IMG/VR virus record: IMGVR_UViG_3300014205_000206
Location: 20,059 to 84,058 of that record
Length of the DNA: 64,000 bases
Direction: 5' to 3' (one strand)
Origin: a virus
Lineage: Duplodnaviria; Caudoviricetes
Numbering within the stretch: position 1 is the stretch's first letter; each line of letters starts with the position of its first letter. Shown here piece by piece: positions 1-64,000 of this stretch. Position numbers and translations under genes: made by a program. The notes under the pieces were generated by a model that saw only the letters and a list, made by a program, of their open reading frames with translations, did not search any database and had not been told where the DNA came from.

Positions 1-609
1 GGTAAAAATACCAGTTGTGAAATCAAGGTGACTTGTATCAGCAGCGACGGCTCCGCATGTAACGCGGTCACCAGCGCCATCGAAGTATAGTTGATACGTT
101 CCTCCGCTGTACTTGCGATCTTGAATCGGGTACTCAAGTCTCGCGTCTTTGTTGCGTAGAGCGATAGTCACTTCATCAATTCCAACGAGCGCTGGGCCGT
201 CTCCCTCCCCAGAGAACACAGTGAGGAAGTCAGCGTGGGCAACAAACCCGTAGACAGGCGAGTAACCACCGTGTTTGATCGTTACCGTTCGGCCATCAAA
301 TGCATAAAGTCGAAGGTAGTCTAGATCGCCAATATCTTGCAATAGGACAATCGATCCTCCGTCGCGTGGAGGAAGAAGGCCGCCGAGCGATCCAAGCTCA
401 TCGATGGTGGCGGAGAAATTGTAACCATTGGCCATACGAGCTTCATACTGCTGCGAATCCGGAGTATCTCCAATCTCAGTTCCGTAGGTTGATGTTGAGA
501 AGTAGAGCGTTCCGGTCGTCTCGCCAACTGTGTCGTAGTAATCTACCTCAGCAAGCCAAATACTTACGCGCATTGGGTCTGACAAGAATTGTTCGTAGGT
601 GGCGCCCAT
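1..609 (-). CDS. Tail-tip/hub-like virion protein (runs off window edge; not in ORF track)
   Basis: ATG at 609 directly after the tape-measure stop; frame open to base 1 (MGATYEQFLSDPMRVSIWLAEVDYYD...YQLYFDGAGDRVTCG...LDFTTGIFT); position after tape measure. Confidence 0.7.
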   Translation of the reverse strand, partial: MGATYEQFLSDPMRVSIWLAEVDYYDTVGETTGTLYFSTSTYGTEIGDTPDSQQYEARMANGYNFSATIDELGSLGGLLPPRDGGSIVLLQDIGDLDYLRLYAFDGRTVTIKHGGYSPVYGFVAHADFLTVFSGEGDGPALVGIDEVTIALRNKDARLEYPIQDRKYSGGTYQLYFDGAGDRVTCGAVAADTSHLDFTTGIFT

Positions 610-610
610 G

Positions 611-3600
611 TTATGAACCCCTCACCGAACTGTTGCGTCCGCCCGTGTAACCAGCGTATGAAAGCTTCGGCTTTCGGTTTCTGTCCGATGACGATTCTCT
701 TAGTCCCTTTGCAGTAAGCTCTGCAATCAATTCTAGATTGCGGTTCATACGAGCAGCATGGTTGTTTGTCGAAATACTTGGAGTTCCACCAACAGCAGAA
801 GACTGAGAAGCTTGATTATTTGCCGCTGCACCTTGATTTTCTGGTCCGTTAGCATTGTTTCCTACCTGCTGGAATAGCCAAGTTCGAAGTGCAGCGATCT
901 GGGCTGCGGTCATAGATCCCGGAGTCATTCCGAGCATATTCTCCATGGTCGAAACGAAGTCGGACATTTCTGATATAGACACCTGACTATCTTCGAGTAT
1001 CGATTGAACAATCGAAGTCAAGTCTCCAAGTTCTGTCCCATTAAGTTGCGACCAATCAAGGTTATAAGCTTCGAAAACCTCCTGCAAAGTACGAGGAGTC
1101 TGCGTCGGTGTTCCCGGAGGAGTGAATCCGCCGCCACCACCTGTACCACTACCAGTTGTGTCGAAATTCATCCACAGCAAATACATGTTGTCTAGGATCT
1201 CGGCAATCGTATCTAGCCTCTGCTCAATTGGTTGGTACTGGCTTGGGACTTGATCCAGAATGTCCTGAATGGACCCCATGATTGCCGTCATGTCTTCATT
1301 AATGGTATTGAAAATGTCGCTGTATCCAGCGCTAGCTGTTCCGAACATCTGCGAAGCCAAATCCAGGTACGATTGGGCTGCGGCTGGAAGTTGCTCCATC
1401 GCGTTCAAATCGCCAGCTTGAGCTAGTGCAAGAAGACGCTCGTATTCAGCCTGAGCCATGTCGTACTGGTCAGAAATGCTGTACGGAGACAGTTCAGATG
1501 TTTGCAGATCCTTTAGGAAGTCAGTGTACGTCTGCAAGATGTTACGAAGGCGATCTAGTGCACGGAGCAACGCCTGCAACGTGTCTTCAAGCGGATTAGA
1601 TCCGCTAGTGTCTCCTCCACCACCAGTATCGCCAGTTGGAACGGTGAAGTCTGGAGGATTTCTACGAGCCTCGTTAAGAATGTCGAGTAGATACTCGTAC
1701 AACTCTTGGTTGATCCAGTGCTGAGCGTAAGCTGTTTCAAGTGTTAGTTCGAATTCGGCCAACTTCATGTTGTATTCGAATTCGGCCAAACGTGCTCTAA
1801 TCTCTGCACTCTTTTCAGAGTCGCCAAGCGCATCTGTGAAGTACACAGCCATATTCAGCAGGTTGACGGCCATTTGGTCGTTGAATTCCCGCTGAACCTG
1901 CTCTGAGTGTGCTAGGGCATCAGCGTACTCTTCGGCGGTGATTGTACCGTTCCTGAAGTCTTCACCCAATTGAGAATTAGCCTTATCAAGATCGATGAAT
2001 CTCTTAATCAATCCTGTCAGGTTATCTCGCACGCTTTCCATTGGAGATCCGAACGAATCCAACAAGTCTTCGCGCAAACGAGCCATCGCTTCGTGACGAA
2101 CACGGGCCAGTTCTTCCTCTTGACCAATGTATTCGTCCAGCAATGCTTGATCGTCAAATGCAGCGTTCAGCTCCTCGACGGCGCGCTGGTAGTCGGTCAG
2201 GTTCTCACTTCTGTAGCTCTCCAAGAAGTCAGCACGCAGACGAGCAAGCTCTGCAAGACGAGCAGCTTCAAGCTCTTCTTCCATGCCGAGGCGACGAGCA
2301 GCCTTGACTTGAGCATCGTAGGCTTCGTTGATGTCGTAAATCGCGCCAGCCACTTCGCTCATGGCATCGCGCTGCTTCTGCTTCCAGAACGACCAGAACT
2401 CATCGATGATGTTAGGTCCAGTGTTGCCGCCACGGCCACCGTTGGGGTTAGGCAAGTGGATCTCAGCCATATCGATCGGCTTGATGGCGTCGAGCGCTGC
2501 CATTGCCTGATTGATCGCGTCGAGCTGGATCTGTAGCGCAGCCAGTGAAGCGCCACCTGCGGCGCGACGCACCTCGAACTCGTTACGCGCGATCTCCATG
2601 TCTTGGCTGGCGAGTTCGTTGCGTGCGCCGATTCGCCAAGAGGCGATGTCGACCTCTGTGTTCGACATGCTCATGTCCGCGTCGATCAGGTCGCGGCGCA
2701 TCCGCATTTTGATTAGGTCGAACTCATACTTACGGTTAACCCACTCGACCTCAGTTCCAAATATGGCGATTTTGTGCTCAAGCTCCGCCTTGGCCAGCTC
2801 CATGTTTGCCTTCGACATCGCCAGTTGAGCATTGAACATCGCGGCCTGACGTTGACGCTCTGCCATCTGCTCCGCAGCGCTCGCTTCGTGGCCGGTGATC
2901 TGGTCGCGAATGGAGGCAAACTGCTGAACCGTCCACTGCTCGGCGACCACCGCAGCGTCGCCCATCGACACACCCATTGCGTGTAGCTGACTAGCTAGTT
3001 GGCTAGCTTGAGCCGGAAGATCGCGAAGTTGAATCTCGATATCAGTCAGCCCAGACAGGTCGTTCATAATCTGCGTGACAGCCTTGATGGCTGCGGCAAA
3101 TTCGTCCGGACCCTTGCTGGCGTCGAAGTTGTCAATCACCTGCTGCACGATTGGATTTAGGCTGTTCTTCAAGTTCTCTGCGCTGAACAACTTCTTCATA
3201 GCAGCTACGATGGCTTCATCCATCGTCTTGAATGTGCCAATTACAACCCCATCAACGAGAGCTCGGAATCCCTTTTTATCGTTTCGAACAGCAATGGCAG
3301 CCCTGTGAGCACCATCAAGCAACGCACCAGTTGCAGACTGAACTTCGTCTAGAAGTGACTTGAAAGCATCAGCAATCTTTGCTCCGGTTTCGTTCAATTT
3401 TCCACTACTGAACATTGTGTCGGAGCCGCTGTTATAGCTAACTGTCGTTTGGTAACGAACAGCGTTGGCTCGATCAACCTGATGCTTCAATATAGCCACA
3501 GCGGCGGCGGCAACTGCCACCCACGCACCAAGAGCCATTGCTCCGCTTGAAATTCCAGCTCCCCCGCCAGCTCCTCCACCTCCGAACAATCCCTTCAACG

Positions 3601-6600
3601 CACCCATAAATCCGCCGCCACCGCTGGATGAACTCCCGCCACTAATAGCCTTGGATGCGAGTGCAGCTTTGGCAATAGCCACAAGCATGGCAGACAGCCA
3701 CTTAGCTACAGCTTCAAGCATCGAGGCTTGCAGGTTCTTGCCTAGATTCTTGACGGCGTCTTTGTTACCTTCGCCAAGTTCAGTCAGGAACGTCTTTAGT
3801 CCACCCTCAAGCGCGCTCCACATGTCCTCCTTGAAGTCATGCGTGATCTTGGCCAAATCGACCTTAATCTTGGCAAGCGAGCTAGCCTTCAACTGCGCTT
3901 CGAACTCGATGACATCGTCTTTGCCAATCTGACCACTTCTTAGGGCATCGGCAATCTGCTTCTGGATGTTGAACGCCTCTAGAGCGCCCTGCCCACCCTT
4001 TAGGGCTACGGCGTACTTCTCCATCCACTCGGTTTCGTACTTCAAGTCATCGATAAGCTTGGTTGCAGATACATCCTGTTGCGACTTGGCCAATTCCTTG
4101 TTAGCGTCAGCTAGCTTCATAATGGCAAGCCACATCTCTGCGGTGATCTTCGCTCCAGGCTTGACGATGGCATTGTATGCTGCCTGATACGCAGCCACAT
4201 CCATCAACGCTTCAGACCCAGCATTCAGCGCGATGACGTATTGCTCGTTCTGGTCGATAGCGTTTTGGATAGCCGACGTATCTTCGTACAGCTTATTGGC
4301 TAGTTCAGTTTCGATGTTCGAATCGTACACAGCGGCGGCTTTGCGCTTCGTGGACTCGATATATCCGTCGTCAATTGTTACGCTGTTAGCCTTCGCCTTC
4401 GTAAGTATATCTTCGGTGATTGCAGCAATGCCGATGGCGCGAGTTTGCTCGTCTACGGCGTCTGCGCCGCTCTTGTACGCGCTTAGCATCTTGCTATTAG
4501 ATGCAAGTTGGTTGTCCATCTGGATGTTCAGCTTCGCCATCTCTTCGTTCGCTTGACGAAGACCGGGAGATAGCTCATCCATCAGGATGTTGGCACCGTT
4601 CTGTTTGATCTCGTTTAGGCGTTCTTGCGCTTCGGCTGAACCTTTGGCACCAAACTTACCAGCCTCATACAACTCGTTCGCCAGCGCCATGGCGTCGTCG
4701 AAGTTCTTTTGAGCCGTGTTGAACTCATCGTACTTCTTAAGCATCCTATCGATTTCTTTTTGATAGGCGTTGGCTGCGCTGGCGGATTCGCGCAACTCTT
4801 TTGCATCGCTTTTTGCAAGACCCGGAGTTGTCGCGTTCTGACGAGCTTTCAACGCATCAGCTTTTTGCCTTTCAACTTCAGCTAGCTGCTCTTTCAATCC
4901 ACCTAGTCGCTTAAACTCCCCCTTTTCAAAGTCTTGCTGGATCTGCTTAAGCGTTTCTTGATATGTCTTTTCCGCTTCAATAGCTCGCTTTGAAGAGGTA
5001 ACGACATCGTCCATCTCGCTCGTCATCCAATGGAATCGAGCGTTCGCTTTTTCCACCACCACAGCAAGTACACCAGCTTCTACTCGCAAGTCAGCTAGAG
5101 ACTTAGATCCGGTTTTCGAAACAGCCTCGATCTTTTCTAGGTTTGTAACGTCTAGTTCGATGCTTTCATCAACCTTGCCAGGCAACCTAGCCTTGCTTTT
5201 TTCTAGTTCTTTGATTAGATCGAGAACGTTTTTTAGGTCTTCTTTTGCTTTATCAAGCCCAAGCTTCGGAGCCAATCGTTCTTCTGGCGTTATCGGTTGG
5301 TCATTCCTTCCGGCCAATTTGTCTTGCAATGAACGAAGGATGTCGAATTGGGTCTTTACCTGATTCGTGTTTGCGATGATTCTGAGGATCGCTTCGTCAC
5401 TTTCCTTTTCTGACTTCTTGATTTGATCGTAAAGCAAGTGCGTTCCTTCAGCGATCAATGCAATGCCGATGGTGACGAGTCCTCCGATTGAACTCCAAAA
5501 CACTTTCGCAGCGGAAGCGGCATCCAACAATGCCACCTTGAATAGCTTCAGTTTGGCGATTGCTGACTCAAACCACAACACTACAGCCAACGCCAGCAGC
5601 GTCTTGATAGTTTCGATCAAAGCACCAAAGCTTGCAGTAACGGCAGCAACAAGCTGCGGCAAATGAATTGTTTGAGACGTGCTAACTAGAAAATCAAACC
5701 ATTCATTCTTTAGTCGGTTAAGCTCGGCGGATAGCAACTTCGCACCAGAAATAGAACCTGGACCGAACACTTCATGCAGCTTGGCAGCGAGCTTCGGTAG
5801 CAAGTCTTCCGAGAGAACTCTACCTTGCTCAAGGTTCTTTGCAAGTTCCAACTGTGTCCATCCCATCGCTTCAGCAGCTAGACGGAAAGCTCCGGGGATA
5901 CGCTCGGCAAACTGACCACGCAACTCTTCGCTTTGTACTGTACCCTTAGAAATCATCTGCTGCAAAGCTAGGATAGCTCCCTCGGCAACTTCCGAGGATA
6001 GACCCATAGCTGTCGTGGCTTCGGAAACGGACACGAAAATGTCGCGTACCTGCGCAGACGACAAAGAAGTATTCTGAGCAGCCACATCGAACTTAGCAAA
6101 CGAAACACCGACGCTCTGGATATCAAGACCAAGCTTTTGTGCGTTGTCTCGAAGGAACGCCATCTTGTCTGCGGCCTCGCCTGCACTTCCAGACGAAATA
6201 GCAAACGTGTTAGTCATACGGTCGAACGACTGACGAGCGCCAACCATCTCGTTCTTCAACTTGTTCAGTGCAACAGTAGCCAGCGTTCCGATGGCAGTTT
6301 GGAACGCAGTAAGGCTATACGTAGCCTTGTCTGTCGATGGCTTAATATTTTGCGTAGCCTTTTCCTGCGCCTTGAGTTCCTTTTCTAGCTTGTTGACAGC
6401 ATCGCGTGCCGCATACTCTTGGCGAGTGAACTGATCGATAGCCTGACCAGCCTTGCTGGTCGCGTCTGTACCGGCACGCATCTGGCGCGTCTCGATTTCG
6501 TGGGCAAGATTGAACGCAGCAATGCCGGATCGACCGCCATTGTATGCAGCGGCGAGCCCTTGAAGTCTAGCGACTTCGGCTTGAATGCTGGCCACGAATG

Positions 6601-7303
6601 CATCGGTCTTCTGCTTCGCGAGATCCATCGCCGCGTTGTCGGCTAGGGCTGCGGCGTGGGCGGCTTCGAATGCAGCCGACTTCTGCCTTATAGACTTTTC
6701 TGCGGCTGAAATGGCGGCGGTCAAATCCCAATGCTTAGCGGCGTCGGCAGCTACAGCTTGTCCTTCTTGGCTTTGCAGGGTTCTGCCAGCTTCAAGAAGC
6801 GCGTTCTTGACGAACATCTTCTTATTGTAGGCATCTACGGCACCTTCACCACCTTGATAGGCGGCATATAGACCCTTAAGCGCCTGAACCTCTTGATACA
6901 AAGCTACTGCTGACTGGTCCTGAACCGTTCTCTTTGCGATCTTCGCAGACAAGGCGGAACGCTCAGCAGCTTCCTGTGCCCTGAGCGCCTGTTCGCTTGC
7001 TTTTACTGCCGCTACTAGAGCGATGTTTTGGCGAACCGATTCGGCAAGCTCTTTGCCTAGTTTGTTCTTAGTATCTAGGTTGTGCCTTTCGAGCGCATCC
7101 AAAACCGCCATTTCGGTGTTGTACTTATCGACTGCGGCTCTTCCGACTGCATAAGCGGAGTTTAGATTACCAAGGCTTACGTTGATTTTCTTGATCGCTT
7201 CTGTGGCCTCGGCTGCCCCACCAGCGACAGCCTTGGCCCCCGAGACGGCACCAGAAGGATCGATGTTTACCTTGAGGGTAATCTCTTTGGCTGCTGCCAT
7301 CAC
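611..7303 (-). CDS. Tail tape measure protein (2230 aa)
   Basis: Ala-rich helical protein with tape-measure domain (ALQQMISKGTVQSEELRGQFAERIPGA), downstream of tail chaperones. Confidence 0.95.
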   Translation of the reverse strand: MMAAAKEITLKVNIDPSGAVSGAKAVAGGAAEATEAIKKINVSLGNLNSAYAVGRAAVDKYNTEMAVLDALERHNLDTKNKLGKELAESVRQNIALVAAVKASEQALRAQEAAERSALSAKIAKRTVQDQSAVALYQEVQALKGLYAAYQGGEGAVDAYNKKMFVKNALLEAGRTLQSQEGQAVAADAAKHWDLTAAISAAEKSIRQKSAAFEAAHAAALADNAAMDLAKQKTDAFVASIQAEVARLQGLAAAYNGGRSGIAAFNLAHEIETRQMRAGTDATSKAGQAIDQFTRQEYAARDAVNKLEKELKAQEKATQNIKPSTDKATYSLTAFQTAIGTLATVALNKLKNEMVGARQSFDRMTNTFAISSGSAGEAADKMAFLRDNAQKLGLDIQSVGVSFAKFDVAAQNTSLSSAQVRDIFVSVSEATTAMGLSSEVAEGAILALQQMISKGTVQSEELRGQFAERIPGAFRLAAEAMGWTQLELAKNLEQGRVLSEDLLPKLAAKLHEVFGPGSISGAKLLSAELNRLKNEWFDFLVSTSQTIHLPQLVAAVTASFGALIETIKTLLALAVVLWFESAIAKLKLFKVALLDAASAAKVFWSSIGGLVTIGIALIAEGTHLLYDQIKKSEKESDEAILRIIANTNQVKTQFDILRSLQDKLAGRNDQPITPEERLAPKLGLDKAKEDLKNVLDLIKELEKSKARLPGKVDESIELDVTNLEKIEAVSKTGSKSLADLRVEAGVLAVVVEKANARFHWMTSEMDDVVTSSKRAIEAEKTYQETLKQIQQDFEKGEFKRLGGLKEQLAEVERQKADALKARQNATTPGLAKSDAKELRESASAANAYQKEIDRMLKKYDEFNTAQKNFDDAMALANELYEAGKFGAKGSAEAQERLNEIKQNGANILMDELSPGLRQANEEMAKLNIQMDNQLASNSKMLSAYKSGADAVDEQTRAIGIAAITEDILTKAKANSVTIDDGYIESTKRKAAAVYDSNIETELANKLYEDTSAIQNAIDQNEQYVIALNAGSEALMDVAAYQAAYNAIVKPGAKITAEMWLAIMKLADANKELAKSQQDVSATKLIDDLKYETEWMEKYAVALKGGQGALEAFNIQKQIADALRSGQIGKDDVIEFEAQLKASSLAKIKVDLAKITHDFKEDMWSALEGGLKTFLTELGEGNKDAVKNLGKNLQASMLEAVAKWLSAMLVAIAKAALASKAISGGSSSSGGGGFMGALKGLFGGGGAGGGAGISSGAMALGAWVAVAAAAVAILKHQVDRANAVRYQTTVSYNSGSDTMFSSGKLNETGAKIADAFKSLLDEVQSATGALLDGAHRAAIAVRNDKKGFRALVDGVVIGTFKTMDEAIVAAMKKLFSAENLKNSLNPIVQQVIDNFDASKGPDEFAAAIKAVTQIMNDLSGLTDIEIQLRDLPAQASQLASQLHAMGVSMGDAAVVAEQWTVQQFASIRDQITGHEASAAEQMAERQRQAAMFNAQLAMSKANMELAKAELEHKIAIFGTEVEWVNRKYEFDLIKMRMRRDLIDADMSMSNTEVDIASWRIGARNELASQDMEIARNEFEVRRAAGGASLAALQIQLDAINQAMAALDAIKPIDMAEIHLPNPNGGRGGNTGPNIIDEFWSFWKQKQRDAMSEVAGAIYDINEAYDAQVKAARRLGMEEELEAARLAELARLRADFLESYRSENLTDYQRAVEELNAAFDDQALLDEYIGQEEELARVRHEAMARLREDLLDSFGSPMESVRDNLTGLIKRFIDLDKANSQLGEDFRNGTITAEEYADALAHSEQVQREFNDQMAVNLLNMAVYFTDALGDSEKSAEIRARLAEFEYNMKLAEFELTLETAYAQHWINQELYEYLLDILNEARRNPPDFTVPTGDTGGGGDTSGSNPLEDTLQALLRALDRLRNILQTYTDFLKDLQTSELSPYSISDQYDMAQAEYERLLALAQAGDLNAMEQLPAAAQSYLDLASQMFGTASAGYSDIFNTINEDMTAIMGSIQDILDQVPSQYQPIEQRLDTIAEILDNMYLLWMNFDTTGSGTGGGGGFTPPGTPTQTPRTLQEVFEAYNLDWSQLNGTELGDLTSIVQSILEDSQVSISEMSDFVSTMENMLGMTPGSMTAAQIAALRTWLFQQVGNNANGPENQGAAANNQASQSSAVGGTPSISTNNHAARMNRNLELIAELTAKGLRESSSDRNRKPKLSYAGYTGGRNSSVRGS

Positions 7304-7677
7304 TTACCCCCTTCGGGAATCTTAGGAAGCTTAGCTGAAAGCTTCTTGTTTAGATGCTCAAGCTCTGTGTAGTCAAGCCGCGTGCAATACAACTTTGCTT
7401 CGTGCCATAGGTGACTTGGCATTCCACACTGGTCGAAGTACGTCCTCATCATCGTGACCGGGATTGGCGCGTAGCCTGACATCCCGATTGGACGACACGA
7501 TCTTAGGTCCCTGAACAAGTCCATCGCCCATGCCAAATGATACGGAACTGTTGGCGCGTCGTCCAGCACCGGAACCGGCATGCCGTCCTCGTACAACTTT
7601 AGCAACTGCGTACGTTGCTTGTCGTCGAATTTGGCATGCCAGTCCAGTTCCCATAGCAGGGCTTCTGTCAGTTTCCC
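7300..7677 (-). CDS. Tail assembly chaperone, -1 frameshift extension (gpT-like part of gpGT)
   Basis: The -1 frame is open from GGGAAAC (GKLTEALLWELDWHAKFDDKQRTQLLKLYEDG...) into the 7300..7605 ORF and ends overlapping the tape-measure start. Confidence 0.85.
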   Translation of the reverse strand, partial: GKLTEALLWELDWHAKFDDKQRTQLLKLYEDGMPVPVLDDAPTVPYHLAWAMDLFRDLRSCRPIGMSGYAPIPVTMMRTYFDQCGMPSHLWHEAKLYCTRLDYTELEHLNKKLSAKLPKIPEGGK

Positions 7678-8102
7678 GCGTTGTCCTCGATCTGTTCGCG
7701 ATGGAAGTTCTCGCGCTCGGAAGAGAACTCTAGCAGCGCATTCCCAAGGCCACGGACGGCCTTCAGAACGGTGACGAAGTTCACCTCAGTGAACTCGCTG
7801 TAGGCGGGGTCGATGTTGTCCCAGTCGAGAATCAGCGTTCCGTACATCGCCTTGAACCCGATCTCTTCGGACATCTCGGGCGGCAACTTCTTGACGTAGT
7901 TCTGGCGACCGTCCTTCTTCTTCAGGTCCGGACGCGACTGGCGGATCGAGTCTTCGAGGCGGTTCAACTTCTTGGCGAAGTCTTCGCGACCGATAAACGC
8001 GACGAGGAACTTACCACCCTCGTCATACGTGTACCACTCGCCTGAGTCTTCCTTCTCCTGCTTCGCCTTCATGTCGCTGATACTGAGGATCTTTGCGGTC
8101 AT
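7668..8102 (-). CDS. Tail assembly chaperone (gpG-like)
   Basis: Between tail tube and tape measure; ends in a slippery site; GGAGG RBS. Confidence 0.85.
   Translation of the reverse strand: MTAKILSISDMKAKQEKEDSGEWYTYDEGGKFLVAFIGREDFAKKLNRLEDSIRQSRPDLKKKDGRQNYVKKLPPEMSEEIGFKAMYGTLILDWDNIDPAYSEFTEVNFVTVLKAVRGLGNALLEFSSERENFHREQIEDNAGN
7671..7677 (-). promoter_or_regulatory. -1 programmed ribosomal frameshift heptamer G GGA AAC
   Basis: X XXY YYZ pattern in the correct register immediately before the TGA of the gpG-like ORF. Confidence 0.85.
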
Positions 8103-8144
8103 TTCATTACCTCCAAAAGAGTGCTACAAGTTAATAGGTACTGC

Positions 8145-8187
8145 AAAAAGACCGGCGGGAGAGAGAGGGGAGCCCCCTCCCGCCGGT
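8145..8187 (-). terminator. Rho-independent terminator after tail tube gene
   Basis: ACCGGCGGGAG/CTCCCGCCGGT stem followed by a U-tract on the minus strand. Confidence 0.8.
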
Positions 8188-8201
8188 TGCGTGCCGCAGG
8201 C

Positions 8202-9401
8202 TTATGTTGTGCTGATCTTGTCGATCTGGATCTGGTAGTCGTCAGCTCCCTTGTAGCAGCTAAACGGAAGCTTGCACATCGACTGGCCGGATAGAGCGCC
8301 AGCTTCAGGCGTTCCTCCGCCGTACTTGTACGCAGGCAGCGTGATGATGTAGTACACCGGGCTGGCGCCGTTACGGACGACGAACGAAAGCTCCGTCTCG
8401 GTGAAGGCAATGTACTTGTCGATGAACGTTCCGGCATTTGCGGAGAAGTAAATGTTCAACTCTCCGGTAATGTCCATGACTCCATAGGTGATGTCAGGAG
8501 GAGTCAGGTTGCCGACAGCGTCGATCATCGACAGGTTGTTCTTCGCGCTCAGCGTAAGCGAAGAGATGTACTCGGCAAACGAAGCGTTTCCTTCGTTCAA
8601 ACCGATGATGTCTTCAGTGGTGTTAAAGGCATCGTTGCTATTCACAGCAGTTGGGGTTCCCGATGTTGCCGTTGCGCCAGTACGAGTGAACGACTTACCC
8701 ATCCAAGAGAACGTCGCTGTAACCAGAGCCTTCGCGCTGATGTTCAGGCTCCAGTCGTTTAGACGCATACCACGGAACTGGAAGAACTGGTTCACATCGG
8801 TATGAGCCTGCTCGATGGTGAACGAACGTCCAGTGATCCCGTTACGCAGCATGCCTGCATTCTTGATGGTAACTGTTGCGCCAGCCGCTTCGACTGTCAA
8901 TCCAGGAGTTGCCGAGAACAGGCCAGTAGTTACGTCTACTTTGCCATCAAAAGTCACGGTGCCGGCAACAACAGCCGAAACGCGGAACAAGTGGTTGTTG
9001 GCGGCTGCTACGAATCCTCCGACTTTGACCCACATTCCCGCTTGGACGCCATCTACGATGAGCTGGCTTCCGGAGTCAGTGATCGTGGTAGCTGTTGCGG
9101 CATAGGTTGTTCCGGAAATAGCAACTGCGGTTGACCATGTTCCGCAAAGCGCGGCTTCCATGAGGTCATCGAATTGACCATAGGCCAGTTCGAATTCCAT
9201 GGACCCCTCGGCATGCTGACCGGTACGGTAGAAACCCTGAACCATTCGGTCAGAGCGAACCGCCTTCGAAGTCACGGTGTCGGTCTTGCCGTCCAGTGAT
9301 CCGCCGGTACGGGCCAGTTCAACCCAGGTTGATGTTCCCGGAGTTGTTCCGAATGTAACTTCCTCGATGTAGCGCCATGCGACGCTATTGCTTGCAGACA
9401 T
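8202..9401 (-). CDS. Major tail tube protein
   Basis: 399 aa, beta-rich (EEVTFGTTP, AEGSMEFELAYGQFDDLMEAAL); followed by terminator and chaperones. Confidence 0.85.
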   Translation of the reverse strand: MSASNSVAWRYIEEVTFGTTPGTSTWVELARTGGSLDGKTDTVTSKAVRSDRMVQGFYRTGQHAEGSMEFELAYGQFDDLMEAALCGTWSTAVAISGTTYAATATTITDSGSQLIVDGVQAGMWVKVGGFVAAANNHLFRVSAVVAGTVTFDGKVDVTTGLFSATPGLTVEAAGATVTIKNAGMLRNGITGRSFTIEQAHTDVNQFFQFRGMRLNDWSLNISAKALVTATFSWMGKSFTRTGATATSGTPTAVNSNDAFNTTEDIIGLNEGNASFAEYISSLTLSAKNNLSMIDAVGNLTPPDITYGVMDITGELNIYFSANAGTFIDKYIAFTETELSFVVRNGASPVYYIITLPAYKYGGGTPEAGALSGQSMCKLPFSCYKGADDYQIQIDKISTT

Positions 9402-9404
9402 GTT

Positions 9405-9698
9405 TTACTCCTTCGCCGGTTCGGCGTCGTTGAAATGCTTCAGCTTCTTGGATCGCTTAATCGCTTCATCGGCGGCAGGAATAGCAGTCTCCATGGTAGC
9501 TTCATCGGCGGCAGGAATAGCAGTCTTCATAGCAGCTTCAGTGCGCACTTCTGCTAGGGTAGCCTTGACGGCTGTTCCTTGAGAAATGGCTTCATTGGCG
9601 ACTTCTGCACGCAGGTCGGCGTACGAGCCAACTTCCACTTCGAATCCGTCTTCCCCTAGATCGTCAACCTTGAATGTTGCAGTCGCCTTAATGAGCAT
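9405..9698 (-). CDS. Hypothetical protein with duplicated TAIPAADEA
   Basis: 97-aa ORF with GAGGAG RBS. Confidence 0.65.
   Translation of the reverse strand: MLIKATATFKVDDLGEDGFEVEVGSYADLRAEVANEAISQGTAVKATLAEVRTEAAMKTAIPAADEATMETAIPAADEAIKRSKKLKHFNDAEPAKE
9463..9526. repeat. 28-bp direct repeat, 36-bp period (coding)
   Basis: GCTTCATCGGCGGCAGGAATAGCAGTCT at 9463 and 9499. Confidence 0.9.
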
Positions 9699-9745
9699 TG
9701 AATCTCCTCACTCAGTTGCGTATATAGTAACAGGTAGTTGCGACA

Positions 9746-10162
9746 TCAGATAGTCACAACTGTTTCCCTGTAGTATGGCAGAAACACTTGCCAAGTATGG
9801 AACAAGCCGTCCGTTCCGCTGTCTCTGGCAAAACCGCGACGGTCAAACCGAACTCCGTTGCTTGTGTAGGGCGAGAAATCTTCGATCAGCAGGTCACAAA
9901 GCTGGTTACCACGCTCATCTCCACTACCGATAGGCGTGAACACTTCAACGACAAGCGTCCCGTACTTGCGTTCTTTCTGGACGCTGGCGGCGATGCTTAC
10001 CCACTCAGAAATACCATCTTCGATCCTTGGACGGATGTATTCGACACCCTCCTTTTGTATGTATGGTCCAAGGTTGAAACCTTCCCAAGAGATCTCTGTT
10101 GTCGATCCCCAGTTGGTGCTCAATCGGACGCGGATAACGTCACGCTCTGCTTCCATTCCCAT
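9746..10162 (-). CDS. Tail terminator/completion protein
   Basis: 138 aa in neck cluster (GTLVVEVFTPIGSG...LCDLL). Confidence 0.7.
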   Translation of the reverse strand: MGMEAERDVIRVRLSTNWGSTTEISWEGFNLGPYIQKEGVEYIRPRIEDGISEWVSIAASVQKERKYGTLVVEVFTPIGSGDERGNQLCDLLIEDFSPYTSNGVRFDRRGFARDSGTDGLFHTWQVFLPYYRETVVTI

Positions 10163-10602
10163 TACAAGAACCTCGAATAAGCGTTTTCGACAGCAGCTTC
10201 GATGAAACCGGCTTTAGTTGGGTGGCGGTCGTTAACGTGGTTGACGTAGCGGACGTTATTGACCACGTAGGAGCGAGTTCCGAATCTTGCGTTTTTCAAT
10301 TCGGCTGCGATATTTCGGGCTAGACCCAAGTTCTCGCGGCCTTCTGCTCCGTGGATTCCGGCCCGGTCGCCCTTCTTGCGGGCACGTTCTTCTGGAACGA
10401 AGTCGGACGGTTCTCCTATGGACGGAACCCATCCAGCGCGAAGCATGCCGGTATCAACCGGAGTAGCCAGCAACAAGTTCCTAAGTACCTCTACGGTCAG
10501 ATCGCCTTGAATCTTCTTGCACTCATCCTTGACCATGTCGTCAAACAAACCAAGTTCTTTGGTTAGAACCTTTGTATTGATCTCGTATGTTCTGTCCATC
10601 AC
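10162..10602 (-). CDS. HK97 gp10-like neck protein
   Basis: TPVDTGMLRAGW motif and VVNNVRYV. Confidence 0.8.
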   Translation of the reverse strand: MMDRTYEINTKVLTKELGLFDDMVKDECKKIQGDLTVEVLRNLLLATPVDTGMLRAGWVPSIGEPSDFVPEERARKKGDRAGIHGAEGRENLGLARNIAAELKNARFGTRSYVVNNVRYVNHVNDRHPTKAGFIEAAVENAYSRFL

Positions 10603-10973
10603 TCCACCTCAACGATGTAAATGATGTCAGAACCTTGCGTGCTGACGAAATCAACAATCGCAACACGCCGACGAGCGGTGGATGTGTCTGAGGAAGCTAG
10701 AATGACAATGTCGCCAACCTTGGGCGGAGTCGCTAGATCAAGCGAAGAAATCAGAATGCGTTCGCCGGGGACCTGTACCAGCGTGCCGTTCTTGAACTGC
10801 GCTTTTCTGCTTCCAACGCAGGCCATCAGGGCGGTGTCTGTATTGACTGTCGTTGTCGAACCTGTAGCCACTACATTAGTAACTGTGACTTGACGATAGA
10901 TGATCGCCTTGCCCTCGCCGTTGATGAGGTTTTTGGCCAGCGACTTCATCGTAGACAACGGGATGATGGACAT
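10599..10973 (-). CDS. Head closure/head-tail joining protein
   Basis: 124 aa, position after adaptor, PKVGDIVIL pattern. Confidence 0.65.
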   Translation of the reverse strand: MSIIPLSTMKSLAKNLINGEGKAIIYRQVTVTNVVATGSTTTVNTDTALMACVGSRKAQFKNGTLVQVPGERILISSLDLATPPKVGDIVILASSDTSTARRRVAIVDFVSTQGSDIIYIVEVE

Positions 10974-10975
10974 GA

Positions 10976-11476
10976 TTATCTATAAGTCGTCAAAATTCCG
11001 CTAGAAAACGGGATAGCGATTTTGTAAAGGAGCGAATCAATGTACGGGAACGTCCTACCAGCAGCGGCTCCCCTGAAGTACGAGACTTCAAGTACGTCCA
11101 CCTTGGCGTAGGCTAGACCGCCACCACGCTCACGGACGGCGTTCAGTACTTCAGTTACATGCGACAAAGCAGCTTCACACTCGGCATCGATTAGGGCTTG
11201 AGGGATAGTCGTTGACGCAATGCTTCGAAGGTCAACGTCATATGCCCCCAATCTGGGCCAAGAAAGGGCTTGTGAGTCGTCAACGATGATACCCGGCCAT
11301 GAGTACCTGCTATCGATCCACGAGGTCGCATACAGCAACGCAGCCTCTTTGTTGGCTGTAGTCAAAGCTGACCAAGTAGTGTTGTTTCTGGCAGAAAAGT
11401 AAGCATCAGCATCAACTACACTAATGTATGAATTAGCGCCAGCGACGATGGCTCCGGTCTCGACTACGATTGACAT
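10976..11476 (-). CDS. Head-tail adaptor (DnaT-like family)
   Basis: MSIVVETG...ANSYISVVDADAYF and QALSWPR motifs. Confidence 0.8.
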   Translation of the reverse strand: MSIVVETGAIVAGANSYISVVDADAYFSARNNTTWSALTTANKEAALLYATSWIDSRYSWPGIIVDDSQALSWPRLGAYDVDLRSIASTTIPQALIDAECEAALSHVTEVLNAVRERGGGLAYAKVDVLEVSYFRGAAAGRTFPYIDSLLYKIAIPFSSGILTTYR

Positions 11477-11479
11477 TGC

Positions 11480-12103
11480 TTAAACGTCACCGAAGTAGTG
11501 CCAGAAAATCGTTACCGTACCGGTGACCTCGATTGTGTCGCTCGCGCTTGAGTCGGCGTCGGGAACGGCAAAGTTCAGGTAAGCGTCCTTCGCCGTTGCA
11601 TGTCCGTCGAACACGGCTGGGGTGGTGGAGACACCAACGGGTGCACCAATACCAGCAGTAAGAGTTCCAGCGGTCGATGGAATGATGTCAGCTTCGGTAG
11701 AGGTAAGCGTTGCGTTGTCGGTGCCAACAGCGGCGGTACCAACGGACTGCACAACCGCCGCTCCAGCGACGATGCCGCCGGCCCCTGCGGTCGTCGCCAG
11801 AGACATCGTGGACCCGATGATCTGGATAAGCCCAACCGGGAAGTCACAGAGCTGCACAGAACCGTGGCAGCCAGCGACCCCAGCATCGGTCATGGCGACC
11901 GAGTGCGCGGCGATGGTGAAGACGCTCTTGCGTAGGATCTGGCTGCCGCTTTCAGACACAGACAACGTTGCTGTGTTGGCCGCAGGTACTTGGGCTGAGC
12001 TACCAGAGATTGTCAGCGAGTCTAGGTTGAACTCAACATCCTTCTTCCAGTTTGGCCGTTCTGTGTCCGTAACGTATCCCTGCACCTTGCGCGCCGTGGT
12101 CAT
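11480..12103 (-). CDS. Putative virion structural protein
   Basis: 207 aa Ala/Thr/Gly beta-rich ORF in head cluster. Confidence 0.6.
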   Translation of the reverse strand: MTTARKVQGYVTDTERPNWKKDVEFNLDSLTISGSSAQVPAANTATLSVSESGSQILRKSVFTIAAHSVAMTDAGVAGCHGSVQLCDFPVGLIQIIGSTMSLATTAGAGGIVAGAAVVQSVGTAAVGTDNATLTSTEADIIPSTAGTLTAGIGAPVGVSTTPAVFDGHATAKDAYLNFAVPDADSSASDTIEVTGTVTIFWHYFGDV

Positions 12104-12112
12104 CGAATCTCC

Positions 12113-12367
12113 TTACGCCTCCTTGCGGACGACGAGACGGTTTCCGTTTTTTCGAAAGTTCTTGCAATAGTTAACCCAGGATGCGCCCAACGAGTGCCAA
12201 CCAAGTTTGTTGGCTACCACAACTAGCTGCGTAACAGGCCAAGCCCACAGCCGAAAGACCCACTTCCTCGCATACCACTTCGGCTCGATCACTACGTTCT
12301 CGCGGAACACCTGCTCAGCATTCTGGCGAGCAACCCTTCGAAGTTTCTTAGCTACTGTGGCCCTCAT
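12113..12367 (-). CDS. Hypothetical basic protein
   Basis: 84-aa ORF in head operon with GAGG RBS. Confidence 0.6.
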   Translation of the reverse strand: MRATVAKKLRRVARQNAEQVFRENVVIEPKWYARKWVFRLWAWPVTQLVVVANKLGWHSLGASWVNYCKNFRKNGNRLVVRKEA

Positions 12368-12461
12368 CTTGGCCTCGGAGGTGTACTGTTTGGGGCAGAA
12401 CCGGGACGGTTAGGTCTTGGTCGTGGAGGTTGTGGAAGCGGAGGCTTTCCCTTGTAGACGA

Positions 12462-12836
12462 TCATTCAGCATTCTCCGCCTTCTCGGCCTTGTCCGCCTT
12501 AGCCTTCTGCTTCGCTGCCCACATCGCTGACACCGACGTTTGCCGAGTAGATAGTGGCTTTGCAGCGGCTTCGACTTCAGGAGTAATTGCTGGCGGACCT
12601 ACTTCAACAACCACTTCCAACGGAAGCGGAATACCAGCTCCATCAGGAATCGATGGGATCTCGACGGGTCCAGTGTTTTCCAACTCGAATTCAGCCCAAA
12701 TGTACTTTCCGGTCTGGACCATTTCTCGCCCATCTACCGGAGCACAAGGATAGTGCTTTCCTGTCACTACATCGATAACTTCCGAAGGAACGCGACGGCC
12801 ACCAGCAACGATACGAGTCATGTGATTCATGTCCAT
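12462..12836 (-). CDS. Hypothetical protein
   Basis: 124-aa ORF, GGGGAG RBS. Confidence 0.65.
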   Translation of the reverse strand: MDMNHMTRIVAGGRRVPSEVIDVVTGKHYPCAPVDGREMVQTGKYIWAEFELENTGPVEIPSIPDGAGIPLPLEVVVEVGPPAITPEVEAAAKPLSTRQTSVSAMWAAKQKAKADKAEKAENAE

Positions 12837-12860
12837 ATAAGAACTCCCCTAAAGAAATGA

Positions 12861-12927
12861 GGCCGAGCGCCTCCGCTTCAATCTGTTCCTTTACAAGGCG
12901 GACAGAAGAAGCGGAGGTCGCTCGGTC
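12861..12927 (-). promoter_or_regulatory. Long intergenic hairpin (terminator or RNase III site)
   Basis: GGCCGAGCG-CCTCCGCTTC...GAAGCGGAGG-CGCTCGGTC inverted repeat after the cement gene. Confidence 0.6.
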
Positions 12928-12935
12928 CTGTGGAC

Positions 12936-13373
12936 TTAGTCGGCGCAGGCGAACGCCGAATAGTTGATTCCGGTAGCGATGGTGCCGGCAACTCGGGTGT
13001 ACAGACGAGCGTAACGGTACAGAGTGCCGTTGAACTCGTTGTGTACGCACTGGACGTAGCGGCCAGTCGTGCTGTCAGCACTACCAAAAGCGGTAGTAGT
13101 GTCGCCAAGGCGAAGCACGGTTGGGACTACGATGCCAGAAGCGAACGTCGCAGAGCTAGAAAGCTGCCACTCTACGTCGTACTCTTCGTCGCCAGTCGCC
13201 ACTTCGATTGCGGTCACATCGACCACAACCTTGCCTTCCCAGAATGACTGGCCAAGGTCGAGGATCTTGTCAACCGAATCTACCTGAGCTGCCGCGGATG
13301 CGGCGATAAGGCCCGCATCCTTCAGCTCCAATTCGGAGTCGAAAACAACTGCATGGTACGGAGTTGAAGACAT
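12936..13373 (-). CDS. Capsid cement/decoration protein (Bbp16-like)
   Basis: Follows MCP; AASAAAQV...ILDLG...VDVTA...WQLSSSATF...YRYARLYTRVAGT jelly-roll pattern. Confidence 0.7.
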   Translation of the reverse strand: MSSTPYHAVVFDSELELKDAGLIAASAAAQVDSVDKILDLGQSFWEGKVVVDVTAIEVATGDEEYDVEWQLSSSATFASGIVVPTVLRLGDTTTAFGSADSTTGRYVQCVHNEFNGTLYRYARLYTRVAGTIATGINYSAFACAD

Positions 13374-13408
13374 GTGTTTTCTCCTAGTTAGCTATTCTGA
13401 GTGGATGG

Positions 13409-14332
13409 TTACGCTACGACCGCAGCGTCGGAAATACCGTAGACGCGGGCAGCAGAACGTCCGTGGTAAAGGGCGAGTCCGGCATACCACTCAGTACGCA
13501 GGCGGAGAACCGGCTTGGTGTTTAGCTCACCAAGGTCACGAACATCCATGTCACCGTTCTGAATGCCGCACAGACGGCCAGCACCGAACGAAACGACATA
13601 GATAGAAGTGGCTGTGGCAGTTGCACCACCAGCACCAACTTCGGTGAACGGAAGGGCTTCTGTCGAACCGTTGTTCGTGGTCAAGATAGGCAGATCGTTG
13701 TAAGTCATCACGGTCTGGCCAATCTCGTTCTTGGTGTAGTTCACGTAACCGGTGACGCTGGTTGCGCGACCAGCCGCACTCATACGACGGCGCATGGCCT
13801 TCGACATGATGATGTGCGTCGGGCTGTCAACGGCGTCGATGGCCTGATCTAGCTTGGCCAGCGAAAGTGGATCTCCACCGTTGGTTGAACCGGCGCTGAT
13901 CTTCTGGTTGCCGGTCAGGCGAACCTGAAGTCCGTCGAACTCGCGAGGATCAGAAGTATTGTCGCCCTTGATGAACTTCTGAGCCCAAGCATCAGCGATA
14001 GCCTTGATCTTCATCGAAATCTGGGCCGCACGGATGCTCGGACCACGAGTTGCGATGAGGAACTTGTCAACGTCGATGTCTCCACCGACGATATAGATGG
14101 CATCAATCAACGGATTGATGACACCAGTCGACTCGGTGTAGGACTCGTTGATGCCTCGGAAGGCGACACCAGGAAGAACACCTTCCTGATCGTACTTCAC
14201 CGCTCCACCCGGAATGCTTTCGAATGGAAGGGCCGAGAGGATATCGCTCTGACGAGCGAACATCTCGATTGTGGTAGCGCGGACGACGTTCCCGCTGTAC
14301 TTCTTGGATGCCTCGACAAGCGTCAAAGCCAT
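13409..14332 (-). CDS. Major capsid protein (HK97 fold)
   Basis: 307 aa, LPGVAFRGINESY, EFDGLQVRL; after scaffold. Confidence 0.9.
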   Translation of the reverse strand: MALTLVEASKKYSGNVVRATTIEMFARQSDILSALPFESIPGGAVKYDQEGVLPGVAFRGINESYTESTGVINPLIDAIYIVGGDIDVDKFLIATRGPSIRAAQISMKIKAIADAWAQKFIKGDNTSDPREFDGLQVRLTGNQKISAGSTNGGDPLSLAKLDQAIDAVDSPTHIIMSKAMRRRMSAAGRATSVTGYVNYTKNEIGQTVMTYNDLPILTTNNGSTEALPFTEVGAGGATATATSIYVVSFGAGRLCGIQNGDMDVRDLGELNTKPVLRLRTEWYAGLALYHGRSAARVYGISDAAVVA

Positions 14333-14348
14333 GGCGTGTTTCTCCTAG

Positions 14349-15113
14349 TTACTGTGTCGCCCTCGTAGCGGCGAGGCCGCGTGATAGTCGCTCTTCGAGC
14401 GAGAGCGAAAGGTCAGCGTCGCCGCTAGCAACGACTCCCTCACCGCCAACGGCTGATCCGCCGGTAGCGTTACTCGCTCGTCTCCACTGCTTATAATTCG
14501 GGTCCCCAGCAACAAGAATGCTTAGTGCTTCTTCGAAATCTGCCACCTTGCTGGGATCGGACTTGCTGTAGACTTTTTCCTTCTTCGTGCTCGGATCTCT
14601 GTAGGCTACTACGGCTTCTCCTTCAACTTCGAAGTGACGACCGAATTTAGCTTCAGCAAGGTCTGGAGTCAGGTACGTATCGGCAATGGCCTTGGCGGAC
14701 ATGAAACGGCTAGATACCAAAACGGTTCGGAGCTTCGTTTCAAGTTCGTGGGTCTTAGCTTCAAGCGTCTTCTTCTCCTGCTCGGCTGCGTCTGTGTACG
14801 GCTTCAGTCGCTTGGTGACTTCCTCTTCGAGTTTAGCAATATCCAACTCCTTCGTGGATGACTGCTTTCCTGCCTGCTTGATCTTCTCAAGCGCAAGATC
14901 CCACTCGTCTTCGTTGGCACCGAACTTCTTGACCACCTTCTCCAGCTCCTTCACTCGGTCGTGAGCTGCATCGCGCTCAACACGAGTTGCGCCAACTGAA
15001 GCGAATAGCTTCGGCGCATCGTAGCTGACTTCTTGGTCGTCATCGGTAATCCACACTGGTAGTCCGTTCTCCAAGACAACGTGACCGTCACCGTCAAGCT
15101 TAATCTTCGCCAT
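14349..15113 (-). CDS. Capsid scaffolding protein (DUF6651-like)
   Basis: Start reassigned to ATG 15113 (AGAGGG RBS); MAKIKLDGDGHVVLENGLPVW, coiled coil, VADFEEALSILV. Confidence 0.8.
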   Translation of the reverse strand: MAKIKLDGDGHVVLENGLPVWITDDDQEVSYDAPKLFASVGATRVERDAAHDRVKELEKVVKKFGANEDEWDLALEKIKQAGKQSSTKELDIAKLEEEVTKRLKPYTDAAEQEKKTLEAKTHELETKLRTVLVSSRFMSAKAIADTYLTPDLAEAKFGRHFEVEGEAVVAYRDPSTKKEKVYSKSDPSKVADFEEALSILVAGDPNYKQWRRASNATGGSAVGGEGVVASGDADLSLSLEERLSRGLAATRATQ

Positions 15114-15128
15114 CGTCAACCCTCTCTT

Positions 15129-15196
15129 CGGCATCGCGCCGGGTGGCATCGCGCCACACTTGTTGTTGTTTTATGAAGTACATCGCGCACTTCATA
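15129..15196 (-). promoter_or_regulatory. Three tandem RNA hairpins with identical GCGAU loops in scaffold/capsid leader
   Basis: Minus-strand RNA: UAUGAAGUGC-GCGAU-GUACUUCAUA; GUGGC-GCGAU-GCCAC; CGGC-GCGAU-GCCG; then RBS. Confidence 0.75.
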
Positions 15197-15203
15197 TATG
15201 CAA

Positions 15204-15231
15204 ATTGTACGCTGTCTTGCGTTTACGTCAA
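15204..15231 (-). promoter_or_regulatory. Sigma70-like promoter for scaffold-capsid operon
   Basis: TTGACG-16-TACAAT with A-rich upstream element. Confidence 0.7.
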
Positions 15232-15370
15232 CATTTCTTTTTTAAGACCTAGACTTTACGCAATATCTAGGCGACTCGGAAAACACTCTCCAGTGTCTAC
15301 ATCGATGAGAATGACGGGATGACCTTCTTCTTCCCCACCAAGCGTATCGATCTGGAAGTGGGTTCATGTG

Positions 15371-17002
15371 TTACTTAGATGCCTTGTTAGAAGGCTGTTT
15401 GTTGTGGTCTACCTTGTTCACTTTGCCCTTTTGGCCACTGTCTACCTGATTTGCAGCCGTGTCTTTTGCTTTAGCATTAGCTTGCACAAGCTCCAGCGCA
15501 GCCTTGCGTTCCACTTCAACCTGAGTAGGTTGGCTGCTGGCGATACGGCTTTCTTCCTCAGCGAAGTCGATGCTTTCTGGCTCGATTTCGGAAGCCTGCG
15601 CGACTTCGAACAACGTCTCATCGGACATTCTCTTGGCAGCGTGCATTTCAAGCGCAGCCTTGAATCCTTCGATATTGCGGCTGACAGGTACGAACCTTCT
15701 ATTAAGCTCTACTCCGCCCCATCCAGAATCGGCTCCGTATTCAACAAGCCCCATGTACTGCGCGGTGTAGTAGAACAACTTGTTGAACGAATCCTGCCAC
15801 CCAAGAACAGCCGCTTCCAGCCTAGATGATGCCTTAGCGGCTCGAATCGATTCTCCGGTTGCCGTCAGGTTACCGGGAGCGGATGAAGAAATAGGCTCAG
15901 AAGCCAACTCGCGAGCGTCAGCTTCCATGGCGCTAAGTTCAGTTCTGAGCGAATCCCAAGACTTTCCGTTGGGTTCCACGAACTGCACGCTAGCTGCGCT
16001 GTCCGGAGAAACGAACATTCTCGATTGGCCGACCGGAACCGGACGCTTCGTTTCGGGGTCAATCGGACCACCCGCCCAGTGAAGGATCGGGAAACCGCTG
16101 ACATGCTGCGCGTTGTCGAGATCGCTCATCTTCTGATAATGGGCAATAGTCAGGTGGGCTAGGTCCAAGAACGCCGGATAGGCTTCGAACTGCGCCGCAA
16201 GCAGGAACGGGAAATCAACAAACGGGATGTCTACCTGCGGCTTCATGCTTCCAAATCCAACGACGCCCCATTCTCCGTCTACCTTGCCATCCTCGATTGG
16301 TCGCCAAACCTGCCAAGTTGCGTATCTGGATGGATCGCTAGGCGGTGCCAACGGATTGCCGGAGCGGAGTACCCGCACCTGATCGATTGCCTTCTTGGTC
16401 CAAGGGCCACTCTGAACGTAGGCGCGCTCGCGCAGTCTTACCATTGTAAGTCGTTGTTCTTTTCCGAACGGTTCGTGCTGCCAGTCGATGACCGTCTTAG
16501 CTGGATACCTGCGCCAGAACGGAGCCCGCTTCAGCTTCTCCCATTCCGCTTGAGTGAGTTCTTCGGCTCCAGATACGGTTGGATAGTCCACCAGAACGTA
16601 GTCTTCACCTTCGGCGGTAGATGACTGAGCTACGTTCATGCCGAATACGTGGAAGTTCGTTCCTCGACCATCTACATCGTCCATCATCCGTACGATCTCT
16701 TCAGGAGTGTCGGATCTGAACTTGGCATTCTTCGCGAACGCTCTGCCAACGCAGTCCTCGACGGCCTCCTTGAACATGTTCTTCAATCTGGACATGTTCA
16801 CTCGGTTTTGCCACGGGTCTACGATTCCTACTCCGGGGACTGTTTCGATAGCCTCGGTTGGGTTCCTTGGAAGATAGATCGCCGCTGCATCCGGCTCCCT
16901 AAGACGAGTGATTCCTTCGTTCAGGTCGCGAGTAATGACGCGGATCTTTTCCAGCTTTTCAAACTGTAGGGACGGAGTATTTACGTTCGCAATGCCAGCC
17001 AT
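15371..17002 (-). CDS. Portal protein (DUF4055-like)
   Basis: 543 aa after TerL; DLAHLTIAHYQKMSDLDNAQHVSGFPIL. Confidence 0.9.
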   Translation of the reverse strand: MAGIANVNTPSLQFEKLEKIRVITRDLNEGITRLREPDAAAIYLPRNPTEAIETVPGVGIVDPWQNRVNMSRLKNMFKEAVEDCVGRAFAKNAKFRSDTPEEIVRMMDDVDGRGTNFHVFGMNVAQSSTAEGEDYVLVDYPTVSGAEELTQAEWEKLKRAPFWRRYPAKTVIDWQHEPFGKEQRLTMVRLRERAYVQSGPWTKKAIDQVRVLRSGNPLAPPSDPSRYATWQVWRPIEDGKVDGEWGVVGFGSMKPQVDIPFVDFPFLLAAQFEAYPAFLDLAHLTIAHYQKMSDLDNAQHVSGFPILHWAGGPIDPETKRPVPVGQSRMFVSPDSAASVQFVEPNGKSWDSLRTELSAMEADARELASEPISSSAPGNLTATGESIRAAKASSRLEAAVLGWQDSFNKLFYYTAQYMGLVEYGADSGWGGVELNRRFVPVSRNIEGFKAALEMHAAKRMSDETLFEVAQASEIEPESIDFAEEESRIASSQPTQVEVERKAALELVQANAKAKDTAANQVDSGQKGKVNKVDHNKQPSNKASK

Positions 17003-17011
17003 ATTTGCTCC

Positions 17012-18310
17012 TTAGACTCCGAGCATTCCTACAGTTGAACCGGTCGTTCCCATAGGCTTTCCAAGTGGGAACATTTCGTGAACCATGTAGCCAAGTGCGT
17101 CCGTAACGTGATCGAGTCCGGTCGTTTTGTCAGGCTGACTCGTTCCTTCTTTGTAGGTCAACCCTTCAAGTCCTTTGAGTAGATTGACGCATCTTGGATG
17201 CAAAAACAGCCTGCTTCTGCCAGCCGCGTTCATGCAGAGTGTATTCACTTCGTTGATTCTGTCAACGACCGCAGGGTGCGTTTTCCCGGCAACTACCGAA
17301 AATCCAGCCGCCCTAAGCAACGAAAAGTCAGTTTGACCAACAACGGCGGATGTCTTTCTTTGGTTTCCGCTTGGGTCTGGATAGACGATAATCGGACGAC
17401 GCTCAGCCCTGCCGTCGCCACGAGTTGCTGCCCTACCAAGCTTCCACCTGCGCAAGAACACATTGATCGCTTCGATCATCTCGGAAGTAGACGAGTTTTC
17501 TAGCACGATTTCGTCGTGGATGTGCAGTTCATCGCCAGCCCTAGACGCCAGCACGGCGGTCATCGGGTCGACGTTGAAGTCCATTCCAATGTGCAGAGTA
17601 GATCCAAGATCAGCAATGTCGTGGGACGAGTTGCGCTGGCGTTCGAACCCAGTGTAGACGCGGCCTTCTGGGGCTTCGAAACAAGCTTCGTATTCTTGTC
17701 GAAACTTCGCTGGCGTCATATCTCGACGCGCAGCCGCGATCTCAGCATCAGGAACTAGACCACCCTGCAACGTGGTGAATTGGAACGTTGCCCACCCTTC
17801 GTGTCTACGTGCTTGCGCTGTCGTAAAAAGGTCGTAGAAGTGGCCTAGACCCTTCGGTGTACCCGTGAACAAAGCTTCGCCTTGTCGATCCGACAGCGCA
17901 GGTCGGATGACTTCGTTCCAAGTTGCCGGGTCAATGTCTTTGTATTCGTCGAAAACGACGAAATCTAGACCGGGTCCTCGCAACGAGTCGGGGTTGTCTG
18001 CACCTCGAAGCGAGATTCTAGAATTGTAGGGTTTAATGGTGAGCGTGAGGCTGGTTTCGTCCTTCTTGGCGATCATGTCCCGAGGGACAGTTCTCATCAA
18101 GTCTCGCCAGATAACGTCCTTAGCCTGTCGATACGTGGGCGCGATGAACCACACGTTCTTGTCTATGCCAGTTTGCGCGGCTCGGCACAGCTCGGCAATG
18201 TCCAAGTACGTCTTTCCGAATCGACGGCCAGCTACAAGGATTCTGAAACGAGAAGGATCTCGCCATACTTGAAACTGCGGAGCGGAAAGTGGGGTATTGT
18301 TTACCTCCAC
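17012..18310 (-). CDS. terL: Terminase large subunit
   Basis: VAGRRFGKT Walker A, LRGPGLDFVVFDE Walker B, TGTPKG, GMDFNVDPM nuclease motif, DHVTDALGY; likely GTG start at 18310. Confidence 0.95.
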   Translation of the reverse strand: MEVNNTPLSAPQFQVWRDPSRFRILVAGRRFGKTYLDIAELCRAAQTGIDKNVWFIAPTYRQAKDVIWRDLMRTVPRDMIAKKDETSLTLTIKPYNSRISLRGADNPDSLRGPGLDFVVFDEYKDIDPATWNEVIRPALSDRQGEALFTGTPKGLGHFYDLFTTAQARRHEGWATFQFTTLQGGLVPDAEIAAARRDMTPAKFRQEYEACFEAPEGRVYTGFERQRNSSHDIADLGSTLHIGMDFNVDPMTAVLASRAGDELHIHDEIVLENSSTSEMIEAINVFLRRWKLGRAATRGDGRAERRPIIVYPDPSGNQRKTSAVVGQTDFSLLRAAGFSVVAGKTHPAVVDRINEVNTLCMNAAGRSRLFLHPRCVNLLKGLEGLTYKEGTSQPDKTTGLDHVTDALGYMVHEMFPLGKPMGTTGSTVGMLGV

Positions 18311-18317
18311 TTTTTCA

Positions 18318-18707
18318 TCAAGAGGCTGGCTCACCGGGTCCCAATAGCGCGGGCTCGTTCGGCACAATGACCGCCAAGTCCCCGCGCTTCGGCATGAACG
18401 GAATCGTGATCGATCCATTCAGGATGATGTCAGACTTGTCTCCGTACCCACGGTCGCGCATCTGGCGCTCTGCGAAGAACTTCAGCGCCCACGGTTCCCC
18501 TTTTTGGAGAGCCTCGATGATTTTCAGTTCAACGAAGTCTTTGGTTGCTTCTTTTTCGTTGAAAGCTGCATCTTTCAGGGTGGGAACTGCCTTAATCCTG
18601 TTCTGCAATTCCTTCGGATCGCACCCAAGCTTCTTGGACGCGATGTAAATCATTCCTTTCGAAGCCTTGATGGCATCAAGGATCTCTTTGTCAGAAATCA
18701 AAAGCAT
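18318..18707 (-). CDS. Terminase small subunit
   Basis: N-terminal HTH (GMIYIASKKLGCD), WALKFFAER..RDRGYG; directly upstream of TerL. Confidence 0.75.
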   Translation of the reverse strand: MLLISDKEILDAIKASKGMIYIASKKLGCDPKELQNRIKAVPTLKDAAFNEKEATKDFVELKIIEALQKGEPWALKFFAERQMRDRGYGDKSDIILNGSITIPFMPKRGDLAVIVPNEPALLGPGEPAS

Positions 18708-18780
18708 TCAAAATCTCCTAGCGGGATTACTATGCCAACTTCGGCATACCCGCTAGTATCTCACACGACTTCTGCTTTGG

Positions 18781-19251
18781 CTACTTCAGCTTGGCGTCGT
18801 TCTCGTCGCCTGGGTCGCCATGAACGGCCGAGTCGCACTTGACACCGCCGATGACATCATCGCCCGAGTCAACATGAACGATCTTTGGCTCCCTATGCAT
18901 GATGGACCAATTTGTAGCCAAAACGGACTCGTTCAGTTTCTTGGAAGCGAAGTTCTCGATGGATTCGAGCACGCCCAACGACAACTCGCCTTCGTTGGTT
19001 CCGCATTCGAATGCCATAGCCGACGAAGCGCCTTCCTTGTTGACGAAAACGAACCTAACCAAACTAATCTCGTTTTCTGTCGATTCTGGAGTAGACAGTT
19101 CTCTTGAATAGAGCAGCGACTCGATCAAAAACTCAACCGCTTCAGCCTTGCCTACGAGATTGACGTTCCCTTTGTCGCACGAAACGTTCGCCATCACAAC
19201 CTTCGAACCTACCGAACCGACTGGCTCGGTTTCAACTTTCCATGTCTTCAT
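18781..19251 (-). CDS. Hypothetical protein
   Basis: Start reassigned to ATG 19251 (GGAGG RBS): MKTWKVETEP... Confidence 0.7.
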   Translation of the reverse strand: MKTWKVETEPVGSVGSKVVMANVSCDKGNVNLVGKAEAVEFLIESLLYSRELSTPESTENEISLVRFVFVNKEGASSAMAFECGTNEGELSLGVLESIENFASKKLNESVLATNWSIMHREPKIVHVDSGDDVIGGVKCDSAVHGDPGDENDAKLK

Positions 19252-19259
19252 GTTGCCTC

Positions 19260-20384
19260 CTATGCTGCGTGGATGAGTACGTTGTCTCGGATAGCCGACG
19301 CCACAGCATGCATCATCAGCGGCGGTACGGCGTTTCCGAGGCGAGTCCAGCGCTCCGCGAATGTCCCGGTCATCTTGAAGTCGTCTGGGAACGAGCAAAT
19401 ACGCTTTACTTCGAGAATCGTGAACCTTCTTGGCTCGTATGGATGAGCAATACCATGCATTGTGGTGCATCCATGAGCTGCGTTGATGGTCGGGCAAGGG
19501 AACCGTTCGTCTACTCGCGTGCAGTTGAAGTTGATCGGGTGGTTGCTGCCAATCGGGCATTCGCGCCATGCGATCTTGCCGCTAACGCCCAATTCCATCT
19601 CCGCATGCTCGATTGGGTCTTCGCAGATAGGATGCTGTGTATCAATTCTTCGCTCTCCGTCTTTTCTTCCAATCCACGGGCATGCGTCGGAAACTGAGTA
19701 ATACCAGTCGTTTGGCGTCGGGTAACGGTTTATCTTGCCAACCTTCTGTATCACTTTTTTGGCAATGTCATTTCGAATTCCAACAAAAATGACCCGTTGA
19801 CGAGCTTGTGGAACACCCAACCACCTCGAATCGATGACAGCCGCTTGGGTGTCGTATCCAGCTTCCTTCATCCAAGCCAGAACCATCTTGAAGTAGCCTT
19901 TTGCGGCCCCTTTGATGAGTCCTGTGACGTTTTCGGCTACGAACGTTTTCGGCTGGAGTTCTTTGATGAGCCGGATGTACTCTTCAAATAGGTCATCTGA
20001 CCTTTGGTTAGTCCCGTCACCGTGCGCGAAGGTTTTACCCCAACCTTTTTCGCGTAGTCCCGTACTTGAAAACGATTGACAAGGAGGACTACCATCAAAC
20101 AGGTCCAATTCACCGTGCTTGATGCCAGTTGCTTCAAGGACGCTAGTCCCTTTGACAGTGCGGATGTCTCGGCCATCGGCAACGCACCCCTCTTGACAGT
20201 TCATTTTATAGGTTTTCAGGGCAGTTGGTTCAAATTCGTTTGCCCACCTAACATTGAACCCCGCAAGCCTATAGCCAGTGCAGGAACCGCCAGCGCCGGA
20301 AAACGTAGATGCAACGTTGAAACCCGTTGAACCTTCGTGCTCCAAAACGTCTTTCATCAAGAGAGGTACGTACTTTGGCTTCAC
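19260..20384 (-). CDS. DNA (cytosine-5)-methyltransferase
   Basis: FSGAGG (motif I), GSPPCQSFS (IV), ENV (VI), QARQR (VIII), GNAVPP (X); GTG start overlapping upstream stop. Confidence 0.95.
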   Translation of the reverse strand: MKPKYVPLLMKDVLEHEGSTGFNVASTFSGAGGSCTGYRLAGFNVRWANEFEPTALKTYKMNCQEGCVADGRDIRTVKGTSVLEATGIKHGELDLFDGSPPCQSFSSTGLREKGWGKTFAHGDGTNQRSDDLFEEYIRLIKELQPKTFVAENVTGLIKGAAKGYFKMVLAWMKEAGYDTQAAVIDSRWLGVPQARQRVIFVGIRNDIAKKVIQKVGKINRYPTPNDWYYSVSDACPWIGRKDGERRIDTQHPICEDPIEHAEMELGVSGKIAWRECPIGSNHPINFNCTRVDERFPCPTINAAHGCTTMHGIAHPYEPRRFTILEVKRICSFPDDFKMTGTFAERWTRLGNAVPPLMMHAVASAIRDNVLIHAA

Positions 20385-20908
20385 GACTGATTGGCCTTTC
20401 CTGACCACTGGAAGCCACACTTGGGGCATTCAAAGTCGGTCTTGATGCTTTCATCGACCGTTCCAAACTCCGCTGGCGGCTCAGGAGGCTCGATGGAGTC
20501 TACCAGGCGCTCGAATTCCTTGTCGGTCCATCCAACCAACTCTACACCGTCTGCTTGCAGCTGCGCCAAAAGCTCATTGAGCGCATGGGCATCCCAGGCG
20601 GACAGGTCGCTAGTCCTGTTGTCCGCGATAGCGAAAGCAATCGCGTCGTTGCCCGTCAACTCGGTCCTAACAATGTCAATGTACTCCCAACCGAGCTTGC
20701 GAGCTGCTTCTAGGGCACCGTTTCCGGCGATGACAACGTCATCCTTACCAACGACAATCGGCTTTTGCTGCCCGAATCGCTCTAGCGATTGGCAAATAGC
20801 AGCGAGGTTTCGTTCCGGATGGATACGTGCGTTTTTGGGGTCGTACTTCAGCGAATCCACATGGACTCGCTCGACAATCAAGGCTGTTTTGGATGTTTGT
20901 TCTGTCAC
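20381..20908 (-). CDS. ParB/Srx N-terminal-domain protein with C-terminal CPKC zinc ribbon
   Basis: LKYDPKNARIH, FGQQKPIVV, VIAGNG, IADNRTSDLSAWD; CPKCGFQW. Confidence 0.85.
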   Translation of the reverse strand: MTEQTSKTALIVERVHVDSLKYDPKNARIHPERNLAAICQSLERFGQQKPIVVGKDDVVIAGNGALEAARKLGWEYIDIVRTELTGNDAIAFAIADNRTSDLSAWDAHALNELLAQLQADGVELVGWTDKEFERLVDSIEPPEPPAEFGTVDESIKTDFECPKCGFQWSGKANQS

Positions 20909-21618
20909 TTTACCTCCTCGTCGTTGGGTTCTAGGGCTTCCGAAAGCATGTCGAAGTAATACTCAGAATACTTACTAACAGTGGCGGATTCTATCGCTTT
21001 TACAACGCTGATCGGAACAACTCCTTTTGCCGCATTCCCAAGCGGCTTGATCGCGATGGCGAACTCATGCGGGTGCATGTTCGCATTTTTCGCGCTTGCA
21101 AGAATGTTGTCATATGCCTCTTTAACCTTAGCCAAGGACGTTACTGGACCAATGATTTTTCCAGGTTTGGTCTTTGTGTCGAAAATGCCAATGTTGGGGT
21201 ATTTAAGCGAATCTTTCAACTTCAACATCGGCATCGGCTGGAATGATTTCTCAGCCGTATCTTTTTTTGTTTGATCCGTGGCCAAACCATCTGGAACGTC
21301 AGAATCCCCGCGCCTAACTACCATTCCATCAGCAACCAATTTACCGTCTTTTCTTGTCGGCATCCACTTCCCTGCGACGGACTTCTTTTTTGGCATATCC
21401 CCCCATCCTTCCGCAACTTCATCGAAGGACACAGTTTTTATTTTAACACCGCTAAATGGGACGTAATCTAGTGCATTTACCCAATTCTCCATCATCTTCT
21501 TTTTCAGTTCGTCTTGTTCAAAAGCCCAATAAAACTTGTTAGCACCAGGATTTGGGGTTGGGCTGTAGATCGGTGTCGCGAAAATCGAGCTTGTAAGTTT
21601 TTTGGTGTCGTCATCCAT
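20905..21618 (-). CDS. Hypothetical Lys-rich protein
   Basis: Start ATG 21618 with GGGAGG RBS; first gene of the leftward operon. Confidence 0.7.
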   Translation of the reverse strand: MDDDTKKLTSSIFATPIYSPTPNPGANKFYWAFEQDELKKKMMENWVNALDYVPFSGVKIKTVSFDEVAEGWGDMPKKKSVAGKWMPTRKDGKLVADGMVVRRGDSDVPDGLATDQTKKDTAEKSFQPMPMLKLKDSLKYPNIGIFDTKTKPGKIIGPVTSLAKVKEAYDNILASAKNANMHPHEFAIAIKPLGNAAKGVVPISVVKAIESATVSKYSEYYFDMLSEALEPNDEEVK

Positions 21619-21644
21619 GGCATTCCTCCCCTTGTACGCCACCC

Positions 21645-21672
21645 ATTATATCTAGTAAATTGCCGAATGCAA
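21645..21672 (-). promoter_or_regulatory. Leftward sigma70-like promoter
   Basis: TTGCAT-16-TATAAT. Confidence 0.6.
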
Positions 21673-21743
21673 CATGTTTTTTCAATAGAAGGCATGGCTA
21701 TAAACAGCCTATTTTCAACGGTTTATCCAAACTAAAATAAATG

Positions 21744-21772
21744 TTTACATTCTGGAGGCATTTATTTATACT
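21744..21772 (+). promoter_or_regulatory. Rightward sigma70-like promoter
   Basis: TTTACA-17-TATACT, then GGAGG RBS. Confidence 0.8.
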
Positions 21773-21793
21773 AGCAAAACGGAGGATTTCTGA

Positions 21794-22195
21794 ATGGGTA
21801 ATAGCACCGTACAGGTCAAAAGATCAATCAAAAAGGGTCGCCCGGCGACCATCGATACCACCAAACCACAAAAACTAACGCTCTACCACTGCACGGCGGA
21901 GTTGAAGCTACAGCTCATCCACGAAGCGGACGAGATGGACTTGCCTCTATCCACGTACGTCTGCATGGCGTTGCAGGGTGCTGGCCGCGAAGTGCGAAAA
22001 GCAGCCGCCATGGAACTGGCCATCGAGATGGAACAAAAGCAAGACCCGACAGTGTCTTACAAGGTCACTCCGGATCAGATCAATGCGTTCGAAGCAGCAT
22101 TGCTGGCCAGCCGCGATGATGACGAAAGTAAGATAGAACAAGACAAGAAAGAAGCCGAAGAGTTGCTGTCGAAAATCGCAGATTACGACATCTAA
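21794..22195 (+). CDS. Putative DNA-binding regulator (ribbon-helix-helix-like)
   Basis: KKGRP, then strand LTLYHC and helices AELKLQLIHEADEMDLPLSTYVCMAL; first gene of divergent unit. Confidence 0.55.
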   Translation: MGNSTVQVKRSIKKGRPATIDTTKPQKLTLYHCTAELKLQLIHEADEMDLPLSTYVCMALQGAGREVRKAAAMELAIEMEQKQDPTVSYKVTPDQINAFEAALLASRDDDESKIEQDKKEAEELLSKIADYDI

Positions 22196-22204
22196 GGAGC
22201 CTAT

Positions 22205-22633
22205 GTGGGAAAAAGCGAATATCCAAGGGTCGAAGACCTGCTGAACAGAATCGAAGAACGGGAACAAATCCATGGGCTGGTCGAGCCCAAACAACGTTCT
22301 GTTGCCAAGTACAAAAAAGAACCGAAAAGCAGGATTGAACGACCGGCGCTCAAGGTGGGTAAGAGGATCGTCTATGCCGTAGGTTTGCATCGATGGAGTC
22401 GCGGCGAGGTAAAGGGCTATGCTCTAGGCATAATTCTAGACTGGAACACCGACAATTCTTGGTGGTATCGAACCCAGCTTATCGTGCAAACGATCAAGGT
22501 ATCCAATCCATCGCTTGAGCATTTGGTTGGTCATCTCAGCGCCGTAGACATTGGCGAATGGGGAGATAGTCCGCAATCGCACATGCCGTTTCTTGTACCT
22601 GAAGAGGGGAATCCAAGTGACTACAAGCTATAA
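22205..22633 (+). CDS. Hypothetical protein
   Basis: 142-aa ORF, AAGGAG RBS. Confidence 0.65.
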   Translation: MGKSEYPRVEDLLNRIEEREQIHGLVEPKQRSVAKYKKEPKSRIERPALKVGKRIVYAVGLHRWSRGEVKGYALGIILDWNTDNSWWYRTQLIVQTIKVSNPSLEHLVGHLSAVDIGEWGDSPQSHMPFLVPEEGNPSDYKL

Positions 22634-22889
22634 AGCAAACGACGACTGGAACAAGCCGGAGAAAAGACCTGCCACACCCATCAGCACCCGCCGGTTGCGT
22701 ACCGAGAAATCGAAAGTAGCTAGAGCATGCGTCGAATGTGGTGAGCCGTTCTATCCATGGAAGTGCGGACCCGGAATCTGCTGCTCGCGTCGATGCCGGT
22801 CGCGTCATAACCTGAAAAAGCGAAGCGCGGACGAGATGGGGACGCTTTACAGACAAGAAAAGCTGGATACGAATGGAGCTAAGCCATGA
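22617..22889 (+). CDS. Small zinc-binding protein
   Basis: CVECG...CCSRRC; GTG start 22617. Confidence 0.6.
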   Translation: MTTSYKANDDWNKPEKRPATPISTRRLRTEKSKVARACVECGEPFYPWKCGPGICCSRRCRSRHNLKKRSADEMGTLYRQEKLDTNGAKP

Positions 22890-23191
22890 AACTGACAGTT
22901 GGTGACATCTACAAGCACGAAGTAATCGGAGAGATCGTCCTTATCGGACACGCCAACGAACAGGGAGGGGTCTGCGATGACTGCACACACGAATTCCTTC
23001 GCCACAGTGGTCATGGCCTCGCAGAAGGATGGACGCTCATCGACAACGTCCGAGCCGAGCTTGAAACCGTCAAAAAGCGAGCCTACATCGTCTGCCCAAA
23101 CTGCAATAAACTCGTAAAGACTAAGTTCGAACACGAAGAAGTCAGCCACCATAACGGTGACTACTACTGGGGATGCACACGCGCAAAATGA
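22886..23191 (+). CDS. Hypothetical protein with CPNC motif
   Basis: ATGA overlap with upstream gene. Confidence 0.6.
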   Translation: MKLTVGDIYKHEVIGEIVLIGHANEQGGVCDDCTHEFLRHSGHGLAEGWTLIDNVRAELETVKKRAYIVCPNCNKLVKTKFEHEEVSHHNGDYYWGCTRAK

Positions 23192-24894
23192 ACGAACCGA
23201 CGACAGTACGAGTTGAACAACCGGTCTACGGAGCGCAACAACTCGTCGCTCGAGCTCCGTACGAATTCCGGTTCAAGCTGGCGGACATACCTGGGGCCAA
23301 ATGGAGCGGCACAAAAAAGGCTTGGACGTATCCTGTCTCACCTACAACCGCCGTCTATCTGGCCGGATTGCTGGGAGACGCGGCATTTCAGGCGGATGCA
23401 GCCGCTATGGCTCTTTTGAATTCAGGGCGATCCAACCATCAGGTCAGCGCGTCCAAGGTGGCGGCGTCCGCCAAGGCTGGTGACCTTGAACCGCTACCGT
23501 TTGAAGTCGTCACGCAGCCATGGGCTCACCAACTCGGCATGGTCCGTTTCACTGAGCCCCTACCAGCCGCGCTATGGAACGTCGGACTTGGCGCAGGCAA
23601 GTCCAGAGCCGCATTGGACTTGATCCGACTTCGAAAGCACGCCAAAACGCTCATTGTAGCTCCACTTTCTGTCGTTCCGTCGTGGGCCGAGCAAGTACGA
23701 CGCCATGCTCCGGGTGCAGTTCGCATCGTTACCCTCAACGAGGGGTCAACCGCATCTAGGGCCAAGAAAGCAGCCGAAGCGTGGGCTCGTGGAACACCCG
23801 AAATGCCGTCAATCGTCGTTACGAACTACGCTTGTGCGTACACACTGGTTTTCTTGCACGCCATGTCGGCGGCGAAACTTGATTTTATGGTCTGCGATGA
23901 GGTGCATGCTATTAAAGCACCTCAAGGGAAGCAGAGCATCGCTCTTTCACGCGCTGCGGTAGGAATTCCGTACCGTTTGGGGCTTTCTGGCACTCCGTTG
24001 CCGAACAGCCCGATGGATGGATACGGCGTATTCCGATTCCTAGACCCCGGAGTGTTTGGAAAGTCGTACGTTGCATTTAGAACCCGTTTCGCCAGAATGG
24101 GAGGTTTTCAGGGCAAACAAGTGATGGGATACCAAAATATCGACGAATTTTCTCGTCGAATCGCCCCATTTACCTATGAAGTGGACCGTTCTGTGCTTGA
24201 TTTGCCTCCATTTACGCATATCGAACGAGTTTTTACGCTCAATCCGGAGGCTGCTGCGTTCTACAATGAACTCAAGAACGATCTAATCTCCACCGTCAAT
24301 GAAGGTGTCGTCACAGCGACCAACGCACTCACCAAACTGCTCCGATTGTCGCAAGTAGCGTCCGGACATGTCGGAATGGACATCGACCCGGCTGATTTTG
24401 ACGAAAACGGCACCGCTCCAGAGCGCAAAATCACCGAAATCCACACCCAGAAGCAGCAACTACTACGTGAAGTGCTAGAAGAGATCGATCCAAAAGAGCC
24501 GGTCGTGATCTTCACTCGCTTTAAGCACGACATGACCCAAGTTCGAACCGCATGTGAAGGGCTAGGCGAAGTTGCCGAGCTTTCCGGATCGGTCAAAGAG
24601 CTTGAAAAGTGGCAAAAACCTGATGGACCGAGGTTCCTTGCTGTACAAATTCAATCTGGAGCCGAAGGAATCGACCTTACTAGGTCGGCGTACTCGGTGT
24701 ATTTTTCGAAAGATTTTTCTAGGAGCCGCTACATACAATCCTTGGCGCGTTCACACCGTCCGGGGCAACACAAAGCGGTCACCTACGTCCATCTAATCGC
24801 AGAAAACACCGTTGACAGGTCAATTATGAAAGCGATGGAGAAAAAAGGTAAGCTAGTCGATGAAGTTCTAGATGAAATCAGAAAATGGTCCTGA
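23188..24894 (+). CDS. SNF2-family helicase with N-terminal HARP-like domain
   Basis: VGLGAGKS, DEVHAIK, LSGTPLPNS, QSGAEGIDL, RSHRPGQ; N-terminal IPGAKWSGTKKAWTYP. Confidence 0.9.
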   Translation: MNEPTTVRVEQPVYGAQQLVARAPYEFRFKLADIPGAKWSGTKKAWTYPVSPTTAVYLAGLLGDAAFQADAAAMALLNSGRSNHQVSASKVAASAKAGDLEPLPFEVVTQPWAHQLGMVRFTEPLPAALWNVGLGAGKSRAALDLIRLRKHAKTLIVAPLSVVPSWAEQVRRHAPGAVRIVTLNEGSTASRAKKAAEAWARGTPEMPSIVVTNYACAYTLVFLHAMSAAKLDFMVCDEVHAIKAPQGKQSIALSRAAVGIPYRLGLSGTPLPNSPMDGYGVFRFLDPGVFGKSYVAFRTRFARMGGFQGKQVMGYQNIDEFSRRIAPFTYEVDRSVLDLPPFTHIERVFTLNPEAAAFYNELKNDLISTVNEGVVTATNALTKLLRLSQVASGHVGMDIDPADFDENGTAPERKITEIHTQKQQLLREVLEEIDPKEPVVIFTRFKHDMTQVRTACEGLGEVAELSGSVKELEKWQKPDGPRFLAVQIQSGAEGIDLTRSAYSVYFSKDFSRSRYIQSLARSHRPGQHKAVTYVHLIAENTVDRSIMKAMEKKGKLVDEVLDEIRKWS

Positions 24895-25676
24895 AATCAG
24901 GCATCTACACGATTCGTAACGTCGTCAACGGGAAGCGATACGTTGGATCAGCCAAAAATCTGACTAGTAGATGGAATGCACACAGAAACGGACTCAAACT
25001 AGGGAAGCACGAAAACTCGCATTTGCAAAAATCATGGAACAAACACGGAGAACCGGCTTTTTTATTTGAAGTTATACTTTTTTGCCAACCCGAACACCTG
25101 ATTTTCTACGAGCAAATATGCATCGATACGTTAAAACCTAAGTACAACATATGCATGACCGCTGGATCTTTGCTTGGTTATAAGCAAACAGAAGAAGTTA
25201 AGGCCAAGATGAGCGAGGCGAGAAAAGGCTGGAATCCAAGCGAATCGGTTAGAGCTAACATGAGTATCGCAGCAAAAGGGAGAAAATTTAGCAACGAAAC
25301 GAAAGCAAAAATAAAAGCTTCTTTGGTCAATTATTGGTCAAATCAACCGGACAGGAGGAAGCAAGTAAGTCAAATGTTTAAGGGTAAAAATCAAAGCGAG
25401 GAAGCTAAAGCAAAAAGGAGTGCGGCAATGAAAGGAAAGAAGCTTAGCGAAGAAACAAAATCTAAGATTAGCGCAGCAAACATGGGAAAGAAGCCAAGCG
25501 AAGAAACTAGAGCTAAGATGAGTGCAGCAAAGAATGGCCATAATCCTAGTAAAGAAACTAGGGCTAAGCTTAGCGCAGCAGGCCGAAAACGCAAGTTTAG
25601 TGAAGAAAGCAGGTCTAAAATAAGCGCAGCAATGTTCGCCAGGTGGGCAAAAAAGAAAGAACTAGCAGCCCAATGA
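24885..25676 (+). CDS. GIY-YIG homing endonuclease with NUMOD3 repeats
   Basis: GIYTIRNVVNGKRYVGSA; repeated SEETKAKMSAA motifs; AT-richer than flanks. Confidence 0.9.
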   Translation: MVLKSGIYTIRNVVNGKRYVGSAKNLTSRWNAHRNGLKLGKHENSHLQKSWNKHGEPAFLFEVILFCQPEHLIFYEQICIDTLKPKYNICMTAGSLLGYKQTEEVKAKMSEARKGWNPSESVRANMSIAAKGRKFSNETKAKIKASLVNYWSNQPDRRKQVSQMFKGKNQSEEAKAKRSAAMKGKKLSEETKSKISAANMGKKPSEETRAKMSAAKNGHNPSKETRAKLSAAGRKRKFSEESRSKISAAMFARWAKKKELAAQ

Positions 25677-25888
25677 CCATCGTCCACAAGTACGACATCG
25701 CCGTCAAGGACGCGCTGGAACCGAGGTTGTGTAAGCGCCGCGAGGCCAGTGAACCGCTACCAACAGACGAAGAACTTGAAAAACGCCTAGAAAGCTGCTC
25801 GACACACTGGCGCAGGGTGACTTGCAAAGAATGCAAGCGCATCGGGGCCAGCCGTGGTGTCAACTTTATCTGGGACCCGTACTCTTAA
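25673..25888 (+). CDS. Hypothetical protein (CKEC)
   Basis: ATGA overlap; 71 aa. Confidence 0.55.
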   Translation: MTIVHKYDIAVKDALEPRLCKRREASEPLPTDEELEKRLESCSTHWRRVTCKECKRIGASRGVNFIWDPYS

Positions 25889-25912
25889 CCGCTTCACAAC
25901 TAGGGGAAAACA

Positions 25913-26443
25913 ATGGAAAGCGTAATCGGAAACTGGTTTCTCACCTACACCGGAAAGAAAGTAGACCCTTTTCGGATGACAGCGGACGATGTGTGCATCG
26001 AGGATATCGCCCACTCATTGTCCCAAATATGCCGTTTCAACGGCCACTGCTGCGCGTTTTACAGCGTAGCGCAGCATAGTATCTACGTTGCATCCATCCT
26101 GCCGCCCGAGTTGAAATTCGTCGGATTGATGCACGATGCCACGGAGGCTTACTGTGGCGACATGATCCGACCCATCAAAGTGTCCATGCCTACCTACAAA
26201 AGTCTTGAATACGTCATCTGGCTAGCTATCGCGCAAAAGTATGACCTGCCAACCGAGCTTCCCAAGGAAGTCAAAGCCGCAGATAACTCCATGCTGATGA
26301 CCGAGCGCCGCGACCTGCTCAAGTGGACACCCGATGACTGGAACGTTCCGGAGCAACCGCAGGATTTTTTCGTCTACCCGAAACCGTCAAGGCAAGCAGA
26401 AGCCAACTTCTTGTCGTTCTTCCATAGGTTGCACAAGCCATGA
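25913..26443 (+). CDS. HD-domain phosphohydrolase (YfdR/5'-deoxynucleotidase-like)
   Basis: IEDIAHSLSQICRFNGH, YSVAQHS, LMHDATEAYCGD. Confidence 0.9.
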   Translation: MESVIGNWFLTYTGKKVDPFRMTADDVCIEDIAHSLSQICRFNGHCCAFYSVAQHSIYVASILPPELKFVGLMHDATEAYCGDMIRPIKVSMPTYKSLEYVIWLAIAQKYDLPTELPKEVKAADNSMLMTERRDLLKWTPDDWNVPEQPQDFFVYPKPSRQAEANFLSFFHRLHKP

Positions 26444-26916
26444 TCTCCGAATTCCAAGGTAAGTACCGATGGTTGTCTAATTTCTGGACGCTCAAAGTCC
26501 CTGTTGAATTCAATGGGGCCAAGTTCTACACGGTGGAGGTGGCTTACCAATCGGCGAAATGCTTACAGATAGAAGATTTCCGATGGATACAGCAGCTATC
26601 TCCCGGACAAGCAAAGCGCTACGCCAGAACCATGGTAGTGCGCGACGACTGGAACGATAGCCGAAAGCTTGAAGTCATGCGAATCCTTGTCTGCCAGAAG
26701 TTCTACAAAAACCGCGAGCTAGCTGAGTTGCTCGTTGAAACTGGCGATCAAAAGCTAGTAGAAGGAAATACTTGGGGAGACCGATTTTGGGGTGTCTGCA
26801 ACGGCGCAGGGGAAAATAACCTCGGCAAAATCCTGATGGAAGCGCGCTATTCACTGATTGAAGACCTTAACCGTGAGTGTGGCAACTTCGCTTTCGCTGA
26901 CTATGGTGACGAATGA
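26440..26916 (+). CDS. NADAR (YbiA-like) family protein
   Basis: YRWLSNFW, TVEVAYQSAK, PGQAKR, LVEGNTWGDRFWGVC, GENNLGKILM. Confidence 0.92.
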   Translation: MISEFQGKYRWLSNFWTLKVPVEFNGAKFYTVEVAYQSAKCLQIEDFRWIQQLSPGQAKRYARTMVVRDDWNDSRKLEVMRILVCQKFYKNRELAELLVETGDQKLVEGNTWGDRFWGVCNGAGENNLGKILMEARYSLIEDLNRECGNFAFADYGDE

Positions 26917-27092
26917 CAGACTACCTAAAGAAATTCGGCCTTTTCATTCTCAAGGCAGCGCTCAAGGCGACCATACTAACACTGCTGTTCAACCTAGTTA
27001 ATTTGATGTTCGAAACGCCGAGTTACCATCTATTCACAGCCTGGGTCGCATCGTTTGCGACACTTGTAGCCCACAACAAGGAGCGACCATGA
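26913..27092 (+). CDS. Small membrane protein (59 aa; not in ORF track)
   Basis: ATGA overlaps at both ends; hydrophobic LFILKAALKATILTLLFNLVNL. Confidence 0.6.
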   Translation: MTDYLKKFGLFILKAALKATILTLLFNLVNLMFETPSYHLFTAWVASFATLVAHNKERP

Positions 27093-27283
27093 GCAATGAC
27101 CGATTCACCCTAGCTGCCATCGACAACCTTCTTGAAAACGGAGCGAAATTCCATTTCGAAGACCCCGTCGTGCAAAAAGAAGACGGAATGGTCGTCGTCA
27201 AAGACAAAGGGAAAATCATGCTGCTTATGTCCGAAACGGCGTGGCAAAAGCTGATTATGGTCCGACGCGATGGCAAAGAATGA
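27089..27283 (+). CDS. Hypothetical protein
   Basis: 64 aa, AAGGAG RBS. Confidence 0.6.
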   Translation: MSNDRFTLAAIDNLLENGAKFHFEDPVVQKEDGMVVVKDKGKIMLLMSETAWQKLIMVRRDGKE

Positions 27284-27639
27284 AAGTCATCGTCTGCGGC
27301 AGTCGCCACATCTCTCCATGGCTGTGGGTGCAAACCGTGAAGCACGAGCTGGTGAAGATGAAGGCGACAGAGGTGGTTTCCGGTGCCCAGCGGGGCGGCG
27401 ATCAGGCTGGTGAAATGGCTGCGAAGCATCTCGGACTCCCGGTCAAGCTGTTCCCCGCCGATTGGGACAAATACGGCTATGCCGCCGGTCCCATCCGCAA
27501 TAAGCAAATGGCGCTCTACGCCGATGCCTGCATCGCTCTACCAGGAGGAGTTGGAACCAATGGTATGGTGCGACTAGCCAAGGAGCACGGGCTCATCGTT
27601 GTTGAATTCGCGAAACTACCTACAGCGGACATCATTTGA
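27280..27639 (+). CDS. SLOG-family protein (YspA/DUF2493-like)
   Basis: MKVIVCGSR, VVSGAQRGGD, FPADW, AGPIRNKQM, PGGVGT. Confidence 0.88.
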   Translation: MKVIVCGSRHISPWLWVQTVKHELVKMKATEVVSGAQRGGDQAGEMAAKHLGLPVKLFPADWDKYGYAAGPIRNKQMALYADACIALPGGVGTNGMVRLAKEHGLIVVEFAKLPTADII

Positions 27640-27646
27640 GGAATCT

Positions 27647-28087
27647 ATGAACGAACTGGAATTTTACAGAGCCGTATTCAACCTTCTAGACGAACAAAAA
27701 GAGTGCATCTCCAGTGAAGATATCTACGTCATTGCCCCCAATAATGGAAAGCAAGTTCGCATTTTCATTATGTGCAGCGATGTTTTCGATTGGGGCACTG
27801 CCGATTCCGACGAGCTAACTCCGGACGATATCGAGCCAATCAAGCAAGCTTGTCGCGACTGCGAAGCTGCTCACCCCGTATTCGGACACATTTGGGGAGG
27901 TATGCTTTGGGCCTCGCGCAAACGCTGTGTCCGACCGCAAGGAGCCATGTGGTCCAGCATCCCAACACCACTCTGGCCACTATTCGAAGCAGCAGCGCCG
28001 GAGCGTCCGGTGAATCTACTCAATCCACTTACGCCGCAACAGGCTGTCGAGCGTAAAGAATCGAAGATGAAGGATAACCAGCGATGA
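27647..28087 (+). CDS. Hypothetical protein
   Basis: ATG 27647 with GAGG RBS. Confidence 0.65.
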   Translation: MNELEFYRAVFNLLDEQKECISSEDIYVIAPNNGKQVRIFIMCSDVFDWGTADSDELTPDDIEPIKQACRDCEAAHPVFGHIWGGMLWASRKRCVRPQGAMWSSIPTPLWPLFEAAAPERPVNLLNPLTPQQAVERKESKMKDNQR

Positions 28088-28410
28088 CCAACGAAAGAAC
28101 CGTACCGAACAGTCCACATCACTACCACACCTACGTGCTCGCATTCGATGAGTTCCGAAACATGTGGCGCTTGAGCGCCAACGGAGTCATCGTGCCGCTC
28201 AACATCCTGTCGCAAGATCACGAAGAACGCTACGTGAAGCTCGGGCAAATCCGAGGCAAGGAAGCCCGCGAGCTGGCGATCCATGTGGCGCGTACTATGC
28301 TAGAGCACACCTACCAGAGCTTCGATCAGGCATCCAAACTAGTTGTGCTAGACGAAAACGGAGAAGTCAACTATACTTTCATTGTGCCGACAACTGCGGA
28401 ACAATACTAA
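28084..28410 (+). CDS. Hypothetical protein
   Basis: ATGA overlap; 108 aa. Confidence 0.6.
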   Translation: MTNERTVPNSPHHYHTYVLAFDEFRNMWRLSANGVIVPLNILSQDHEERYVKLGQIRGKEARELAIHVARTMLEHTYQSFDQASKLVVLDENGEVNYTFIVPTTAEQY

Positions 28411-28448
28411 GGTCATTTGGCTTTCCAGTTTTACGGAGAAATCGACTC

Positions 28449-29024
28449 TTGACCGGCGTTTACGCGATCCTGAACAAAAAAACGGGCCAGCAATATATTG
28501 GCTCAGCCGTGAGCATTAAACGACGATGGCACGCTCACAAATGCACGCTCCGCAAGGGCAAACATAAGAACCGCCAGCTTCAAGCTGCTTGGAATCTGGA
28601 CGGCGAGGCTGCGTTCGAATTCAGGATCATCACGCTTTGTAGCAAGTGGGAAGCGCTGGTGTGGGAGCAGCAAGCCATGGAGACACAGGACTGCTCCTAC
28701 AACATCGCTCCTACTGCCGGGACCACGGCTGGGGTGTCCCTAACTACCGAGACTATCGCCAAGATGAAGGCTGCAAAGGCTAACGTCAGCGATGTCACAC
28801 GGGAGCGAATCAGTCAGTCGATGATGGGGCACGTTACTAGTGAAGAAACCAAGCGCAAGATTAGCCAAGCTACCAAGGGTCGGAAACTGAGCCCAGAGCA
28901 AGTTGCCAAGCGACGCGGGAAGAAAGCTTCTATTGCAACTCGCGAGAAAATACGTCAAGCTCGGCACAAGACGTATCTAACCAAAAACAGACTGTTCGTA
29001 TCACCTACCAAGGAGAGCACATGA
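28449..29024 (+). CDS. Second GIY-YIG homing endonuclease with NUMOD3 repeats
   Basis: GVYAILNKKTGQQYIGSA; SEETKRKISQA; likely TTG start 28449 after GGAG. Confidence 0.85.
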   Translation: MTGVYAILNKKTGQQYIGSAVSIKRRWHAHKCTLRKGKHKNRQLQAAWNLDGEAAFEFRIITLCSKWEALVWEQQAMETQDCSYNIAPTAGTTAGVSLTTETIAKMKAAKANVSDVTRERISQSMMGHVTSEETKRKISQATKGRKLSPEQVAKRRGKKASIATREKIRQARHKTYLTKNRLFVSPTKEST

Positions 29025-29416
29025 CCACGAAGCGGAATCTAAGCGACGAAGCACGCAAGCGCATGGGCGATGCCCGCAGGGGCAAAACGTTGTCGGCGGA
29101 AACAAAGCAGAAGATTAGCGAGGCTATGAAGGGCCATCCAGTGAGCGAGGAAACAAAGCTCAAAATCAGCGTCGGGAACACCGGCAAGATCGTAACCGAG
29201 GAAACCCGGCTCAAGATGTCGTTGGCGCTTGCTGGCAAAAAGCGGACCCCCATGAGCGAGGAGACGAAGGCAAGGATCAAGGAAACAAAGGCTGCTGCGG
29301 CAAAGCTCAAGGAGGCTTCGAAGGGGGATGCCACACAGGCAGAGCCAAGCAAGACTACGGAAGCTGCCGCTGACGCGATCATCGAGAAGCTGAAGGCTGA
29401 GGTAATGGGCGAGTAA
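29021..29416 (+). CDS. Stand-alone NUMOD3-repeat DNA-binding protein
   Basis: Five S/T-(D/A/E)E-(A/T)(R/K)-x-K/R-(M/I) repeats, no nuclease domain. Confidence 0.7.
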   Translation: MTTKRNLSDEARKRMGDARRGKTLSAETKQKISEAMKGHPVSEETKLKISVGNTGKIVTEETRLKMSLALAGKKRTPMSEETKARIKETKAAAAKLKEASKGDATQAEPSKTTEAAADAIIEKLKAEVMGE

Positions 29417-29427
29417 GTAAGGTTGCA

Positions 29428-29450
29428 GGGTGGGAGAGAACGGGGTTGGG
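29428..29450 (+). other. Canonical G-quadruplex motif
   Basis: GGG-T-GGG-AGAGAAC-GGGG-TT-GGG. Confidence 0.5.
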
Positions 29451-29679
29451 CACTCCCACAGTACAAAGCTCAAACTTGGTCGCCGCACGGGAGAGTGGGA
29501 CCCCCTGCCGGGTCACACCCGAAAAAAATCATCGGTCCCCACCCCCACCTCCGGGGGGATAGTTAGCATAATGGTGCGCGTTTTAGCGCCTAATGTGGCG
29601 TCAACTAGTGTAAATACCGCGACGCTAACTATATAACCGAATGGTTATGCAACCTGGTGCATGGCATTGTAAATAGTTG

Positions 29680-29708
29680 TTGACATACCGGCGGCACCGT
29701 TCTAATAT
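29680..29708 (+). promoter_or_regulatory. Early sigma70 promoter P1
   Basis: TTGACA-17-TAATAT. Confidence 0.85.
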
Positions 29709-29760
29709 CTACATGTCGGACGGAACGAACCGCCCGCCATGCCGCATAGGATTCTAGACC

Positions 29761-30375
29761 ATGACCGCCACCCGCACCGCCCGCCGCACCGCCACCCCGC
29801 CCGCCGCCGATATCACCGTTCCGCCCGCCGCCGATATCACCGTTCCGCCCGCCGTTCCGCCCGTGTGCGACGTGTGCGCGCGGTACGCTAGCATTGCGGG
29901 AAACGTCACCCGCGACGGACACGTCTACGTCAACCGCGCGACCGTTCCGGAATGCAACGCCGACGTCGCGCGCGATCGCATCGCGAACGATACCGCGCGC
30001 GCCGCGCGTAACGTCGCGACGTCGGACCACGATCGCGCGGCCGCGAACGTCGCCGTGAAACGGACCGGTGACCGCGTATGGCGCACGCGCAACCCGCACG
30101 GTTTGGGCGGCACGGTCACCGCGACCCGCGCGACCCGGACCGCGCCCACCGTCACCGCGCCACCCGCGTACTATGCCGCGTGTGTCGCGACGGCGAACCG
30201 TTTCACGGCGGCGGGAATGGCGACGACGCCGGAACACGTCGCGGCCGAAATCGCCGCACACGTTGACGCGTTCATCGCGGGAATCAACGTTGACGCGGTC
30301 TACATGGACGCGTTCAACGCGAAAATTGCCGCGACGTTGGACGCGATCGCGACGTTGACGAACGCGACCGCGTAA
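29761..30375 (+). CDS. First early gene, Ala/Thr/Arg-rich protein of unknown function
   Basis: After P1 with AGGA RBS; 204 aa; 24-bp tandem repeat at 29797-29844 (PPAADITV x2); CDVC. Confidence 0.75.
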   Translation: MTATRTARRTATPPAADITVPPAADITVPPAVPPVCDVCARYASIAGNVTRDGHVYVNRATVPECNADVARDRIANDTARAARNVATSDHDRAAANVAVKRTGDRVWRTRNPHGLGGTVTATRATRTAPTVTAPPAYYAACVATANRFTAAGMATTPEHVAAEIAAHVDAFIAGINVDAVYMDAFNAKIAATLDAIATLTNATA

Positions 30376-30383
30376 CACAATCG

Positions 30384-30412
30384 GACGCGGGCCGCGCGTT
30401 GCGGCCCGCGTC
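30384..30412. promoter_or_regulatory. Perfect 12-bp hairpin without U-tract
   Basis: GACGCGGGCCGC-GCGTT-GCGGCCCGCGTC. Confidence 0.6.
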
Positions 30413-30447
30413 TATTCCACCCCACCCCTACTAGAACGGAGAACACA

Positions 30448-30642
30448 ATGCGGCCCGACATGACGATGCAGAAAGCGGAAGCCCTAGTTGCCAAAGCGGT
30501 GAGCGAAGTAGAGGCGGATGAGGCGTTTGCCCGATACGATGGGTTCGACGTTCGCGAATGGCGTATCGCGCGGCGTGAACGCGCCCGGCATGAACGCGCC
30601 ATGATCGAAACCGCGGACGGGATCGCGTTCCGCATGTCGTGA
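30448..30642 (+). CDS. Hypothetical early protein
   Basis: 64 aa, GGAG RBS. Confidence 0.7.
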   Translation: MRPDMTMQKAEALVAKAVSEVEADEAFARYDGFDVREWRIARRERARHERAMIETADGIAFRMS

Positions 30643-30654
30643 TCGGGTAGTAGT

Positions 30655-30684
30655 GCATCCCACGATCCGGTGATCGTGGGATGC
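30655..30684. promoter_or_regulatory. Perfect 13-bp hairpin without U-tract
   Basis: GCATCCCACGATC-CGGT-GATCGTGGGATGC. Confidence 0.6.
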
Positions 30685-30734
30685 GACGTTACCCGAAGCG
30701 ATAGCAAGTAAACCGCAGAGCAAAGGAGCAGACC

Positions 30735-30974
30735 ATGAAAGCACAGGCGTACGGAGTGAAGGCGGTCACGGTGGATGGCGCAAGGCGGCAAGAGCGGCTG
30801 GCCAGCATCAAGGCTGAGATCGCGGCGAGCCACAACGAAGTCATCAAGGGGGAACAGTCCATCGCCTTCGCCAAGGCGGACCGCAGGGCGGCAGTAAAGC
30901 GCCTCGACAGGGCGCGCAAGGAACTCGGAGCGTTCGTCGAAGTGAACATGGACTGCATCGAGGTGAAGTGGTGA
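30735..30974 (+). CDS. Hypothetical coiled-coil early protein
   Basis: 79 aa, AAGGAG RBS. Confidence 0.7.
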   Translation: MKAQAYGVKAVTVDGARRQERLASIKAEIAASHNEVIKGEQSIAFAKADRRAAVKRLDRARKELGAFVEVNMDCIEVKW

Positions 30975-31141
30975 CCGCCCAAGTCCAGCAGATGCTCGCG
31001 GAACACTTCTTCGGCGGCGCAGCGCTCGGATTCCTGCTCGGCGTCACGCTCGTGCTGGTCTGCGTGTTCAAGTACCGCGAGTGGGACGAGAAGCGATTCG
31101 AACAGAAGTGGCACGTTCGGCGGTACGGACGGCGAATCTAG
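30971..31141 (+). CDS. Small single-TM protein (56 aa; not in ORF track)
   Basis: GTGA overlap; FFGGAALGFLLGVTLVLVCVF followed by basic tail. Confidence 0.65.
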   Translation: MTAQVQQMLAEHFFGGAALGFLLGVTLVLVCVFKYREWDEKRFEQKWHVRRYGRRI

Positions 31142-31385
31142 GCGCGACGCGATCCGCACGATGGCCCAGGTCGAAGTTGACCTGGGCCTTTACTTTTGTG
31201 TCTCCTCGCTTTACTTACTTAACTCTCTTTTCCTATCTAACTTAGGCGTCTCCCGGCTTTACTTGGCTTGACTTGAAAGCGGCGAAGTGGCACACAAGTT
31301 GAATAGAGGCAATGCGGCAAGTAAAGCGGGGCGAGCGGTTGTGTGCAAAGTAAAGCGGGCGGCGGCAATCAAGCTAAAATAAGTG

Positions 31386-31414
31386 TTGACAAAGCGGATG
31401 GACGTTGCTATTCT
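31386..31414 (+). promoter_or_regulatory. Early sigma70 promoter P2
   Basis: TTGACA-17-TATTCT, upstream AAAATAAGT. Confidence 0.85.
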
Positions 31415-31493
31415 ACCTATGGTTCATTGAGAGTTGGCTTGGGGCGGTCGGTTGGCAATCACGCCATCGACCGGAAGTAAAGGAGTAACGAAC

Positions 31494-31925
31494 ATGAAGG
31501 CTTCTGGTTTCGACTACGCAAACGCGCAATCCGACGACTTGGTGGTCCACATGATGTCTCACTTCGTTGAACACGAAGACTTCGACCGGATCACCGATGC
31601 GGCGCACGAAGTCATCCTCAACTTGATCGTGTCCCTCACTTGCGCCGTGGACAATTCGGAACGCGGCTGGAAGCCTGTCACCGACAACTTCGCGGTCCCG
31701 GTCGCCGTTCCGGAAGCCGTTCCCGAAACCGCAAACCCCTTCCACGCCTTCTGCCGCAACCGATACGAAAAGCTCAAGTCCGACCTGAACTGGGCGAACG
31801 ACCAAGTGCGCTCGGCGGACTTGGCCGGGAACAAGGCTCGGCGGTTCCGCACCACCGCCAAGCGTCAACTGGCCAAGTTCTTCGTCGAGAACGTCGGAAT
31901 GTTCGTCTACCACGGCTCGAAGTAG
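31494..31925 (+). CDS. Hypothetical early protein (monocistronic)
   Basis: ATG 31494 with AAGGAG RBS, between P2 and terminator. Confidence 0.8.
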   Translation: MKASGFDYANAQSDDLVVHMMSHFVEHEDFDRITDAAHEVILNLIVSLTCAVDNSERGWKPVTDNFAVPVAVPEAVPETANPFHAFCRNRYEKLKSDLNWANDQVRSADLAGNKARRFRTTAKRQLAKFFVENVGMFVYHGSK

Positions 31926-31935
31926 CCCGAAAGCC

Positions 31936-31970
31936 AAAAACGGCCCGCAGAAGCCTTGCGGGCCGTTTTT
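31936..31970 (+). terminator. Bidirectional Rho-independent terminator
   Basis: AAAAACGGCCCGCAG-AAGC-CTTGCGGGCCGTTTTT. Confidence 0.85.
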
Positions 31971-32236
31971 GCGCGTGTGGGCCACTTTTTCGAGCCTAGA
32001 GCGAGCCCGGCGGCGAGCAAGCCGCACGGCTTGCTCGCGACTTTGCGGGCGCTCGGCTAAAAGGCGCAAAAGCGGCATAAAAGCGCACCTGGGCGTCTAG
32101 TTCGCAAAAGCAGCATTTCCCGTAACTTAGCGATTTTCGGCTTTACTTGGCTTGACTTCAAAAACGCCAAGTGGCATGGGAGCTGCATGCTAATAAGCAA
32201 AGTTAAGCGCGCAGTAAAAATAAGTTCGCTTACCTA

Positions 32237-32265
32237 TTGACACAAGCATGGTAGGTTGGTATTCT
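32237..32265 (+). promoter_or_regulatory. Early sigma70 promoter P3
   Basis: TTGACA-17-TATTCT, upstream AAAAATAAGT. Confidence 0.85.
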
Positions 32266-32358
32266 ATGCATGTGGTGATTGATAAGTTGCTTTAGTTGGT
32301 CCGGTAGTACCGGACGCGGCAATCATGCCGCTTCCGCGAAGTCCGATAGGAGTAAGTA

Positions 32359-32940
32359 ATGTCCAAGAACAACCAGCAGCCGAAGCAGACCGCCGAAGTC
32401 GCCGCCACCGAGCAGACCGCTCCCGCCACCGAGCAGACCGCTCCCGCCACCGAGCAGACCGCTCCCGCCGCTCCGCGCCAGCCCATCGTGCTCGACATGG
32501 AGGCCATCGCGGCGCAGGAAGTCATCGTCGCGGATCTCACCGCCAAGCTCGAAGCGGCCAAGGCCGGCGGAAACGACCACGCCATCGCCGAAGCGAAGAA
32601 GATCCGCAAGGGCGCCACCGACAAGTTGTGGCGCTTGCAGAACCCCGGCGGCAAGGGTGGCACGCGCTCGCCCAACTCGCCCAAGGCCGCGAGCAACCCC
32701 AACACGCTCCACATCGCGCTTCCCGAAGCGACCGTCACGGCGCTCGACGCGGCCGTCGCCAAGTTCGCCCCGGTCGGGCTCGACCGCTCCGCCGCTCTGA
32801 ACATGGTCATCGAGAGCGCCACCGAGTCGATCCTCAAGTTCGACTCCGTCGAGTCCTTCGCCACCGGGCTGAAGGCTCTGCTCGACGCCAAGATCGCGGC
32901 CATGGTCGCGCTCCAGAGCGACCTCCTCGCCTCCAAGTAG
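32359..32940 (+). CDS. Early protein with C-terminal ribbon-helix-helix-like domain
   Basis: TLHIALP-EATVTALDAAVAKF-DRSAALNMVIESA; monocistronic between P3 and terminator. Confidence 0.7.
   Translation: MSKNNQQPKQTAEVAATEQTAPATEQTAPATEQTAPAAPRQPIVLDMEAIAAQEVIVADLTAKLEAAKAGGNDHAIAEAKKIRKGATDKLWRLQNPGGKGGTRSPNSPKAASNPNTLHIALPEATVTALDAAVAKFAPVGLDRSAALNMVIESATESILKFDSVESFATGLKALLDAKIAAMVALQSDLLASK
32404..32466 (+). repeat. 21-bp tandem repeat x3 (ATEQTAP)
   Basis: GCCACCGAGCAGACCGCTCCC x3. Confidence 0.95.
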
Positions 32941-32946
32941 TTCTCC

Positions 32947-32985
32947 AGCCCCGCAGCGGTCCCCAAGCCGCTGCGGGGCTTTTTT
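32947..32985 (+). terminator. Rho-independent terminator
   Basis: AGCCCCGCAGCGG-N8-CCGCTGCGGGGCT followed by TTTTT. Confidence 0.9.
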
Positions 32986-33226
32986 GTGCCCGCCGCCTAC
33001 TTCGCTTCGCCCAGGTCCGTCCGCAGCCTCGGTTTCTTAGCTTTTGTGGTTTTCCGCTTTACTTGGCTTAACTTCAAAGGCGGGAAAAGCGGCAAAAGCG
33101 GCTAAGCAAGGCGTCCAAGGCGAATTCTAGTAAAACGGCGCCGCTTTACTTCAGAGCGCCATGCTGGGCGCGGCTTTGCTCGTAAAGCGTCGAGCCAACA
33201 AAAGCTAAAATAAGTGACCTTACCTA

Positions 33227-33255
33227 TTGACTCAAGTGCGCTTAGATGGTATTAT
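33227..33255 (+). promoter_or_regulatory. Early sigma70 promoter P4
   Basis: TTGACT-17-TATTAT, upstream AAAATAAGT and CTTACCTA shared with P3. Confidence 0.85.
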
Positions 33256-33261
33256 AGGCAT

Positions 33262-33722
33262 GTAATAAGGAATATGTACTTGGTTGGCTGCTGGCGGCGG
33301 GTGGGCGGATCGAGCAACTTGGAGTGCCGATCAAGCCCGATATGGTGGCCGAAAGTCACCCCCGTTTGTAGGGCGAGGTAAAAGCTAGGCGCGGCACCGG
33401 AGCCCGGTGAGCCAAGCGAAACGCCTCGGGGTCCTTGACAGGTTTGTGTAGAGCACTTCAAGCCGTCCACACCAATGGATCGCTCTGGGAGTATCTTGGC
33501 CAGCGGAGCGTGAAGTTTATCAATGTGTGGCTCGTGTGCTTGCAAGATCACGGCTCGTAAATCACGATAGAAGGCCGCAAGCGCTTGGTTGCGACTTGCG
33601 GGGGACCGCATTACTCAGAAATCAAAACATTTAGCTTAAAGTGGGCCTTCCGGCCCATGACGAGCGCTCCGAAAGCGTTGCTGGACGAGCGTTCATCAAG
33701 TGCCGGAATTCACCGAGCGCTT
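33262..33722 (+). ncRNA. Candidate large structured ncRNA or very long structured leader
   Basis: About 460 nt with no RBS-supported ORF after P4; about nine consecutive hairpins (see findings). Confidence 0.5.
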
Positions 33723-33742
33723 ACAGTAAAAAAGGAGTATGT

Positions 33743-33898
33743 ATGACACTTTTCGACTTGCTGATGGCGATTGGCTTGATGCTCGCTTCGGGAGCCGTCA
33801 TGGTCCGGCTCGACAAAGGCATGAGCGAGCGCGAGTTGCTCGCCTACCACCTCAAGCAGAACCGCAAGCGTCGGGCGCTGCGGGCGGTGGCCAAGTGA
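33743..33898 (+). CDS. Small membrane protein
   Basis: AAGGAG RBS; LFDLLMAIGLMLASGAVMV. Confidence 0.65.
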   Translation: MTLFDLLMAIGLMLASGAVMVRLDKGMSERELLAYHLKQNRKRRALRAVAK

Positions 33899-34116
33899 GC
33901 GATCTCAAGGCGGCAGAGTGGACTTCGCTGAGCGTGGACGAGGCGTTCAAGCGCCGGGACGAGGCAAAGGAGGCGCTTGAAGCCAACGACGCCAAACTTG
34001 CAGAACTCACGACCCAGATTTCGGCGCTGTACGACTCGCGAAGCTACCTCCACGCTAACTACGACTTCGCTGACAAGATGCTCGGACTCGCGATCCAAGC
34101 GGAGGAGGCCAAGTGA
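33895..34116 (+). CDS. Hypothetical coiled-coil protein
   Basis: GTGA overlap. Confidence 0.65.
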   Translation: MSDLKAAEWTSLSVDEAFKRRDEAKEALEANDAKLAELTTQISALYDSRSYLHANYDFADKMLGLAIQAEEAK

Positions 34117-34259
34117 GTAAGGAAGCGCTCCAGTTCATCTACGACGCGCTTATCGTCGGCGCTGTTGGCGAGCAGAGCGACGGACTTCCTTGGGGAGTCC
34201 AGATCGAAGTGTGGAAGTTCATCGAGGAACTCGAAGCCAAGATCAAGGAGGCAAAGTGA
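34113..34259 (+). CDS. Hypothetical 48-aa protein (not in ORF track)
   Basis: GTGA overlaps at both ends, GGAGG RBS. Confidence 0.6.
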   Translation: MSKEALQFIYDALIVGAVGEQSDGLPWGVQIEVWKFIEELEAKIKEAK

Positions 34260-34621
34260 CCAGCACCGACTACCGAGCGAAGTACAAGGAGTGGGACGAG
34301 CATGTGAAGGCGGCTGAGCAACTTTTGGCGGAGGCGAAAGCAAGCGTCGAGCGCTCCAAGCGTGTGCTTTTGGACGCCGAAGGGCTGCTCTGGAAAGCCA
34401 AGTTCGAGCGCCGGGAGTGCGAGGACATGTTCTTTCTTCAGGTCCAGTACGAAGAGGCGCTCGAATCGGCTGGCAACACGGCAAGCCCAAATTCGGGCGA
34501 AAGGGGCTTCGAACCTGGCTGCGGTTGCTGTTCGGGTCCGGAAGCGGATCGTTGCTGCTGCTCCATACACCAAGACGTGTCGCGAGGACTTCTCCCGCAC
34601 AAGTGTTCGCTCCACATGTAG
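34256..34621 (+). CDS. Coiled-coil protein with Cys-rich C-terminus
   Basis: GCGCCSGPEADRCCCSIH...HKCSLH. Confidence 0.6.
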   Translation: MTSTDYRAKYKEWDEHVKAAEQLLAEAKASVERSKRVLLDAEGLLWKAKFERRECEDMFFLQVQYEEALESAGNTASPNSGERGFEPGCGCCSGPEADRCCCSIHQDVSRGLLPHKCSLHM

Positions 34622-34718
34622 GTCGGCTACTAAGTAGAGCCTGAAGCCTATGCCGGGAGCCTAAATACTCCCCGGCATTGCTTGAGGCCCGGACTTACCC
34701 GAGCCCAAAGGAGGAAGT

Positions 34719-34961
34719 ATGGCCCGTCAAGACATGACGCAGCAGGAAGCCGAACGCTTGGTTCACCAGCAGTACGGCCAGCTTCAAACCGCCACTCTCA
34801 CGCTGGTCGAGCTGTACGAAGCTCGCATGATCTCCAAGCAAGCTCGCGAGATGCGTCGAGAGCAGCGGCAGCTCCACAGCTCGGGTCTGGAGTACATCGG
34901 GAACTATGACGAAGTGGACGAAGGCGGCTTGCTGTGGGACGGCGGGATCGCGGAGGGCTGA
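34719..34961 (+). CDS. Hypothetical protein
   Basis: AAGGAGG RBS. Confidence 0.7.
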   Translation: MARQDMTQQEAERLVHQQYGQLQTATLTLVELYEARMISKQAREMRREQRQLHSSGLEYIGNYDEVDEGGLLWDGGIAEG

Positions 34962-34964
34962 GTC

Positions 34965-35228
34965 ATGTGGATGCCAGTAGAAGCGCCTGATGGGTACGTC
35001 GCTGAACTTGTTCAGTGTGAATCCAAGTGGTTGTGGATGCTTTGGACCAAGCGCGAGGCCGATGAGTTTTGGGTCTACTGCGATGAGTTCAAGTCCACGC
35101 ATGTAGGGCTCGAAGCTATGGTTGAACTTGCAGAATGCACCTTGCTTGATCCTATTTACGGCGCTGTTTCACTCTGCAACCGGGTGTCCGGCTGGAAAGA
35201 ACGCGACTGGGAATTCGAGAAACCTTGA
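34965..35228 (+). CDS. Hypothetical protein
   Basis: 87 aa, GGAGG upstream. Confidence 0.6.
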   Translation: MWMPVEAPDGYVAELVQCESKWLWMLWTKREADEFWVYCDEFKSTHVGLEAMVELAECTLLDPIYGAVSLCNRVSGWKERDWEFEKP

Positions 35229-35310
35229 AGATTGAAAGGTTGGGGTGCTCCACAGGCGGGGCGCCTCCCTTTGAGCCTTCAACGCCCGTTTAGTATATGT
35301 CCACTTTTTT

Positions 35311-35448
35311 TTGTTCACACAAAACCAAACCAAAGTGGTCTACGCGCTGCAGAAGATGGTCCGGAGGAGTGCACAGAGAAACTGTGAACTACTTCACTGA
35401 GTCTTTGTGAACATGGTATTCAAGAGCTTGTGGAAAAGCTGTGGAAAA
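35311..35448. other. Cluster of DnaA-box-like 9-mers next to AT-rich tract (oriC-like)
   Basis: TTTTCCACA (minus) at 35429 and 35440; near matches at 35311, 35383, 35406. Confidence 0.55.
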
Positions 35449-35700
35449 AAAGACGTTTTATTTAGGAAGTCGTTTTTATTTACTCTAAATTAGCAATCCT
35501 AAGCCATGTAACATGAGAAAACAAAGGACTTAGGTAGTGAATTTAGGGATTTAAGACTGGGAAATGCCTTTCATGTTTGTAGGTTTTGATTTTTTTCTCC
35601 TATATACAGGATGGCCTTTTTCGTTTTGCTGCCATTTTGGCACCCCCACCTTGCTTTCCAATCTAACAGCCTTTTGACCACGAAACGGAGGGTAAAGCTA

Positions 35701-35874
35701 ATGTGCCTTTGTTCGATTGGCTACGTTTGCTCTTCGTGCGCCGAGCGAGACCATCTGCTCCGCCAGCACGAAGCCAACCAGGTCGCCCGAGACTTCGCAC
35801 TGGAGTACGTCGGCTGGTACAGCCCTGAGCCCAATGTGGACGCGGCTTCCGAGGAGATCAAGAGCTATGAATGA
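35701..35874 (+). CDS. Small Cys-rich protein
   Basis: MCLCSIGYVCSSC; GGAGGG RBS. Confidence 0.6.
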   Translation: MCLCSIGYVCSSCAERDHLLRQHEANQVARDFALEYVGWYSPEPNVDAASEEIKSYE

Positions 35875-35953
35875 CATCCTTGTGTGGGCGTTCTTTTCCG
35901 CGCTGGTCGTTGGCATCCTGCTCTTCGCGGGATGGCTGGAACGCAACTCTTGA
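35867..35953 (+). CDS. 28-aa membrane peptide
   Basis: GAGGAG RBS; ILVWAFFSALVVGILLFAGWL. Confidence 0.55.
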   Translation: MNDILVWAFFSALVVGILLFAGWLERNS

Positions 35954-36156
35954 CCCCGCCCAAGGGCATCACCTCCTACCTCCAACGCCACAAGTTGAAC
36001 CCTGGTGACCTTCGTATCGAAGTCCACCACCGTGGTCGAGGCAAGAAAATCGTATTTAAGATCTTCCACAGAGACGTATTCGTGAAGCAGTGCGCTGACC
36101 GCACCGAGACTTTACAATGGATGCGAGGCGACGAGCCTCAATCCTCCCTCTTCTAG
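35950..36156 (+). CDS. Hypothetical protein
   Basis: TTGA overlap. Confidence 0.55.
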   Translation: MTPPKGITSYLQRHKLNPGDLRIEVHHRGRGKKIVFKIFHRDVFVKQCADRTETLQWMRGDEPQSSLF

Positions 36157-36218
36157 AAAGGAGCTTCCATGATGAGCTACGAGCAGTACATGCGTTGGCT
36201 GCGGCTGAGCGGGCGAGT

Positions 36219-36476
36219 ATGAGCGACACCAAACTCGTCCAGATCGACACCGAGACGCTCGAAACGCTGAAGAGCGCAGCATGGCTGTGGAAGTGCGAAG
36301 GCCATGGGTATGACGAAGACAACACGCGCATCGGGGTGGCTTGCTACGAGGCCCAAAGGATCCTTGTGGAAGCATCCATCAACTCTGATTCGAACATCAA
36401 GCCGATCTTGGGCTGCCCGTGCGTCTTCTGCCGGAAAGCCCGCGAGATCGCTGAGCGGGCCGAGCAGGTAGGTTGA
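36219..36476 (+). CDS. Hypothetical protein (CPCVFC)
   Basis: ATGA overlap. Confidence 0.6.
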   Translation: MSDTKLVQIDTETLETLKSAAWLWKCEGHGYDEDNTRIGVACYEAQRILVEASINSDSNIKPILGCPCVFCRKAREIAERAEQVG

Positions 36477-36477
36477 C

Positions 36478-36900
36478 ATGCTCAAGTTCAGCCCTTCGAA
36501 TCATCGCAGTGTTGGCCGAGCAGTCCACAGCCTTGAAATCCACGAGCCAGTCACCTTGGCCTGCGCCGAGTGTGGCAACGACTTCACACAGTTCCGCAAG
36601 CGTCCGCTTCCGTGCTGTCCGCACTGTGAAGCGACGGTTCTGTCCGCGTGGGAGCGCAACTACGTTGCTCCTGCTCCGAAGAAAGCCTACGGAGCGCCGT
36701 CACCTCGAACGAAGTCGCCTTACGCGAGGATGATCCCCAAGAAGCCGTCGCTCGCCACGGCCACCTCGGCCAAGGGCGTTTCGGCCCCGAAAGCGCCCGT
36801 TGCCGACCCGGCAACTCAACTCCGGGATCTACTGGCAGCCCAGAAGGCGCTGGAAACCATGCTGGCAGCCTCCAGGACCGACGAACGAGCCGGAGCCTGA
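36478..36900 (+). CDS. Zinc-ribbon protein
   Basis: CAECG...CCPHCE. Confidence 0.65.
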   Translation: MLKFSPSNHRSVGRAVHSLEIHEPVTLACAECGNDFTQFRKRPLPCCPHCEATVLSAWERNYVAPAPKKAYGAPSPRTKSPYARMIPKKPSLATATSAKGVSAPKAPVADPATQLRDLLAAQKALETMLAASRTDERAGA

Positions 36901-36903
36901 CCC

Positions 36904-37122
36904 ATGACCCTCGCGCAGTGGAAAAACGCCTACAAGACCCCTTGTAGCGCGGATGGCTTGTCCATCCACAGTGCTGACGTTTCCAAAGAAGCTTTGCGGA
37001 ACCTTTTCCACCTCGAAGACTACTATGTATCCACGGCTTTGAGCGGGCCGTCTTACCGCCTTTGCTTGCGGGTTGGCCCACCGCTTGTGGATCTCGCCTA
37101 CTACCCGGAAGACTGGCAGTAA
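36904..37122 (+). CDS. Hypothetical protein
   Basis: 72 aa, GGAG RBS. Confidence 0.6.
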   Translation: MTLAQWKNAYKTPCSADGLSIHSADVSKEALRNLFHLEDYYVSTALSGPSYRLCLRVGPPLVDLAYYPEDWQ

Positions 37123-37158
37123 GCAATTAACCAAGCACGCAACATAAAGGAGCGCAGT

Positions 37159-37605
37159 ATGCAGCAGTCCGTGGTGCAGCCGATCAACTCGCAGCGAGGC
37201 ATGGCAGCGCGAGGTAGCCGTGGCCAGTCCGAGTTCTGGACTCGTCGCAATTCTGGCAAGTTCACTGGCTACCACTGCACCGCAGCGAACAAAGCGCTCA
37301 GTCATCGCCACGAGCGCCGTGTGGCTCAGAAGCAGGAGATCCGCTTCTGGGAGGAAGACGAGCGCATCGCCTTCGAGGCGGACATGAAGGAAATGAACGA
37401 CTTCTTCGATGACATGGAAGCGGACGAGTACGATCCGGATTACGACGACTTGTACTTCGCGACGTTCAAGTACGGCGACTTGGACAGCGATTACTTCACG
37501 CGCGAGCAACTGAAGGCGCAGTTGGAAGACGAGTTCAACTACCACAACGAGCCCTACTACTCCGGCTGCCCGATCTGCGGCCCGCTCGGCTGCATCCTCG
37601 ACTGA
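37159..37605 (+). CDS. Protein with basic N-terminus and highly acidic/aromatic C-terminal half
   Basis: AAGGAG RBS; DFFDDMEADEYDPDYDDLYF...; terminal CPIC..C. Confidence 0.7.
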   Translation: MQQSVVQPINSQRGMAARGSRGQSEFWTRRNSGKFTGYHCTAANKALSHRHERRVAQKQEIRFWEEDERIAFEADMKEMNDFFDDMEADEYDPDYDDLYFATFKYGDLDSDYFTREQLKAQLEDEFNYHNEPYYSGCPICGPLGCILD

Positions 37606-37616
37606 AAGGAGTGAAC

Positions 37617-38054
37617 ATGGACGAACTCTACGACGAAGCTGAGTACCCCACGCGCACGGCGATCATTAAGGCGCTGAAGCGCATGGGCGCCTGCACGGAC
37701 TCTATGGAGTACATGAAAGGCATGAACGACTGGCAGGAAGCATGGGACAAGTGCCAGATGGGAAGCTGGATGGACTGGTATCTTCGCGCGAAGCTGCGCG
37801 TCGAGATCGCAAGTGTGAGCGAGCGGGCGGAGGCGGTCAGCAAGGTGTTGGAGATCGTTGACTCCATCGAGAAAGACGCTCCGTGTGGCTGCGGTTGCGG
37901 TTTGAACCTGTACTTCGGGCCGGGAGCGGAGAAGGAACTTGCAGCCTTGTTCCGCGAGCACTACCCGGTTGCTCCCATCAGCCCGGCGGAGCTCGCACTG
38001 AACAAGCGCTTCGACATTTACCACTCCGGCTGCATCGACTACACTTCTACTTAA
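37617..38054 (+). CDS. Hypothetical protein
   Basis: AAGGAG RBS; CGCGCG motif. Confidence 0.65.
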   Translation: MDELYDEAEYPTRTAIIKALKRMGACTDSMEYMKGMNDWQEAWDKCQMGSWMDWYLRAKLRVEIASVSERAEAVSKVLEIVDSIEKDAPCGCGCGLNLYFGPGAEKELAALFREHYPVAPISPAELALNKRFDIYHSGCIDYTST

Positions 38055-38171
38055 GTGACCAAGCACTGACCAAGTTCAACCTTGAGGGTCGAGCTAGACA
38101 ACCTCCTTAACCTTACGTCTAGCTCCTCCTTGAGGGTCGGAACTTACCGGCTCTTTACAGGAGGTGCATTT

Positions 38172-38420
38172 ATGTTCAACAGCGCAAAGCAGCGAGAAGC
38201 GCAGCTTGGGGCGGATCTAGCCCGCATCAACAAGCAGTTGGGCGAGCAGTCGGAGGCGATGGAGGCGTACGCGGACCAGTGCTGGGATCGCTTCGAGCGT
38301 GGAGAGATCACCGCTTACCAGCGCGACTCCTACATCATGGACGCGGAGGTCGAAGCGGACAGCGCGTTCGATCAGGAATTCAACTTCGACGCTGTGATCG
38401 AAAAGGCGGCGAGGCGCTGA
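38172..38420 (+). CDS. Hypothetical acidic protein
   Basis: GGAGG RBS. Confidence 0.7.
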   Translation: MFNSAKQREAQLGADLARINKQLGEQSEAMEAYADQCWDRFERGEITAYQRDSYIMDAEVEADSAFDQEFNFDAVIEKAARR

Positions 38421-38611
38421 TGCTCTACTACAAAAGTGGAAGATCGCGAGGGAGCATCACCACCATTTGGTGCTTACTGCTGGCCGTCATGTTCGCATGG
38501 CGAGGTCAGTGGGCGCTGCACCTTGCAGCCATCGCCGTCGGGACAGCGGACGTTGCCTACTCATCATTTCTGACGCTCGCGGCGAGAATCAACAAGATGG
38601 AGATCAAGTGA
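38420..38611 (+). CDS. Small membrane protein
   Basis: TGATG overlap; two hydrophobic segments. Confidence 0.6.
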   Translation: MLYYKSGRSRGSITTIWCLLLAVMFAWRGQWALHLAAIAVGTADVAYSSFLTLAARINKMEIK

Positions 38612-38799
38612 GCATCGCCTCGGAGATCTACTCACTCTCCATGGCGAAGTACATCGACAAAGTGGTCGATTTCGAGCTTCAGCGATGGAACATCAAGATT
38701 GGAGAAGTTTCGGATCGTATCTTCGAACTATCCATGAAGGCCGAGGACGACTTCAACAAATTCTCGATGCGGCGCGCTGACGAGAAGTTGAGGCGCTGA
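38608..38799 (+). CDS. Hypothetical protein
   Basis: GTGA overlap. Confidence 0.6.
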   Translation: MSIASEIYSLSMAKYIDKVVDFELQRWNIKIGEVSDRIFELSMKAEDDFNKFSMRRADEKLRR

Positions 38800-38800
38800 C

Positions 38801-39037
38801 ATGAGCAATCGCCACCCTTATGCGCTGCGCGACAAGCAGGGTAGGTTCACGGCCTACGCGCTTGCGTGCGGATACGTCGAGTTTGTTGGCGACTTTGTTG
38901 AAATCACTCGCGACCCGCTACTTGGTTTCTACCGCATCGTCCGAAGTGACCTGCATCGCCTCGGAGAAAAGACGGAAGTCCGTCACCTCTTGAACGAAGC
39001 ACGAGCTGTCGCTAACAAGTGGGAGAGAGCAAAATGA
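38801..39037 (+). CDS. Hypothetical protein
   Basis: 78 aa in gene train. Confidence 0.6.
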   Translation: MSNRHPYALRDKQGRFTAYALACGYVEFVGDFVEITRDPLLGFYRIVRSDLHRLGEKTEVRHLLNEARAVANKWERAK

Positions 39038-39327
39038 GACGCCAGCTCCTCATCAAGAATCTCGGCTCGATTACGAGTGAGTCGCAGAGCAACGCGACGA
39101 AAGCGCACATCAAGATCGGCGGGCCGTACTTGAAGACGAAGTACGGCAGTAAGTACAGAGTGACTGCGACGCTCACTTTTCGCCCTTGGCCCGTGAAGTA
39201 TCCAGACAGCGGATGGAGCAGTACGTATACTTTCGATTGCAGGACGCTGAATGGCGCTCGAACAGCAATGGATGAAATCTGCGCTGTACTTCCGATTCAC
39301 TGCGACGTGACTTCGGAAGGTTGGTAA
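39034..39327 (+). CDS. Hypothetical protein
   Basis: ATGA/TAA overlap. Confidence 0.6.
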   Translation: MRRQLLIKNLGSITSESQSNATKAHIKIGGPYLKTKYGSKYRVTATLTFRPWPVKYPDSGWSSTYTFDCRTLNGARTAMDEICAVLPIHCDVTSEGW

Positions 39328-39344
39328 GAAGCATCGACAGGAGG

Positions 39345-39626
39345 ATGAGTATGTACTGCACTCACGGCTACAACATGGACGGCAACGAGAACTTCCGGAT
39401 GTACGGAAGCAAGTGGCCGCGCAGGAAGCAGCCGCAGTTGTCGGCGCGTGCGCTGAAGCGGCTGTACCTCTGGCACTGGGACCACATGCAGTGTGTGATG
39501 GCTCGGCCTCACCACTACATCACCTACTGGGGCGCTTGGTATACGTCGCTCTGCCTTTTGTGCGACGACTACGGCCTTCAGCACCCAGCAACGCCACTCG
39601 AAGTGGCACATGGAGGGAGTAAGTAA
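39345..39626 (+). CDS. Hypothetical Cys/His-rich protein
   Basis: GGAGG RBS. Confidence 0.6.
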   Translation: MSMYCTHGYNMDGNENFRMYGSKWPRRKQPQLSARALKRLYLWHWDHMQCVMARPHHYITYWGAWYTSLCLLCDDYGLQHPATPLEVAHGGSK

Positions 39627-39877
39627 TGAAGAAGCCTGTGTTCACGCGAAAGCGGCCAGTGCTAACCCCTGAAAAGGAGATGAAGAACAAAAAAGACTAC
39701 TACTTCCGCTGGCACACGTACGGCTGTGGCGGAGGATACGAGTCGAACACTTGGAACGAGCATCAGGATTTTCAGGACTTCGAAGACGCGCTGAACGCCA
39801 TGACAGACGGAGGCAAGATGGCCCCGTTTTGTGGCGACTGGATCGAGTCAATCAAGATCAACAACGAGGAGGAGTAA
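39626..39877 (+). CDS. Hypothetical protein
   Basis: TAATG overlap. Confidence 0.6.
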   Translation: MKKPVFTRKRPVLTPEKEMKNKKDYYFRWHTYGCGGGYESNTWNEHQDFQDFEDALNAMTDGGKMAPFCGDWIESIKINNEEE

Positions 39878-40389
39878 TGCCGATCAAGGACTTCTACACG
39901 AAGAAAGACCCGCTGGTTGTCTTCAAGTGGGTCCGCAGTGACGGAGGCGCTCCGTGGGGGGGCGGCAAGTGGAATTTGCCGAAAAATGGCAAGCGCGGAG
40001 CGATCAAGAGTATCGGTAAGGACTATCCGGTCATGTGCGGTTACGGCATCCACGGCTATGCTTGCTTCGAAAGTATGCTCGTTGGACTGCGTTCGGATCG
40101 ACTGTTCGTGGCCGAGCTGTGGGGCAAAGTTGTTTACTGGGAAGACGAGAAGGTCGTGGCGCAGAGCGGCAGGCTGTGCTACGAGCTGGCGCTGACGAAC
40201 GAAGATGGGACGTACGACTCGATGGACAAGATCAAGTCGTCTTACTGGAACGACGGTCGGAGGTTTCGCACGGGTGCAATTCGGATTCATCTGCTCAACG
40301 AGCTGTACGCTCGCTTCGTGAGGATCCAAGAAAATCCGTACGCTCGCTTCGTGAGGATCCAAGAAAATCCGTACTTTCCAGCGAGATGA
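39877..40389 (+). CDS. Hypothetical protein (possible DUF7666-like)
   Basis: CGYGIHG...AELWG...DEKVVA pattern; GAGGAG RBS. Confidence 0.6.
   Translation: MPIKDFYTKKDPLVVFKWVRSDGGAPWGGGKWNLPKNGKRGAIKSIGKDYPVMCGYGIHGYACFESMLVGLRSDRLFVAELWGKVVYWEDEKVVAQSGRLCYELALTNEDGTYDSMDKIKSSYWNDGRRFRTGAIRIHLLNELYARFVRIQENPYARFVRIQENPYFPAR
40305..40374 (+). repeat. Perfect 33-bp tandem duplication (YARFVRIQENP x2)
   Basis: GTACGCTCGCTTCGTGAGGATCCAAGAAAATCC x2. Confidence 0.95.
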
Positions 40390-40607
40390 AGTTCAACCCG
40401 AACGCCTTCATCCCAAGGTTGAGCGTCGCGGATCAAGGACCCAAGCGCACCGTTTGGTTTGGGTTCCTCGAAGTCACTTCGCAGTCCGTTCCGTACGCCG
40501 GGAACTTCTGGCGTTGGTTTTGGACTGGCGAATTGAGCGGACGGGAAACGAAGTACAAACTCATAAGGAGAGTAACATGGATGAAGTATTCAACTGGTTT
40601 ATTCTGA
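40386..40607 (+). CDS. Hypothetical protein
   Basis: ATGA overlap. Confidence 0.55.
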   Translation: MKFNPNAFIPRLSVADQGPKRTVWFGFLEVTSQSVPYAGNFWRWFWTGELSGRETKYKLIRRVTWMKYSTGLF

Positions 40608-40693
40608 TTGGCGGAGCTGCGGTAGTGGCAATGCTTTGGCTTGTAGTCATCATGATTGCCTTGGTGCTCTACGAAGATCACTTCCAGCGATGA
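40577..40693 (+). CDS. Small membrane protein
   Basis: AAGGAG RBS; WFILIGGAAVVAMLWLVVIMIALVL. Confidence 0.65.
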   Translation: MDEVFNWFILIGGAAVVAMLWLVVIMIALVLYEDHFQR

Positions 40694-41316
40694 GCGAAAA
40701 TAACGGACTGGAATTGCAAGCAAGACCGAGCGGAGAAACGCACTGTCCTCGACCGCAAGTGGGTGACCTGACAGCGGCGGCGATGGCTTATGGATCGTAT
40801 CGAGGAATCAGCTTCGATATCCGTTGCTCGTCATTTGCAGCCATCAACGATTTGAGCAGTGACAAAGAACGCTGGACGTTCTACCTCTACCTTCGTCAGC
40901 AGCAGTTCAACGCAGGCGTGTGGGACGACTTCTGGCTGACGCCTGAGCCGAGCCGCTATGGATCGCTTCGGTACTCCTATCCGTACATGGAGTCTGAGAT
41001 GATCGGTCGGATCGACTTCCACGGCGGCTGCACGTACTACGAGAAAGTTGCCGGTGTCGATGACGAGTGGGGAGTCATCAAGGTCGGCTGCGACTACTCG
41101 CACTACATGGACGAAGATCAGAAGTACCAGATCCAAGACATCCTGCACGACGTCTTCATCGCTATCGACTCACTGTACGAGGCGGTGCCGGACATCAAGG
41201 TTTTTTGCTGCGGAAACGGCGGCTGGTACTTGGCTCGGGAAGGATCGTTCAACGAAAGCGGGCGGTCGTTCTACTCGTTCCAGTATCAAGCGACGATGGA
41301 GGATCGCAAGCGATGA
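40690..41316 (+). CDS. Hypothetical protein
   Basis: 208 aa; DFHGGCTYY...VGCDYSH. Confidence 0.7.
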   Translation: MSENNGLELQARPSGETHCPRPQVGDLTAAAMAYGSYRGISFDIRCSSFAAINDLSSDKERWTFYLYLRQQQFNAGVWDDFWLTPEPSRYGSLRYSYPYMESEMIGRIDFHGGCTYYEKVAGVDDEWGVIKVGCDYSHYMDEDQKYQIQDILHDVFIAIDSLYEAVPDIKVFCCGNGGWYLAREGSFNESGRSFYSFQYQATMEDRKR

Positions 41317-41633
41317 CCCGCGAGAACAAGGTGTTCTTTTCGTCCTTGGTTGCTGGAGCGGTTGCTTTTAGTGCGATGTTCGCTGTTGTTGCGTGCGGAA
41401 CCCACAAGCCCGAGCAGTCGAAGCCAGCAGCGTCGGGCGGCGACGAGTTGATGGAGTACGATGGCCTTCCATCCACCTCTGTGCACTTGTGGAAAGATCC
41501 CGACACCGGCTGCGAGTACCTGTACGCCTCGGGCGGCTACGTCCTGCATCCTCGCATCGCGAGCGATGGCATGACTCACCGAGGATGCCTCAATCCTCAT
41601 TCACCGGCTCAGTACGTTTCGGAGGGCAAATGA
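41313..41633 (+). CDS. Putative lipoprotein (DUF6440-like)
   Basis: Signal peptide ending VVAC; WKDPDTGCEYLY. Confidence 0.65.
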   Translation: MTRENKVFFSSLVAGAVAFSAMFAVVACGTHKPEQSKPAASGGDELMEYDGLPSTSVHLWKDPDTGCEYLYASGGYVLHPRIASDGMTHRGCLNPHSPAQYVSEGK

Positions 41634-41701
41634 AAAAGATCGAGCAGTTCAGTGACTTGATCGGGGAAACGATCAAGTCGATCATTCTTTCTATTAAATA
41701 G
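41630..41701 (+). pseudogene. Possible truncated gene remnant (23 codons)
   Basis: GGAGGG RBS and ATGA overlap, but the ORF stops after MKKIEQFSDLIGETIKSIILSIK. Confidence 0.3.
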
Positions 41702-41784
41702 CCCGAAACGAGCCCAGCGAGGCTCGTCGCTGCGTCAAGCGCAGCCTGACGATGGGCGTCAGTAACAGAAAGGAGTGTGAAGCT

Positions 41785-42018
41785 GTGACCAAAGAAAGCG
41801 CACGGTACGTGGTCGTAGTCAATCCGACCGGCTTGGGCAAGGAAGAACTGCTCATGTTTCAGAACTACCGCTTCGCTCGTCGCACCGCAAGGCAGCGGTG
41901 CAGCGACGGACAGGAATTCAACTCCGTCCATGTCTTCAAGGTGATAGACGGCTCGATGTTCAGGGAGTTCGTTTCCGGGTACACGAAGGAAAGCGGCAAA
42001 GTACGGGTGACTTGGTGA
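41785..42018 (+). CDS. Hypothetical protein
   Basis: GTG start after AAGGAG. Confidence 0.6.
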   Translation: MTKESARYVVVVNPTGLGKEELLMFQNYRFARRTARQRCSDGQEFNSVHVFKVIDGSMFREFVSGYTKESGKVRVTW

Positions 42019-42209
42019 CCCGCGACGACGCCGAGTACCTCGAAAGCATGTTCAACGATCTTGGCCGAACCGATTCGAAGTACGGCCACCCGGACAATCA
42101 GAAGCGTATTCGGGAGTTCTATCCCGGCAGCAACTACGCCTCGACAGCTCGACTTGTCGATGAGGCGATGGCGAACCCCGAAAAATTCGGAGTACAGGAG
42201 GAGGGATGA
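42015..42209 (+). CDS. Hypothetical protein
   Basis: GTGA overlap. Confidence 0.6.
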   Translation: MTRDDAEYLESMFNDLGRTDSKYGHPDNQKRIREFYPGSNYASTARLVDEAMANPEKFGVQEEG

Positions 42210-42370
42210 GAGTAATCGAAATTCGGCTTTGCGTCACGGTTGAAGGCGAGAATGCAAGCGAGCTTTTCGAAAATCTAGCCGAAACCGCAAGGAACATCGA
42301 AGACACGGTGATTCAGTACGGATCGCTCAAGGAGTTCACGATCAAGGAAATCGAACAGGAGGAGGGATGA
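42206..42370 (+). CDS. Hypothetical 54-aa protein (not in ORF track)
   Basis: GGAGGAGG RBS; flanked by 16-bp direct repeats. Confidence 0.65.
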   Translation: MRVIEIRLCVTVEGENASELFENLAETARNIEDTVIQYGSLKEFTIKEIEQEEG

Positions 42371-42588
42371 CCAAAGAAGAAATGAAGCAAGAAGACCTAT
42401 TTCGGTTCGTAATGAACGGACCGCAAGACTTCCAAATTGAGTTCTGGCGCCATTTCGGGAAGAGCGCCGAGGGGAAAGAGTACAAAGACTTCGCGGATTT
42501 CGTCGGCGCGGATCTGGACTTGGCCTTGTCGTACGTCAAGGGAGCCATGGCCATGTCGAGGATTGCGAGGAAAGGACTGGCAGGATGA
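42367..42588 (+). CDS. Hypothetical protein
   Basis: GGAGGAGG RBS. Confidence 0.65.
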   Translation: MTKEEMKQEDLFRFVMNGPQDFQIEFWRHFGKSAEGKEYKDFADFVGADLDLALSYVKGAMAMSRIARKGLAG

Positions 42589-42761
42589 GCAAAAAATGGT
42601 ACATCAGAGTACTGTTCGCCTGCATTGCGTTCCAGCTTGCCGTCATGGCGTTTCTGCCGGAGTGCAACGAAGCGGCGATGGTTAACCTTGCTGTATTCCT
42701 CGTCGCGGCGGGTTGCTGTGCGCTCAACTGGATTCACGAAAACAGGAAGAGCGCAAAGTGA
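42585..42761 (+). CDS. Small two-TM membrane protein (58 aa; not in ORF track)
   Basis: MSKKWYIRVLFACIAFQLAVMAFL...LAVFLVAAGCCALNW; overlaps both neighbours. Confidence 0.6.
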   Translation: MSKKWYIRVLFACIAFQLAVMAFLPECNEAAMVNLAVFLVAAGCCALNWIHENRKSAK

Positions 42762-44155
42762 GCCGCATCAGCATCCCACACACGCTTGCATCCATCCTGT
42801 CCGTTCCGAAGCTTCGGAATAGCTACCTCGTCGGCGGCTGCGTCCGCGACGCAGTGATGGGGCTCACTCCGAAGGACTTCGACGTTGAAGTCTTCGGCTT
42901 GGAGTACGACGAGCTGGCAGCGATCCTCGACAACTTTGGTCGAGTGGACATTGTCGGCAAGAGCTTCGGAGTCCTGAAGCTGACCAAGAACGGCGAGACG
43001 TACGACTTCAACCTACCGCGCATCGACTCGAAAGTTGGCGACACGCATCGCGACTTCAAAGTGCGCGTCGATCACGGGCTGACGCTTCGGCAGGCGGCTT
43101 CGAGGCGTGACTTCACTATCAACGCGCTGGCGTATGATCCGAGGACCGAGGAAGTCATCGACAACTTCGGCGGACTCCACGACATCGAGCACAAGAATCT
43201 TCGCCACATTGGTGAGTCGTTCGCGGACGATCCGCTTCGCGTCATGCGAGGGATGCAGTTCTGCGGGCGCTTCGGACTGAACGTTACCTTCGATACGATG
43301 CTTTTGTGTCGCAAGATCAAAGGGACGTTCGACGCGATCTCAGGAGAGCGCCTGTGGATGGAGTGGTACAAATGGGCAGCAATGTCCACGAAGCCGTCAG
43401 ACGGGCTGTGGTTTCTGGAAGCAGTCGAGTGGATCGAGCATTTCCCGATCTTGAAAAACATGGTCGGGTGTGAGCAAGATCCGGAGTGGCACCCAGAAGG
43501 TGATGTGATGACGCACACTCATCATTGCTGTGACTCGCTTGTTGAGTCGGGCGAATGGTTCGTCCGCGACAAGGACGAACGAGCTGTGCTGATGATGGCT
43601 GTGCTTCTTCACGACTGCGGCAAGCATCTGGTTACGGAGTGGGTGATGCGAGACGGAGTCAATCGGATCGTTTCTCCTAATCACGACATGATAGGAGGAT
43701 CGCTGGCTGGCAACTTCCTTAGCAAGATGAAAGCGCCGGAAGAGCTACGAAAGCAAGTGAAGGCGCTGGTTTCCTGCCACATGGCGCACTTGAACCAGCC
43801 GTCGAAGCGTACGGTAAGGCGGCTGGCCGAGCGGCTGCATCCGGCGACCATCGAGCAGCTCATGGTGGTGATCCAGGCGGACCACGCGGGTCGGCCTCCG
43901 CTGCCGAAGGATATGCCAGCGAACGCGCTGGAAATCAAGCGGCTTGCGAAGGAACTGAACGTCGAAGCGTCGGCACCGAAGCCGCTAGTGCTTGGTCGGC
44001 ATCTGATCGAGCTGGGCTTGCGGCCGGGTCCGGATTTCAAGCGGTATCTGACGGCGCTTTTCGAGATGCAGCTCGACGGTGATTTCGACAACCTCGAAGA
44101 TGGTAAGTTGCTGTTGAAAATCGCGGTGGAAGAGGAGGGGTTGAATGAGCAATAA
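42758..44155 (+). CDS. cca: Class II tRNA nucleotidyltransferase (CCA-adding) with HD domain
   Basis: YLVGGCVRD..KDFDV, RRDFTINALA, DDPLR, HPEGDVMTH, LLHDCGK; GTG start 42758. Confidence 0.9.
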   Translation: MSRISIPHTLASILSVPKLRNSYLVGGCVRDAVMGLTPKDFDVEVFGLEYDELAAILDNFGRVDIVGKSFGVLKLTKNGETYDFNLPRIDSKVGDTHRDFKVRVDHGLTLRQAASRRDFTINALAYDPRTEEVIDNFGGLHDIEHKNLRHIGESFADDPLRVMRGMQFCGRFGLNVTFDTMLLCRKIKGTFDAISGERLWMEWYKWAAMSTKPSDGLWFLEAVEWIEHFPILKNMVGCEQDPEWHPEGDVMTHTHHCCDSLVESGEWFVRDKDERAVLMMAVLLHDCGKHLVTEWVMRDGVNRIVSPNHDMIGGSLAGNFLSKMKAPEELRKQVKALVSCHMAHLNQPSKRTVRRLAERLHPATIEQLMVVIQADHAGRPPLPKDMPANALEIKRLAKELNVEASAPKPLVLGRHLIELGLRPGPDFKRYLTALFEMQLDGDFDNLEDGKLLLKIAVEEEGLNEQ

Positions 44156-44372
44156 GATGAGCGACGGAGACAGGTCTTTCCTGAAGCTGGTTGAAAGGTC
44201 GTGCATCAAACAGAACAGAGAAGAAGGCTGGGCGAGGGTTTCCGTGCAGCTTCGCCGCATGGTGCAAAGCGGGATTGGATCGAACCCCGACCTTTACGAC
44301 AGCAAAGTAGAAGACGGTACGCTTTTCGTCCGCCTCTCCGAAAAAGGTAAGATAGTCGCGGAGTACGTATAA
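44145..44372 (+). CDS. Hypothetical protein
   Basis: 75 aa, GGAGG RBS. Confidence 0.6.
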   Translation: MSNKMSDGDRSFLKLVERSCIKQNREEGWARVSVQLRRMVQSGIGSNPDLYDSKVEDGTLFVRLSEKGKIVAEYV

Positions 44373-44704
44373 TGCCAAAGGATGACAAGTTCGTAGACAT
44401 CCTGACCGACAAGGGCTCGGACACCGACGTTTGGGTGAGGTGGCTTTGGGAAGGCGACAAAGCCTATATCATCACGCGCCGAGACGAGCACTACGTTTGC
44501 CCGTACTGCTGCGGCGAAGGCCACTACACGGTCTTCGACTCCGGGTACGGAAACATGATCGTCCAGCCGGAGCACGAAGAAACGTGCGTTGCGTGCGACG
44601 GGACGAAGGAAGTTGAGGCATTGTACGGAGTCGAGCAGGACGGCACAGAGACATTGCTGTGGCCGACAAGCGAGCAGGACGCATTGGACAGACCTTCTTA
44701 CTAG
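44372..44704 (+). CDS. Zinc-finger protein (CxxCxG x2)
   Basis: CPYCCGEG...CVACDG. Confidence 0.65.
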   Translation: MPKDDKFVDILTDKGSDTDVWVRWLWEGDKAYIITRRDEHYVCPYCCGEGHYTVFDSGYGNMIVQPEHEETCVACDGTKEVEALYGVEQDGTETLLWPTSEQDALDRPSY

Positions 44705-44719
44705 TAAGGGAGATCAAGG

Positions 44720-44887
44720 ATGGCTGGAAAAGCGAAAGTGTACTACGCAGTGGCATGCACAAGGCATGGCAAGGAAGTCGGCGGCACCCCCGAGAAGATC
44801 GTGATCGTCGGTCGGCCCGGGAGCAAGCGCGAGCGGATGGCTGGTTGCCCGATGTGTCGCTCGGAAAACAAGAAGGAAGAGTCGTAG
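44720..44887 (+). CDS. Hypothetical 55-aa protein (not in ORF track)
   Basis: MAGKAKVYYAVACTRHG...GCPMCR; AGGGAG RBS. Confidence 0.6.
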   Translation: MAGKAKVYYAVACTRHGKEVGGTPEKIVIVGRPGSKRERMAGCPMCRSENKKEES

Positions 44888-44895
44888 GGTTTCAA

Positions 44896-45019
44896 GTCGA
44901 GCGGAATAGTTCCGCCTCGACTGGAGCGCTTCGATTGAGAAGTTGGATTGAGCCTGCGGCTTGTTACCGCCCCAACTTGATTCGTCCTTCGAAGCGTTCC
45001 AGTCGGTGCGGAGCGCACC
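44896..45019 (+). promoter_or_regulatory. Structured intergenic RNA element
   Basis: 17-bp stem 44918-44934/44989-45005 with nested helices, a competing upstream hairpin and a downstream hairpin before the RBS. Confidence 0.5.
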
Positions 45020-45031
45020 AGAAAGGGGAAC

Positions 45032-45199
45032 ATGACCAAGTCAGGCAAAAGACTTATAGTATTGCTGTCCGTTCTCGCGTTTCAAGTGTCACTCCCAATG
45101 TGGCTGGAGAAGTCTCCAGAAATAGTGGAGATATCTGCGTCATGTACGGCCATTGTGCTTCTTATCGCTTTGGCCCAGTTTATCCTCGGGGAGGACTGA
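45032..45199 (+). CDS. Small two-TM membrane protein (55 aa; not in ORF track)
   Basis: AAGGGG RBS; LIVLLSVLAFQVSL...AIVLLIALAQFIL. Confidence 0.6.
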   Translation: MTKSGKRLIVLLSVLAFQVSLPMWLEKSPEIVEISASCTAIVLLIALAQFILGED

Positions 45200-45549
45200 T
45201 GTCCGAGCTGACCGAAGAGCAGAAAAAGATAGCAGACAGAGCCATCGAAAAAATCCTCTTCGAGGAAACGATCTTGAAAGCGGCGCGTAGCTTTCAGTTC
45301 GGCAACTTCAAGGCGGATTTCTGTGGGTGGGACGGAGTGAGAGATCGGTTCAGGGTCATTCACATCTTCCATACCTCGGAGCGCTTCCTGCTGGACGGAA
45401 CGACGGAGTACGAGATGCTGCCGTCGAACAGGACGCCGGAGTTTATCGCGAAGACGGCTTTCGAACGCGACACAGCCATCCGGCTGGCGATGCGGCTCGA
45501 CAAGGAAGAAAAGGAGCAACTGGATGAGCGAGCAAGACGAGAAGGCTAG
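45199..45549 (+). CDS. Hypothetical protein
   Basis: True start ATG 45199 (GGAGG RBS). Confidence 0.65.
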   Translation: MSELTEEQKKIADRAIEKILFEETILKAARSFQFGNFKADFCGWDGVRDRFRVIHIFHTSERFLLDGTTEYEMLPSNRTPEFIAKTAFERDTAIRLAMRLDKEEKEQLDERARREG

Positions 45550-45814
45550 CTACATCGACATTCTCGAAGAACAGCTTGCAAGAGCGGAAGAAGAAATCGG
45601 GCTGCTGAAAATGGAAGCGGAGCACGACGGGATTCAGCGCGACCACGAGCTTGCAAACTTCATGGACTACGCTGGAAAGCAAAACAAGCTCATCACCGAC
45701 TTGCTTGAAGTTGTGAAGAGCTACGTCGACCACTTCGACAAGCATTCACACAACTACATGAGCGAAGAGTTGAACAAAATCACTCGCGACGCGAAAGGAG
45801 TTTTGGGAAGATGA
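45524..45814 (+). CDS. Coiled-coil hypothetical protein
   Basis: AAGGAG RBS. Confidence 0.6.
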   Translation: MSEQDEKASYIDILEEQLARAEEEIGLLKMEAEHDGIQRDHELANFMDYAGKQNKLITDLLEVVKSYVDHFDKHSHNYMSEELNKITRDAKGVLGR

Positions 45815-45923
45815 ACGAAGCGGTCACGCAGTTTCTAGCTGGAATCGGCTTGGGTGCTATATGGATCTGGCTCGGGGAACTGGGCAAAGGGCGCGGGCAC
45901 CGCAATCAAAACCGGTTGAAGCC

Positions 45924-46190
45924 ATGAGCAACACGCCGAAAGTTCGAAGATGTGACACGATCTTCGACGACGTAGTGATGATTCCGGGAAAGTTGATGCC
46001 GAGGGCGGTGCCATACGGCTTCGTTCACGACACCAAGACCTACTGGTCAAGCGACTACTGCGCGGACATCCTCTGGACGCTTTGTGGCGAAGAACTGCAA
46101 GGTGGAGACTGGTGGGGATGCGGAACGGCAGTCGAAGTGACATGCCCAAGGTGCATTGCTGTCGGGCGGAAAGGGAAGGAGAAAGCGTGA
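45924..46190 (+). CDS. Hypothetical protein
   Basis: TLCG...WGCG...VTCPRC. Confidence 0.55.
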   Translation: MSNTPKVRRCDTIFDDVVMIPGKLMPRAVPYGFVHDTKTYWSSDYCADILWTLCGEELQGGDWWGCGTAVEVTCPRCIAVGRKGKEKA

Positions 46191-46282
46191 CACTCGAAAC
46201 TGTCTACTACTTGTTTCTCGCATTCGTTTCTGGCTTCCTTCTGTGCGGACTTCTGTTTCTGATGGGAAAAGATCCGAAATGA
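46187..46282 (+). CDS. 31-aa membrane peptide
   Basis: AAGGAG RBS; YLFLAFVSGFLLCGLLFLM. Confidence 0.5.
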   Translation: MTLETVYYLFLAFVSGFLLCGLLFLMGKDPK

Positions 46283-46482
46283 GCACGCGACCACTGACGG
46301 TCAAGGAAGTCGAGATGCTCAACCGTCGCGGCGAAGCGATGAAGCGGCGCCATAGCCCAGAACGTGTAGAGCGGTTGGAAAACCTACTCCAACTGTTCGT
46401 CAACTACTTCAACGACGCGCCAAGCGAGCGTTGCGCTTGGGGTCCGTTGGTGCGAGCGGCGGAAGACGAGTTGGAATCGTGA
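46279..46482 (+). CDS. Hypothetical protein
   Basis: ATGA overlap. Confidence 0.55.
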   Translation: MSTRPLTVKEVEMLNRRGEAMKRRHSPERVERLENLLQLFVNYFNDAPSERCAWGPLVRAAEDELES

Positions 46483-46542
46483 GCTGATGAATAACCTGGA
46501 AGAACTTCGACATTCCATGAGTATCAAATAAAAGGAGAAAGC

Positions 46543-46863
46543 ATGCCAAAAGGAAATCAAGTTCCCGGTCTTCCGATCAACGACGAAGCGTCGCGGCAGT
46601 TCATTTGCGCTCATGTTTTCGACACGCTGGACACAGCGACTCGCAACATGAGCATCGAAGAAGCGGGGAAGTTGGGCGAGGCGCTGTGTGAAGAAATCGA
46701 TCACGTTGCTTCGATGATCGAGCGCGAGCGTAGATGGGTCAAGCTGGTAACGTTGCTCAGTAAGTTGGGGAATGGTGGAGCGCTGCCTACAACGCAGGAG
46801 TCACAAACGATCATTGCACTGTGGAAGCGACAAGGACTGGATGAATCGTTGCTTTCCAGCTAG
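46543..46863 (+). CDS. Hypothetical protein
   Basis: AAGGAG RBS. Confidence 0.65.
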   Translation: MPKGNQVPGLPINDEASRQFICAHVFDTLDTATRNMSIEEAGKLGEALCEEIDHVASMIERERRWVKLVTLLSKLGNGGALPTTQESQTIIALWKRQGLDESLLSS

Positions 46864-46948
46864 TTCCGACGTTTCAAGTAGGCGGCGATGCCACGCCGCC
46901 CTCTTCAAGCGCCGGAATGGTCCGGAGTTTGGTCGATGGAGGTTGCCG

Positions 46949-47146
46949 ATGAAGTCCAAGAAGCAGAAGCGGATCGAGGCGCTCGATAGGTGGCAGAAAC
47001 GCCTATTGAAGTGTACAGCGCTCGAATCCACGGATGGAAAGGGAACGATGTTCAACGGCGAGCAGTGGGGCCATTGGAAAAAGATCGCAACCGAGCAGAT
47101 CAAGCGGTTGCGCGAGATCCTTGGCGTCGCCGCAACGGAGGGCTGA
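46949..47146 (+). CDS. Hypothetical protein
   Basis: GGAGG RBS. Confidence 0.6.
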   Translation: MKSKKQKRIEALDRWQKRLLKCTALESTDGKGTMFNGEQWGHWKKIATEQIKRLREILGVAATEG

Positions 47147-47553
47147 TGAAAGCGAACACGGCATACAAGTTGGCCGACATGGATGGAGGAAGCAAAGCAT
47201 TCATCCACTACTCACTGGAGATAGCTGGGAAGCCGGACGCAGTTACCGCGTGCGGCATCCTCATCACTCCGAAGTGGCAAATCGACTTCAACGATATTGT
47301 CGTAACCTGCCCGAAGTGCCTCAAGTGGGGCGGCGTTGACGCCATCCAAGAATTGGATGCCAAGCACGAGAAAGGAACAGAAGAGTACAAGAACGAGATG
47401 ATCGAACGGTTGATCGAGGGAACCGAGATGTACATCGAAGGAATTGAAGCGGAAATTCAGGAAGATAAGGAAAACGTAGACTTTGACGCCTTGGACGAAA
47501 TCAAGTATTACAAAGAAGCCATCGACACGTTGAAGGAACTTCTCGTCGGATAA
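47146..47553 (+). CDS. Hypothetical protein
   Basis: TGATG overlap; TACG...VTCPKC; acidic C-terminus. Confidence 0.65.
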   Translation: MKANTAYKLADMDGGSKAFIHYSLEIAGKPDAVTACGILITPKWQIDFNDIVVTCPKCLKWGGVDAIQELDAKHEKGTEEYKNEMIERLIEGTEMYIEGIEAEIQEDKENVDFDALDEIKYYKEAIDTLKELLVG

Positions 47554-47620
47554 CCGCAGTAAAGTAGCGAACACAGCAGGAAGTCAAACCAAAACCAAGC
47601 AATCCAAACAAGGGGAATCA

Positions 47621-48157
47621 ATGAGCGCCAAGACCACCGCAAAGAAGTCCGTCAAGAAGTCCGTCAAGAAGTCCGTCGCCGTCCCGACCGCTTTGCAGCA
47701 GTTGCAGAAGAAGCTGGACGCCAGTGCTGGGGCCAATGGCGGAACACTTCATTGGAGCGAGGAGCTCCGCAAGCGGTTCAACTGGTGCAGCGTTCCGCAG
47801 TGGGTCAAGGAGCAGCGGTCGCTGGCAGTCGCGTGGAAGAACTGCGAGCGCACGGACTGGATGATGGAGATGCTGTACGGCCTCAAAAACGAGAGAAAGA
47901 ATTTCAACTACGTTCTCGATCAGGAGACGCGAGATCGCATGGAGTTCGAACTCCGATGGATGCGCGATGAGTTCGGCAAGCGGTTCAAGAGCCGTCACGA
48001 CGGCGGCGCTTCGAGCATCAGCGCAACGCACATGCGGAGCAGCGGCTCATACAAGCCGTGGACGACCGAAGAGCGCATGCAGATGACGGATTTCATCCGT
48101 TTCTACTTCCCGACTCCGGCGGTTCAGGTTCGGAAGTACGCCAAAGTTAAGAAGTAA
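47621..48157 (+). CDS. Hypothetical protein with KKSV x3 N-terminus
   Basis: AAGAAGTCCGTC x3 at 47642-47677; AAGGGG RBS. Confidence 0.7.
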   Translation: MSAKTTAKKSVKKSVKKSVAVPTALQQLQKKLDASAGANGGTLHWSEELRKRFNWCSVPQWVKEQRSLAVAWKNCERTDWMMEMLYGLKNERKNFNYVLDQETRDRMEFELRWMRDEFGKRFKSRHDGGASSISATHMRSSGSYKPWTTEERMQMTDFIRFYFPTPAVQVRKYAKVKK

Positions 48158-48273
48158 GTAGTAGTCGTCTCGGGAGGATTTTCCTCCCGTTTCGACTTCA
48201 GCGCCCTGGAGTATCGGCTAGGGCGTTGAAGTCGGAGCGGGAATTGTCTCGTGTTCGAGCCACAGGAGGGTAT

Positions 48274-50940
48274 ATGGCAAAGGTTGCAGCAAAAGCCAAA
48301 AAGCCAGTTGGGCCAACACCTGCCCAATTGGCAGCAGCGAAGCTGGCTGCTGGCAGCGGAGGGAATGTCCTCGAAGAGCTGATGAAGATCGTGGACAAAG
48401 AGCAGCAAGCCGAAATTGCTGTCCAGAAAGCAAAAGCAGAAAAGGCGTACCTGACCGACACTGGTGTGATGTTTCAGTACGCAGCTTCATACTGCTCGAA
48501 AGGAGAAATTTCGTACAAGTCGTACGCGCTTATCAAGGTTGAACTGGATAAGCTGAAAATTTACCTTCAGCATTTCTACAACGCTGAAGGGTCGGAGTCA
48601 TTGAAGTCTTTGGCTTCGAAGTTGGCGAAGGAGTGCAAAACTACTTTCTTCGCGTCTGACTATTACAACAAAGTAGGAGTTCCGTATCTGGAATTCGCAG
48701 CCGCCAAGTTCAACGAATTGGTTGATCTCGTTGCAAAGCCTGGTGGTTTGGATGGAAAAGCCACCACGGTAAATATCAACGCATTCGAAGCAAAGTCGAT
48801 TATGGGTACGGTTCTCAACTTGTACTCCGAAGGAAAGGCGAACAAAGCAGTAGAAAACGCTATTTCTGCAAATACTCAACCGAATGTAGAAGTAGTTGCC
48901 AAGGAAATGCCGAAAGAGAAGTTGAATGTATTTCCAGACCTTGCGGACAATCCGGCAACGCAAAAGCGGCACGGAATCGTTGCAATCTCTTCTCTGGAAG
49001 AAGTCCACAGAAGGTCGTTGCACAACGCTGTGCTAACGGCAGAAATCATCTGCACCTTGTCTCCTAAGCGGGGAGGGTTTGCAGAAAACAAAGCGTGGAT
49101 GGAACACAAGAAAGTAGTTCCGGATGAGTTCTTGCGGCTGTTCTTCAGGCCGTGCCCGAAGGTTCCTAGACACGGTTTTGTTGACTCAAGGGTGTGCGTC
49201 AACTGGGAGGAAGTCGAAGCGATCTACAACGAAACGATTGCAGCCGATCCGGAATCGGAAGTTATCGTCATGTACGAATTGGAAGCTCAAGCTAGCGCCG
49301 TAGCCACTTCGAATATGATCGTTGTTGGTCCGAGTAACGATGGAGCTACGGCTGGCAAGAACTCAATTGTCTACGATATCAAGTCGGCTGAAATTCCAAT
49401 TAGGATTCGAAGCGCTGCAAAGCTTACTAATGACCAAGAAGGCTACGTCGAAGCGGTATTCGACGGGAAGTGGAGCTACTTGGTGCAGCTTCGAGGCGGA
49501 CCCAAGGTTGGGTCGAATGCGAAGCGAGTATGTGCCAAGACTGTTGAGTCCGTCCGTCAAGTAGTTACTGCGGAAGGAGATGGACTCGAATGGGAATCCA
49601 AGATGCTCAGTCTTGGCAAATCGCACGAAGCCGCATCGGCTGTGGTGTGGCATCCGGGCGGAAGCATGCTGTCGCACTACGCAGTACATGCGCTGCTCAA
49701 CGGACTGGCCATATCATTCGAAGACGATCCACCGAAGATTGGGGATACGTTCGAAGGTGAGAAGCCTAACATGGAGTGGGATAGCGAGTCGTTCGCTCGC
49801 GGCGTCGTCATGGCGCTGTTGGACTCGAAAGCCGGAAGGTTGTCGGACGAGAAAGACCTTCGAGAAGCATTCGTGTTCGCGGCGACAGGAGTTCACTCGG
49901 CCACAAAGTTGATTAAGGGTGACTCGGCTGAGCTCCTTGGTGGCGCTTGCGCCACCCTGATGCTGCTATCGGCTGCGGCGTGTTGCGGAGAGTCGAGGCA
50001 TAACACGGCAGTCAGGAGCTTGTCAGGAATCAGCTCTGACAGGCACAAGGTTTTCGTCAGGGCGCTTTCGGACTACATGGGAGCAAGGGCGTTGCTGCGC
50101 CTTTCGCTGGAGTCATTTGCTGCCGATACGTGGGGATCTTCCTACGGGGGGCAGAAGTGGGCGATCTGCGCCGCAATGTGTATCGACCTTGAGCGTGTGC
50201 TGTTCGATATTATCAAGGGAGAAGGGAGCGTTGCCGAGGCCGTACAGTTGTCGCATCGGCTGCTAAATGCAGTTCACAATGGCGGAAAGCTGCTGAACAA
50301 GTTTGGTGACCCTTCGATTCTGGACTATGCAGCCCAAGGATCTCGGTCGTTCGCCGTGCACTCTGCGTTTCGTTGGTACGCCATCTCGCATGGCGTCAAA
50401 TCGCTTCCGCAAACGAAGATCTCCGAGATGAGAGCACGCATCATCTCTTCCGGCGATTTCGACAAGGGAGCATTCGAGTATTGGGATACCTCGTCTGGAA
50501 CTTTCGTCTTCACTGCGAAGTATGCGGATGGACCGAAGTACGACATGGTTGATGGACAAGCCCAAGTTCGGATCGTAGACGTATCGAGCAATCGCGTCAA
50601 GGTTCAGTATCACTTCAGAATTCAGCGACAAGGAGCGGGTTTGTCGGTTTCGAAGTCGAATTCTGATTTTTCGAAGTACAAGAACATCAGCAAGCATGAC
50701 GTATCTGACGATCAAGTGAATGAAAGCGGGTACGTTTCTTTGACTGTGTACAACAAAGAACTCGTTGATGTAATGTCCGCTTACGCAGAAAAGGTCGGAG
50801 GACTTGAGATGGCCACTTCAATGGCGTCAAGTTCAAGTGTGCTGTACGTCAAGGCGACGGCTGTAAAGCCGATTGGGTCGAATCCGAAGCATGGAGCGAT
50901 CATCTACTTTGGCGATACCGGAGTGGAGGTAAAGCCGTGA
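48274..50940 (+). CDS. PPDK/PEP-synthase-like ATP-grasp plus phospho-His swivel protein with novel C-terminal domain (888 aa)
   Basis: FFRPCP..PRHGFVDS, VEAVFDGKWSYLVQLRGGP (E...QxR), HPGGSMLSHYAVHA; no PEP-binding TIM-barrel motifs; GGAGG RBS. Confidence 0.75.
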   Translation: MAKVAAKAKKPVGPTPAQLAAAKLAAGSGGNVLEELMKIVDKEQQAEIAVQKAKAEKAYLTDTGVMFQYAASYCSKGEISYKSYALIKVELDKLKIYLQHFYNAEGSESLKSLASKLAKECKTTFFASDYYNKVGVPYLEFAAAKFNELVDLVAKPGGLDGKATTVNINAFEAKSIMGTVLNLYSEGKANKAVENAISANTQPNVEVVAKEMPKEKLNVFPDLADNPATQKRHGIVAISSLEEVHRRSLHNAVLTAEIICTLSPKRGGFAENKAWMEHKKVVPDEFLRLFFRPCPKVPRHGFVDSRVCVNWEEVEAIYNETIAADPESEVIVMYELEAQASAVATSNMIVVGPSNDGATAGKNSIVYDIKSAEIPIRIRSAAKLTNDQEGYVEAVFDGKWSYLVQLRGGPKVGSNAKRVCAKTVESVRQVVTAEGDGLEWESKMLSLGKSHEAASAVVWHPGGSMLSHYAVHALLNGLAISFEDDPPKIGDTFEGEKPNMEWDSESFARGVVMALLDSKAGRLSDEKDLREAFVFAATGVHSATKLIKGDSAELLGGACATLMLLSAAACCGESRHNTAVRSLSGISSDRHKVFVRALSDYMGARALLRLSLESFAADTWGSSYGGQKWAICAAMCIDLERVLFDIIKGEGSVAEAVQLSHRLLNAVHNGGKLLNKFGDPSILDYAAQGSRSFAVHSAFRWYAISHGVKSLPQTKISEMRARIISSGDFDKGAFEYWDTSSGTFVFTAKYADGPKYDMVDGQAQVRIVDVSSNRVKVQYHFRIQRQGAGLSVSKSNSDFSKYKNISKHDVSDDQVNESGYVSLTVYNKELVDVMSAYAEKVGGLEMATSMASSSSVLYVKATAVKPIGSNPKHGAIIYFGDTGVEVKP

Positions 50941-52259
50941 AGGGTAATTTCGAATGCGTAAGCGAATCGACTCCGCAGTTCGTGCGCCGATGCTCAAGCT
51001 TCCAAGGATCATATAGCGGCTTCGGTAAAGTCCACGCAACCAGAAACGGCAAGTCTACGATCTGCGGCAAGTTTATGGAAAACGAATGGATGCTGTACGA
51101 CGAACTTCTTAAGGCGCTTGATGCTCAAGGCTCGTACTCTAGCCTTCCGGTGTTCTGTGAAGTGTGTCGTACTACCAAAAACGCAGTCAATCCAAGCACA
51201 GTACAGGAGGCTGAAGTGGGAAAAAAGAAAACTGACCATCAAAAGGACCTGTTGCCAATGTGGGATGGAAAAGCGAAGGGGACGACTTCTGGTTCTGGAT
51301 ATATGTCCGGGGGCGGAAGCTACGGGCAAGCGGGGTTCGTGTACGGAGCGAACACTTGCGTCCACAACGGAACCAAGGTGATGTGCATACTTGAGCGAGG
51401 CATCAACCTTGCCGGGTCGAAGGGTGCTGATGTCGAGTACGAAGCTGCGGACGTTGTCATCGACTGCGCCGGAATCACGAAGAAGGATTTCAACAATCCT
51501 GTCGGTAGCCTGCTGTCTGGAACAACGAGGCTTGTTGATGCCGTAAAAGAGTCGATCACGCACCCCGACACTTTGTTCATCGACTGGCCGGACATGAAGA
51601 CTCCGAAAGTTGGCCCGAAGTTTTGGGTCATGCTGTTGAAGGCGATTCCCGACAATTCGAGGGTGGTTGTCTGCTGCATGGGAAGCCACGGACGGACGGG
51701 CACGGCGATGGCTTGCTTGATCGCCGCGAACGGATTGACGCTCGGGAAAGAAAATGTCCCGGACGCTGTTGACATTATCAAGTTCGTGCGAAAGAATCAT
51801 TGTTCAAAGGCGGTTGAAACGCAGTCTCAGGAGGATTACGTAGCCAAGATCGTCGCAAACCTCAAAGACCCAGGCAATCCGGAAGAAGTGAAGCGCCAGT
51901 GGGCGCTGAACGACGCCGCCTTCAAGAAGGCCGAGGTTGCAACGATTGTTTACCCAAAAGCCGAAACGCAGGGAAAGCAGGAAAGCAACGCAACAAGCAA
52001 AAACAGCGAAACCAAGGATGCAAGTCAGGTCACAAGTCCGGCGGACGAAAGCGGTGAAGACATCATGTTCGTCGATGCAGCCGGAAACGTCGTCAGCGAA
52101 AGCGGAGACGTTGTTTTCGAAAAGGGTAAGCTGAGCGCCGAAGAGCGCGAGTGGTCGAAAGAACTGCCGACTTGGTCTGAGTACATTCAGCAGCGGTACG
52201 AGACGGGCAAGGAAGTCGCTTCGAACAACAACCATGAAGGAGGTAAGAATGGGAACTGA
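50937..52259 (+). CDS. CX5R protein-tyrosine/dual-specificity phosphatase-like protein
   Basis: IDWPDMKTP (general-acid loop), VCCMGSHGRTGT, VRKNHCSKAVETQSQ. Confidence 0.85.
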   Translation: MKGNFECVSESTPQFVRRCSSFQGSYSGFGKVHATRNGKSTICGKFMENEWMLYDELLKALDAQGSYSSLPVFCEVCRTTKNAVNPSTVQEAEVGKKKTDHQKDLLPMWDGKAKGTTSGSGYMSGGGSYGQAGFVYGANTCVHNGTKVMCILERGINLAGSKGADVEYEAADVVIDCAGITKKDFNNPVGSLLSGTTRLVDAVKESITHPDTLFIDWPDMKTPKVGPKFWVMLLKAIPDNSRVVVCCMGSHGRTGTAMACLIAANGLTLGKENVPDAVDIIKFVRKNHCSKAVETQSQEDYVAKIVANLKDPGNPEEVKRQWALNDAAFKKAEVATIVYPKAETQGKQESNATSKNSETKDASQVTSPADESGEDIMFVDAAGNVVSESGDVVFEKGKLSAEEREWSKELPTWSEYIQQRYETGKEVASNNNHEGGKNGN

Positions 52260-52779
52260 CGACAACAGCGGAAAACCGCTGTGGACACCGCAAGTGCTTA
52301 GCGGTGGGAACGAGAAAGTCAAGCAGGAAAGCAAGCCAAGCGCGGGGTCGAGGTTGATGTGGCATCTCAATGAAAATGCCAAAGAAACCGACACCGAGTT
52401 CGACATCCTGACCGGTCAAGGTGAGGTGAAGTTCAAGGTAATCGGGAAATACGAAGATGCAGGTGCCGTCATCGACGCATTCCGCTTGAGGGAAAAGATC
52501 GAACGGAATGCGATGCGACTCTTCCTTGAAACGGCAAAGAAGAAAGGAGCTGACTTCACGAAAGATCCGACACTTTCGTCCTATAACGATGCAGAGTCAG
52601 ACAAGTTGAAGTTGTTCAATTCATGGCTCACCATGCTCGGGCTTGCACTGGTGACTTCAGGTTGTCGCCCGTGGGACGGCAAGGTTGGCAACGACGATGA
52701 AGCGGCACAAGATGGGACGGCCGCTTTCTCGATTGTCAAGGATGACGGAGGCGTCGGTGGTGACTCCACGAGTAATTAA
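52249..52779 (+). CDS. Hypothetical protein
   Basis: GGAGG RBS. Confidence 0.65.
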   Translation: MGTDDNSGKPLWTPQVLSGGNEKVKQESKPSAGSRLMWHLNENAKETDTEFDILTGQGEVKFKVIGKYEDAGAVIDAFRLREKIERNAMRLFLETAKKKGADFTKDPTLSSYNDAESDKLKLFNSWLTMLGLALVTSGCRPWDGKVGNDDEAAQDGTAAFSIVKDDGGVGGDSTSN

Positions 52780-53146
52780 CGTAGAGCGTGATACGCGGTG
52801 GAGGCAATCCGCTCCACTTAACGTGATCGCAGCCATAGACGTTGACGGATGGAAGGAAGTTCAAATCAACGATACCGGAGCCTTCTACGGCAAGCCGCCA
52901 AAAGGTGGACCGCTTCGTCCGATTGTGCAGTTCGACCGAGACATCGTTCGGGCCACACACTTAGCTAGGAAGGCGAGCAGGCTGGCGGACGCCGATGTCG
53001 TGGTGACGCTTACTCCGAAGGGAGTGTTCGTAGAAGCGTTTTCTAGAGACGACGTAGAAGAAGAACTGTTTTACGAAACAGCAGAGCGAACGGATTCATT
53101 GGCACACTTGCTTACAAAGTGCGCTGTCAAGTTGATTAACGATTAG
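52757..53146 (+). CDS. Hypothetical protein
   Basis: GGAGG RBS, GTG start. Confidence 0.6.
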   Translation: MVTPRVINVERDTRWRQSAPLNVIAAIDVDGWKEVQINDTGAFYGKPPKGGPLRPIVQFDRDIVRATHLARKASRLADADVVVTLTPKGVFVEAFSRDDVEEELFYETAERTDSLAHLLTKCAVKLIND

Positions 53147-53196
53147 TTCTTGCCTCGCGGAATGATCCGCGTTGCATTGCAATAAAGGGGAAACAA

Positions 53197-53445
53197 ATGA
53201 GCAAGAAGGAAAAGGTTGAGGGCGCGGTTGACAATTCGCTTCGTCGTGGTCTTCAGATCGATCTGTCCGACTCCACGTTGGCCTCCATCGAGGCGGCGTC
53301 CACGAAGTTCGGTGGGTTCGGCCTGACGAAGGCGAAGGCTCGCCAGCTCGTCGCGGCCCGAGTCTCGGAGTTGGCAAAGGATGTCTCCGCCATCGAGCTG
53401 TTCGCGGCGGAAGTCGAAGCGTCGCTCGAAGCGCTGAAGTCGTAA
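53197..53445 (+). CDS. Hypothetical protein
   Basis: AAGGGG RBS. Confidence 0.7.
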   Translation: MSKKEKVEGAVDNSLRRGLQIDLSDSTLASIEAASTKFGGFGLTKAKARQLVAARVSELAKDVSAIELFAAEVEASLEALKS

Positions 53446-53520
53446 GGTAGTTGCTTGAACATCGAGTCCTACCTTCACGGGTAGGGCTCCTTGTTGAAGC
53501 ACCAACCAAAAGGGGGAGCG

Positions 53521-53826
53521 ATGAAGTTTACAGACAAGGAAGTTATCGCGATATTTAAAAAGGTTTGGGAAAAGGTTGAAAACAGCTACGGCGAAGGGCC
53601 GAAGATCGATATCATCTACAACAGCGAAAGCAAAATCCGGGTGCAACTTACGAGTATGTATTGTCCTCCAGGCTTGACGTTTGCCCAGTTGATGCTATTG
53701 TCCGAAGCCTTCGGGACGAAGCAAATCGATGCCGGGGAAAAGATTGACGAGTCGGGTTGCGAAAGTTGCGACTACGGTTCGTGCTACGGATTCATCGTCG
53801 ATATCAAGCCGGAGCCGCTCGGTTAA
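53521..53826 (+). CDS. Hypothetical protein (GCESCDYG)
   Basis: GGGGAG RBS. Confidence 0.65.
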   Translation: MKFTDKEVIAIFKKVWEKVENSYGEGPKIDIIYNSESKIRVQLTSMYCPPGLTFAQLMLLSEAFGTKQIDAGEKIDESGCESCDYGSCYGFIVDIKPEPLG

Positions 53827-53887
53827 AAAAGCCCATCGTGGGCGAAGCGGAACAAGCAGCAAACCAATGCAGTAAAAGGAGCAAGTG

Positions 53888-54259
53888 ATGCGCGACTGGA
53901 AGCAGATTGAAATCAACCAAGATTCTATCGTTGGGCTGGAGCGTAAGTTCCACCGTGGTTGCGGCAGGAAGAACATGTCCGCCAAGGAACGCAAGAAGTT
54001 CATCATCATGTCCGTCAAGTACCGCACGGATGGATACACCACTCTGACAGAGGTCTTCGTGAAGGAGTATGACGCCATCGATGGCAATCCCATCGAAGCG
54101 ACCGGCTACGGAGCCGCCGTTCGGTCTATCACGGACAAGTTCAACGAGCAGCGTGGTATCAGCGAGTCGCTGAATCGTGCGTTCGAAGGCGCAGCCACGG
54201 TTCTTCGCCACAAGCTGATTAACCGAGCCAGCCGTCGTCGTGATATTCGTCTTCGGTAG
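53888..54259 (+). CDS. Hypothetical protein
   Basis: AAGGAG RBS. Confidence 0.65.
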   Translation: MRDWKQIEINQDSIVGLERKFHRGCGRKNMSAKERKKFIIMSVKYRTDGYTTLTEVFVKEYDAIDGNPIEATGYGAAVRSITDKFNEQRGISESLNRAFEGAATVLRHKLINRASRRRDIRLR

Positions 54260-54602
54260 TAACAGGCAGGGCAGGCATGGCAAAGGAGCCGCCTTGACGG
54301 CTGTGCAGAAATATGGCGCTATCTATGGCCAAGCGAAAGGTCGTCAAGGCGACTCCTACGCCATCGTCACCAAAGAACTTCGGAATGGTTACCAGCCGGT
54401 AACGTTGGAAGAGGTTCAGTCACAGATCCGTAAGTTTCTTCTGTACGCAGAAGAAAACGAAGACCAAACGTTCTTGGTCACTAAGGTTGGATGCGGATTG
54501 GCTGGCTTCGACGAAGTTGACATCAAAAAAGAGTTCGTCGGAGCGCCGTCCAACTGCATCCTTCCAGATGGGTGGAGGGAGCAAAATGCCATGGATCGCT
54601 AA
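54240..54602 (+). CDS. Macrodomain-like phage protein (A1S_2505-like)
   Basis: IFVFGSNRQGRHGKGAA, SYAIVTK, FLVTKVGCGLAGF. Confidence 0.75.
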   Translation: MIFVFGSNRQGRHGKGAALTAVQKYGAIYGQAKGRQGDSYAIVTKELRNGYQPVTLEEVQSQIRKFLLYAEENEDQTFLVTKVGCGLAGFDEVDIKKEFVGAPSNCILPDGWREQNAMDR

Positions 54603-55035
54603 CGTAAGCGAAACGCACGCTTCGGGCATCCTTAATCCGAGCGACATGGTTTGCATATCGATTACGAATCCCGGAAGAATTGCATCTTTGCCGGACTTCA
54701 AAGATTTGATGCGAGTCCAGTTTCACGACTATGACGGGGAGCGCGAGTATCCATCGGACGCCGTTCTGTTTGGCGTACATGAGTCAATTCGGATCGCGTC
54801 TTTTGCAAAATGGCACAGGCATTATCAGTGCAACATACTAGTCCACTGCGCTGCCGGCGTCTCCAGAAGCGGAGCCGTAGTCGAAGCGTTGCTGGAAGCG
54901 TTTCCGGAGTACGAAGATGCCGGTTTGATTCGGCATCCGAATGGTCGAGTCAAGTCGCTAATGAAGCGTGCGCTCGGATTGGTTCCAATCGGAGCGGAAA
55001 GGGAAGCGGATGGGCCGTCCGAAAAAGCCGGTTGA
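54586..55035 (+). CDS. Second CX5R phosphatase-like protein
   Basis: CISIT...QFHD...ILVHCAAGVSRSGAV...PN; start ATG 54586 after GGAGG. Confidence 0.85.
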   Translation: MPWIANVSETHASGILNPSDMVCISITNPGRIASLPDFKDLMRVQFHDYDGEREYPSDAVLFGVHESIRIASFAKWHRHYQCNILVHCAAGVSRSGAVVEALLEAFPEYEDAGLIRHPNGRVKSLMKRALGLVPIGAEREADGPSEKAG

Positions 55036-55207
55036 CCCGGCGGTATTGCTGAAGGCTCGCAGGGAAGCTGTATGCGAACGGTTTTTCGAAGAAACGAAAA
55101 TCAAACTCAACGACGAGCACAAACGGTTGATTGCGGATTTCGTTCTTCGCGAGAGGGATCGCGAAAGATTGGCAACCCTACAAGAGCTAAAAATCAGCAT
55201 CGGCTGA
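55010..55207 (+). CDS. Hypothetical basic protein
   Basis: MGRPKK start. Confidence 0.55.
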   Translation: MGRPKKPVDPAVLLKARREAVCERFFEETKIKLNDEHKRLIADFVLRERDRERLATLQELKISIG

Positions 55208-55239
55208 AAAGTCGATAGTACCCATTAGTAGGGGCTTTG

Positions 55240-55275
55240 AGGCCATCGCTATGCAGTATTTAGCGGTGGCTTTTT
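55240..55275 (+). terminator. Probable Rho-independent terminator
   Basis: GGCCATCGCTA/TAGCGGTGGCT stem followed by T-tract. Confidence 0.6.
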
Positions 55276-55297
55276 CGTTTCAAAGAAAGGAGAATCA

Positions 55298-55594
55298 ATG
55301 GGAAATGAGCCACAAAAACGGTACGGCAAAGATGCAAAACGAAAGGAAAAAGTTCAGGCACGAATGGCGCTAGCCGCTTCCGGTGTAAGCACAATAGCCA
55401 TCAGAAACAAGACAAGCAAAACCGATCAAGAATTTCTAGACTCGCTGATTGAAACGCTTCACGGCGTAGCCATTGGCCTCGATTCTCGGGACCTAACTGG
55501 CATAGCCGACTTGGACAGATTCATCGAGGCGCGGAAGCTGTCGTTCAGAATCCACAGGAAGTTCGTTACCGCAAGGGGAACTGGATCGAAATGA
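55298..55594 (+). CDS. Hypothetical protein
   Basis: AAGGAG RBS. Confidence 0.65.
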   Translation: MGNEPQKRYGKDAKRKEKVQARMALAASGVSTIAIRNKTSKTDQEFLDSLIETLHGVAIGLDSRDLTGIADLDRFIEARKLSFRIHRKFVTARGTGSK

Positions 55595-56448
55595 TGAAAC
55601 CGAAACCGAAGCCAATCCCGCAAAAAAAGCAAATCGTCACCTCTGGAACCACGCAGTACATCCCGCTCAAACGCCTATTCATCGATCCGCAAGTGCAGCG
55701 TGCGCTCAAGGAGAAGTGGGTAGATCGGTTGGTGCGGGACTTCGATCCGGACCTGCTTGACATTATCAGCGTCTCGGATCGAGGGAACGGAACGTACGCA
55801 GTGATCGACGGACAGCACAGAGTCGCAGCCGTCCGCCGTTTGTTTGGCGACGACAACCAGATGATCGAGTGCAAAGTAAGCAAAGGACTCCAGCTCCACG
55901 AAGAGGCGGCACGCTTCGTCGGGAAAGCCGAAACGCTCGGTATGGCGCCAACTGTCAAGTTCATGCAGAAAGTCAAAGCACGGGACAGGGAAGCCTTGGC
56001 GATTGACGGAGTCGTCCGGGAGTGCGGCTACAAAGTGGCTCAGTATTCTGGCGACGGGGTTCTTTCCTGTGTTAGCTCGCTCAGAAATGTTTATCGTGGC
56101 TTCGCGAATGACGACAAAGCCGAGAATCCAGCCCTGTTGAAGCAAACGCTCATCGTCATTCGGTCTACTTGGGGGAATGCGTCCTCCGGGTTGCACTCGA
56201 TGATCGTGGTCGGCATCGGCAGGCTGATTGCGGGTCGCTCCAAGGCAATTTCCTACCCCGACCTTATCGCCCGTATGGCGGCGTTTCCGGGGGGCGCTGG
56301 CGGCATTCTAGGGCGCGCTAGGGGCCTTCAGGCGCTAGTTGGTGGGTCAGTGCCAGCCGCAGTGGCAGACGTAATCATCGACATCTACAACAAAGGTAAA
56401 AGACAAAACAAGCTTGAACCTCTTCGAAAGGCAGGAGAAGCTTCATAG
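55591..56448 (+). CDS. ParB/Srx-like DGQHR-domain protein (DUF6551-like)
   Basis: LFIDPQVQR, FDPDLLDIISVS, VIDGQHR. Confidence 0.8.
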   Translation: MMKPKPKPIPQKKQIVTSGTTQYIPLKRLFIDPQVQRALKEKWVDRLVRDFDPDLLDIISVSDRGNGTYAVIDGQHRVAAVRRLFGDDNQMIECKVSKGLQLHEEAARFVGKAETLGMAPTVKFMQKVKARDREALAIDGVVRECGYKVAQYSGDGVLSCVSSLRNVYRGFANDDKAENPALLKQTLIVIRSTWGNASSGLHSMIVVGIGRLIAGRSKAISYPDLIARMAAFPGGAGGILGRARGLQALVGGSVPAAVADVIIDIYNKGKRQNKLEPLRKAGEAS

Positions 56449-56468
56449 TAAGGTAGAATGGAGAAATC

Positions 56469-56915
56469 ATGCTAGACCCAGTATCTATCATCGCAAAGTC
56501 ATTGGACGACGGGACTCCACAAGCCCCGACGCTCGGAGAAAACGTAGCGAGAATCATCGAGATCGACGCTCAGATGAAGATGTTCGAAAACCAAATCGAA
56601 GCGTTGACGATGGAACGCAAGGCAATCGAAGAGATCCTGAAAGCCCAGTTCTCAGACTATGGAGTTCAGAACGTGAAGGCAATGGGAAAGACCGTCTACT
56701 TGAACAGGTCGATCTATTGCAACGTTCCGGGAGAGAACATGGAGCAAGTTGTGGCAGTCCTTGATGCTGAAGGTCTTGGAGACATCGCTCCGAGAATTGC
56801 CACGACTGCAAAGATCAAGGGTCTACTCAAAGAAGATGAAGAGAAGTGGAAAGAGCGATTTGGGGCGCTCATCAACACGGGTGAAATCTTCCAAATCAGA
56901 ACGAGAAGCTCTTAG
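56469..56915 (+). CDS. Hypothetical replication/recombination-module protein
   Basis: Coiled coil followed by VKAMGKTVYL; upstream of SSB-like gene. Confidence 0.6.
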   Translation: MLDPVSIIAKSLDDGTPQAPTLGENVARIIEIDAQMKMFENQIEALTMERKAIEEILKAQFSDYGVQNVKAMGKTVYLNRSIYCNVPGENMEQVVAVLDAEGLGDIAPRIATTAKIKGLLKEDEEKWKERFGALINTGEIFQIRTRSS

Positions 56916-57002
56916 TGCTGGGACCATTCTTGGCGGCAATCGTCATAGTATGGTTCCTCAGCTTTATCAGCAAGTCATCTACAAACAACAAGGAGAACAG
57001 CA

Positions 57003-57716
57003 ATGGCAAAAGGAAGTGAATTGGTGAAGTTCGAAGTGGCGTCGTTCCCGGCACTGGTTACCGAGGAACGCCAGCGCGTGATGGAAGTCATCATGGAGAA
57101 TACGGACGGCGCTGGTATCAAGCCGTCCGACCTTGACCGCATCAAGATGCCGAGTGGCGGGGCGTTGTACTTCAACGTCAAGACCAAGGAAAATCCAGAC
57201 GGCGAGCCCATGAAGGAACTCAAGGGAATCATCATTCACCGCAAGATGACCCGCGCCTACTACGCGCATTCTTTCGAAGAAGGCGGCGGTAACGACGCTC
57301 CGGATTGTTACTGCGACGACACGCTCGTTGGCATCGGCGTCGGAAATCCCGGCGGCGAGTGCGCCAGTTGCCAGTTCTATCAGTTCGAAGGCGACAACCC
57401 TCCGAAGTGCGCGGAGAAACATCTTCTGATGATGGTAATGGAGGGCGACATTCTTCCGCGAGTTGTGACCATCCCTCCGAGCGGTCTGAAGCCGTTGAAG
57501 AACTACCTCAACGGACTGAGTGCTGCCATGGTCGGTCGTAGTTCTGTCATCACGAAGATCGGGCTGGAGAAAGCAACTGGAGGACCGAGCGGCAAGATCG
57601 AGTTTGCTCGTCCGACGTTCGCGGTCGCCGCACACCTTCCAGCCGAAGCCGTGACCAAGGTTTCGGAGTACGCCCGCGAGATGGGCGGACTGACCAAGAA
57701 GGTGAAGGCGGACTGA
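57003..57716 (+). CDS. Putative ssDNA-binding/annealing protein with Cys cluster
   Basis: RIKMPSGG, RAYY, PDCYC, CASC, VTIPPSGLK pattern common in phage replication modules. Confidence 0.55.
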   Translation: MAKGSELVKFEVASFPALVTEERQRVMEVIMENTDGAGIKPSDLDRIKMPSGGALYFNVKTKENPDGEPMKELKGIIIHRKMTRAYYAHSFEEGGGNDAPDCYCDDTLVGIGVGNPGGECASCQFYQFEGDNPPKCAEKHLLMMVMEGDILPRVVTIPPSGLKPLKNYLNGLSAAMVGRSSVITKIGLEKATGGPSGKIEFARPTFAVAAHLPAEAVTKVSEYAREMGGLTKKVKAD

Positions 57717-57718
57717 CG

Positions 57719-57907
57719 ATGAACAAGCAATATTCGGACAGAGACGAGTACGAACGGGCTGACCACGAACGATCCAAAGAGGCGATTAACCTCGTTGGCA
57801 AGTGGATCGCTTTCGTCGTGTTCATCATCGTGTCGCTTCCAGTCGCTTGCCAGATGCATCAAACCATCTACGCAAAGCCGCTGGTTCAGGTGAATGCGCC
57901 AAAGTGA
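57719..57907 (+). CDS. Small membrane protein
   Basis: WIAFVVFIIVSLPVAC. Confidence 0.6.
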   Translation: MNKQYSDRDEYERADHERSKEAINLVGKWIAFVVFIIVSLPVACQMHQTIYAKPLVQVNAPK

Positions 57908-58119
57908 TTATCCACATCGACAGGGGTGACGACCAAACGCGAGTTGAAACCGGAGTAGTTCAATTCGGTAACGACTGGCCGGGAGTCTTCATTCGCGGCG
58001 ACAACGCGCTTGGGTATGCGTTGGCGTTGCAGTCAGCCAAAAGCGACGATCCGATTGCAGAGTTGCAACTCAGAGAGCTTGGTAATCTGCTTCACACGGC
58101 AATGACGACCACGGCATGA
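57904..58119 (+). CDS. Hypothetical protein
   Basis: GTGA overlap. Confidence 0.6.
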   Translation: MIIHIDRGDDQTRVETGVVQFGNDWPGVFIRGDNALGYALALQSAKSDDPIAELQLRELGNLLHTAMTTTA

Positions 58120-58412
58120 AGCAAGAAAGCACCCTTCGGACGAAGATAGCGAATGCACTGCGTTCGAAGGGTGCTTTTGTCCGCGTTGTACACAGCGATG
58201 CTCATGGAGCTGGAGCGCTGGACCTCGATGTTATCTATCGGGGTCGAGCAGTCAAGCTTGAGATCAAAACGCCGCAAAATACGGAAGGCATGTCAAAGAT
58301 TCAGCTTAACGAACAGGCAGCAGTGAGGGCGGCGGGAGGAGTGGCAGAAGAGTGTCGTTCCGTAGCCGACGCACTTTCTATTCTGGAGCAAATCGAGAAA
58401 GGGAAGCTATGA
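58116..58412 (+). CDS. VRR-NUC / Holliday junction resolvase-like nuclease
   Basis: ESTLRTKI...GALDL...LEIK...Q PD-(D/E)xK pattern. Confidence 0.85.
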   Translation: MKQESTLRTKIANALRSKGAFVRVVHSDAHGAGALDLDVIYRGRAVKLEIKTPQNTEGMSKIQLNEQAAVRAAGGVAEECRSVADALSILEQIEKGKL

Positions 58413-58759
58413 ACGAACAGAATGTGTTTTTTGGAAGTTGGAGCGACCAGCAAGACATGGAGCGAGACTTCGGGATTTCGGGGCAACTTGGATCGAATAT
58501 CGAGATCCTTTTTGCTTGCTACCACGACGGAAACTACGAGGGGTACGCTGTTGTCGTGTTTCGTGAAGACGGCAAGCTGTTTTATGTCGGAGCTAGTCAT
58601 TGTTCCTGCTACGACTTGGGAGGACAGTGGACGCCTGACGAAGTCTATGAAGAACAATTGGCCGCGATGGATCAAAGCGATCTAAACGAAGAAGCTATTG
58701 CAGCGTACAACAAGCTTTGGCCGTACAAAGAGCTTCCGCAGAGCTTCCGCGATGAATAG
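58409..58759 (+). CDS. Hypothetical protein
   Basis: NYEGYA...ASHCSCY. Confidence 0.65.
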   Translation: MNEQNVFFGSWSDQQDMERDFGISGQLGSNIEILFACYHDGNYEGYAVVVFREDGKLFYVGASHCSCYDLGGQWTPDEVYEEQLAAMDQSDLNEEAIAAYNKLWPYKELPQSFRDE

Positions 58760-59192
58760 GCTCGTCATCGTTGACTGCGAAGCGCCGTATGGATGCGCCT
58801 CGCCTGCCACTGGAGACATGACTGAATTCGGAGCGGTTCATTACGAAACTCGCGCTTCTTTCCACGGTAAGGATTGCAGCCGAGAAACCATGCAGTTTTT
58901 CGATGCATGGGTAAGGAGCGTCACTCCAGGAAGAGCGATTTTCGTTTCCGATAACAACGGGTATGACTGGCAGTGGATCAACTTCTACTTCGACAAGTAC
59001 GGAATCTCCAACCCGTTCGGACATTCTTCAAGGAGAATCGGAGACTTCTACGCTGGATTGAAAAGTCACTTCTTTGACCAGTCTAGTTGGAAGCAAATGA
59101 GAGTCACGAAGCATGACCACAACCCAGTCAATGACGCCATGGGGAATGCCGAGGCGTTGCACAAAATCTTTGCCAGAAAAAATGTCAAGTAA
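58752..59192 (+). CDS. DEDD-family 3'-5' exonuclease
   Basis: IVDCEA, NNGYDW, HNPVNDA. Confidence 0.8.
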   Translation: MNRLVIVDCEAPYGCASPATGDMTEFGAVHYETRASFHGKDCSRETMQFFDAWVRSVTPGRAIFVSDNNGYDWQWINFYFDKYGISNPFGHSSRRIGDFYAGLKSHFFDQSSWKQMRVTKHDHNPVNDAMGNAEALHKIFARKNVK

Positions 59193-59382
59193 ACTCTGCC
59201 AAGAGCCTATCTCGACAGGTATCACGGACGGCAAGCTAACATACGAGCCGTGCGGAAGGCCGCTGAAAAAAGGCTTTTCTGTTTGCAAAGATCACTTCAA
59301 AAGCGCAGGGTACACATACAGATCCGACACGGAGGAGTCCAAGAAAAAAAGGAAAATGGCCGCTAACGGAAACAGCGCATGA
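59182..59382 (+). CDS. Small zinc-binding protein
   Basis: CQE...PCG...VCKDH. Confidence 0.55.
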   Translation: MSSKLCQEPISTGITDGKLTYEPCGRPLKKGFSVCKDHFKSAGYTYRSDTEESKKKRKMAANGNSA

Positions 59383-61025
59383 GCGATGGACATATCCCGT
59401 TCGATGACTCGAACGCCTCTGTCTATCGTGTGCTTGGGCCACCCGGTACTGGAAAGACAACGTATCTGGTTGACCAAGCTGAGCGGGCAGCGCAAAAGTA
59501 TGGATGTGACAACGTTAGGGTTGTCAGTATGACGCAAACGGCCTCGAAGGCGTTTGCTAAAAAGAACTCGATCATCCCCTCTGAAAACGTATCCACACTC
59601 CATGCGCTCGCTTACAGGGCAATTGGTAGGCCAGGGGTCTTCGGGAAAGATGAGATAGAGCGATGGAACTCAGAGTACCCCGGATACGCTTTGAGCGGGA
59701 TCTTTGATCCGATTGACGGGCCTATGTCCAAGACATTCGGTGATGCTTTGCTGATGGATGTTGAAATGGCAAGGGCAAAGCGTATCGCGCCGGGATACGC
59801 TGCGGCGAAGGATTTCAGCGATTTCTACGAGCGTTTCAAGCAAGAAGTCTGCAAGGTTGACTTCACTGGGATGCTCGAAGCGGCGCTGATGGATGTCGGA
59901 TACGCTCCCGGACGGCCAGAAGTCCTATTGGTGGACGAAGGGCAAGACTTGTCCACGCTGGAACTGGCGCTCGTAGAAAAGTGGGCGGCACGGTGCAAAG
60001 CGCTTGTGATCGTTGGCGACAGCGACCAGTCGCTCTATAGCTGGCGCGGAGCCGATCCTCGCGTATTGATTGTGGAAGGGCAAAAGCCTTTCAACATTAG
60101 ATCGCAAAGCTACAGAGTTCCACGGGTGGTGCAGGCGCACGCCATGGAAATCATTCAGCGATCTAGTACTTGGAGTAGGGCTGCATACGCTCCAAAACGC
60201 GAAGACGGAAAAAACGGACCAGTAGTAGAAGGAGAAGTATCTAGAATCCCAAGCTACTTCGATTCTCCGGGAGTTGTTTTGGATGACGTTGAAGTCGAAG
60301 TCGTCAACAACCCGCTGGTCGAAGACGCCATGATCTTGGCTCAGTGCGGCTACATGCTGTCGCCAATCGCTGCTGAACTAAAAGCAAGGGGAATCGGATA
60401 CTGCAATCCGTACAGAAATGAATGGAATCCTCTAGCCAGAGGCGGATCAAAGAAAGTTACCGGAGCAGACAAAATTCTAGCATTTGCTCGGCTTTCAACG
60501 CCAAGAGATTGGCGTATTGCGCTATCTTGTTTGGCTGGAGAAAGATCTGGCGGGCCGCTCATTCACGGAGCCAAAAACAAGCTGGAGCTACTTGCGGACG
60601 ACGCCTCCATGACTGATGTGGTGGCCTTGATTCCGAAAGTTCTTTCCGAAGGCGCGTATGAGCTATTCGACCACGGTGGATCAAAGATGGAAGCGCCAAA
60701 AGCGATGATGGCCAAGTTCTACGCGGCTTGTTCGTCTGTAGCTAAAGAATCGATGAGGTTTGCTGAGCGAGTTTATCAGCGGGACGGCTCAAAAGGAGTC
60801 GAATCGCCAAAAGTGATCCTTGGAACAATCCACAGCACGAAGGGGGGAGAAGCTGAACACGTATATCTGAGTGCAGAGCTTTCCCCTCAAGCAAGGAAGC
60901 AGAAAGATTTCCCCGGATGGGACGGGGCTGACTCTATCTGGAGAACGTTTTACGTCGGCGCCACTAGAGCAAAACACCGACTTGTGATTTGCGGAGATTA
61001 CTCACCTAGAGGGGCGGGGATATGA
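59379..61025 (+). CDS. UvrD/Rep-like SF1 helicase
   Basis: GPPGTGKT, VDEGQD, VGDSDQSLYSWRG, QSYR, TIHSTKGGE, FYVGATRAK. Confidence 0.92.
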   Translation: MSDGHIPFDDSNASVYRVLGPPGTGKTTYLVDQAERAAQKYGCDNVRVVSMTQTASKAFAKKNSIIPSENVSTLHALAYRAIGRPGVFGKDEIERWNSEYPGYALSGIFDPIDGPMSKTFGDALLMDVEMARAKRIAPGYAAAKDFSDFYERFKQEVCKVDFTGMLEAALMDVGYAPGRPEVLLVDEGQDLSTLELALVEKWAARCKALVIVGDSDQSLYSWRGADPRVLIVEGQKPFNIRSQSYRVPRVVQAHAMEIIQRSSTWSRAAYAPKREDGKNGPVVEGEVSRIPSYFDSPGVVLDDVEVEVVNNPLVEDAMILAQCGYMLSPIAAELKARGIGYCNPYRNEWNPLARGGSKKVTGADKILAFARLSTPRDWRIALSCLAGERSGGPLIHGAKNKLELLADDASMTDVVALIPKVLSEGAYELFDHGGSKMEAPKAMMAKFYAACSSVAKESMRFAERVYQRDGSKGVESPKVILGTIHSTKGGEAEHVYLSAELSPQARKQKDFPGWDGADSIWRTFYVGATRAKHRLVICGDYSPRGAGI

Positions 61026-62815
61026 CAACGAAAGCAGAAAAAGGGGATGTAGGAGCGATCCACGAATTCGCTCGCATCCTCTTGCCGAACGAAACCCCCG
61101 ACAACTCAGTTGCCCATCTTTTTGGGCTTCCATCAAAGAACTGCCTTTGGGCTGTTGATGCGGCTGAGTTTGCCAACAAAGCGTATGCGTTGGATTCGGG
61201 CGGGGACGATGCCTACTTCGGTGTTTCGCTAAGAAAGACCGGGCTGGGTAAGTTCGTTCGTGGACTCGAATCCGATCTCACATATGCGCTTGGAGTTGGA
61301 ATCGATGTTGACGTAGCAGTTGACGGGATCGACAGCAAGAAGAAAAGGTTTGCAACTGTCCAAGAGGCCGTCGCTTGCGTAGCGGACGCTGTTCCGTTGC
61401 CTCCGACGATGATCGTTCACTCGGGCGGCGGGCTACACATGCACTGGATGTACAAAGAACCGTTCGAAATCACGACCGAGCAAGACAGAAACCTTGCTTC
61501 CAATGTGGCGATGGAGTGGAACAAGCGGATCGCCGCAGCCGCCAGAGAAGCTGGAGGATACTCGGTAGATTCCGTGTTCGACCTTACAAGAGTATTCAGA
61601 ATCCCCGGAACGCTGAATAGGAAGATTCCGGGTAATCCGAGACTAGTAAAGCTTCTTGAGTTCGACACTGCGATTCGATACGGTCCGCGAGAACTAGCGG
61701 ATGCAATCGGAGTAGACCCGGAAGTGATGTGCAAGAAGTCCGTTGTGGAGCGAGCCATTCTTGGTGACAAGCTCCAGTTGGACCCGAACGCAGAGCCGCC
61801 TTTGGCGAAAAAGCTTGCGTTGCTTGAAAACGACGACAAGTTCAGGGCGCTGTTGCGTCGAGACGCCGTTTGTTCGAAGTGGTTGAAAGATACTAGTGCT
61901 AGCGCTTTCGACTTGGCTATCGCGAACATCTTGGTTAGGGTCGGTTGGTCGGATCAAGAAATTGCCGACATGCTTATCAGTAACCGGCGTCAGCACAACA
62001 ACGATCTAAAGTTGCGAGAGAAATACTACTCCGACACCATCGGGCTAGCTCGCAAGGGATACGACGGGACAACGAAGACGGCAAAAGAGGTGGATAGCCG
62101 CATCGAACTGCAAACGCGGCAGTCTATCGAAAACGTCGCTTCGATTCCAGACAAAAAAGAACAGCGGGAAGAAATCTTTGCTCACTTGTTTAAGGCAACT
62201 GGAGTCAACGTCGTGAAGATTGTATCTAACGGAAGAGATCCGGCTAGGTATAGGGTTCACTTGAAGAACGGAGTCATCATACACATAGAGTCCACGACGA
62301 TGCTAAGAAAGCAAGATACGTGGCTAGAAAAGGCGTTGGAAACCAATTCTGACGTACCTGTGTACGAGTTGAGCAGGCAGAACTGGCGGCTACTGTTGTC
62401 GCATATGTCGCGTGTTCTTGAGTTCGAAAAAGAAGGCGATAGCCTGATGGACGCAGTAAACGAGTACATCGAGCGAGCTGTAGACATCACGGGCGGAAAC
62501 CGCGAACAGCGCGGCGGGATGTTGGCTAGCGGAAGGCCGGTGATTCTGGCCGGAGGAAAGCCAGCTTTGCACCTTCCAAGCTTCGCGAAGTGGATGAAAG
62601 ATTCTGGTAAACAGATGGAAGCGTCGTTGCTGAAAGCGCGTCTGCTTTCGAGTGGATTCAAACCAGTCACGCTGTCGTTTAAGCAAGGCGGTCAGGGATC
62701 TTCGAGGACTTATTGGGTCATCCCTAAGCCGATTTCGAAGATTTTCAACGACGAAGATGCTGAATTTGGGGCGGAAGTCATCAATCTCGATGACGCCCCG
62801 GAACCGCTTAACTGA
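61022..62815 (+). CDS. Primase (RepB/AEP-like)
   Basis: GIDVD, VHSGGGLHMHW, DLTRVFRIPGT. Confidence 0.8.
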   Translation: MTTKAEKGDVGAIHEFARILLPNETPDNSVAHLFGLPSKNCLWAVDAAEFANKAYALDSGGDDAYFGVSLRKTGLGKFVRGLESDLTYALGVGIDVDVAVDGIDSKKKRFATVQEAVACVADAVPLPPTMIVHSGGGLHMHWMYKEPFEITTEQDRNLASNVAMEWNKRIAAAAREAGGYSVDSVFDLTRVFRIPGTLNRKIPGNPRLVKLLEFDTAIRYGPRELADAIGVDPEVMCKKSVVERAILGDKLQLDPNAEPPLAKKLALLENDDKFRALLRRDAVCSKWLKDTSASAFDLAIANILVRVGWSDQEIADMLISNRRQHNNDLKLREKYYSDTIGLARKGYDGTTKTAKEVDSRIELQTRQSIENVASIPDKKEQREEIFAHLFKATGVNVVKIVSNGRDPARYRVHLKNGVIIHIESTTMLRKQDTWLEKALETNSDVPVYELSRQNWRLLLSHMSRVLEFEKEGDSLMDAVNEYIERAVDITGGNREQRGGMLASGRPVILAGGKPALHLPSFAKWMKDSGKQMEASLLKARLLSSGFKPVTLSFKQGGQGSSRTYWVIPKPISKIFNDEDAEFGAEVINLDDAPEPLN

Positions 62816-62823
62816 AGGAGCTT

Positions 62824-63141
62824 ATGAACATCGAATCGGGGAGAAAAAAAATGGCAATAGCTTGGGCAAATCCAAGAGCGGCTGGCGTGTCGATGAACAT
62901 CGACCTTGTCCAGTCCGTAGCGCACATCCTTGTTAGGGAGTGCTTTCAAGCGAAAATAGATGCACTTCTTGAAATGTCAACAAAGGCGGTAAGAGACGAC
63001 AACGGGAATCAGTTCATTTCAGTGGAAGATTTGTCGGACAAGCTGAATGAATTGAAATTCGAACTAAGCAAACATGAATCATCCGGAGTTGAATCGAACA
63101 GGACATTCGAGCGGTCAGTTGAAGTCGGGGAGGAGCAGTGA
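62824..63141 (+). CDS. Hypothetical protein
   Basis: AAGGAG RBS. Confidence 0.6.
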   Translation: MNIESGRKKMAIAWANPRAAGVSMNIDLVQSVAHILVRECFQAKIDALLEMSTKAVRDDNGNQFISVEDLSDKLNELKFELSKHESSGVESNRTFERSVEVGEEQ

Positions 63142-63293
63142 CGACAGTTCAGTTTGCAGAAAGCGCTTGGGCTATGTGCAGTTCAATGTTTGCATTGTTT
63201 TTGTCTGCCACATGCCTGCTGGCGGCGCTTGTGATGATGAAAATGACGTTCAACCTTCTTGCGAGCTGGATGAAAGCAAAAAAGGAGAATTGA
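63138..63293 (+). CDS. Small membrane protein (51 aa; not in ORF track)
   Basis: GAGGAG RBS; MFALFLSATCLLAALVMM. Confidence 0.55.
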   Translation: MTTVQFAESAWAMCSSMFALFLSATCLLAALVMMKMTFNLLASWMKAKKEN

Positions 63294-63294
63294 A

Positions 63295-63822
63295 ATGAAC
63301 AAGAGTAGTGTTGTTGCGTTTTCGATGTGGCTGGCATCATTGCCGATTTTGGCGGTGCAGCCCCGAGTGCTTCAGGAGGTCGTCACGACTGGCGGTGGCT
63401 GGAAGATCGAGCTGGCCGACTACGCCGAGCCGACACACTTCGAGCTGTGGTCGACTCGCCTGTCGCCGCCGGGAGCGCGTATCCGGATCAGCAAGCCGAC
63501 GACCGGGCAAGGGTGGGACGTAGCGACTGGCTTCGTCGTCATCGAGGGGCCGCGCACATGGAGGGCGGTCTACGAGATCGGCCAGATCGCACAGGGCATT
63601 CACGACTTGCGCGCCGTGGATATCGATAACGGCTCGCCGGAACTGGTGGACAATCTCGTCGTCCCCGGCTACGTGCGATTCGGCAAGAACAAGGTGGTAC
63701 TCGGAAGCGAGATCGAGGCGGGCGGCAGGGTGCAGTGGTGGTTGAGCGACACGCACGGCAGCAACGTGCCGACAATCTTCTCGGACGGCTTCGAGAACGG
63801 AGGGAGGGCGAGATGGAACTGA
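63295..63822 (+). CDS. Secreted protein with C-terminal IFxDGFE motif
   Basis: Signal peptide-like N-terminus; ends IFSDGFENGGRARWN. Confidence 0.7.
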   Translation: MNKSSVVAFSMWLASLPILAVQPRVLQEVVTTGGGWKIELADYAEPTHFELWSTRLSPPGARIRISKPTTGQGWDVATGFVVIEGPRTWRAVYEIGQIAQGIHDLRAVDIDNGSPELVDNLVVPGYVRFGKNKVVLGSEIEAGGRVQWWLSDTHGSNVPTIFSDGFENGGRARWN

Positions 63823-63953
63823 GCGAGTTTGGCGATTGGGCGCTTATCTGCACGATGGCGTCCATTGGTTTCGCGGTGTGCGTTGCCATGGCGTGTGCTT
63901 CAATCTTCATGATTGTCTGGACGTTCAGCGCATTGCGAGGGTCTTCCAAGTGA
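63813..63953 (+). CDS. Small membrane protein
   Basis: GGAGG RBS; long hydrophobic segment. Confidence 0.55.
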   Translation: MELSEFGDWALICTMASIGFAVCVAMACASIFMIVWTFSALRGSSK

Positions 63954-64000
63954 CCGCCCGCGAGGACTTCGAGCGCGGGACGAAGGGGGGATTTCAGTGA

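What the first reader, a model, noticed from the sequence alone, without database searches (positions are those of the whole stretch)
29552..30797. Early DNA free of VAG/CTB trinucleotides, with the whole first gene recoded to obey it
Seen: from 29657 to 30438 (782 nt, very GC-rich) I found no AAG, CAG, GAG, CTT, CTG or CTC; only TAG/CTA occur. From 29552 the single exception is the CTG at 29654, in a CCTGG. Plus-strand CTG/CTC/CTT stay absent until 30798, and a second VAG-free patch spans 30523-30695. In gene 29761..30375 every Leu is TTG, every Glu GAA, every Lys AAA, there is no Gln, and its RBS is AGGA rather than GGAG. Nearby early gene 32359..32940 freely uses CTC/GAG/AAG/CAG. Dozens of these triplets would be expected by chance at this base composition. 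Established: T7 and T5 keep restriction sites out of first-entering DNA until protective proteins are made. Inference: this is the first-injected DNA, selected to be invisible to a host system that reads a very short AG-containing motif (a PAM, an R-M/BREX-like site, or a base-modification context), and the first gene may neutralise that system. The E. coli type I-E PAM set fits imperfectly because ATG is retained.
Basis: partly seen in the sequence, partly recalled or inferred. Interest (0 to 1): 0.87.

Follow-up and report, generated by a model that had tools for sequence, protein, structure and literature searches.

The report
Trinucleotide-free first early phage operon
A 1.2-kb stretch at the head of a metagenomic phage's early genes has been kept free of the three-letter DNA words AAG, CAG and GAG (strictly on one strand, nearly so on the other) across many diverged relatives, which points to a still unidentified cell or phage factor that reads this very short motif.

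Summary
Window 29655-30438 (785 nt, 67% GC) holds no AAG/CAG/GAG/CTT/CTG/CTC, against 71 expected. The longest such gap elsewhere in the 84-kb genome is 67 nt. Shuffling only the order of gene 1's own codons gives 13.2±2.4 motifs, never fewer than 4 in 20,000 trials. So codon choice, tRNA supply and amino-acid content do not explain it.

All related loci from other metagenomes keep the desert, although gene 1 proteins are only about 50-60% identical and about 30% of possible point changes would create a motif.

New points:
- The rule holds in the diverged, untranscribed promoter DNA (0 against 29 expected), so it acts on DNA, not only on mRNA.
- It is strand-polar. Plus-strand CTB (VAG on the template strand of promoter P1) is never seen over 1.1-1.3 kb, through gene 2 and into gene 3. 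Plus-strand VAG leaks 1-3 times in some lineages.
- A distant homologue uses AAG/CAG/GAG freely, so the recoding is derived.

Best reading: selection hides the first early operon from a DNA-level reader of VAG. That this DNA enters first could not be tested. Gene 1 has no recognisable family or fold.

The parts
29550..29658 (.). Nearly invariant non-coding element upstream of promoter P1. The desert begins here. AG and CT occur only as TAG and CTA, apart from one CCTGG.
   Evidence: Alignment of six lineages; motif positions.
29652..29656 (+). Conserved CCTGG holding the single CTG exception. It is the left edge of the strict plus-strand CTB-free zone.
   Evidence: CCWGG is otherwise five-fold depleted genome-wide (41 observed, 205 expected).
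29680..29708 (+). Promoter P1, TTGACA-17-TAATAT, the first of four consensus sigma-70 promoters on the plus strand.
   Evidence: Both hexamers are conserved in all relatives. The diverged spacer and upstream DNA hold 0 motifs against 29 expected in 7 lineages.
29655..30438 (.). Core desert: no VAG and no CTB on either strand (784 nt, 67% GC, CpG-rich).
29496..30438 (+). Plus-strand VAG-free zone, between the GAG at 29493 and the GAG at 30439. It has 0 leaks here and 1-3 in some relatives.
29657..30797 (+). Plus-strand CTB-free zone, meaning no VAG on the strand that templates P1 transcription. There are no leaks in any relative.
29761..30375 (+). Gene 1, 204 aa, an orphan protein rich in Ala, Thr, Val, Arg and Pro. 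It is recoded, with amino-acid replacements as well (Lys 2, Glu 3, Gln 0, Leu 3). It has a conserved CxxC...H...C stretch and a KRTGDRVWRTRNPHGLGG core.
   Evidence: No Pfam, PHROG or fold match.
30384..30412 (.). GC-rich hairpin after gene 1, a weak terminator or attenuator.
30439..30522 (+). Island where plus-strand VAG is dense (9 in 84 nt) and CTB is still absent. It covers the GGAG ribosome-binding site and the first 25 codons of gene 2.
30448..30642 (+). Gene 2, 64 aa, conserved (73-92% identity). Its Leu codons are only CTA or TTG in every lineage.
30523..30695 (.). Second patch free of both motif sets. It ends at the foot of a hairpin with 25-nt arms (30643-30696).
30735..30974 (+). 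Gene 3, 79 aa. The CTB-free zone ends at its codon 22 (CTG at 30798).
31163..31188 (+). Terminator-like hairpin with a T run. It is the likely end of the P1 transcription unit.

Best explanation
The head of the early region is kept free of the trinucleotide VAG as read on either DNA strand. This covers a conserved upstream element, promoter P1, gene 1, gene 2 and the start of gene 3. Continuing purifying selection on the DNA sequence maintains it.

Exclusion is absolute on the strand that templates P1 transcription. That means no CTT, CTG or CTC on the plus strand for 1.1-1.3 kb. Exclusion is nearly absolute on the other strand over the promoter and gene 1.

The most likely purpose is to make the first transcription unit untouchable by a factor that recognises this 3-nt word on DNA and then blocks transcription or damages the strand carrying it. 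My favoured version is an innate nickase or base modifier with very frequent sites. A Cascade-type PAM reader is the alternative. Either way the products of genes 1 and 2 are made whatever happens to the rest of the genome. These fast-evolving orphan proteins are then the candidate countermeasure.

Shown: the avoidance, its uniqueness, its conservation under heavy divergence, its DNA-level nature, its strand polarity, and the derived recoding.

Inferred: Of the 0.5 given here, about 0.3 goes to an innate reader and 0.2 to the PAM version.
For: (1) Zero motifs in 784 nt against 71 (base composition), 23-42 (synonymous resampling) and 13.2 +/- 2.4 (same codons, shuffled order).

(2) This is the top outlier among all 2- to 4-mers genome-wide, with nothing comparable elsewhere. 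Motif density elsewhere is at or above expectation, with sharp edges.

(3) All related loci from independent data sets (ENA, Logan, NCBI) keep it, at about 50-60% gene 1 protein identity. Synonymous codon differences number 40-57 per pair, and third-position changes dominate. About 30% of all possible single-base or synonymous changes would create a motif.

(4) Pooled over 7 lineages: CTT 0/44, CTC 0/117, GAG 1/82, CAG 2/108, AAG 4/48 (observed/expected). TAG and CTA were not among the depleted words.

(5) DNA level: the diverged promoter and upstream DNA, which lies before the predicted start site, holds 0 motifs against 29.3 expected. All 16 AG dinucleotides there are TAG and all 6 CT are CTA.

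(6) Polarity: no plus-strand CTB leak in any locus, while there are 1-3 plus-strand VAG leaks in L002, L005, L006 and L012. The CTB-free zone runs about 360 nt further along the operon. Gene 2 uses only CTA or TTG for Leu yet uses VAG freely.

(7) The distant homologue L016 uses VAG freely. It still has only 2 sense-strand CTB against 6.6 +/- 1.6 expected.

(8) Precedents. Motifs in the leading region decide sensitivity to restriction in T5-like and T7-like phages (PMC10644984, PMC12455610). DNA enzymes that read RAG or AG exist (PMC3017599). Cascade represses from either strand at a promoter, but inside a gene only when it targets the non-template strand, with the PAM written CTT/CTC on that strand (PMC4288209). 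That is the same polarity as seen here.
Against: - No reader with VAG specificity is known in bacteria, and the host is unknown because the genome comes from a metagenome.
- A cutting enzyme would still destroy the rest of the genome, where VAG is plentiful. So the model needs reversible damage, a transcription-only block, or stepwise DNA entry, and none of these is shown.
- The avoidance reaches 130-170 nt upstream of the -35 hexamer, where a pure transcription block should not matter.
- Plus-strand VAG avoidance in gene 1 goes beyond what a template-strand model requires.
- Genes 1 and 2 have no similarity to any anti-defence protein.
- For the PAM version: ATG and CAT are retained, CAG and CTG are excluded, and TAG is tolerated. 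That is unlike the E. coli I-E set. Selection on each single PAM should also be weak, whereas the avoidance is total.
Confidence: 0.5

Rival explanations
1. PAM-free countermeasure operon, a special case of the best explanation. The host carries a type I-E or IV-like CRISPR system whose PAM set is VAG. The operon, perhaps encoding an anti-CRISPR, has lost every PAM, so no spacer can silence or cut it before its product is made.
For: The motif has PAM size and includes AAG and GAG, the hallmark I-E PAMs. AGG and CCT are also nearly absent. The polarity equals that of Cascade repression: both strands at the promoter, and only CTT/CTC on the non-template strand inside genes (PMC4288209). The model explains why only one operon is protected. 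Gene 1 evolves fast and assemblies often break inside it.
Against: ATG (9) and CAT (11) are retained. CAG and CTG are excluded and TAG is tolerated, unlike E. coli I-E (from my own knowledge of PAM screens). Genome-wide PAM depletion reported in phages is weak (PMC4246573), whereas the avoidance here is total. The motif is also avoided well upstream of the promoter. The direction of Cas3 travel predicts the opposite strand pattern in the flanks. No helix-turn-helix regulator was found in genes 2-4.
Confidence: 0.2
2. The desert marks the physical leading end of the virion DNA, or a terminal repeat starting near 29550. It enters first and sits alone in the cell, as in T7 (about 850 bp) or T5 first-step transfer. 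It is compatible with the best explanation and would explain why the avoidance is local.
For: The desert begins abruptly at about 29550, next to G- and C-tracts and a nearly invariant element. The strongest early promoter lies about 130 nt downstream, the layout of phages with terminal repeats. The length of about 1.25 kb is of the T7 order. The phage shares T5-like traits: a dmp-like phosphatase, 26 tRNAs, homing endonucleases and a siphovirus tail. The literature shows that only motifs in the leading region matter (PMC12455610, PMC10644984).
Against: There is no evidence on termini. Contigs of relatives run through the site (L001, L002, L003, L005, L006, L011). The deposited ends are an assembly branch. 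Terminase and portal genes lie about 11 kb away. The dmp-like gene lies upstream of the desert, not inside it.
Confidence: 0.25
3. RNA-level cause. The first early mRNA must survive an endoribonuclease that cuts at CUB (and VAG). This could be a host toxin of the mRNA-interferase kind or the phage's own shut-off RNase. It would resemble ACA-less transcripts under MazF.
For: The strictest rule is on the sense strand and follows the transcript through gene 2 into gene 3. The distant homologue keeps only the sense-strand CTB depletion. The phage is heavily invested in RNA and tRNA upkeep: 26 tRNAs, a CCA-adding enzyme and an exoribonuclease-like protein.
Against: The rule holds in diverged promoter DNA upstream of the predicted start site (0 against 29) and in the element further upstream. 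The antisense orientation is also excluded across gene 1. No minus-strand promoter was found.
Confidence: 0.1
4. Self-immunity. The phage itself makes a very frequent-cutting nuclease or nickase that destroys host DNA early, as in T5 or the chloroviruses. The DNA that must work during that phase carries no sites.
For: Frequent-site nickases that read R^AG, with a cognate AG methylase, exist in chloroviruses (PMC3017599). The phage has a T5 dmp-like 5'-deoxynucleotidase and several GIY-YIG nucleases just upstream. It explains total avoidance at every single site.
Against: The rest of the phage genome is full of VAG and would need protection. Only a C5-cytosine methylase was found. No candidate nuclease is identified. 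Stepwise entry is not shown.
Confidence: 0.1
5. A cis-acting DNA function such as a replication origin or packaging region needs a stretch where a trinucleotide-reading enzyme cannot start. An example is a DnaG-type primase, which initiates at CTG-like triplets.
For: Primases are the classic readers of trinucleotides (from my own knowledge). The two strand-specific zones are offset, as expected for outward-moving polymerases. An almost invariant non-coding element sits at the left edge.
Against: No iterons, DnaA boxes or significant structure were found. There is no known reason to forbid priming over 1 kb. The pattern follows gene and promoter features.
Confidence: 0.07
6. Mutational footprint rather than selection. 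A single-strand-specific deaminase acts on C in the CTB context of the displaced strand of the most heavily transcribed early DNA and has eroded the motif. This would resemble APOBEC footprints in early genes of animal viruses (PMC8115780).
For: There is strand polarity, with the non-template strand strictest. The expected products are enriched (TTG 83 observed against 33 expected; GAA, AAA).
Against: The region is the most GC-rich nearby (67% against 54%), not AT-enriched. Motifs are absent even where removing them changes amino acids. Untranscribed promoter DNA obeys the rule. The same end state follows from selection.
Confidence: 0.04
7. Ordinary causes: chance, base composition, foreign origin, or codon adaptation to tRNA supply before the phage's own tRNAs (Glu-CUC, Lys-CUU, Gln-CUG, Leu-UAG) are made.
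For: Codon choice accounts for part of the effect: 23-42 motifs expected under normal usage against 13 with the actual codons. The phage carries tRNAs for exactly the avoided codons.
Against: The codon-order shuffle never gives fewer than 4 motifs. Out-of-frame, antisense and non-coding DNA all obey the rule. Another GC-rich early gene uses the motifs freely. The pattern is conserved in all relatives.
Confidence: 0.01

Closest known systems
Absence of restriction sites from the first-entering DNA of T7-like and T5-like phages (Murciavirus and the Mme2I type I system, PMC12455610; BF23/T5 terminal repeats, PMC10644984)
   Same: A defence-recognised DNA motif is locally absent at the head of the early region. 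That region carries strong host-type promoters and variable first genes, while the motif is common elsewhere in the genome.
   Different: Here the word has 3 nt with one degenerate position. It would occur about every 10 nt, so a whole gene and its protein had to be rewritten. The avoidance is strand-polar. Whether this DNA is a leading end is unknown. The phage is an unrelated 84-kb siphovirus known only from metagenomes.
PAM depletion in phages facing CRISPR (PMC4246573; P. aeruginosa I-F, PMC12174588), and the strand rules of Cascade repression (PMC4288209)
   Same: The motif is short (2-3 nt). AAG and GAG are I-E PAMs. The polarity equals that of Cascade-mediated repression.
   Different: Published depletion is weak and genome-wide, whereas this one is total and local. 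ATG is retained, CAG is excluded and TAG is tolerated.
Chlorovirus frequent-site nicking and methylation systems (Nt.CviQII R^AG with M.CviQII, which methylates AG; PMC3017599)
   Same: They show that strand-specific DNA enzymes reading an almost identical 3-nt word exist and are used in virus-host conflict.
   Different: They are eukaryotic algal viruses. Protection there is by methylation, not by avoidance. The specificity is RAG, not VAG. No homologue was sought or found here.
Transcripts lacking the cleavage triplet of an mRNA interferase (ACA-less mRNAs under MazF; from my own knowledge)
   Same: A triplet is completely removed from a gene by synonymous recoding.
   Different: That effect is at RNA level and on the sense strand only. 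Here promoter DNA and the antisense orientation obey the rule as well.
Sequence-specific DNA ADP-ribosylation by DarT toxins and its reversal by NADAR (PMC11543638, PMC11125620)
   Same: Short-motif lesions on a DNA strand block replication and transcription. This phage encodes a NADAR protein 3.3 kb upstream.
   Different: DarT2 motifs centre on T (TNTC). DarT acts on single strands. No link to VAG is shown.

Membership tests
Leading-region restriction-motif avoidance (T7/T5/Murciavirus type) | The motif-free stretch lies at the DNA end that enters the cell first | not testable with these tools
   The deposited ends are an assembly branch. Public runs are held only as contigs.
Leading-region restriction-motif avoidance (T7/T5/Murciavirus type) | The stretch carries host-polymerase early promoters and the first genes | tested here: met
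   P1 is the first of four TTGACA-17 promoters and is conserved in relatives. This rests on consensus matches only.
Leading-region restriction-motif avoidance (T7/T5/Murciavirus type) | The motif is common elsewhere in the same genome | tested here: met
   One motif per 9.4 nt genome-wide, at or above expectation in every other 1-kb window.
Leading-region restriction-motif avoidance (T7/T5/Murciavirus type) | The avoided word is the site of a known host restriction system | not testable with these tools
   The host is unknown (landfill metagenome). I know of no bacterial system with VAG specificity.
CRISPR type I-E PAM depletion | All interference-proficient PAMs of the system are depleted (E. 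coli set CTT, CCT, CAT, CTC; PMC4288209) | tested here: not met
   CTT 0, CTC 0 and CCT 1, but CAT 11 and ATG 9. The non-PAM pair CTG/CAG is also 0.
CRISPR type I-E PAM depletion | The strand pattern fits where a PAM would allow Cascade to repress | tested here: met
   Both orientations are absent at the promoter. Only plus-strand CTB is absent in genes 2 and 3. Compare PMC4288209.
mRNA-interferase-proof transcript | Avoidance is confined to the transcribed strand of the transcribed region | tested here: not met
   Promoter and upstream DNA hold 0 motifs against 29 expected. The antisense orientation is excluded in gene 1.
Deaminase (APOBEC-like) mutational footprint | Loss of the target motif comes with a gain of its product and a shift towards A+T | tested here: inconclusive
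   TTG is enriched 2.5-fold, but the region has 67% GC against 54% for the genome.
DNA-mimic anti-restriction proteins (Ocr/ArdA), for gene 1 | A strongly acidic protein with family or fold similarity | tested here: not met
   17 acidic against 20 basic residues. No Pfam, PHROG, PDB or BFVD match.
acr-aca type operon | A helix-turn-helix regulator gene follows the inhibitor gene | tested here: inconclusive
   Genes 2-4 have no Pfam match. They are short helical proteins, and this was not examined further.

The most novel reading that the evidence does not exclude
Bacteria, or this phage, possess a so far undescribed DNA-level system that reads a three-base word (VAG) and acts on the strand carrying it, by nicking or base modification. 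This phage lineage answers by writing its first promoter and genes in a restricted DNA vocabulary that lacks the word. The protein sequence was reshaped as a result (almost no Lys, Glu, Gln or Leu). The first gene products are then inhibitors of that system.
Probability: 0.3. Interest if true: 0.92.

Novelty: new variant of a known kind. Interest (0 to 1): 0.82.

Why it matters
Local avoidance of 4-8-nt restriction sites in leading DNA is known. Total exclusion of a 3-nt degenerate word is, as far as I could find, not described. Here it is strict enough to dictate codon order, the form of the ribosome-binding site and the amino-acid make-up of a protein, and it is conserved across diverged lineages.

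It works as a footprint of an unknown reader. The hypothesis can therefore be tested with reporters and defence panels.

It also suggests a general search tool. Local k-mer deserts at the head of early regions could reveal the specificity of defence systems directly from phage sequence.

Tried and rejected
- **Phage and viral collections.** DNA and protein searches of the phage collection found no relative of the locus. The large terminase subunit is under 47% identical to anything there. IMG/VR and JGI metagenome scans with genes 1 and 2 found nothing.
- **Termini.** An ORF that is open, stop to stop, across the joined ends was inconclusive. The end turned out to be an assembly branch.
- **Sequencing runs.** No RNA holder was listed and all runs are contigs. 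Laying four runs showed diverged relatives in wastewater, freshwater and wood-decay metagenomes, but no molecule ends.
- **RNA families and structure.** Rfam gave only an insignificant PtaRNA1 match. The fold of 29417-29720 is no better than shuffles, z = -0.5. No iterons or boundary repeats were found.
- **Gene 1 function.** The structure model is mediocre (pLDDT 65). There was no PDB, BFVD or ESM Atlas match. A profile search of 1.8 billion proteins gave only the family itself and one distant homologue.
- **DarT1.** No consensus motif is known for it, so the NADAR link stays circumstantial.
- **Antisense ORF 29629-30378.** It is a trivial consequence of gene 1 having no TTA, CTA or TCA codons, so I rejected it. 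L004 carries a TTA codon, which on the alignment should put a stop in that frame.
- **TA-free early gene 32359-32940.** This is mostly explained by its codon set.
- **Literature.** Searches for a VAG PAM found nothing relevant.
- **Earlier findings of this scan.** They held only another reading of this same stretch.
Full report
**Setting.** The window is bases 20059-84058 of a single 84,058-bp contig with 54% GC. The only public run that holds most of it is a landfill metagenome. The contig is a tailed phage:
- a 2,230-aa tape-measure protein, a T4-type large terminase and a portal on the minus strand;
- 26 tRNA genes;
- a C5-cytosine methylase;
- on the plus strand just left of the finding, an SNF2 helicase, GIY-YIG/NUMOD3 homing endonucleases, a T5 dmp-like nucleotidase, a NADAR protein and a SLOG protein.

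Four consensus sigma-70 promoters (TTGACA-17-TAnnnT) follow on the plus strand at 29680, 31386, 32237 and 33227. The finding sits at the first of them, P1.

**The observation.**
- Between the CTG at 29654 (in CCTGG) and the GAG at 30439 there is no AAG, CAG, GAG, CTT, CTG or CTC.
- Plus-strand CTB is absent until 30798.
- Plus-strand VAG is absent from 29496 to 30438, and again from 30523 to 30695.
- TAG and CTA occur at the expected rate.
- Base composition predicts 71 motifs in the 784-nt core. Synonymous resampling predicts 23 (usage of another GC-rich early gene) to 42 (usage of the large genes).
- Shuffling only the order of gene 1's own codons gives 13.2 ± 2.4, and never fewer than 4 in 20,000 trials.

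So the rule governs codon junctions and the antisense strand, not only codon choice. The longest gap elsewhere in the genome is 67 nt. GC-rich windows elsewhere hold at least 70 motifs. Every other 1-kb window is at or above expectation. An unbiased scan of all 2- to 4-mers ranks AAG/CTT, AG/CT, GAG/CTC and CAG/CTG at this locus as the strongest gaps in the genome.

**Relatives.** Protein searches with gene 1 and gene 2 found relatives in ENA, Logan and NCBI metagenome assemblies. Twelve loci were fetched.
- Every locus that covers the region has the desert in the same place.
- The plus-strand CTB-free zone measures 1,116-1,302 nt in the full-length loci and has no exception at all.
- Plus-strand VAG is absent over the promoter and gene 1, with 0-3 leaks.
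- The 81-99-nt island of plus-strand VAG at the start of gene 2 and the second patch behind it are also conserved.
- Gene 1 proteins are only about 50-60% identical to the window's. Lineage pairs differ at more than 100 of about 190 codons, with 40-57 synonymous differences and a clear third-position excess. Gene 1 is therefore a real protein gene under purifying selection.
Its absence after this much divergence therefore requires continuing selection.
- Pooled over seven lineages the counts (observed/expected) are CTT 0/44, CTC 0/117, GAG 1/82, CAG 2/108 and AAG 4/48. CTG is 3/89, and these are copies of the boundary CCTGG. TAG and CTA were not among the depleted words.

**Derived recoding.** A profile search of 1.8 billion proteins found one distant homologue. 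Its contig, L016, has the same gene 1-gene 2 order. That homologue is rich in Lys, Glu and Gln and uses AAG ×10, CAG ×5 and GAG ×2. The window's clade has Lys 2, Glu 3, Gln 0 and Leu 3 in 204 residues. The vocabulary restriction therefore reshaped the protein and is a derived state. Even L016 has only 2 sense-strand CTB against 6.6 ± 1.6 expected (P = 0.002). That points to the sense-strand CTB rule as the older and stricter part.

**DNA or RNA?** The stretch between the conserved CCTGG and the end of the -10 hexamer lies before the predicted start site. It is only about 50-90% identical between lineages, conserved hexamers included. In 350 nt from seven lineages there are 0 motifs against 29.3 expected. 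All 16 AG dinucleotides are TAG and all 6 CT are CTA. The nearly invariant 110-nt element further upstream (29550-29658) obeys the rule too, except for the CCTGG. No minus-strand promoter was detected. The constraint is therefore most simply one on DNA. Gene 1's ribosome-binding site is built as TAGGA or TGGGA, whereas gene 2 uses GGAG.

**Polarity.** The orientation that is never tolerated is CTB on the plus strand, which is VAG on the strand that templates P1 transcription. It is excluded through gene 1, through gene 2 and into gene 3. In gene 2 the same Leu position switches between CTA and TTG in different lineages. All leaks are plus-strand VAG. A reader that treats both orientations of a site alike would not produce this. 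Something that depends on direction would: transcription, a lesion or nick on the strand carrying the word, or an R-loop roadblock. For E. coli Cascade without Cas3, repression works from either strand at a promoter. Inside a gene it works only when the non-template strand is targeted, with the PAM written CTT/CTC on that strand (PMC4288209). That matches the map seen here. The match to that PAM set is imperfect: ATG and CAT are kept, CAG and CTG are lost, and TAG is tolerated. Total avoidance is also more than weak selection on single PAMs would be expected to give.

**First-injected DNA?** This could not be tested.
- The deposited contig has no terminal overlap.
- An ENA contig ends at the very same base, but a Logan contig continues there with different sequence. 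The end is therefore an assembly branch, not a terminus.
- Only contigs of public runs are available.

The abrupt start of the desert at about 29550, beside G- and C-tracts and about 130 nt before the strongest early promoter, would suit a terminus or a repeat boundary. Contigs of relatives run through the site, as they also would for concatemers. I give this 0.25.

**Genes 1 and 2.** There are no Pfam or PHROG matches. The gene 1 model is mostly helical with pLDDT 65 and matches nothing in PDB, BFVD or the ESM Atlas. Gene 1 is not acidic, so it is not an Ocr-like DNA mimic. Its function is unknown. Being first, fast-evolving and protected makes it a candidate counter-defence, but that is inference only.

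**Conclusion.** The phenomenon is real, unique in the genome, conserved, DNA-level and strand-polar. The best explanation (0.5) is selection to keep the first early operon out of reach of a DNA-level reader of VAG. I give 0.3 to an innate reader and 0.2 to a PAM reader. Lesser rivals are an RNA-level nuclease (0.1), self-immunity to a phage nuclease (0.1), a cis-acting replication or packaging function (0.07), a deaminase footprint (0.04) and ordinary causes (0.01). The leading-end idea (0.25) is compatible with the best explanation rather than exclusive of it.

Noticed in passing
whole genome (G000): CCWGG is five-fold depleted (41 observed, about 205 expected). GATC is not depleted (1.35x), and CTAG (0.62x) and GGCC (0.61x) are mildly so. 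Yet one CCTGG is strictly conserved 26 nt upstream of the -35 hexamer of P1.
   Followed up: partly
window 29550-29658: A 110-nt non-coding element upstream of P1 is almost invariant across six lineages. It is far more conserved than gene 1 or the promoter spacer. It has inverted repeats (ATAGTTAGC/GCTAACTAT) and two copies of TGTAAATA. There is no Rfam match and no significant fold.
   Followed up: partly
window 32359-32940: The GC-rich early gene behind promoter P3 has a single TA dinucleotide (its stop codon) in the window. Relatives have one or two (about 13-15 expected from composition). Codon-order shuffles give only 2.7-5.5, so this is mostly a matter of codon content.
   Followed up: yes
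genome 7216-11019 (left of the window; locus L013): There are 26 tRNA genes, including the C34 isoacceptors Glu-CUC, Lys-CUU and Gln-CUG. The two Leu tRNAs have anticodons UAG and CAA, which read exactly the Leu codons (CTA, TTG) that genes 1 and 2 use. The two tRNA-Gln genes are 88 nt long.
   Followed up: partly
window 64000 (genome end) and L014:3707-4044: The deposited contig ends at an assembly branch. A Logan contig continues with a T4_Y16D-family gene that is absent from the start of the deposited genome, so the record may lack a segment or represent one of several strains.
   Followed up: partly
window 29761-29870 and relatives: The N-terminus of gene 1 holds variable Pro/Thr/Ala repeats (a PPAADITV duplication here, PPTPP runs in L005 and L011). 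Many short metagenome contigs break inside gene 1, which suggests a hypervariable region.
   Followed up: partly
window 26440-26916 and 27241-27639: A NADAR-domain protein (a family shown to remove ADP-ribose from guanine in DNA) and a YAcAr/SLOG protein lie in the block upstream of the desert, beside a dmp-like nucleotidase.
   Followed up: partly
L016:1-200 and 1020-1120: The distant relative carries arrays of short repeats (CCATTTTGGCA-like and GCCGCATTGCG-like) on both sides of its gene 1-gene 2 pair. They are possibly regulator binding sites.
   Followed up: no
window 55591-56448: A protein with a DUF6551 domain and a weak GmrSD_N (ParB/Srx-like) match lies in the early/middle block. A second ParB_N-like protein sits next to the C5 methylase (20381-20908, minus strand).
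   Followed up: no

Follow-up and report, generated by a model that had tools for sequence, protein, structure and literature searches.

A conserved, structured leader RNA behind an early promoter of an uncultured tailed phage

Described phage leader RNAs and the P4 locus

To our knowledge, bacteria and phages have few conserved structured RNAs longer than 400 nt, and for most of them no function is known. The early leader of T7 runs from the A1–A3 promoters to the R0.3 RNase III site and mostly houses further promoters. The immunity RNAs c4 of P1/P7 and CI of phage P4, ~70–80 nt long, are cut out of an early-operon leader and target complementary sites on that same transcript. The put RNAs of HK022 bind the beta-prime zinc-binding domain of the elongating RNA polymerase and suppress pausing and termination. 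Each put RNA has ~70 nt and two stem-loops, with two related copies placed behind two early promoters and ahead of terminators, and their effect in cis extends for at least 10 kb (PMC9378689). Candidate structured RNAs have also been mined from IMG/VR by Fremin et al. 2023 (PMC10690425).

The locus described here lies in a 64,000-nt stretch of DNA, referred to as the window, which comprises bases 20059–84058 of the 84-kb IMG/VR record IMGVR_UViG_3300014205_000206, from an uncultured phage. The phage lacks a close cultured relative: its portal protein reaches no more than 30% identity with portals of Xanthomonas and Pseudomonas siphophages, and nucleotide BLAST of 33000–34300 against 50,697 cultured-phage records was without a match. 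Rightward genes begin near 21.8 kb of the window, and four sigma-70-like promoters were found, at 29680, 31386, 32237, and 33227. The last of these, P4 (33227–33255, + strand), consists of TTGACT, a 17-nt spacer with an extended -10 TG (33247–33248), and TATTAT, with an expected start site at about 33260–33262. Both hexamers are kept in nine aligned relatives, one of which reads TATCAT. The upstream gene, encoding a 193-aa protein, stops at 32940 and is followed by an intrinsic terminator (32947–32980, + strand; a 14-bp stem and then a T-run) that is invariant in all relatives and keeps the P4 unit insulated from P3. The first operon ORF has its Shine-Dalgarno (SD) and start region at 33723–33745 of the + strand (a variable spacer, GGAG at 33734–33737, and ATG at 33743–33745). 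As this is the first well-supported SD/ATG behind the promoter, the P4 leader is ~481 nt long, against about 75–90 nt for the P2 and P3 leaders. An initial annotation had drawn attention to this long untranslated gap, set against P2 and P3 leaders under 100 nt, and the lengths bear it out. Its statement that the gap holds no ORF supported by a ribosome-binding site was nearly right: an AUG at 33274 does sit 2 nt after AAGGA, but the peptide that it would start is unconserved.

P3 and P4 are duplicated cassettes, with 77% identity over 57 nt between 32217–32273 and 33207–33263. The first ~45 nt of the P4 leader resemble the P3 leader, GCATGT...GTTGG being common to both, and the P2 leader also has GTTGGC. 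These similarities suggest that all three early transcripts may carry a shared 5' element.

The P4 leader shares features with each described system and departs from each. Like HK022 putL and putR, it is a nascent structured RNA that directly follows a host-type early promoter and leads into a long operon, and, as with put, action in cis would require no terminator of its own; unlike the two-copy, two-stem-loop put RNAs, it is single-copy, ~480 nt long, and built of 21 helices in four domains. The T7 early leader likewise places a strong host-RNA-polymerase promoter and several hundred untranslated nucleotides ahead of many small early genes, yet it contains several promoters, whereas the P4 leader has one promoter and a covarying multi-domain fold. 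By analogy with T7, the long irregular hairpin H12–H17 described below could be an RNase III substrate. As with c4 and CI, a regulatory-type RNA is found inside the leader of an early operon, but the leader of promoter P4 has no Rfam C4 match and no complementary target pair was identified. With GOLLD, ROOL, OLE, HEARO, and raiA, it has in common a length above 400 nt, many helices, a conserved core, and the lack of a coding function, and phage association is common to GOLLD, ROOL, and this leader. In contrast to the GOLLD/ROOL class, it is not a free-standing gene, adjoins an SD and ATG, and is known from one narrow phage lineage. In kind it also resembles the candidates mined from IMG/VR (PMC10690425), being a covarying, unannotated RNA placed consistently upstream of phage genes.

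Conservation and fold of the leader

Relatives were traced through the upstream protein, for which 12 homologs with 57–96% identity were found among metagenome proteins, and their contigs were retrieved; a pattern scan of one metagenome added one contig, L014. The intergenic region occurs in eight distinct versions in three clades, with relatives 80–91% identical to the window. Promoter and leader are retained in all eight distinct relatives, and the ~800-nt gap from the upstream gene to the next small ORF is kept in every contig that is long enough. In one contig, L003, the leader is identical to that of the window. Mean pairwise identity was highest in the core of the leader (0.93, given for 33441–33620 and for the core domain 33429–33608), followed by the whole leader (0.84), the upstream gene (0.80, with 0.81 at third codon positions), the operator spacer (0.72), and the first ORF of the operon (0.60). 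The ORF directly behind the leader is replaced among clades, and the leader always adjoins an SD and ATG, whichever ORF comes next; in L010, for example, the same SD and ATG are followed immediately by an additional 63-codon ORF.

The small early genes at 33743–34700 are mosaic among relatives (L004, L007, L010, L011), with a recombination boundary at or next to the start codon. In L012 (1306–1875), the most distant relative, an upstream-gene homolog with 57% identity is followed immediately by a homolog of ORF 34719–34961, a terminator, and operator boxes, so gene order around the cassettes has been rearranged in that lineage. The L012 contig ends before any leader could show and carries no information on leader absence.

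The 193-aa upstream protein (32359–32940) gave an AlphaFold model with a mean pLDDT of 66 and four parts: a disordered N-terminus, a helical hairpin, a basic disordered loop, and a C-terminal helical domain. TEQTAPA repeats at the N-terminus vary in copy number between near-identical phages. Judging by its sequence, LHIALPEATVTALDAAVAKF, the C-terminal domain resembles DNA binders of the ribbon-helix-helix type, and a PDB profile search of the protein returned only a designed helical protein (E = 0.055). We regard the protein as a candidate regulator acting at the repeated operator boxes and not as an RNA-binding partner.

A consensus structure was computed with RNAalifold on 10 sequences (nine distinct, three clades). 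Its 21 helices hold 132 pairs, and pairing is kept in 98.8% of cells. Compensatory double changes were observed at 14 pairs, in helices H4, H6, H7, H10, H11, H12, H14, H18, and H20, against 0–4 when the 3' partners were slid by 1–3 columns; the structure was derived from the same alignment that was used for counting, and we estimate about a dozen independent events. None of 500 shuffles reached the observed pairing values. Several of the few variable sites of the near-invariant core form compensatory pairs over 117, 88, and 75 nt (alignment columns 194–311, 204–292, and 210–285), with a further pair at 331–338. Distant pair partners are what RNA pairing would produce, and codon degeneracy does not fit them. 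Two checks proposed in the initial annotation gave results of different weight. The comparison of homologs yielded the covariation just described, from ~8 distinct sequences, while the folding-energy excess over shuffles was weak and not significant for the single sequence (z = -1.65, for a minimum free energy of -177.6 kcal/mol that 5 of 100 shuffles matched).

The annotation had also listed nine local hairpins, seven of which recur in the consensus fold: 33304–33337, 33345–33359, 33374–33428 with its inner hairpin, 33481–33510, 33575–33601, 33641–33658, and 33659–33697. The other two, TCCA/TGGA and CGTG-CTTGCAAG-CACG, give way to long-range pairing supported by compensatory changes.

From its 5' end, the RNA begins with a conserved, mostly unpaired, G/U-rich tail (33260–33296, + strand) that includes the invariant AAUAUGUACUUGG and the AUG at 33274. 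Helices 1–2, between this tail and the SD/start region, show one-sided changes only, and partition-function folding predicted the tail-SD pairing in three of seven relatives, so this helix is not relied on here. The same folding predicted the SD/start region to be mostly paired in most relatives. CUUGG in the tail could pair with an internal CCAAG, with a U-G to G-U change in L010/L011. The 5' domain follows (33297–33365), in which H4 (33297–33301/33361–33365) closes H5 (33304–33337) and H6 (33345–33359, loop CGAAA); double changes affect two pairs of H4 and one of H6, and cells of both helices are 100% paired. In the second domain (33374–33428), H7 (33374–33379/33423–33428) surrounds a variable hairpin and has two double-change pairs (AU/GU/GC and GC/AU). 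The inner hairpin is swapped in the L010/L011 clade, with the stem retained.

The core domain (33429–33608, + strand), the most conserved part, consists of the closing helix H11, the long hairpin H12–H17 (33444–33567; irregular, ~120 nt, with ~40 bp in total), and H18 (33575–33601). It is followed by an A/U-rich linker (33609–33640) that is unpaired in the consensus and has the invariant AUUACUCAG and then a variable stretch, with a 7-nt deletion in one clade; this linker is a candidate processing site. The 3' domain (33641–33722) is made up of H19 (33641–33658; invariant, loop UUCC), H20 (33659–33697; two double-change pairs, and a loop that varies in sequence and length on a retained stem), and H21 (33698–33722; one-sided UA to UG changes). 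The U-run after H21 is 2–4 nt long and unconserved, and no terminator was found between the structured RNA and the first ORF. Several further motifs were considered by eye and set aside. A pseudoknot of AUUACUCAG with an apical loop or with the SD was rejected, as the loop varies uncompensated and the L007 clade no longer has the match to the SD; CsrA-type GGA loops, 6S-like bubbles, a boxA-like CGCUCUGG, and CRISPR-repeat mimicry were unconvincing.

Strand comparisons favour the + strand for the RNA. Consensus energy was -150.45 kcal/mol for this strand and -116.07 for the reverse complement, the covariation term was -5.85 versus -1.81, and compensatory pairs numbered 14 versus 8. The + strand structure contains 133 G-U cells and 4 A-C cells, and 21 of its pairs alternate between Watson-Crick and G-U, versus 2 that alternate with A-C. 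This bias agrees with the direction of P4 and counts against an element acting at the DNA level, such as a site bound by protein or an origin-associated transcript of the type of ColE1 RNA II or the T4 R-loop origins. Toward its 5' end the transcript is rich in G (33280–33310), with positive GC skew, as a priming transcript might be, but compensatory changes and the excess of G-U over A-C are RNA-level signatures, and iterons or repeats were not seen in the stretch; we regard a role in DNA binding or priming as very improbable. Compensatory pairs in excess of controls, a G-U strand bias, and conservation above that of the neighbours, in nine distinct rows, are the generic marks of a structured non-coding RNA, and we state with high confidence that a conserved structured RNA exists at 33260–33742.

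Coding tests, family, and distribution

The leader is non-coding. Its identity by phase was 0.858, 0.865, and 0.836, without three-base periodicity, and indels of 1, 4, 6, and 7 nt occur among the relatives. A 1-nt deletion inside the core is present in three sequences from two clades, so no ORF runs through the core. A search for a conserved ORF on both strands of the leader among the relatives found none, each being broken or drifting. Three frames were weighed as a possible small gene or leader peptide. The uORF at AUG 33274 has the most in its favour, since neither the AUG nor the first five codons (MYL[V/G]G) vary and AAGGA lies 2 nt upstream in one clade. Its peptide is nevertheless only ~57% identical between clades where the DNA is ~83% identical, and its stop shifts to give 35, 45, or 59 codons, with a frameshift in L010/L011. 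The TTG ORF at 33435–33560 is frameshifted by the 1-nt indel in three relatives, and its variable sites show no third-codon-position enrichment and form RNA pairs instead. A 119-codon ORF on the minus strand (33252–33611) was predicted by a gene caller on the near-identical contig L003, but it is split in most relatives and has no PHROG family match. With the lack of periodicity added, translation of any of these frames as a real small gene or leader peptide is highly unlikely.

No Rfam 15 family was found at gathering thresholds in the whole 64-kb window, and with E up to 10 there was nothing at 33262–33640 and only miRNA-precursor noise on H20. The Rfam models of GOLLD, ROOL, OLE, HEARO, raiA, 6S, C4, riboswitches, ribozymes, group I/II introns, and RNase P did not match the leader, and ARAGORN found neither a tRNA nor a tmRNA gene in the window. 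The initial annotation, which had recognised no tRNA, tmRNA, RNase P, hammerhead, or group I/II intron core by eye and had proposed a cmscan comparison with Rfam, agrees with these empty searches. Its suggestion of a new large structured non-coding phage RNA under an early promoter of its own is likewise upheld by the conservation, the compensatory changes, the strand asymmetry, the missing coding signal, and the absence from Rfam. The leader is a new structured RNA family relative to Rfam, with a narrow known distribution in one phage lineage.

Elsewhere in the window, Pfam identified a CCA-adding enzyme (42713–44155; PolyA_pol head and HD), two GIY-YIG/NUMOD3 homing-type endonucleases (24885–25676 and 28164–29024), and an SNF2-family helicase (23173–24894). 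The CCA-adding enzyme is present though the window is without a tRNA gene. A proposed hammerhead ribozyme at 41630–41757 stayed below the Rfam gathering score, where a variant core could escape the model. The terminator region of the upstream gene (32900–32985) gave sub-threshold matches to sX13, a Xanthomonadaceae sRNA (19.5–30.5 bits against a gathering score of 50), that recur in the window, L010, L011, and L015; these are probably terminator-hairpin noise and at most a faint hint of the host.

A covariance model of the core, R1, found a single copy in the 84-kb record and none in a distant 96-kb virus record, and short-word BLAST of the stretch found no repeats and no iterons. Three invariant core 19–23-mers, scanned exactly in IMG/VR beyond the phage's own record, gave 0 matches. 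GTDB genome scans with core patterns gave no true match, two chance matches being rejected by the covariance model, and locus searches in IMG/VR with single proteins found nothing. A profile search with the upstream protein returned only L018, a 30%-identical segment in a 341-aa ORF of an unrelated AT-rich phage, which was set aside as it has no RNA match. Eighteen DNA sequencing runs contain 0.2–0.36 of the searched words, and we base no claim about habitat or distribution on them. In RNA libraries from three studies, the relatives' contigs on 32300–34700 all lie inside the leader, within 33374–33621; they are short and low-depth, and their position would be compatible with a leader RNA that is abundant, but DNA carry-over is possible, diverged flanks would escape, and neither ends nor transcription are proven by them.

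The leader RNA at the head of the early operon

From 33.7 to 53 kb, consensus scans of the + strand turned up a single sigma-70-like promoter matching at more than 9 of 12 positions, at 51769, and no strong intrinsic terminator. P4 is the final sigma-70-like promoter ahead of a run of + strand genes that spans at least 20 kb. The P4 unit may be very long, or the later genes may use another promoter type.

We conclude that 33260–33742 is very probably transcribed rightward from the early promoter P4 as a ~480-nt RNA with a 5' tail, two small 5' domains, a 180-nt core, and three 3' hairpins. The reading we prefer, at somewhat under an even chance, is that this leader acts in cis, heading the mRNA of a long rightward operon of small early genes. 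A host or phage factor would dock on the invariant core, and the fold would set the expression level of the operon, possibly through mRNA stability, shielding of the long untranslated stretch against Rho, and/or the accessibility of the first ribosome-binding site. Action in cis is favoured because no terminator precedes the first ORF, because the element always adjoins an SD and ATG, because P4 is the last promoter of its type before at least 20 kb of genes, and because folding predicts a largely paired SD/start region in most relatives. A core this conserved is not needed for a plain stabilising or insulating leader. It fits a specific partner, and does so equally for an RNA acting in trans.

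In such a trans-acting role, a stable non-coding RNA would be cut from the operon mRNA, for instance at the linker 33609–33640, and the core would build up and bind a host or phage protein during host takeover, serving as decoy, sponge, or scaffold. That the core is conserved in sequence even within its stems points to a specific macromolecular partner; the variable A/U-rich single-stranded linker parts the core from the 3' hairpins, and the leader heads an early module of small genes without family matches. The confinement of the RNA-library contigs to the leader is a weak hint in the same direction, but these are the low-depth fragments with possible DNA carry-over noted above. Moreover, the RNA is without a terminator of its own, and no complementary target was found elsewhere in the phage genome. 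We consider such a processed trans-acting RNA less likely than not, though nearly as likely as a cis leader.

A further rival reading is an RNA-only processive antiterminator of the put type, in which the nascent leader would bind the RNA polymerase transcribing it and render that polymerase resistant to pausing and Rho over the ~30-kb operon. Such an element should be promoter-proximal behind a host-type early promoter, as the leader is, and the very long co-oriented run of genes without a further sigma-70-like promoter would suit it, given the reach of put RNAs in cis of at least 10 kb (PMC9378689). However, the size, architecture, and copy number of put are unmatched by a ~480-nt, 21-helix, single-copy leader, and the scan of 33.7–53 kb offered no strong intrinsic terminator for an antiterminator to act on, a scan of this kind being blind to Rho-dependent sites. 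We rate a put-like antiterminator as improbable. A broader proposal, that this would be a new class of large phage RNA whose 180-nt core, released or within the leader, binds a central host machine such as RNA polymerase, the degradosome, or the ribosome and so reprograms it during takeover (as a larger-than-put antiterminator or a stable decoy), is tentative, and we would give it a minority chance.

This RNA has a clear transcriptional context, with a consensus host-type promoter heading the operon for early host takeover. The fold is defined, can be tested, and includes long-range pairs backed by compensatory changes, and the conservation of its core exceeds that of the neighbouring genes. 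Since P4 matches the sigma-70 consensus, a synthetic copy of the element can be studied in a laboratory strain, with no need to isolate the phage. If it is only a stabilising leader, it would still be a new family for RNA catalogues. Binding of the core to RNA polymerase or some other central host factor, if it occurs, would add a new RNA-based mode of phage control over the early programme.

Follow-up and report, generated by a model that had tools for sequence, protein, structure and literature searches.

The window analysed here, a 64,000-nt stretch of DNA from an uncultured phage of 84 kb, contains a cassette of two genes on the plus strand (Table 1). The first encodes a dikinase-like protein, P0001, and the second a phosphatase, P0002. 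The ribosome-binding site in the leader sits 6 nt 5' of the P0001 ATG, and a scan of this leader for promoter and terminator consensus elements returned nothing above chance.

Table 1. Features of the two-gene cassette, in coordinates of the window
Feature	Position	Strand	Basis or remarks
Intergenic leader of the large gene	48158..48273	+	Two short inverted repeats and AGGAGG ribosome-binding site, from sequence
P0001 gene, 888-aa dikinase-like protein	48274..50940	+	ORF
P0001 N-terminal extension, residues 1-224, Ala/Lys-rich, lineage-specific	48274..48945	+	Only in closest homologues P0003-P0009
P0001 ATP-grasp nucleotide-binding domain, residues ~225-416	48946..49521	+	AF2 model, structural matches
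P0001 swivel-type phosphohistidine-carrier domain (putative), residues ~417-502	49522..49779	+	hhalign, ESM Atlas, element order
P0001 all-helical third domain, residues ~503-720, presumed acceptor site	49780..50433	+	AF2 pLDDT 94.5
P0001 C-terminal domain, residues ~721-888	50434..50937	+	Column conservation and motif listing
P0002 gene, 440-aa phosphatase	50937..52259	+	GTG start overlaps upstream TGA (GTGA); ...GCCGTGAAGG...
P0002 Cys-phosphatase catalytic domain, residues ~137-312	51345..51872	+	Family consensus
P0002 WPD loop, residues 217-219	51585-51593	+	Translation
P0002 P-loop CMGSHGR, residues 247-253 (Cys247)	51675-51695	+	Translation

Domain architecture of P0001

All of the motifs reported for P0001 in the initial annotation were found at their coordinates on re-translation. 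Positions 49141-49188 translate to FFRPCPKVPRHGFVDS and 49441-49503 to GYVEAVFDGKWSYLVQLRGGP, codon 49675-49677 is His468 within PGGSMLSHYAVH, and residues 572, 623 and 668 are the first of the motifs GESRH, SYGGQKW and HNGGKLLNK, respectively. Conservation was derived from alignments of 32, 93 and 148 P0001 homologues at 25-80% identity. Residues that are invariant or nearly so comprise R292, P295, H300, G301, S305, E329, G357, T359, E393, Q405, R407 and G409 in the N-terminal half and, from the swivel onward, H468, H472, E573, R575, R590, G625, G626, W629, H668, N669 and K676. Because they are near-invariant across these alignments, the motifs are not chance occurrences. P0001 had no match in Pfam (E ≤ 1), PHROG, NCBIfam or PADLOC. 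The PF01326 (PPDK_N) and PF00391 (PEP-utilizers) HMMs do not detect it, a PF00391 HMM search of the entire phage gave nothing, and the P0001 family profile matched no chain in the PDB, dikinases included.

The conserved core of the family begins near residue 229. Residues 225-720 were modelled with AlphaFold at high confidence in three parts, namely an ATP-grasp, a small beta-alpha-beta and an all-helical part. The ATP-grasp motifs are TQKxxG (K231), FFRPCPxxPRHGFVDS, NDGAT and YVEAV...VQLRGGP, and the AF2 model containing this domain has a pLDDT of 95.3 and a pTM of 0.92. Compared by VIA-align, the domain was most similar to 5hv1_A, a rifampin phosphotransferase, with Z 9.9 and an rmsd of 3.1 over 168 aligned residues (1-187 of the model); the RPH ATP-binding domain 5hv6_B scored Z 8.6, the next family 8.2 and PPDK Z 5.8. 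With Foldseek, ranks 1 to 5 were occupied by RPH and PEP synthase, and PPDK was found at rank 14. Both programs thus place the predicted fold nearest to the dikinase group (RPH, PEP synthase, PPDK), in agreement with the ATP-grasp originally proposed, and the modelled domain can be assigned to the PPDK_N structural type. The top BFVD match of the model was gp139 of phage G (E 2.6e-5, 328 columns), a protein that is also a tblastn match of a phage protein with PPDK_N and PEP-utilizers domains.

The histidine domain that follows carries His468 and His472, both invariant, within GGSxxSHYAVHA, and His468 is present in 148/148 aligned sequences. Four hhalign comparisons aligned His468 with the catalytic His, namely those with PpsA of E. 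coli (E 0.0068), with a set of six PEP-utilizer domains from E. coli (E 0.0036, 67 columns), with the ‘PPDK’ of phage J26 (E 0.038) and with a set of five phage kinases (E 0.021). All four are weak matches in the same register, with probabilities of just 1-9%, and three of them share E. coli PpsA. The top ESM Atlas feature matches were three PF00391 clusters at 0.89, which we treat as a lead only. In the AF2 model the order of secondary structure elements, beta-alpha-beta-[GG..SH]-alpha-beta, fits a PEP-utilizer swivel; Foldseek with the model of swivel and helical domain returned nothing. On this weak profile and language-model evidence, the domain appears to occupy the position and register of a PEP-utilizer domain, as the swivel claim had it.

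In place of the pyruvate TIM barrel (PF02896), which is absent from the AF2 model and has no Pfam match in P0001, residues 503-720 are all-helical in the model, so that the replacement proposed in the initial annotation stands. The conserved residues from E573 to K676 listed above are invariant here and form a polar cluster, to which the nearly invariant H576 can be added. The best Foldseek match of this third domain in the PDB had an E of 0.33, its best VIA-align Z was 6.9, within the noise range of helical bundles, and ESM Atlas gave no lead.

The C-terminal domain is a fifth region of P0001 that had been overlooked earlier. It has a conserved ‘HVQY’/‘VQY’ strand and a family motif, S[LM][AS]GSxxxY, which the majority of the 148 aligned sequences share and which reads SMASSSSVLY here. 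Short members, P0070, P0073 and P0081 among them, do not have this domain.

P0001 shares with RPH, PEP synthase and PPDK the ATP-grasp structural subtype and apparently also a small His domain with the GG..SH..A...IP signature. Its module order of ATP-grasp, putative His domain and third domain is that of PPDK and PEP synthase, and the three modules would divide the work in the same way, as nucleotide-binding, carrier and acceptor domains. Unlike these enzymes, P0001 has a compact ATP-grasp (~190 residues) and a sequence too divergent for the Pfam HMMs, another residue takes the place of the arginine of AxxAR that comes after the catalytic His, and the second invariant histidine, His472, is added. 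Its third domain matches neither a TIM barrel nor the RIF-binding domain, and no convincing structural relative was found. The C-terminal domain and the Cys phosphatase partner are further differences.

The phosphatase partner and gene linkage

P0002 had been described as a CX5R phosphatase with a WPD loop, and this description was borne out. In Pfam it scores above the cut-offs of PTP-SAK (27) and Y_phosphatase (20.9), at 31.3 and 28.0 bits, respectively, and its sole PHROG match is phrog_17568 (E 4.8e-14). The P-loop is followed by VR...C..AVE...Q..Y, the Q loop, and WPD loop, P-loop and Q loop are all kept in the consensus of 63 distinct partner proteins (dWpD ... C.GGHGRTGt ... vR...C..avE...Q..Yi). 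Judged by its sequence, P0002 is a Cys phosphatase of the PTP/dual-specificity superfamily that is predicted to be catalytically intact (Cys247, Arg253, Asp219, Q loop).

The P0001 family comprises at least 939 homologous clusters at E ≤ 1e-3, is unnamed and is essentially phage-only; a scan of 185,579 species genomes, seeded with one peptide pattern, gave 4 matches only. A phosphatase with a P0002-type P-loop lies at most 2 genes away in 68/69 viral or metagenomic loci and in 4/4 bacterial-genome loci, and the sole locus without one stops at a contig edge. Separation of the two genes in homologous genomes had been named beforehand as an outcome that would speak against the pairing; the genes stay together. 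The phosphatase is mostly directly downstream of the large gene, often with a 4-nt overlap. Only two families are common across the loci, the large protein (69) and the phosphatase (68); the next real family occurs in 11 loci, and there is no conserved third neighbour. No fused kinase-phosphatase protein was found in the 73 loci. One complete phage, whose genome lacks any ATP-grasp or His module, encodes the helical domain alone together with the phosphatase, and two related protein clusters likewise have the helical domain alone beside the phosphatase.

Relatives in cultured phages

About 26 cultured phages encode an ATP-grasp and His protein together with a phosphatase, without a P0001-type helical domain. 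Among these cousins are the ‘PPDK’/‘kinase’ of phrog_18609 and the phosphatase of phrog_17568 in Vibrio phages SIO-2 and vB_VneS_J26, Stenotrophomonas phages DLP3, DLP5 and Summit, Rhodobacter phage RcZahn and Rhizobium phage RHph_Y1_11. The J26 kinase matches phrog_18609 at 1245 bits, a group to which P0001 does not belong, and the phosphatases of J26, SIO-2, DLP5, RcZahn and RHph_Y1_11 match phrog_17568 at 2e-78 to 9e-25. The cousins resemble the P0001/P0002 pair in their ATP-grasp module and apparently in their His module, in having no detected TIM barrel, and in a same-strand phosphatase 0.5-2 kb downstream that shares its PHROG with P0002. They differ in that their kinase is a truncated ‘PPDK’ of canonical type, matching PPDK_N at E 1e-45 and PEP-utilizers at E 2e-19, whereas P0001 matches neither model, and in that their post-swivel domain is poorly conserved and cannot be aligned to the P0001 helical domain. 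In the cousins, between one and three small genes lie in the interval from kinase to phosphatase, and the phosphatase is a bare domain of ~160-200 aa.

Such relatives have been annotated and discussed as a PPDK auxiliary metabolic gene (PMC12038007), which is the one point in favour of reading P0001 as a true PPDK or PEP synthase of that kind. We regard this reading as extremely improbable. The cultured-phage ‘PPDK’ relatives have no Pfam match past PPDK_N and PEP-utilizers, so the TIM-barrel domain is undetected in them; for the J26 protein, the PPDK equivalog model of NCBIfam reaches 461 of 843 bits and is covered over positions 2-523 of 865. No PEP/pyruvate barrel is detectable in the J26 protein or in P0001, whose third domain is helical. 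The initial warning against a PPDK auxiliary-metabolic label is thereby upheld, and the cousin annotations, which also include ‘thymidylate synthase’, are unverified or wrong.

A cousin of this kind also has PigC and RedH, members of the same ATP-grasp and swivel superfamily, among its NCBIfam matches. P0001 might accordingly be an activating kinase, in which the phosphate is merely a leaving group in building a modified metabolite or nucleic-acid base; PigC/RedH in prodiginine synthesis and the phosphorylation of 5-hydroxymethyl-pyrimidines in phage DNA hypermodification would be the models. The location of the cassette in the source phage, amid replication and nucleotide-metabolism genes, favours such a role, but no transferase, glycosylase or hydroxymethylase is conserved beside the pair, and it is hard to see where a hydrolytic phosphatase would fit into the pathway. 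We consider it very unlikely.

The CxGGHGRTG P-loop and the WPD loop of the phosphatase partners resemble those of the classical protein phosphatases. This resemblance, and the conserved Ser/Tyr motif of the C-terminal domain as a potential phospho-acceptor, are consistent with a regulatory protein kinase: P0001 would autophosphorylate on His and modify or bind host proteins, while P0002 would independently remove host phosphotyrosine or phosphoarginine, the two being joint host-takeover factors without a shared-substrate cycle. A precedent exists in VadK (Rv1127c) of Mycobacterium tuberculosis, a histidine kinase derived from a truncated PPDK; it lacks the TIM barrel, phosphorylates itself and also binds enzymes of metabolism (PMC13400623). 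NCBIfam has a VadK-type model for short ‘PPDK’ proteins, NF004531, to which a cultured-phage cousin aligns over residues 18-531, most of its length, with a score under the cut-off. VadK is like P0001 in its ATP-grasp module, apparently in its His module, in the missing TIM barrel and in a role that for P0001, too, is probably other than pyruvate metabolism. It differs in being cellular and in having neither a helical acceptor domain nor a phosphatase partner, and P0001 does not match the VadK-type model. Independent activities would leave unexplained both the near-obligate adjacency across very different phages and the conserved cluster of the helical domain, and no result points to a protein target; this explanation is distinctly unlikely in our view.

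Discussion

We favour, on balance, the reading that P0001 is a very divergent His-swivel dikinase using a non-pyruvate acceptor and that P0002 is a phosphatase in the same pathway. The modelled folds, the conserved residues and the linkage are what the analysis shows; from here we infer the phosphotransfer chemistry, the role of the helical domain and the relation of the two activities. The ATP-grasp (K231, R292/R299, E393, Q405, R407) would take Mg-ATP and load His468 on the small mobile domain where, by analogy with known dikinases, the beta-phosphate would be kept and the gamma-phosphate lost. The His domain would swing over to the helical third domain, in which the cluster E573, R575, R590, W629, H668, N669 and K676 (plus H576) may hold the non-pyruvate acceptor to which the phosphate is transferred. 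P0002, which would be made from the same transcript as P0001 and probably with translational coupling, may strip the phosphate added by P0001, as in the plant glucan-water-dikinase/SEX4 system, or another phosphate on the same substrate. To our knowledge, GWD/PWD with SEX4, LSF2 and laforin is the only well-known cycle of a His-swivel dikinase and a CX5R phosphatase on one substrate. That system differs in being eukaryotic, in its unlinked genes and in binding the acceptor through carbohydrate-binding modules; none is detectable in P0001 or P0002, and nothing here suggests a glucan substrate.

Several points weigh against the dikinase reading. P0001 matches no PPDK_N or PEP-utilizers HMM and its family profile no PDB chain, the hhalign probabilities are low, and Foldseek was blank for swivel and helical domain. 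If the kinase and the phosphatase of a single operon worked on the same site, they would also run a futile cycle unless kept apart in time or space. The helical-only phage and the helical-less cousins make a simple writer/eraser picture harder to hold. Since helical-only proteins occur beside the phosphatase, the helical domain may not need a histidine donor in cis; since cousins without an alignable third domain keep the phosphatase, the working partner of the His module may be the phosphatase. Taken together, these two kinds of loci make the phosphatase the constant partner.

That constancy, along with a gene overlap suggestive of stoichiometric co-production, speaks for a direct pair or phosphorelay, in which the phosphate on the P0001 histidine is passed to, or hydrolysed by, the phosphatase. 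PTS IIB domains of PTP-like fold carry a phosphocysteine. The phosphatase could likewise form a Cys~P intermediate, as PTS enzyme IIB does, on the way to a final target, or it could reset the kinase; the helical domain would then serve in docking or regulation and would not be the acceptor site. We hold this to be unlikely: the phosphatase keeps the WPD aspartate and the glutamine of the Q loop, by which classical PTPs position water for hydrolysis, the invariant Glu, Arg, His, Lys and Trp residues of the helical domain resemble a catalytic or ligand pocket more than a docking surface, and fusion of kinase and phosphatase occurs in 0/73 loci.

The pair appears to be a self-contained accessory cassette that moves among unrelated phages, a spread indicative of a part in host takeover or counter-defence and not in core metabolism. 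A broader and still rather doubtful proposal is that it represents a new phage-specific phosphorylation system, built of three interchangeable parts, in which a PTP-fold enzyme is the invariant hub, ATP-grasp and His module act as donor and the helical domain is acceptor or adaptor. Such a system would take phosphate from ATP, relay it to a macromolecule of the host or to an immune signalling molecule, and remove it again. Within such a system the relay may possibly run from His468 to the phosphatase cysteine in a PTS-like manner. In cultured phages, cousins of P0001 have been mislabelled as metabolic genes. If the hub proposal is true, phages would possess a chemical switch that can be reversed and that serves host takeover or counter-defence, and nothing equivalent to it has been described in bacteria or in the viruses that infect them.

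Results

Linkage of the two genes

The gene for the dikinase-like protein P0001 has an AGGAGG site 5' of its start, and its TGA stop overlaps the GTG start of the gene for the partner Cys phosphatase, P0002. The motifs quoted for P0001 in the initial annotation all translate as written and at the coordinates assigned to them. Judged from alignments of 32, 93 and 148 homologues (identity down to ~25%), they are family signatures and not chance, because invariant columns fall in them. Consensus scans for promoters and terminators near the two genes did not exceed shuffled expectation, and the inverted repeats of the leader gave no terminator call in the consensus scan.

Linkage was assessed in 8 loci from an exact-protein look-up, 60 from IMG/VR and the window itself (69 viral or metagenomic loci), together with 4 loci from bacterial and archaeal species genomes. 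Among the 69 viral or metagenomic loci, 68 had a gene with a CxxGxGR[ST]G P-loop at most two genes away from the one for the dikinase-like protein, as did 4 of the 4 bacterial-genome loci, which supports the kinase-phosphatase linkage that the initial annotation had named as a test; in the single locus lacking a phosphatase, the contig edge directly follows the dikinase gene. The phosphatase was directly 3' of the dikinase gene in 66 loci, often with a 4-nt overlap, was separated from it by one small gene in 2, lay directly 5' in 3 near-identical loci, and was divergent and duplicated in 1. No kinase-phosphatase fusion occurred among the 73 loci. The genomes are otherwise unrelated phages of 20-450 kb, and across the loci compared the large proteins are as little as ~24% identical. 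When every ORF was clustered all against all, only two families were common across loci, the dikinase (69) and the phosphatase (68), and the most frequent genuine family after these occurred in 11; an apparent third family (39 loci) was an antisense shadow ORF within the conserved part of the dikinase gene. The pair is therefore a self-contained cassette, and the tie between its genes is about as tight as that of any two phage genes. One 108.6-kb phage (IMGVR_UViG_3300005077_000007; loci L029 and L061) has two diverged dikinase-like copies ~9 kb apart in opposite orientation, one with a downstream phosphatase and the other with two tandem phosphatase genes divergently upstream.

P0001 had no matching model in Pfam, PHROG, NCBIfam or PADLOC, and PDB sequences yielded no chain, whether searched with the single sequence or with a profile of 148 sequences. 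An exhaustive HMMER search at E<=1e-3 placed it in a family of at least 939 clusters, defined at 50% identity, and 512 of these reached E<=1e-30. The family shares a core of residues ~288-700, whereas the extensions at the N and C termini vary. P0001 thus founds a large family without a name that is almost confined to phages; a scan seeded with one peptide pattern gave 4 loci in 185,579 species genomes of bacteria and archaea, so the cassette is nearly absent from cellular genomes. The extensions of 54 long members carried no Pfam domain that would make an informative fusion, and a word-based search of shorter proteins found no split forms. An IMG/VR scan and follow-up search did find a small helical-only lineage, described below.

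Genomic context

The source record (84,058 bp, of which the window is bases 20059-84058) has an estimated completeness of 84% (CheckV) and belongs to a tailed phage, in which the minus strand carries the structural and packaging genes as far as ~21.6 kb. Beyond this, a long plus-strand block of replication and nucleotide-metabolism genes contains the cassette, a SNF2-type helicase, a ParB/DUF6551 protein, a UvrD helicase, a primase, two homing endonucleases, a T5-like dNMP phosphatase and a CCA-adding tRNA nucleotidyltransferase. A rival explanation, that P0001 is an activating kinase in a substitution pathway, may be set beside this nucleotide-metabolism setting. At locus L008 the cassette is surrounded by an AAA_33 kinase, an RNA ligase and a metallophosphatase, which hints at a possible RNA-repair neighbourhood in some phages; this setting is not conserved across loci. 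In a related phage (locus L001), a DSPc gene (L001:3169-3630) lies immediately 5' of the tRNA nucleotidyltransferase gene.

Features of the window and of the helical-only locus L073 (coordinates are those of the window unless a locus is named)
Feature	Coordinates	Strand	Remarks
Very large ORF	611-7303	-	2230 aa; structural block
Large terminase	17012-18418	-	Structural/packaging block
T5-like deoxyribonucleoside-5'-monophosphate phosphatase between two GIY-YIG-type homing endonuclease genes	24885-25676, 25913-26443, 28164-29024	+	Phosphatase phrog_318, E 1e-69
CCA-adding tRNA nucleotidyltransferase	42713-44155	+	480 aa, HD-like C-terminal part; PolyA_pol E 1e-23; phrog_2244 E 4.5e-73
Leader upstream of P0001 gene	48158-48273		116 nt; two short inverted repeats, GGGAGGA-TTTT-CCTCCC and CGCCCT...AGGGCG
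P0001 ORF	48274-50940	+	888 aa
P0001 C-terminal domain	50434-50937	+	Residues ~721-888
P0002 ORF	50937-52259	+	440 aa
Second small Cys phosphatase-like gene	54487-55035	+	182 aa; 2.2 kb downstream of cassette; DSPc E 8.5e-7 (below cut-off); phrog_5614 E 4.6e-14
Stand-alone helical protein and phosphatase	L073:5596-6426; L073:6402-7241	+ (both)	Phosphatase directly after

Domain structure of P0001

Residues 225-720 were modelled with very high confidence by AlphaFold2 from 93 homologues (pLDDT 95.3, pTM 0.92), and the model has three parts. The first, an ATP-grasp domain (model residues 1-190), was compared with 48,161 PDB representatives using VIA-align. Its best match was rifampin phosphotransferase (RPH; 5hv1_A, Z 9.9, rmsd 3.1, 168 residues aligned), followed by the isolated RPH ATP-binding domain (Z 8.6), synapsin (Z 8.2), D-Ala-D-Ala ligases (~7) and maize pyruvate phosphate dikinase (PPDK; 5.8). 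Foldseek likewise placed RPH at ranks 1-4, PEP synthase at rank 5 and PPDK at rank 14 amid ordinary ATP-grasp ligases. In a viral structure library the single significant match was Bacillus phage G gp139 (E 2.6e-5, 328 columns), itself a tblastn match of a phage protein with PPDK_N and PEP-utilizers domains. Invariant K231 (TQKxxG) falls at the position of the dikinase GGK lysine, R292/R299 at that of the VRS arginine, and invariant E393, Q405 and R407 at those of the E, Q and R of DxEF...LQxR, a mapping loosely supported by low-stringency hhalign.

The second part (residues ~417-502) is modelled as a beta-alpha-beta unit with a GGSxxSH loop at the helix start; His468 and His472 are invariant in 148/148 sequences. 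The PF00391 HMM did not match this region, and Foldseek with the swivel and helical parts of the model returned nothing. Profile-profile comparison (hhalign) gave one best match each time, in constant register, with His468 on the catalytic histidine of four templates: E. coli PpsA (E 0.0068), six E. coli PEP-utilizer domains (E 0.0036, 67 columns), the Vibrio phage J26 'PPDK' (E 0.038) and five phage kinases (E 0.021). These templates overlap, since PpsA is among the six E. coli domains and J26 among the five phage kinases. Using language-model features of residues 412-505, three PF00391 clusters were the top named matches at 0.89, just under the 0.9 line of the tool. This region is probably a PEP-utilizer-type swivel domain.

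The third part (residues ~503-720) is all-helical (pLDDT 94.5), with E573, R575, R590, G625, G626, W629, H668, N669 and K676 invariant and H576 nearly so. It had no convincing structural relative (Foldseek PDB best E 0.33; VIA-align best Z 6.9), and the ESM Atlas gave no usable lead. About 9 of 50 VIA-align rows, by our reading of the entries, were HEPN-like or kanamycin-nucleotidyltransferase-C-like four-helix bundles; no such relationship is claimed, because their Z of 5.2-6.7 is within the noise range for helical bundles. A ferritin-like diiron relation was represented by a few matches at E ~0.6, and the single ExxH (E573/H576) was treated as chance. Residues 225-720 contain no TIM barrel in the model. 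For this reason P0001 was rejected as a PPDK or PEP synthase, and genuine PPDK is effectively excluded as an explanation. The initial annotation had proposed a writer/eraser pair with a non-pyruvate acceptor; the structural part of that interpretation is supported, in that the ATP-grasp domain best matches RPH and the third domain is helical.

The C-terminal domain is common to most of the 148 aligned members. Its conserved features are a 'hHVQY' strand and the motif S[LM][AS]GSxxxY, SMASSSSVLY in P0001 (family alignment A2, columns ~2680-3040). This motif region could be a phospho-acceptor or binding loop.

The partner phosphatase

Residues 212-306 of P0002 score above the Pfam cut-offs of PTP-SAK and Y_phosphatase, and 63 distinct partner proteins share the consensus dWpD ... 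C.GGHGRTGt ... vR...C..avE...Q..Yi. P0002 is predicted to be an active hydrolase, as it should be given that nucleophile, arginine, general acid and Q-loop glutamine are all retained in its family. The Cys-rich N-terminal ~135 residues and the acidic tail are lineage-specific. The sole PHROG matched by P0002 and its orthologues is phrog_17568.

Relatives in cultured phages and a helical-only form

In the published description of Vibrio phage vB_VneS_J26 (PMC12038007), a 'pyruvate phosphate dikinase' is listed as an auxiliary metabolic gene, and a tyrosine phosphatase is encoded two genes further downstream. The 691-aa J26 protein matches PPDK_N (E 1e-45) and PEP-utilizers (E 2e-19) and has no further Pfam match, so that a TIM-barrel domain goes undetected; its match to the PPDK equivalog model is confined to the first ~523/865 positions and scores far below the cut-off. 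A further resemblance is to the model of the short mycobacterial 'PPDK' (VadK). This likeness speaks for a less likely rival view, a VadK-like regulatory kinase and a protein phosphatase acting independently, against which the linkage of the two genes speaks.

The phosphatases of J26, SIO-2, DLP5, RcZahn and RHph_Y1_11 all belong to phrog_17568, whose members are ~160-aa PTP-SAK/DSP phosphatases (J26 member, PTP-SAK E 7e-10). This PHROG is labelled 'thymidylate synthase', and the label recurs in the RefSeq SIO-2 and DLP5 records (NC_016567.1 VPEG_00063, NC_042082.1 gp080) and in several GenBank phage records. In each of the ~26 cultured phages present in both tblastn listings, the phosphatase lies ~0.5-2 kb 3' of the kinase on the same strand. 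In this canonical branch the post-swivel domain shows little conservation and could not be aligned to the P0001 helical domain. Since phrog_17568 is common to both and kinase and phosphatase are close together in the cultured phages, the window cassette belongs, as a very divergent branch, to a wider phage kinase/phosphatase module that is not known to have been studied as such; a literature search found no paper treating the pair as a system or assaying either protein.

In one phage, complete at 84.9 kb, the helical domain stands by itself as a 276-aa protein that retains AEARH, GYGGQSW and HNNGLMLNKF, and the whole genome has no ATP-grasp, PF00391 or PF01326 match. The helical-only protein is a maintained form and not a wreck, because two further clusters of ~280-aa helical-only proteins, at 58-60% identity, are known. 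Considered with the canonical branch, this phage identifies the phosphatase as the constant element, with which the ATP-grasp and His unit and the helical domain each pair separately; the P0001 family has both units fused.

Discussion

The best-supported interpretation of P0001 is a His-swivel phosphotransferase. ATP would load His468, the invariant polar and aromatic cluster of the helical domain would hold an acceptor other than pyruvate that receives the phosphate, and P0002 would hydrolyse a phosphoester in the same pathway. In a rival scheme, His468~P would react with the phosphatase cysteine, as a relay or as a reset. Among well-known systems, only the reversible phosphorylation of starch by GWD and SEX4 pairs a dikinase with a CX5R phosphatase. 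Because the cassette is mobile and restricted to phages, we favour a role in host takeover or counter-defence over one in core metabolism.

P0001, a probable His-swivel enzyme, belongs to an undescribed conserved phage module. J26-type 'PPDK' has been discussed in print as a carbon-metabolism auxiliary gene; this label and 'thymidylate synthase' are probably wrong for the SIO-2/J26, DLP5 and RcZahn pairs. The uncharacterised P0001 family is now tied to cultured, tractable phages (Vibrio SIO-2/J26, Stenotrophomonas DLP5 and Rhodobacter RcZahn), which offer a direct experimental route to the function of the cassette.

His-swivel dikinases are rare, and their known acceptors (pyruvate, rifampin, starch and phenols) have each opened new biology. 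If P0001 is a phage dikinase with a new acceptor domain, it would be one more addition to this series.
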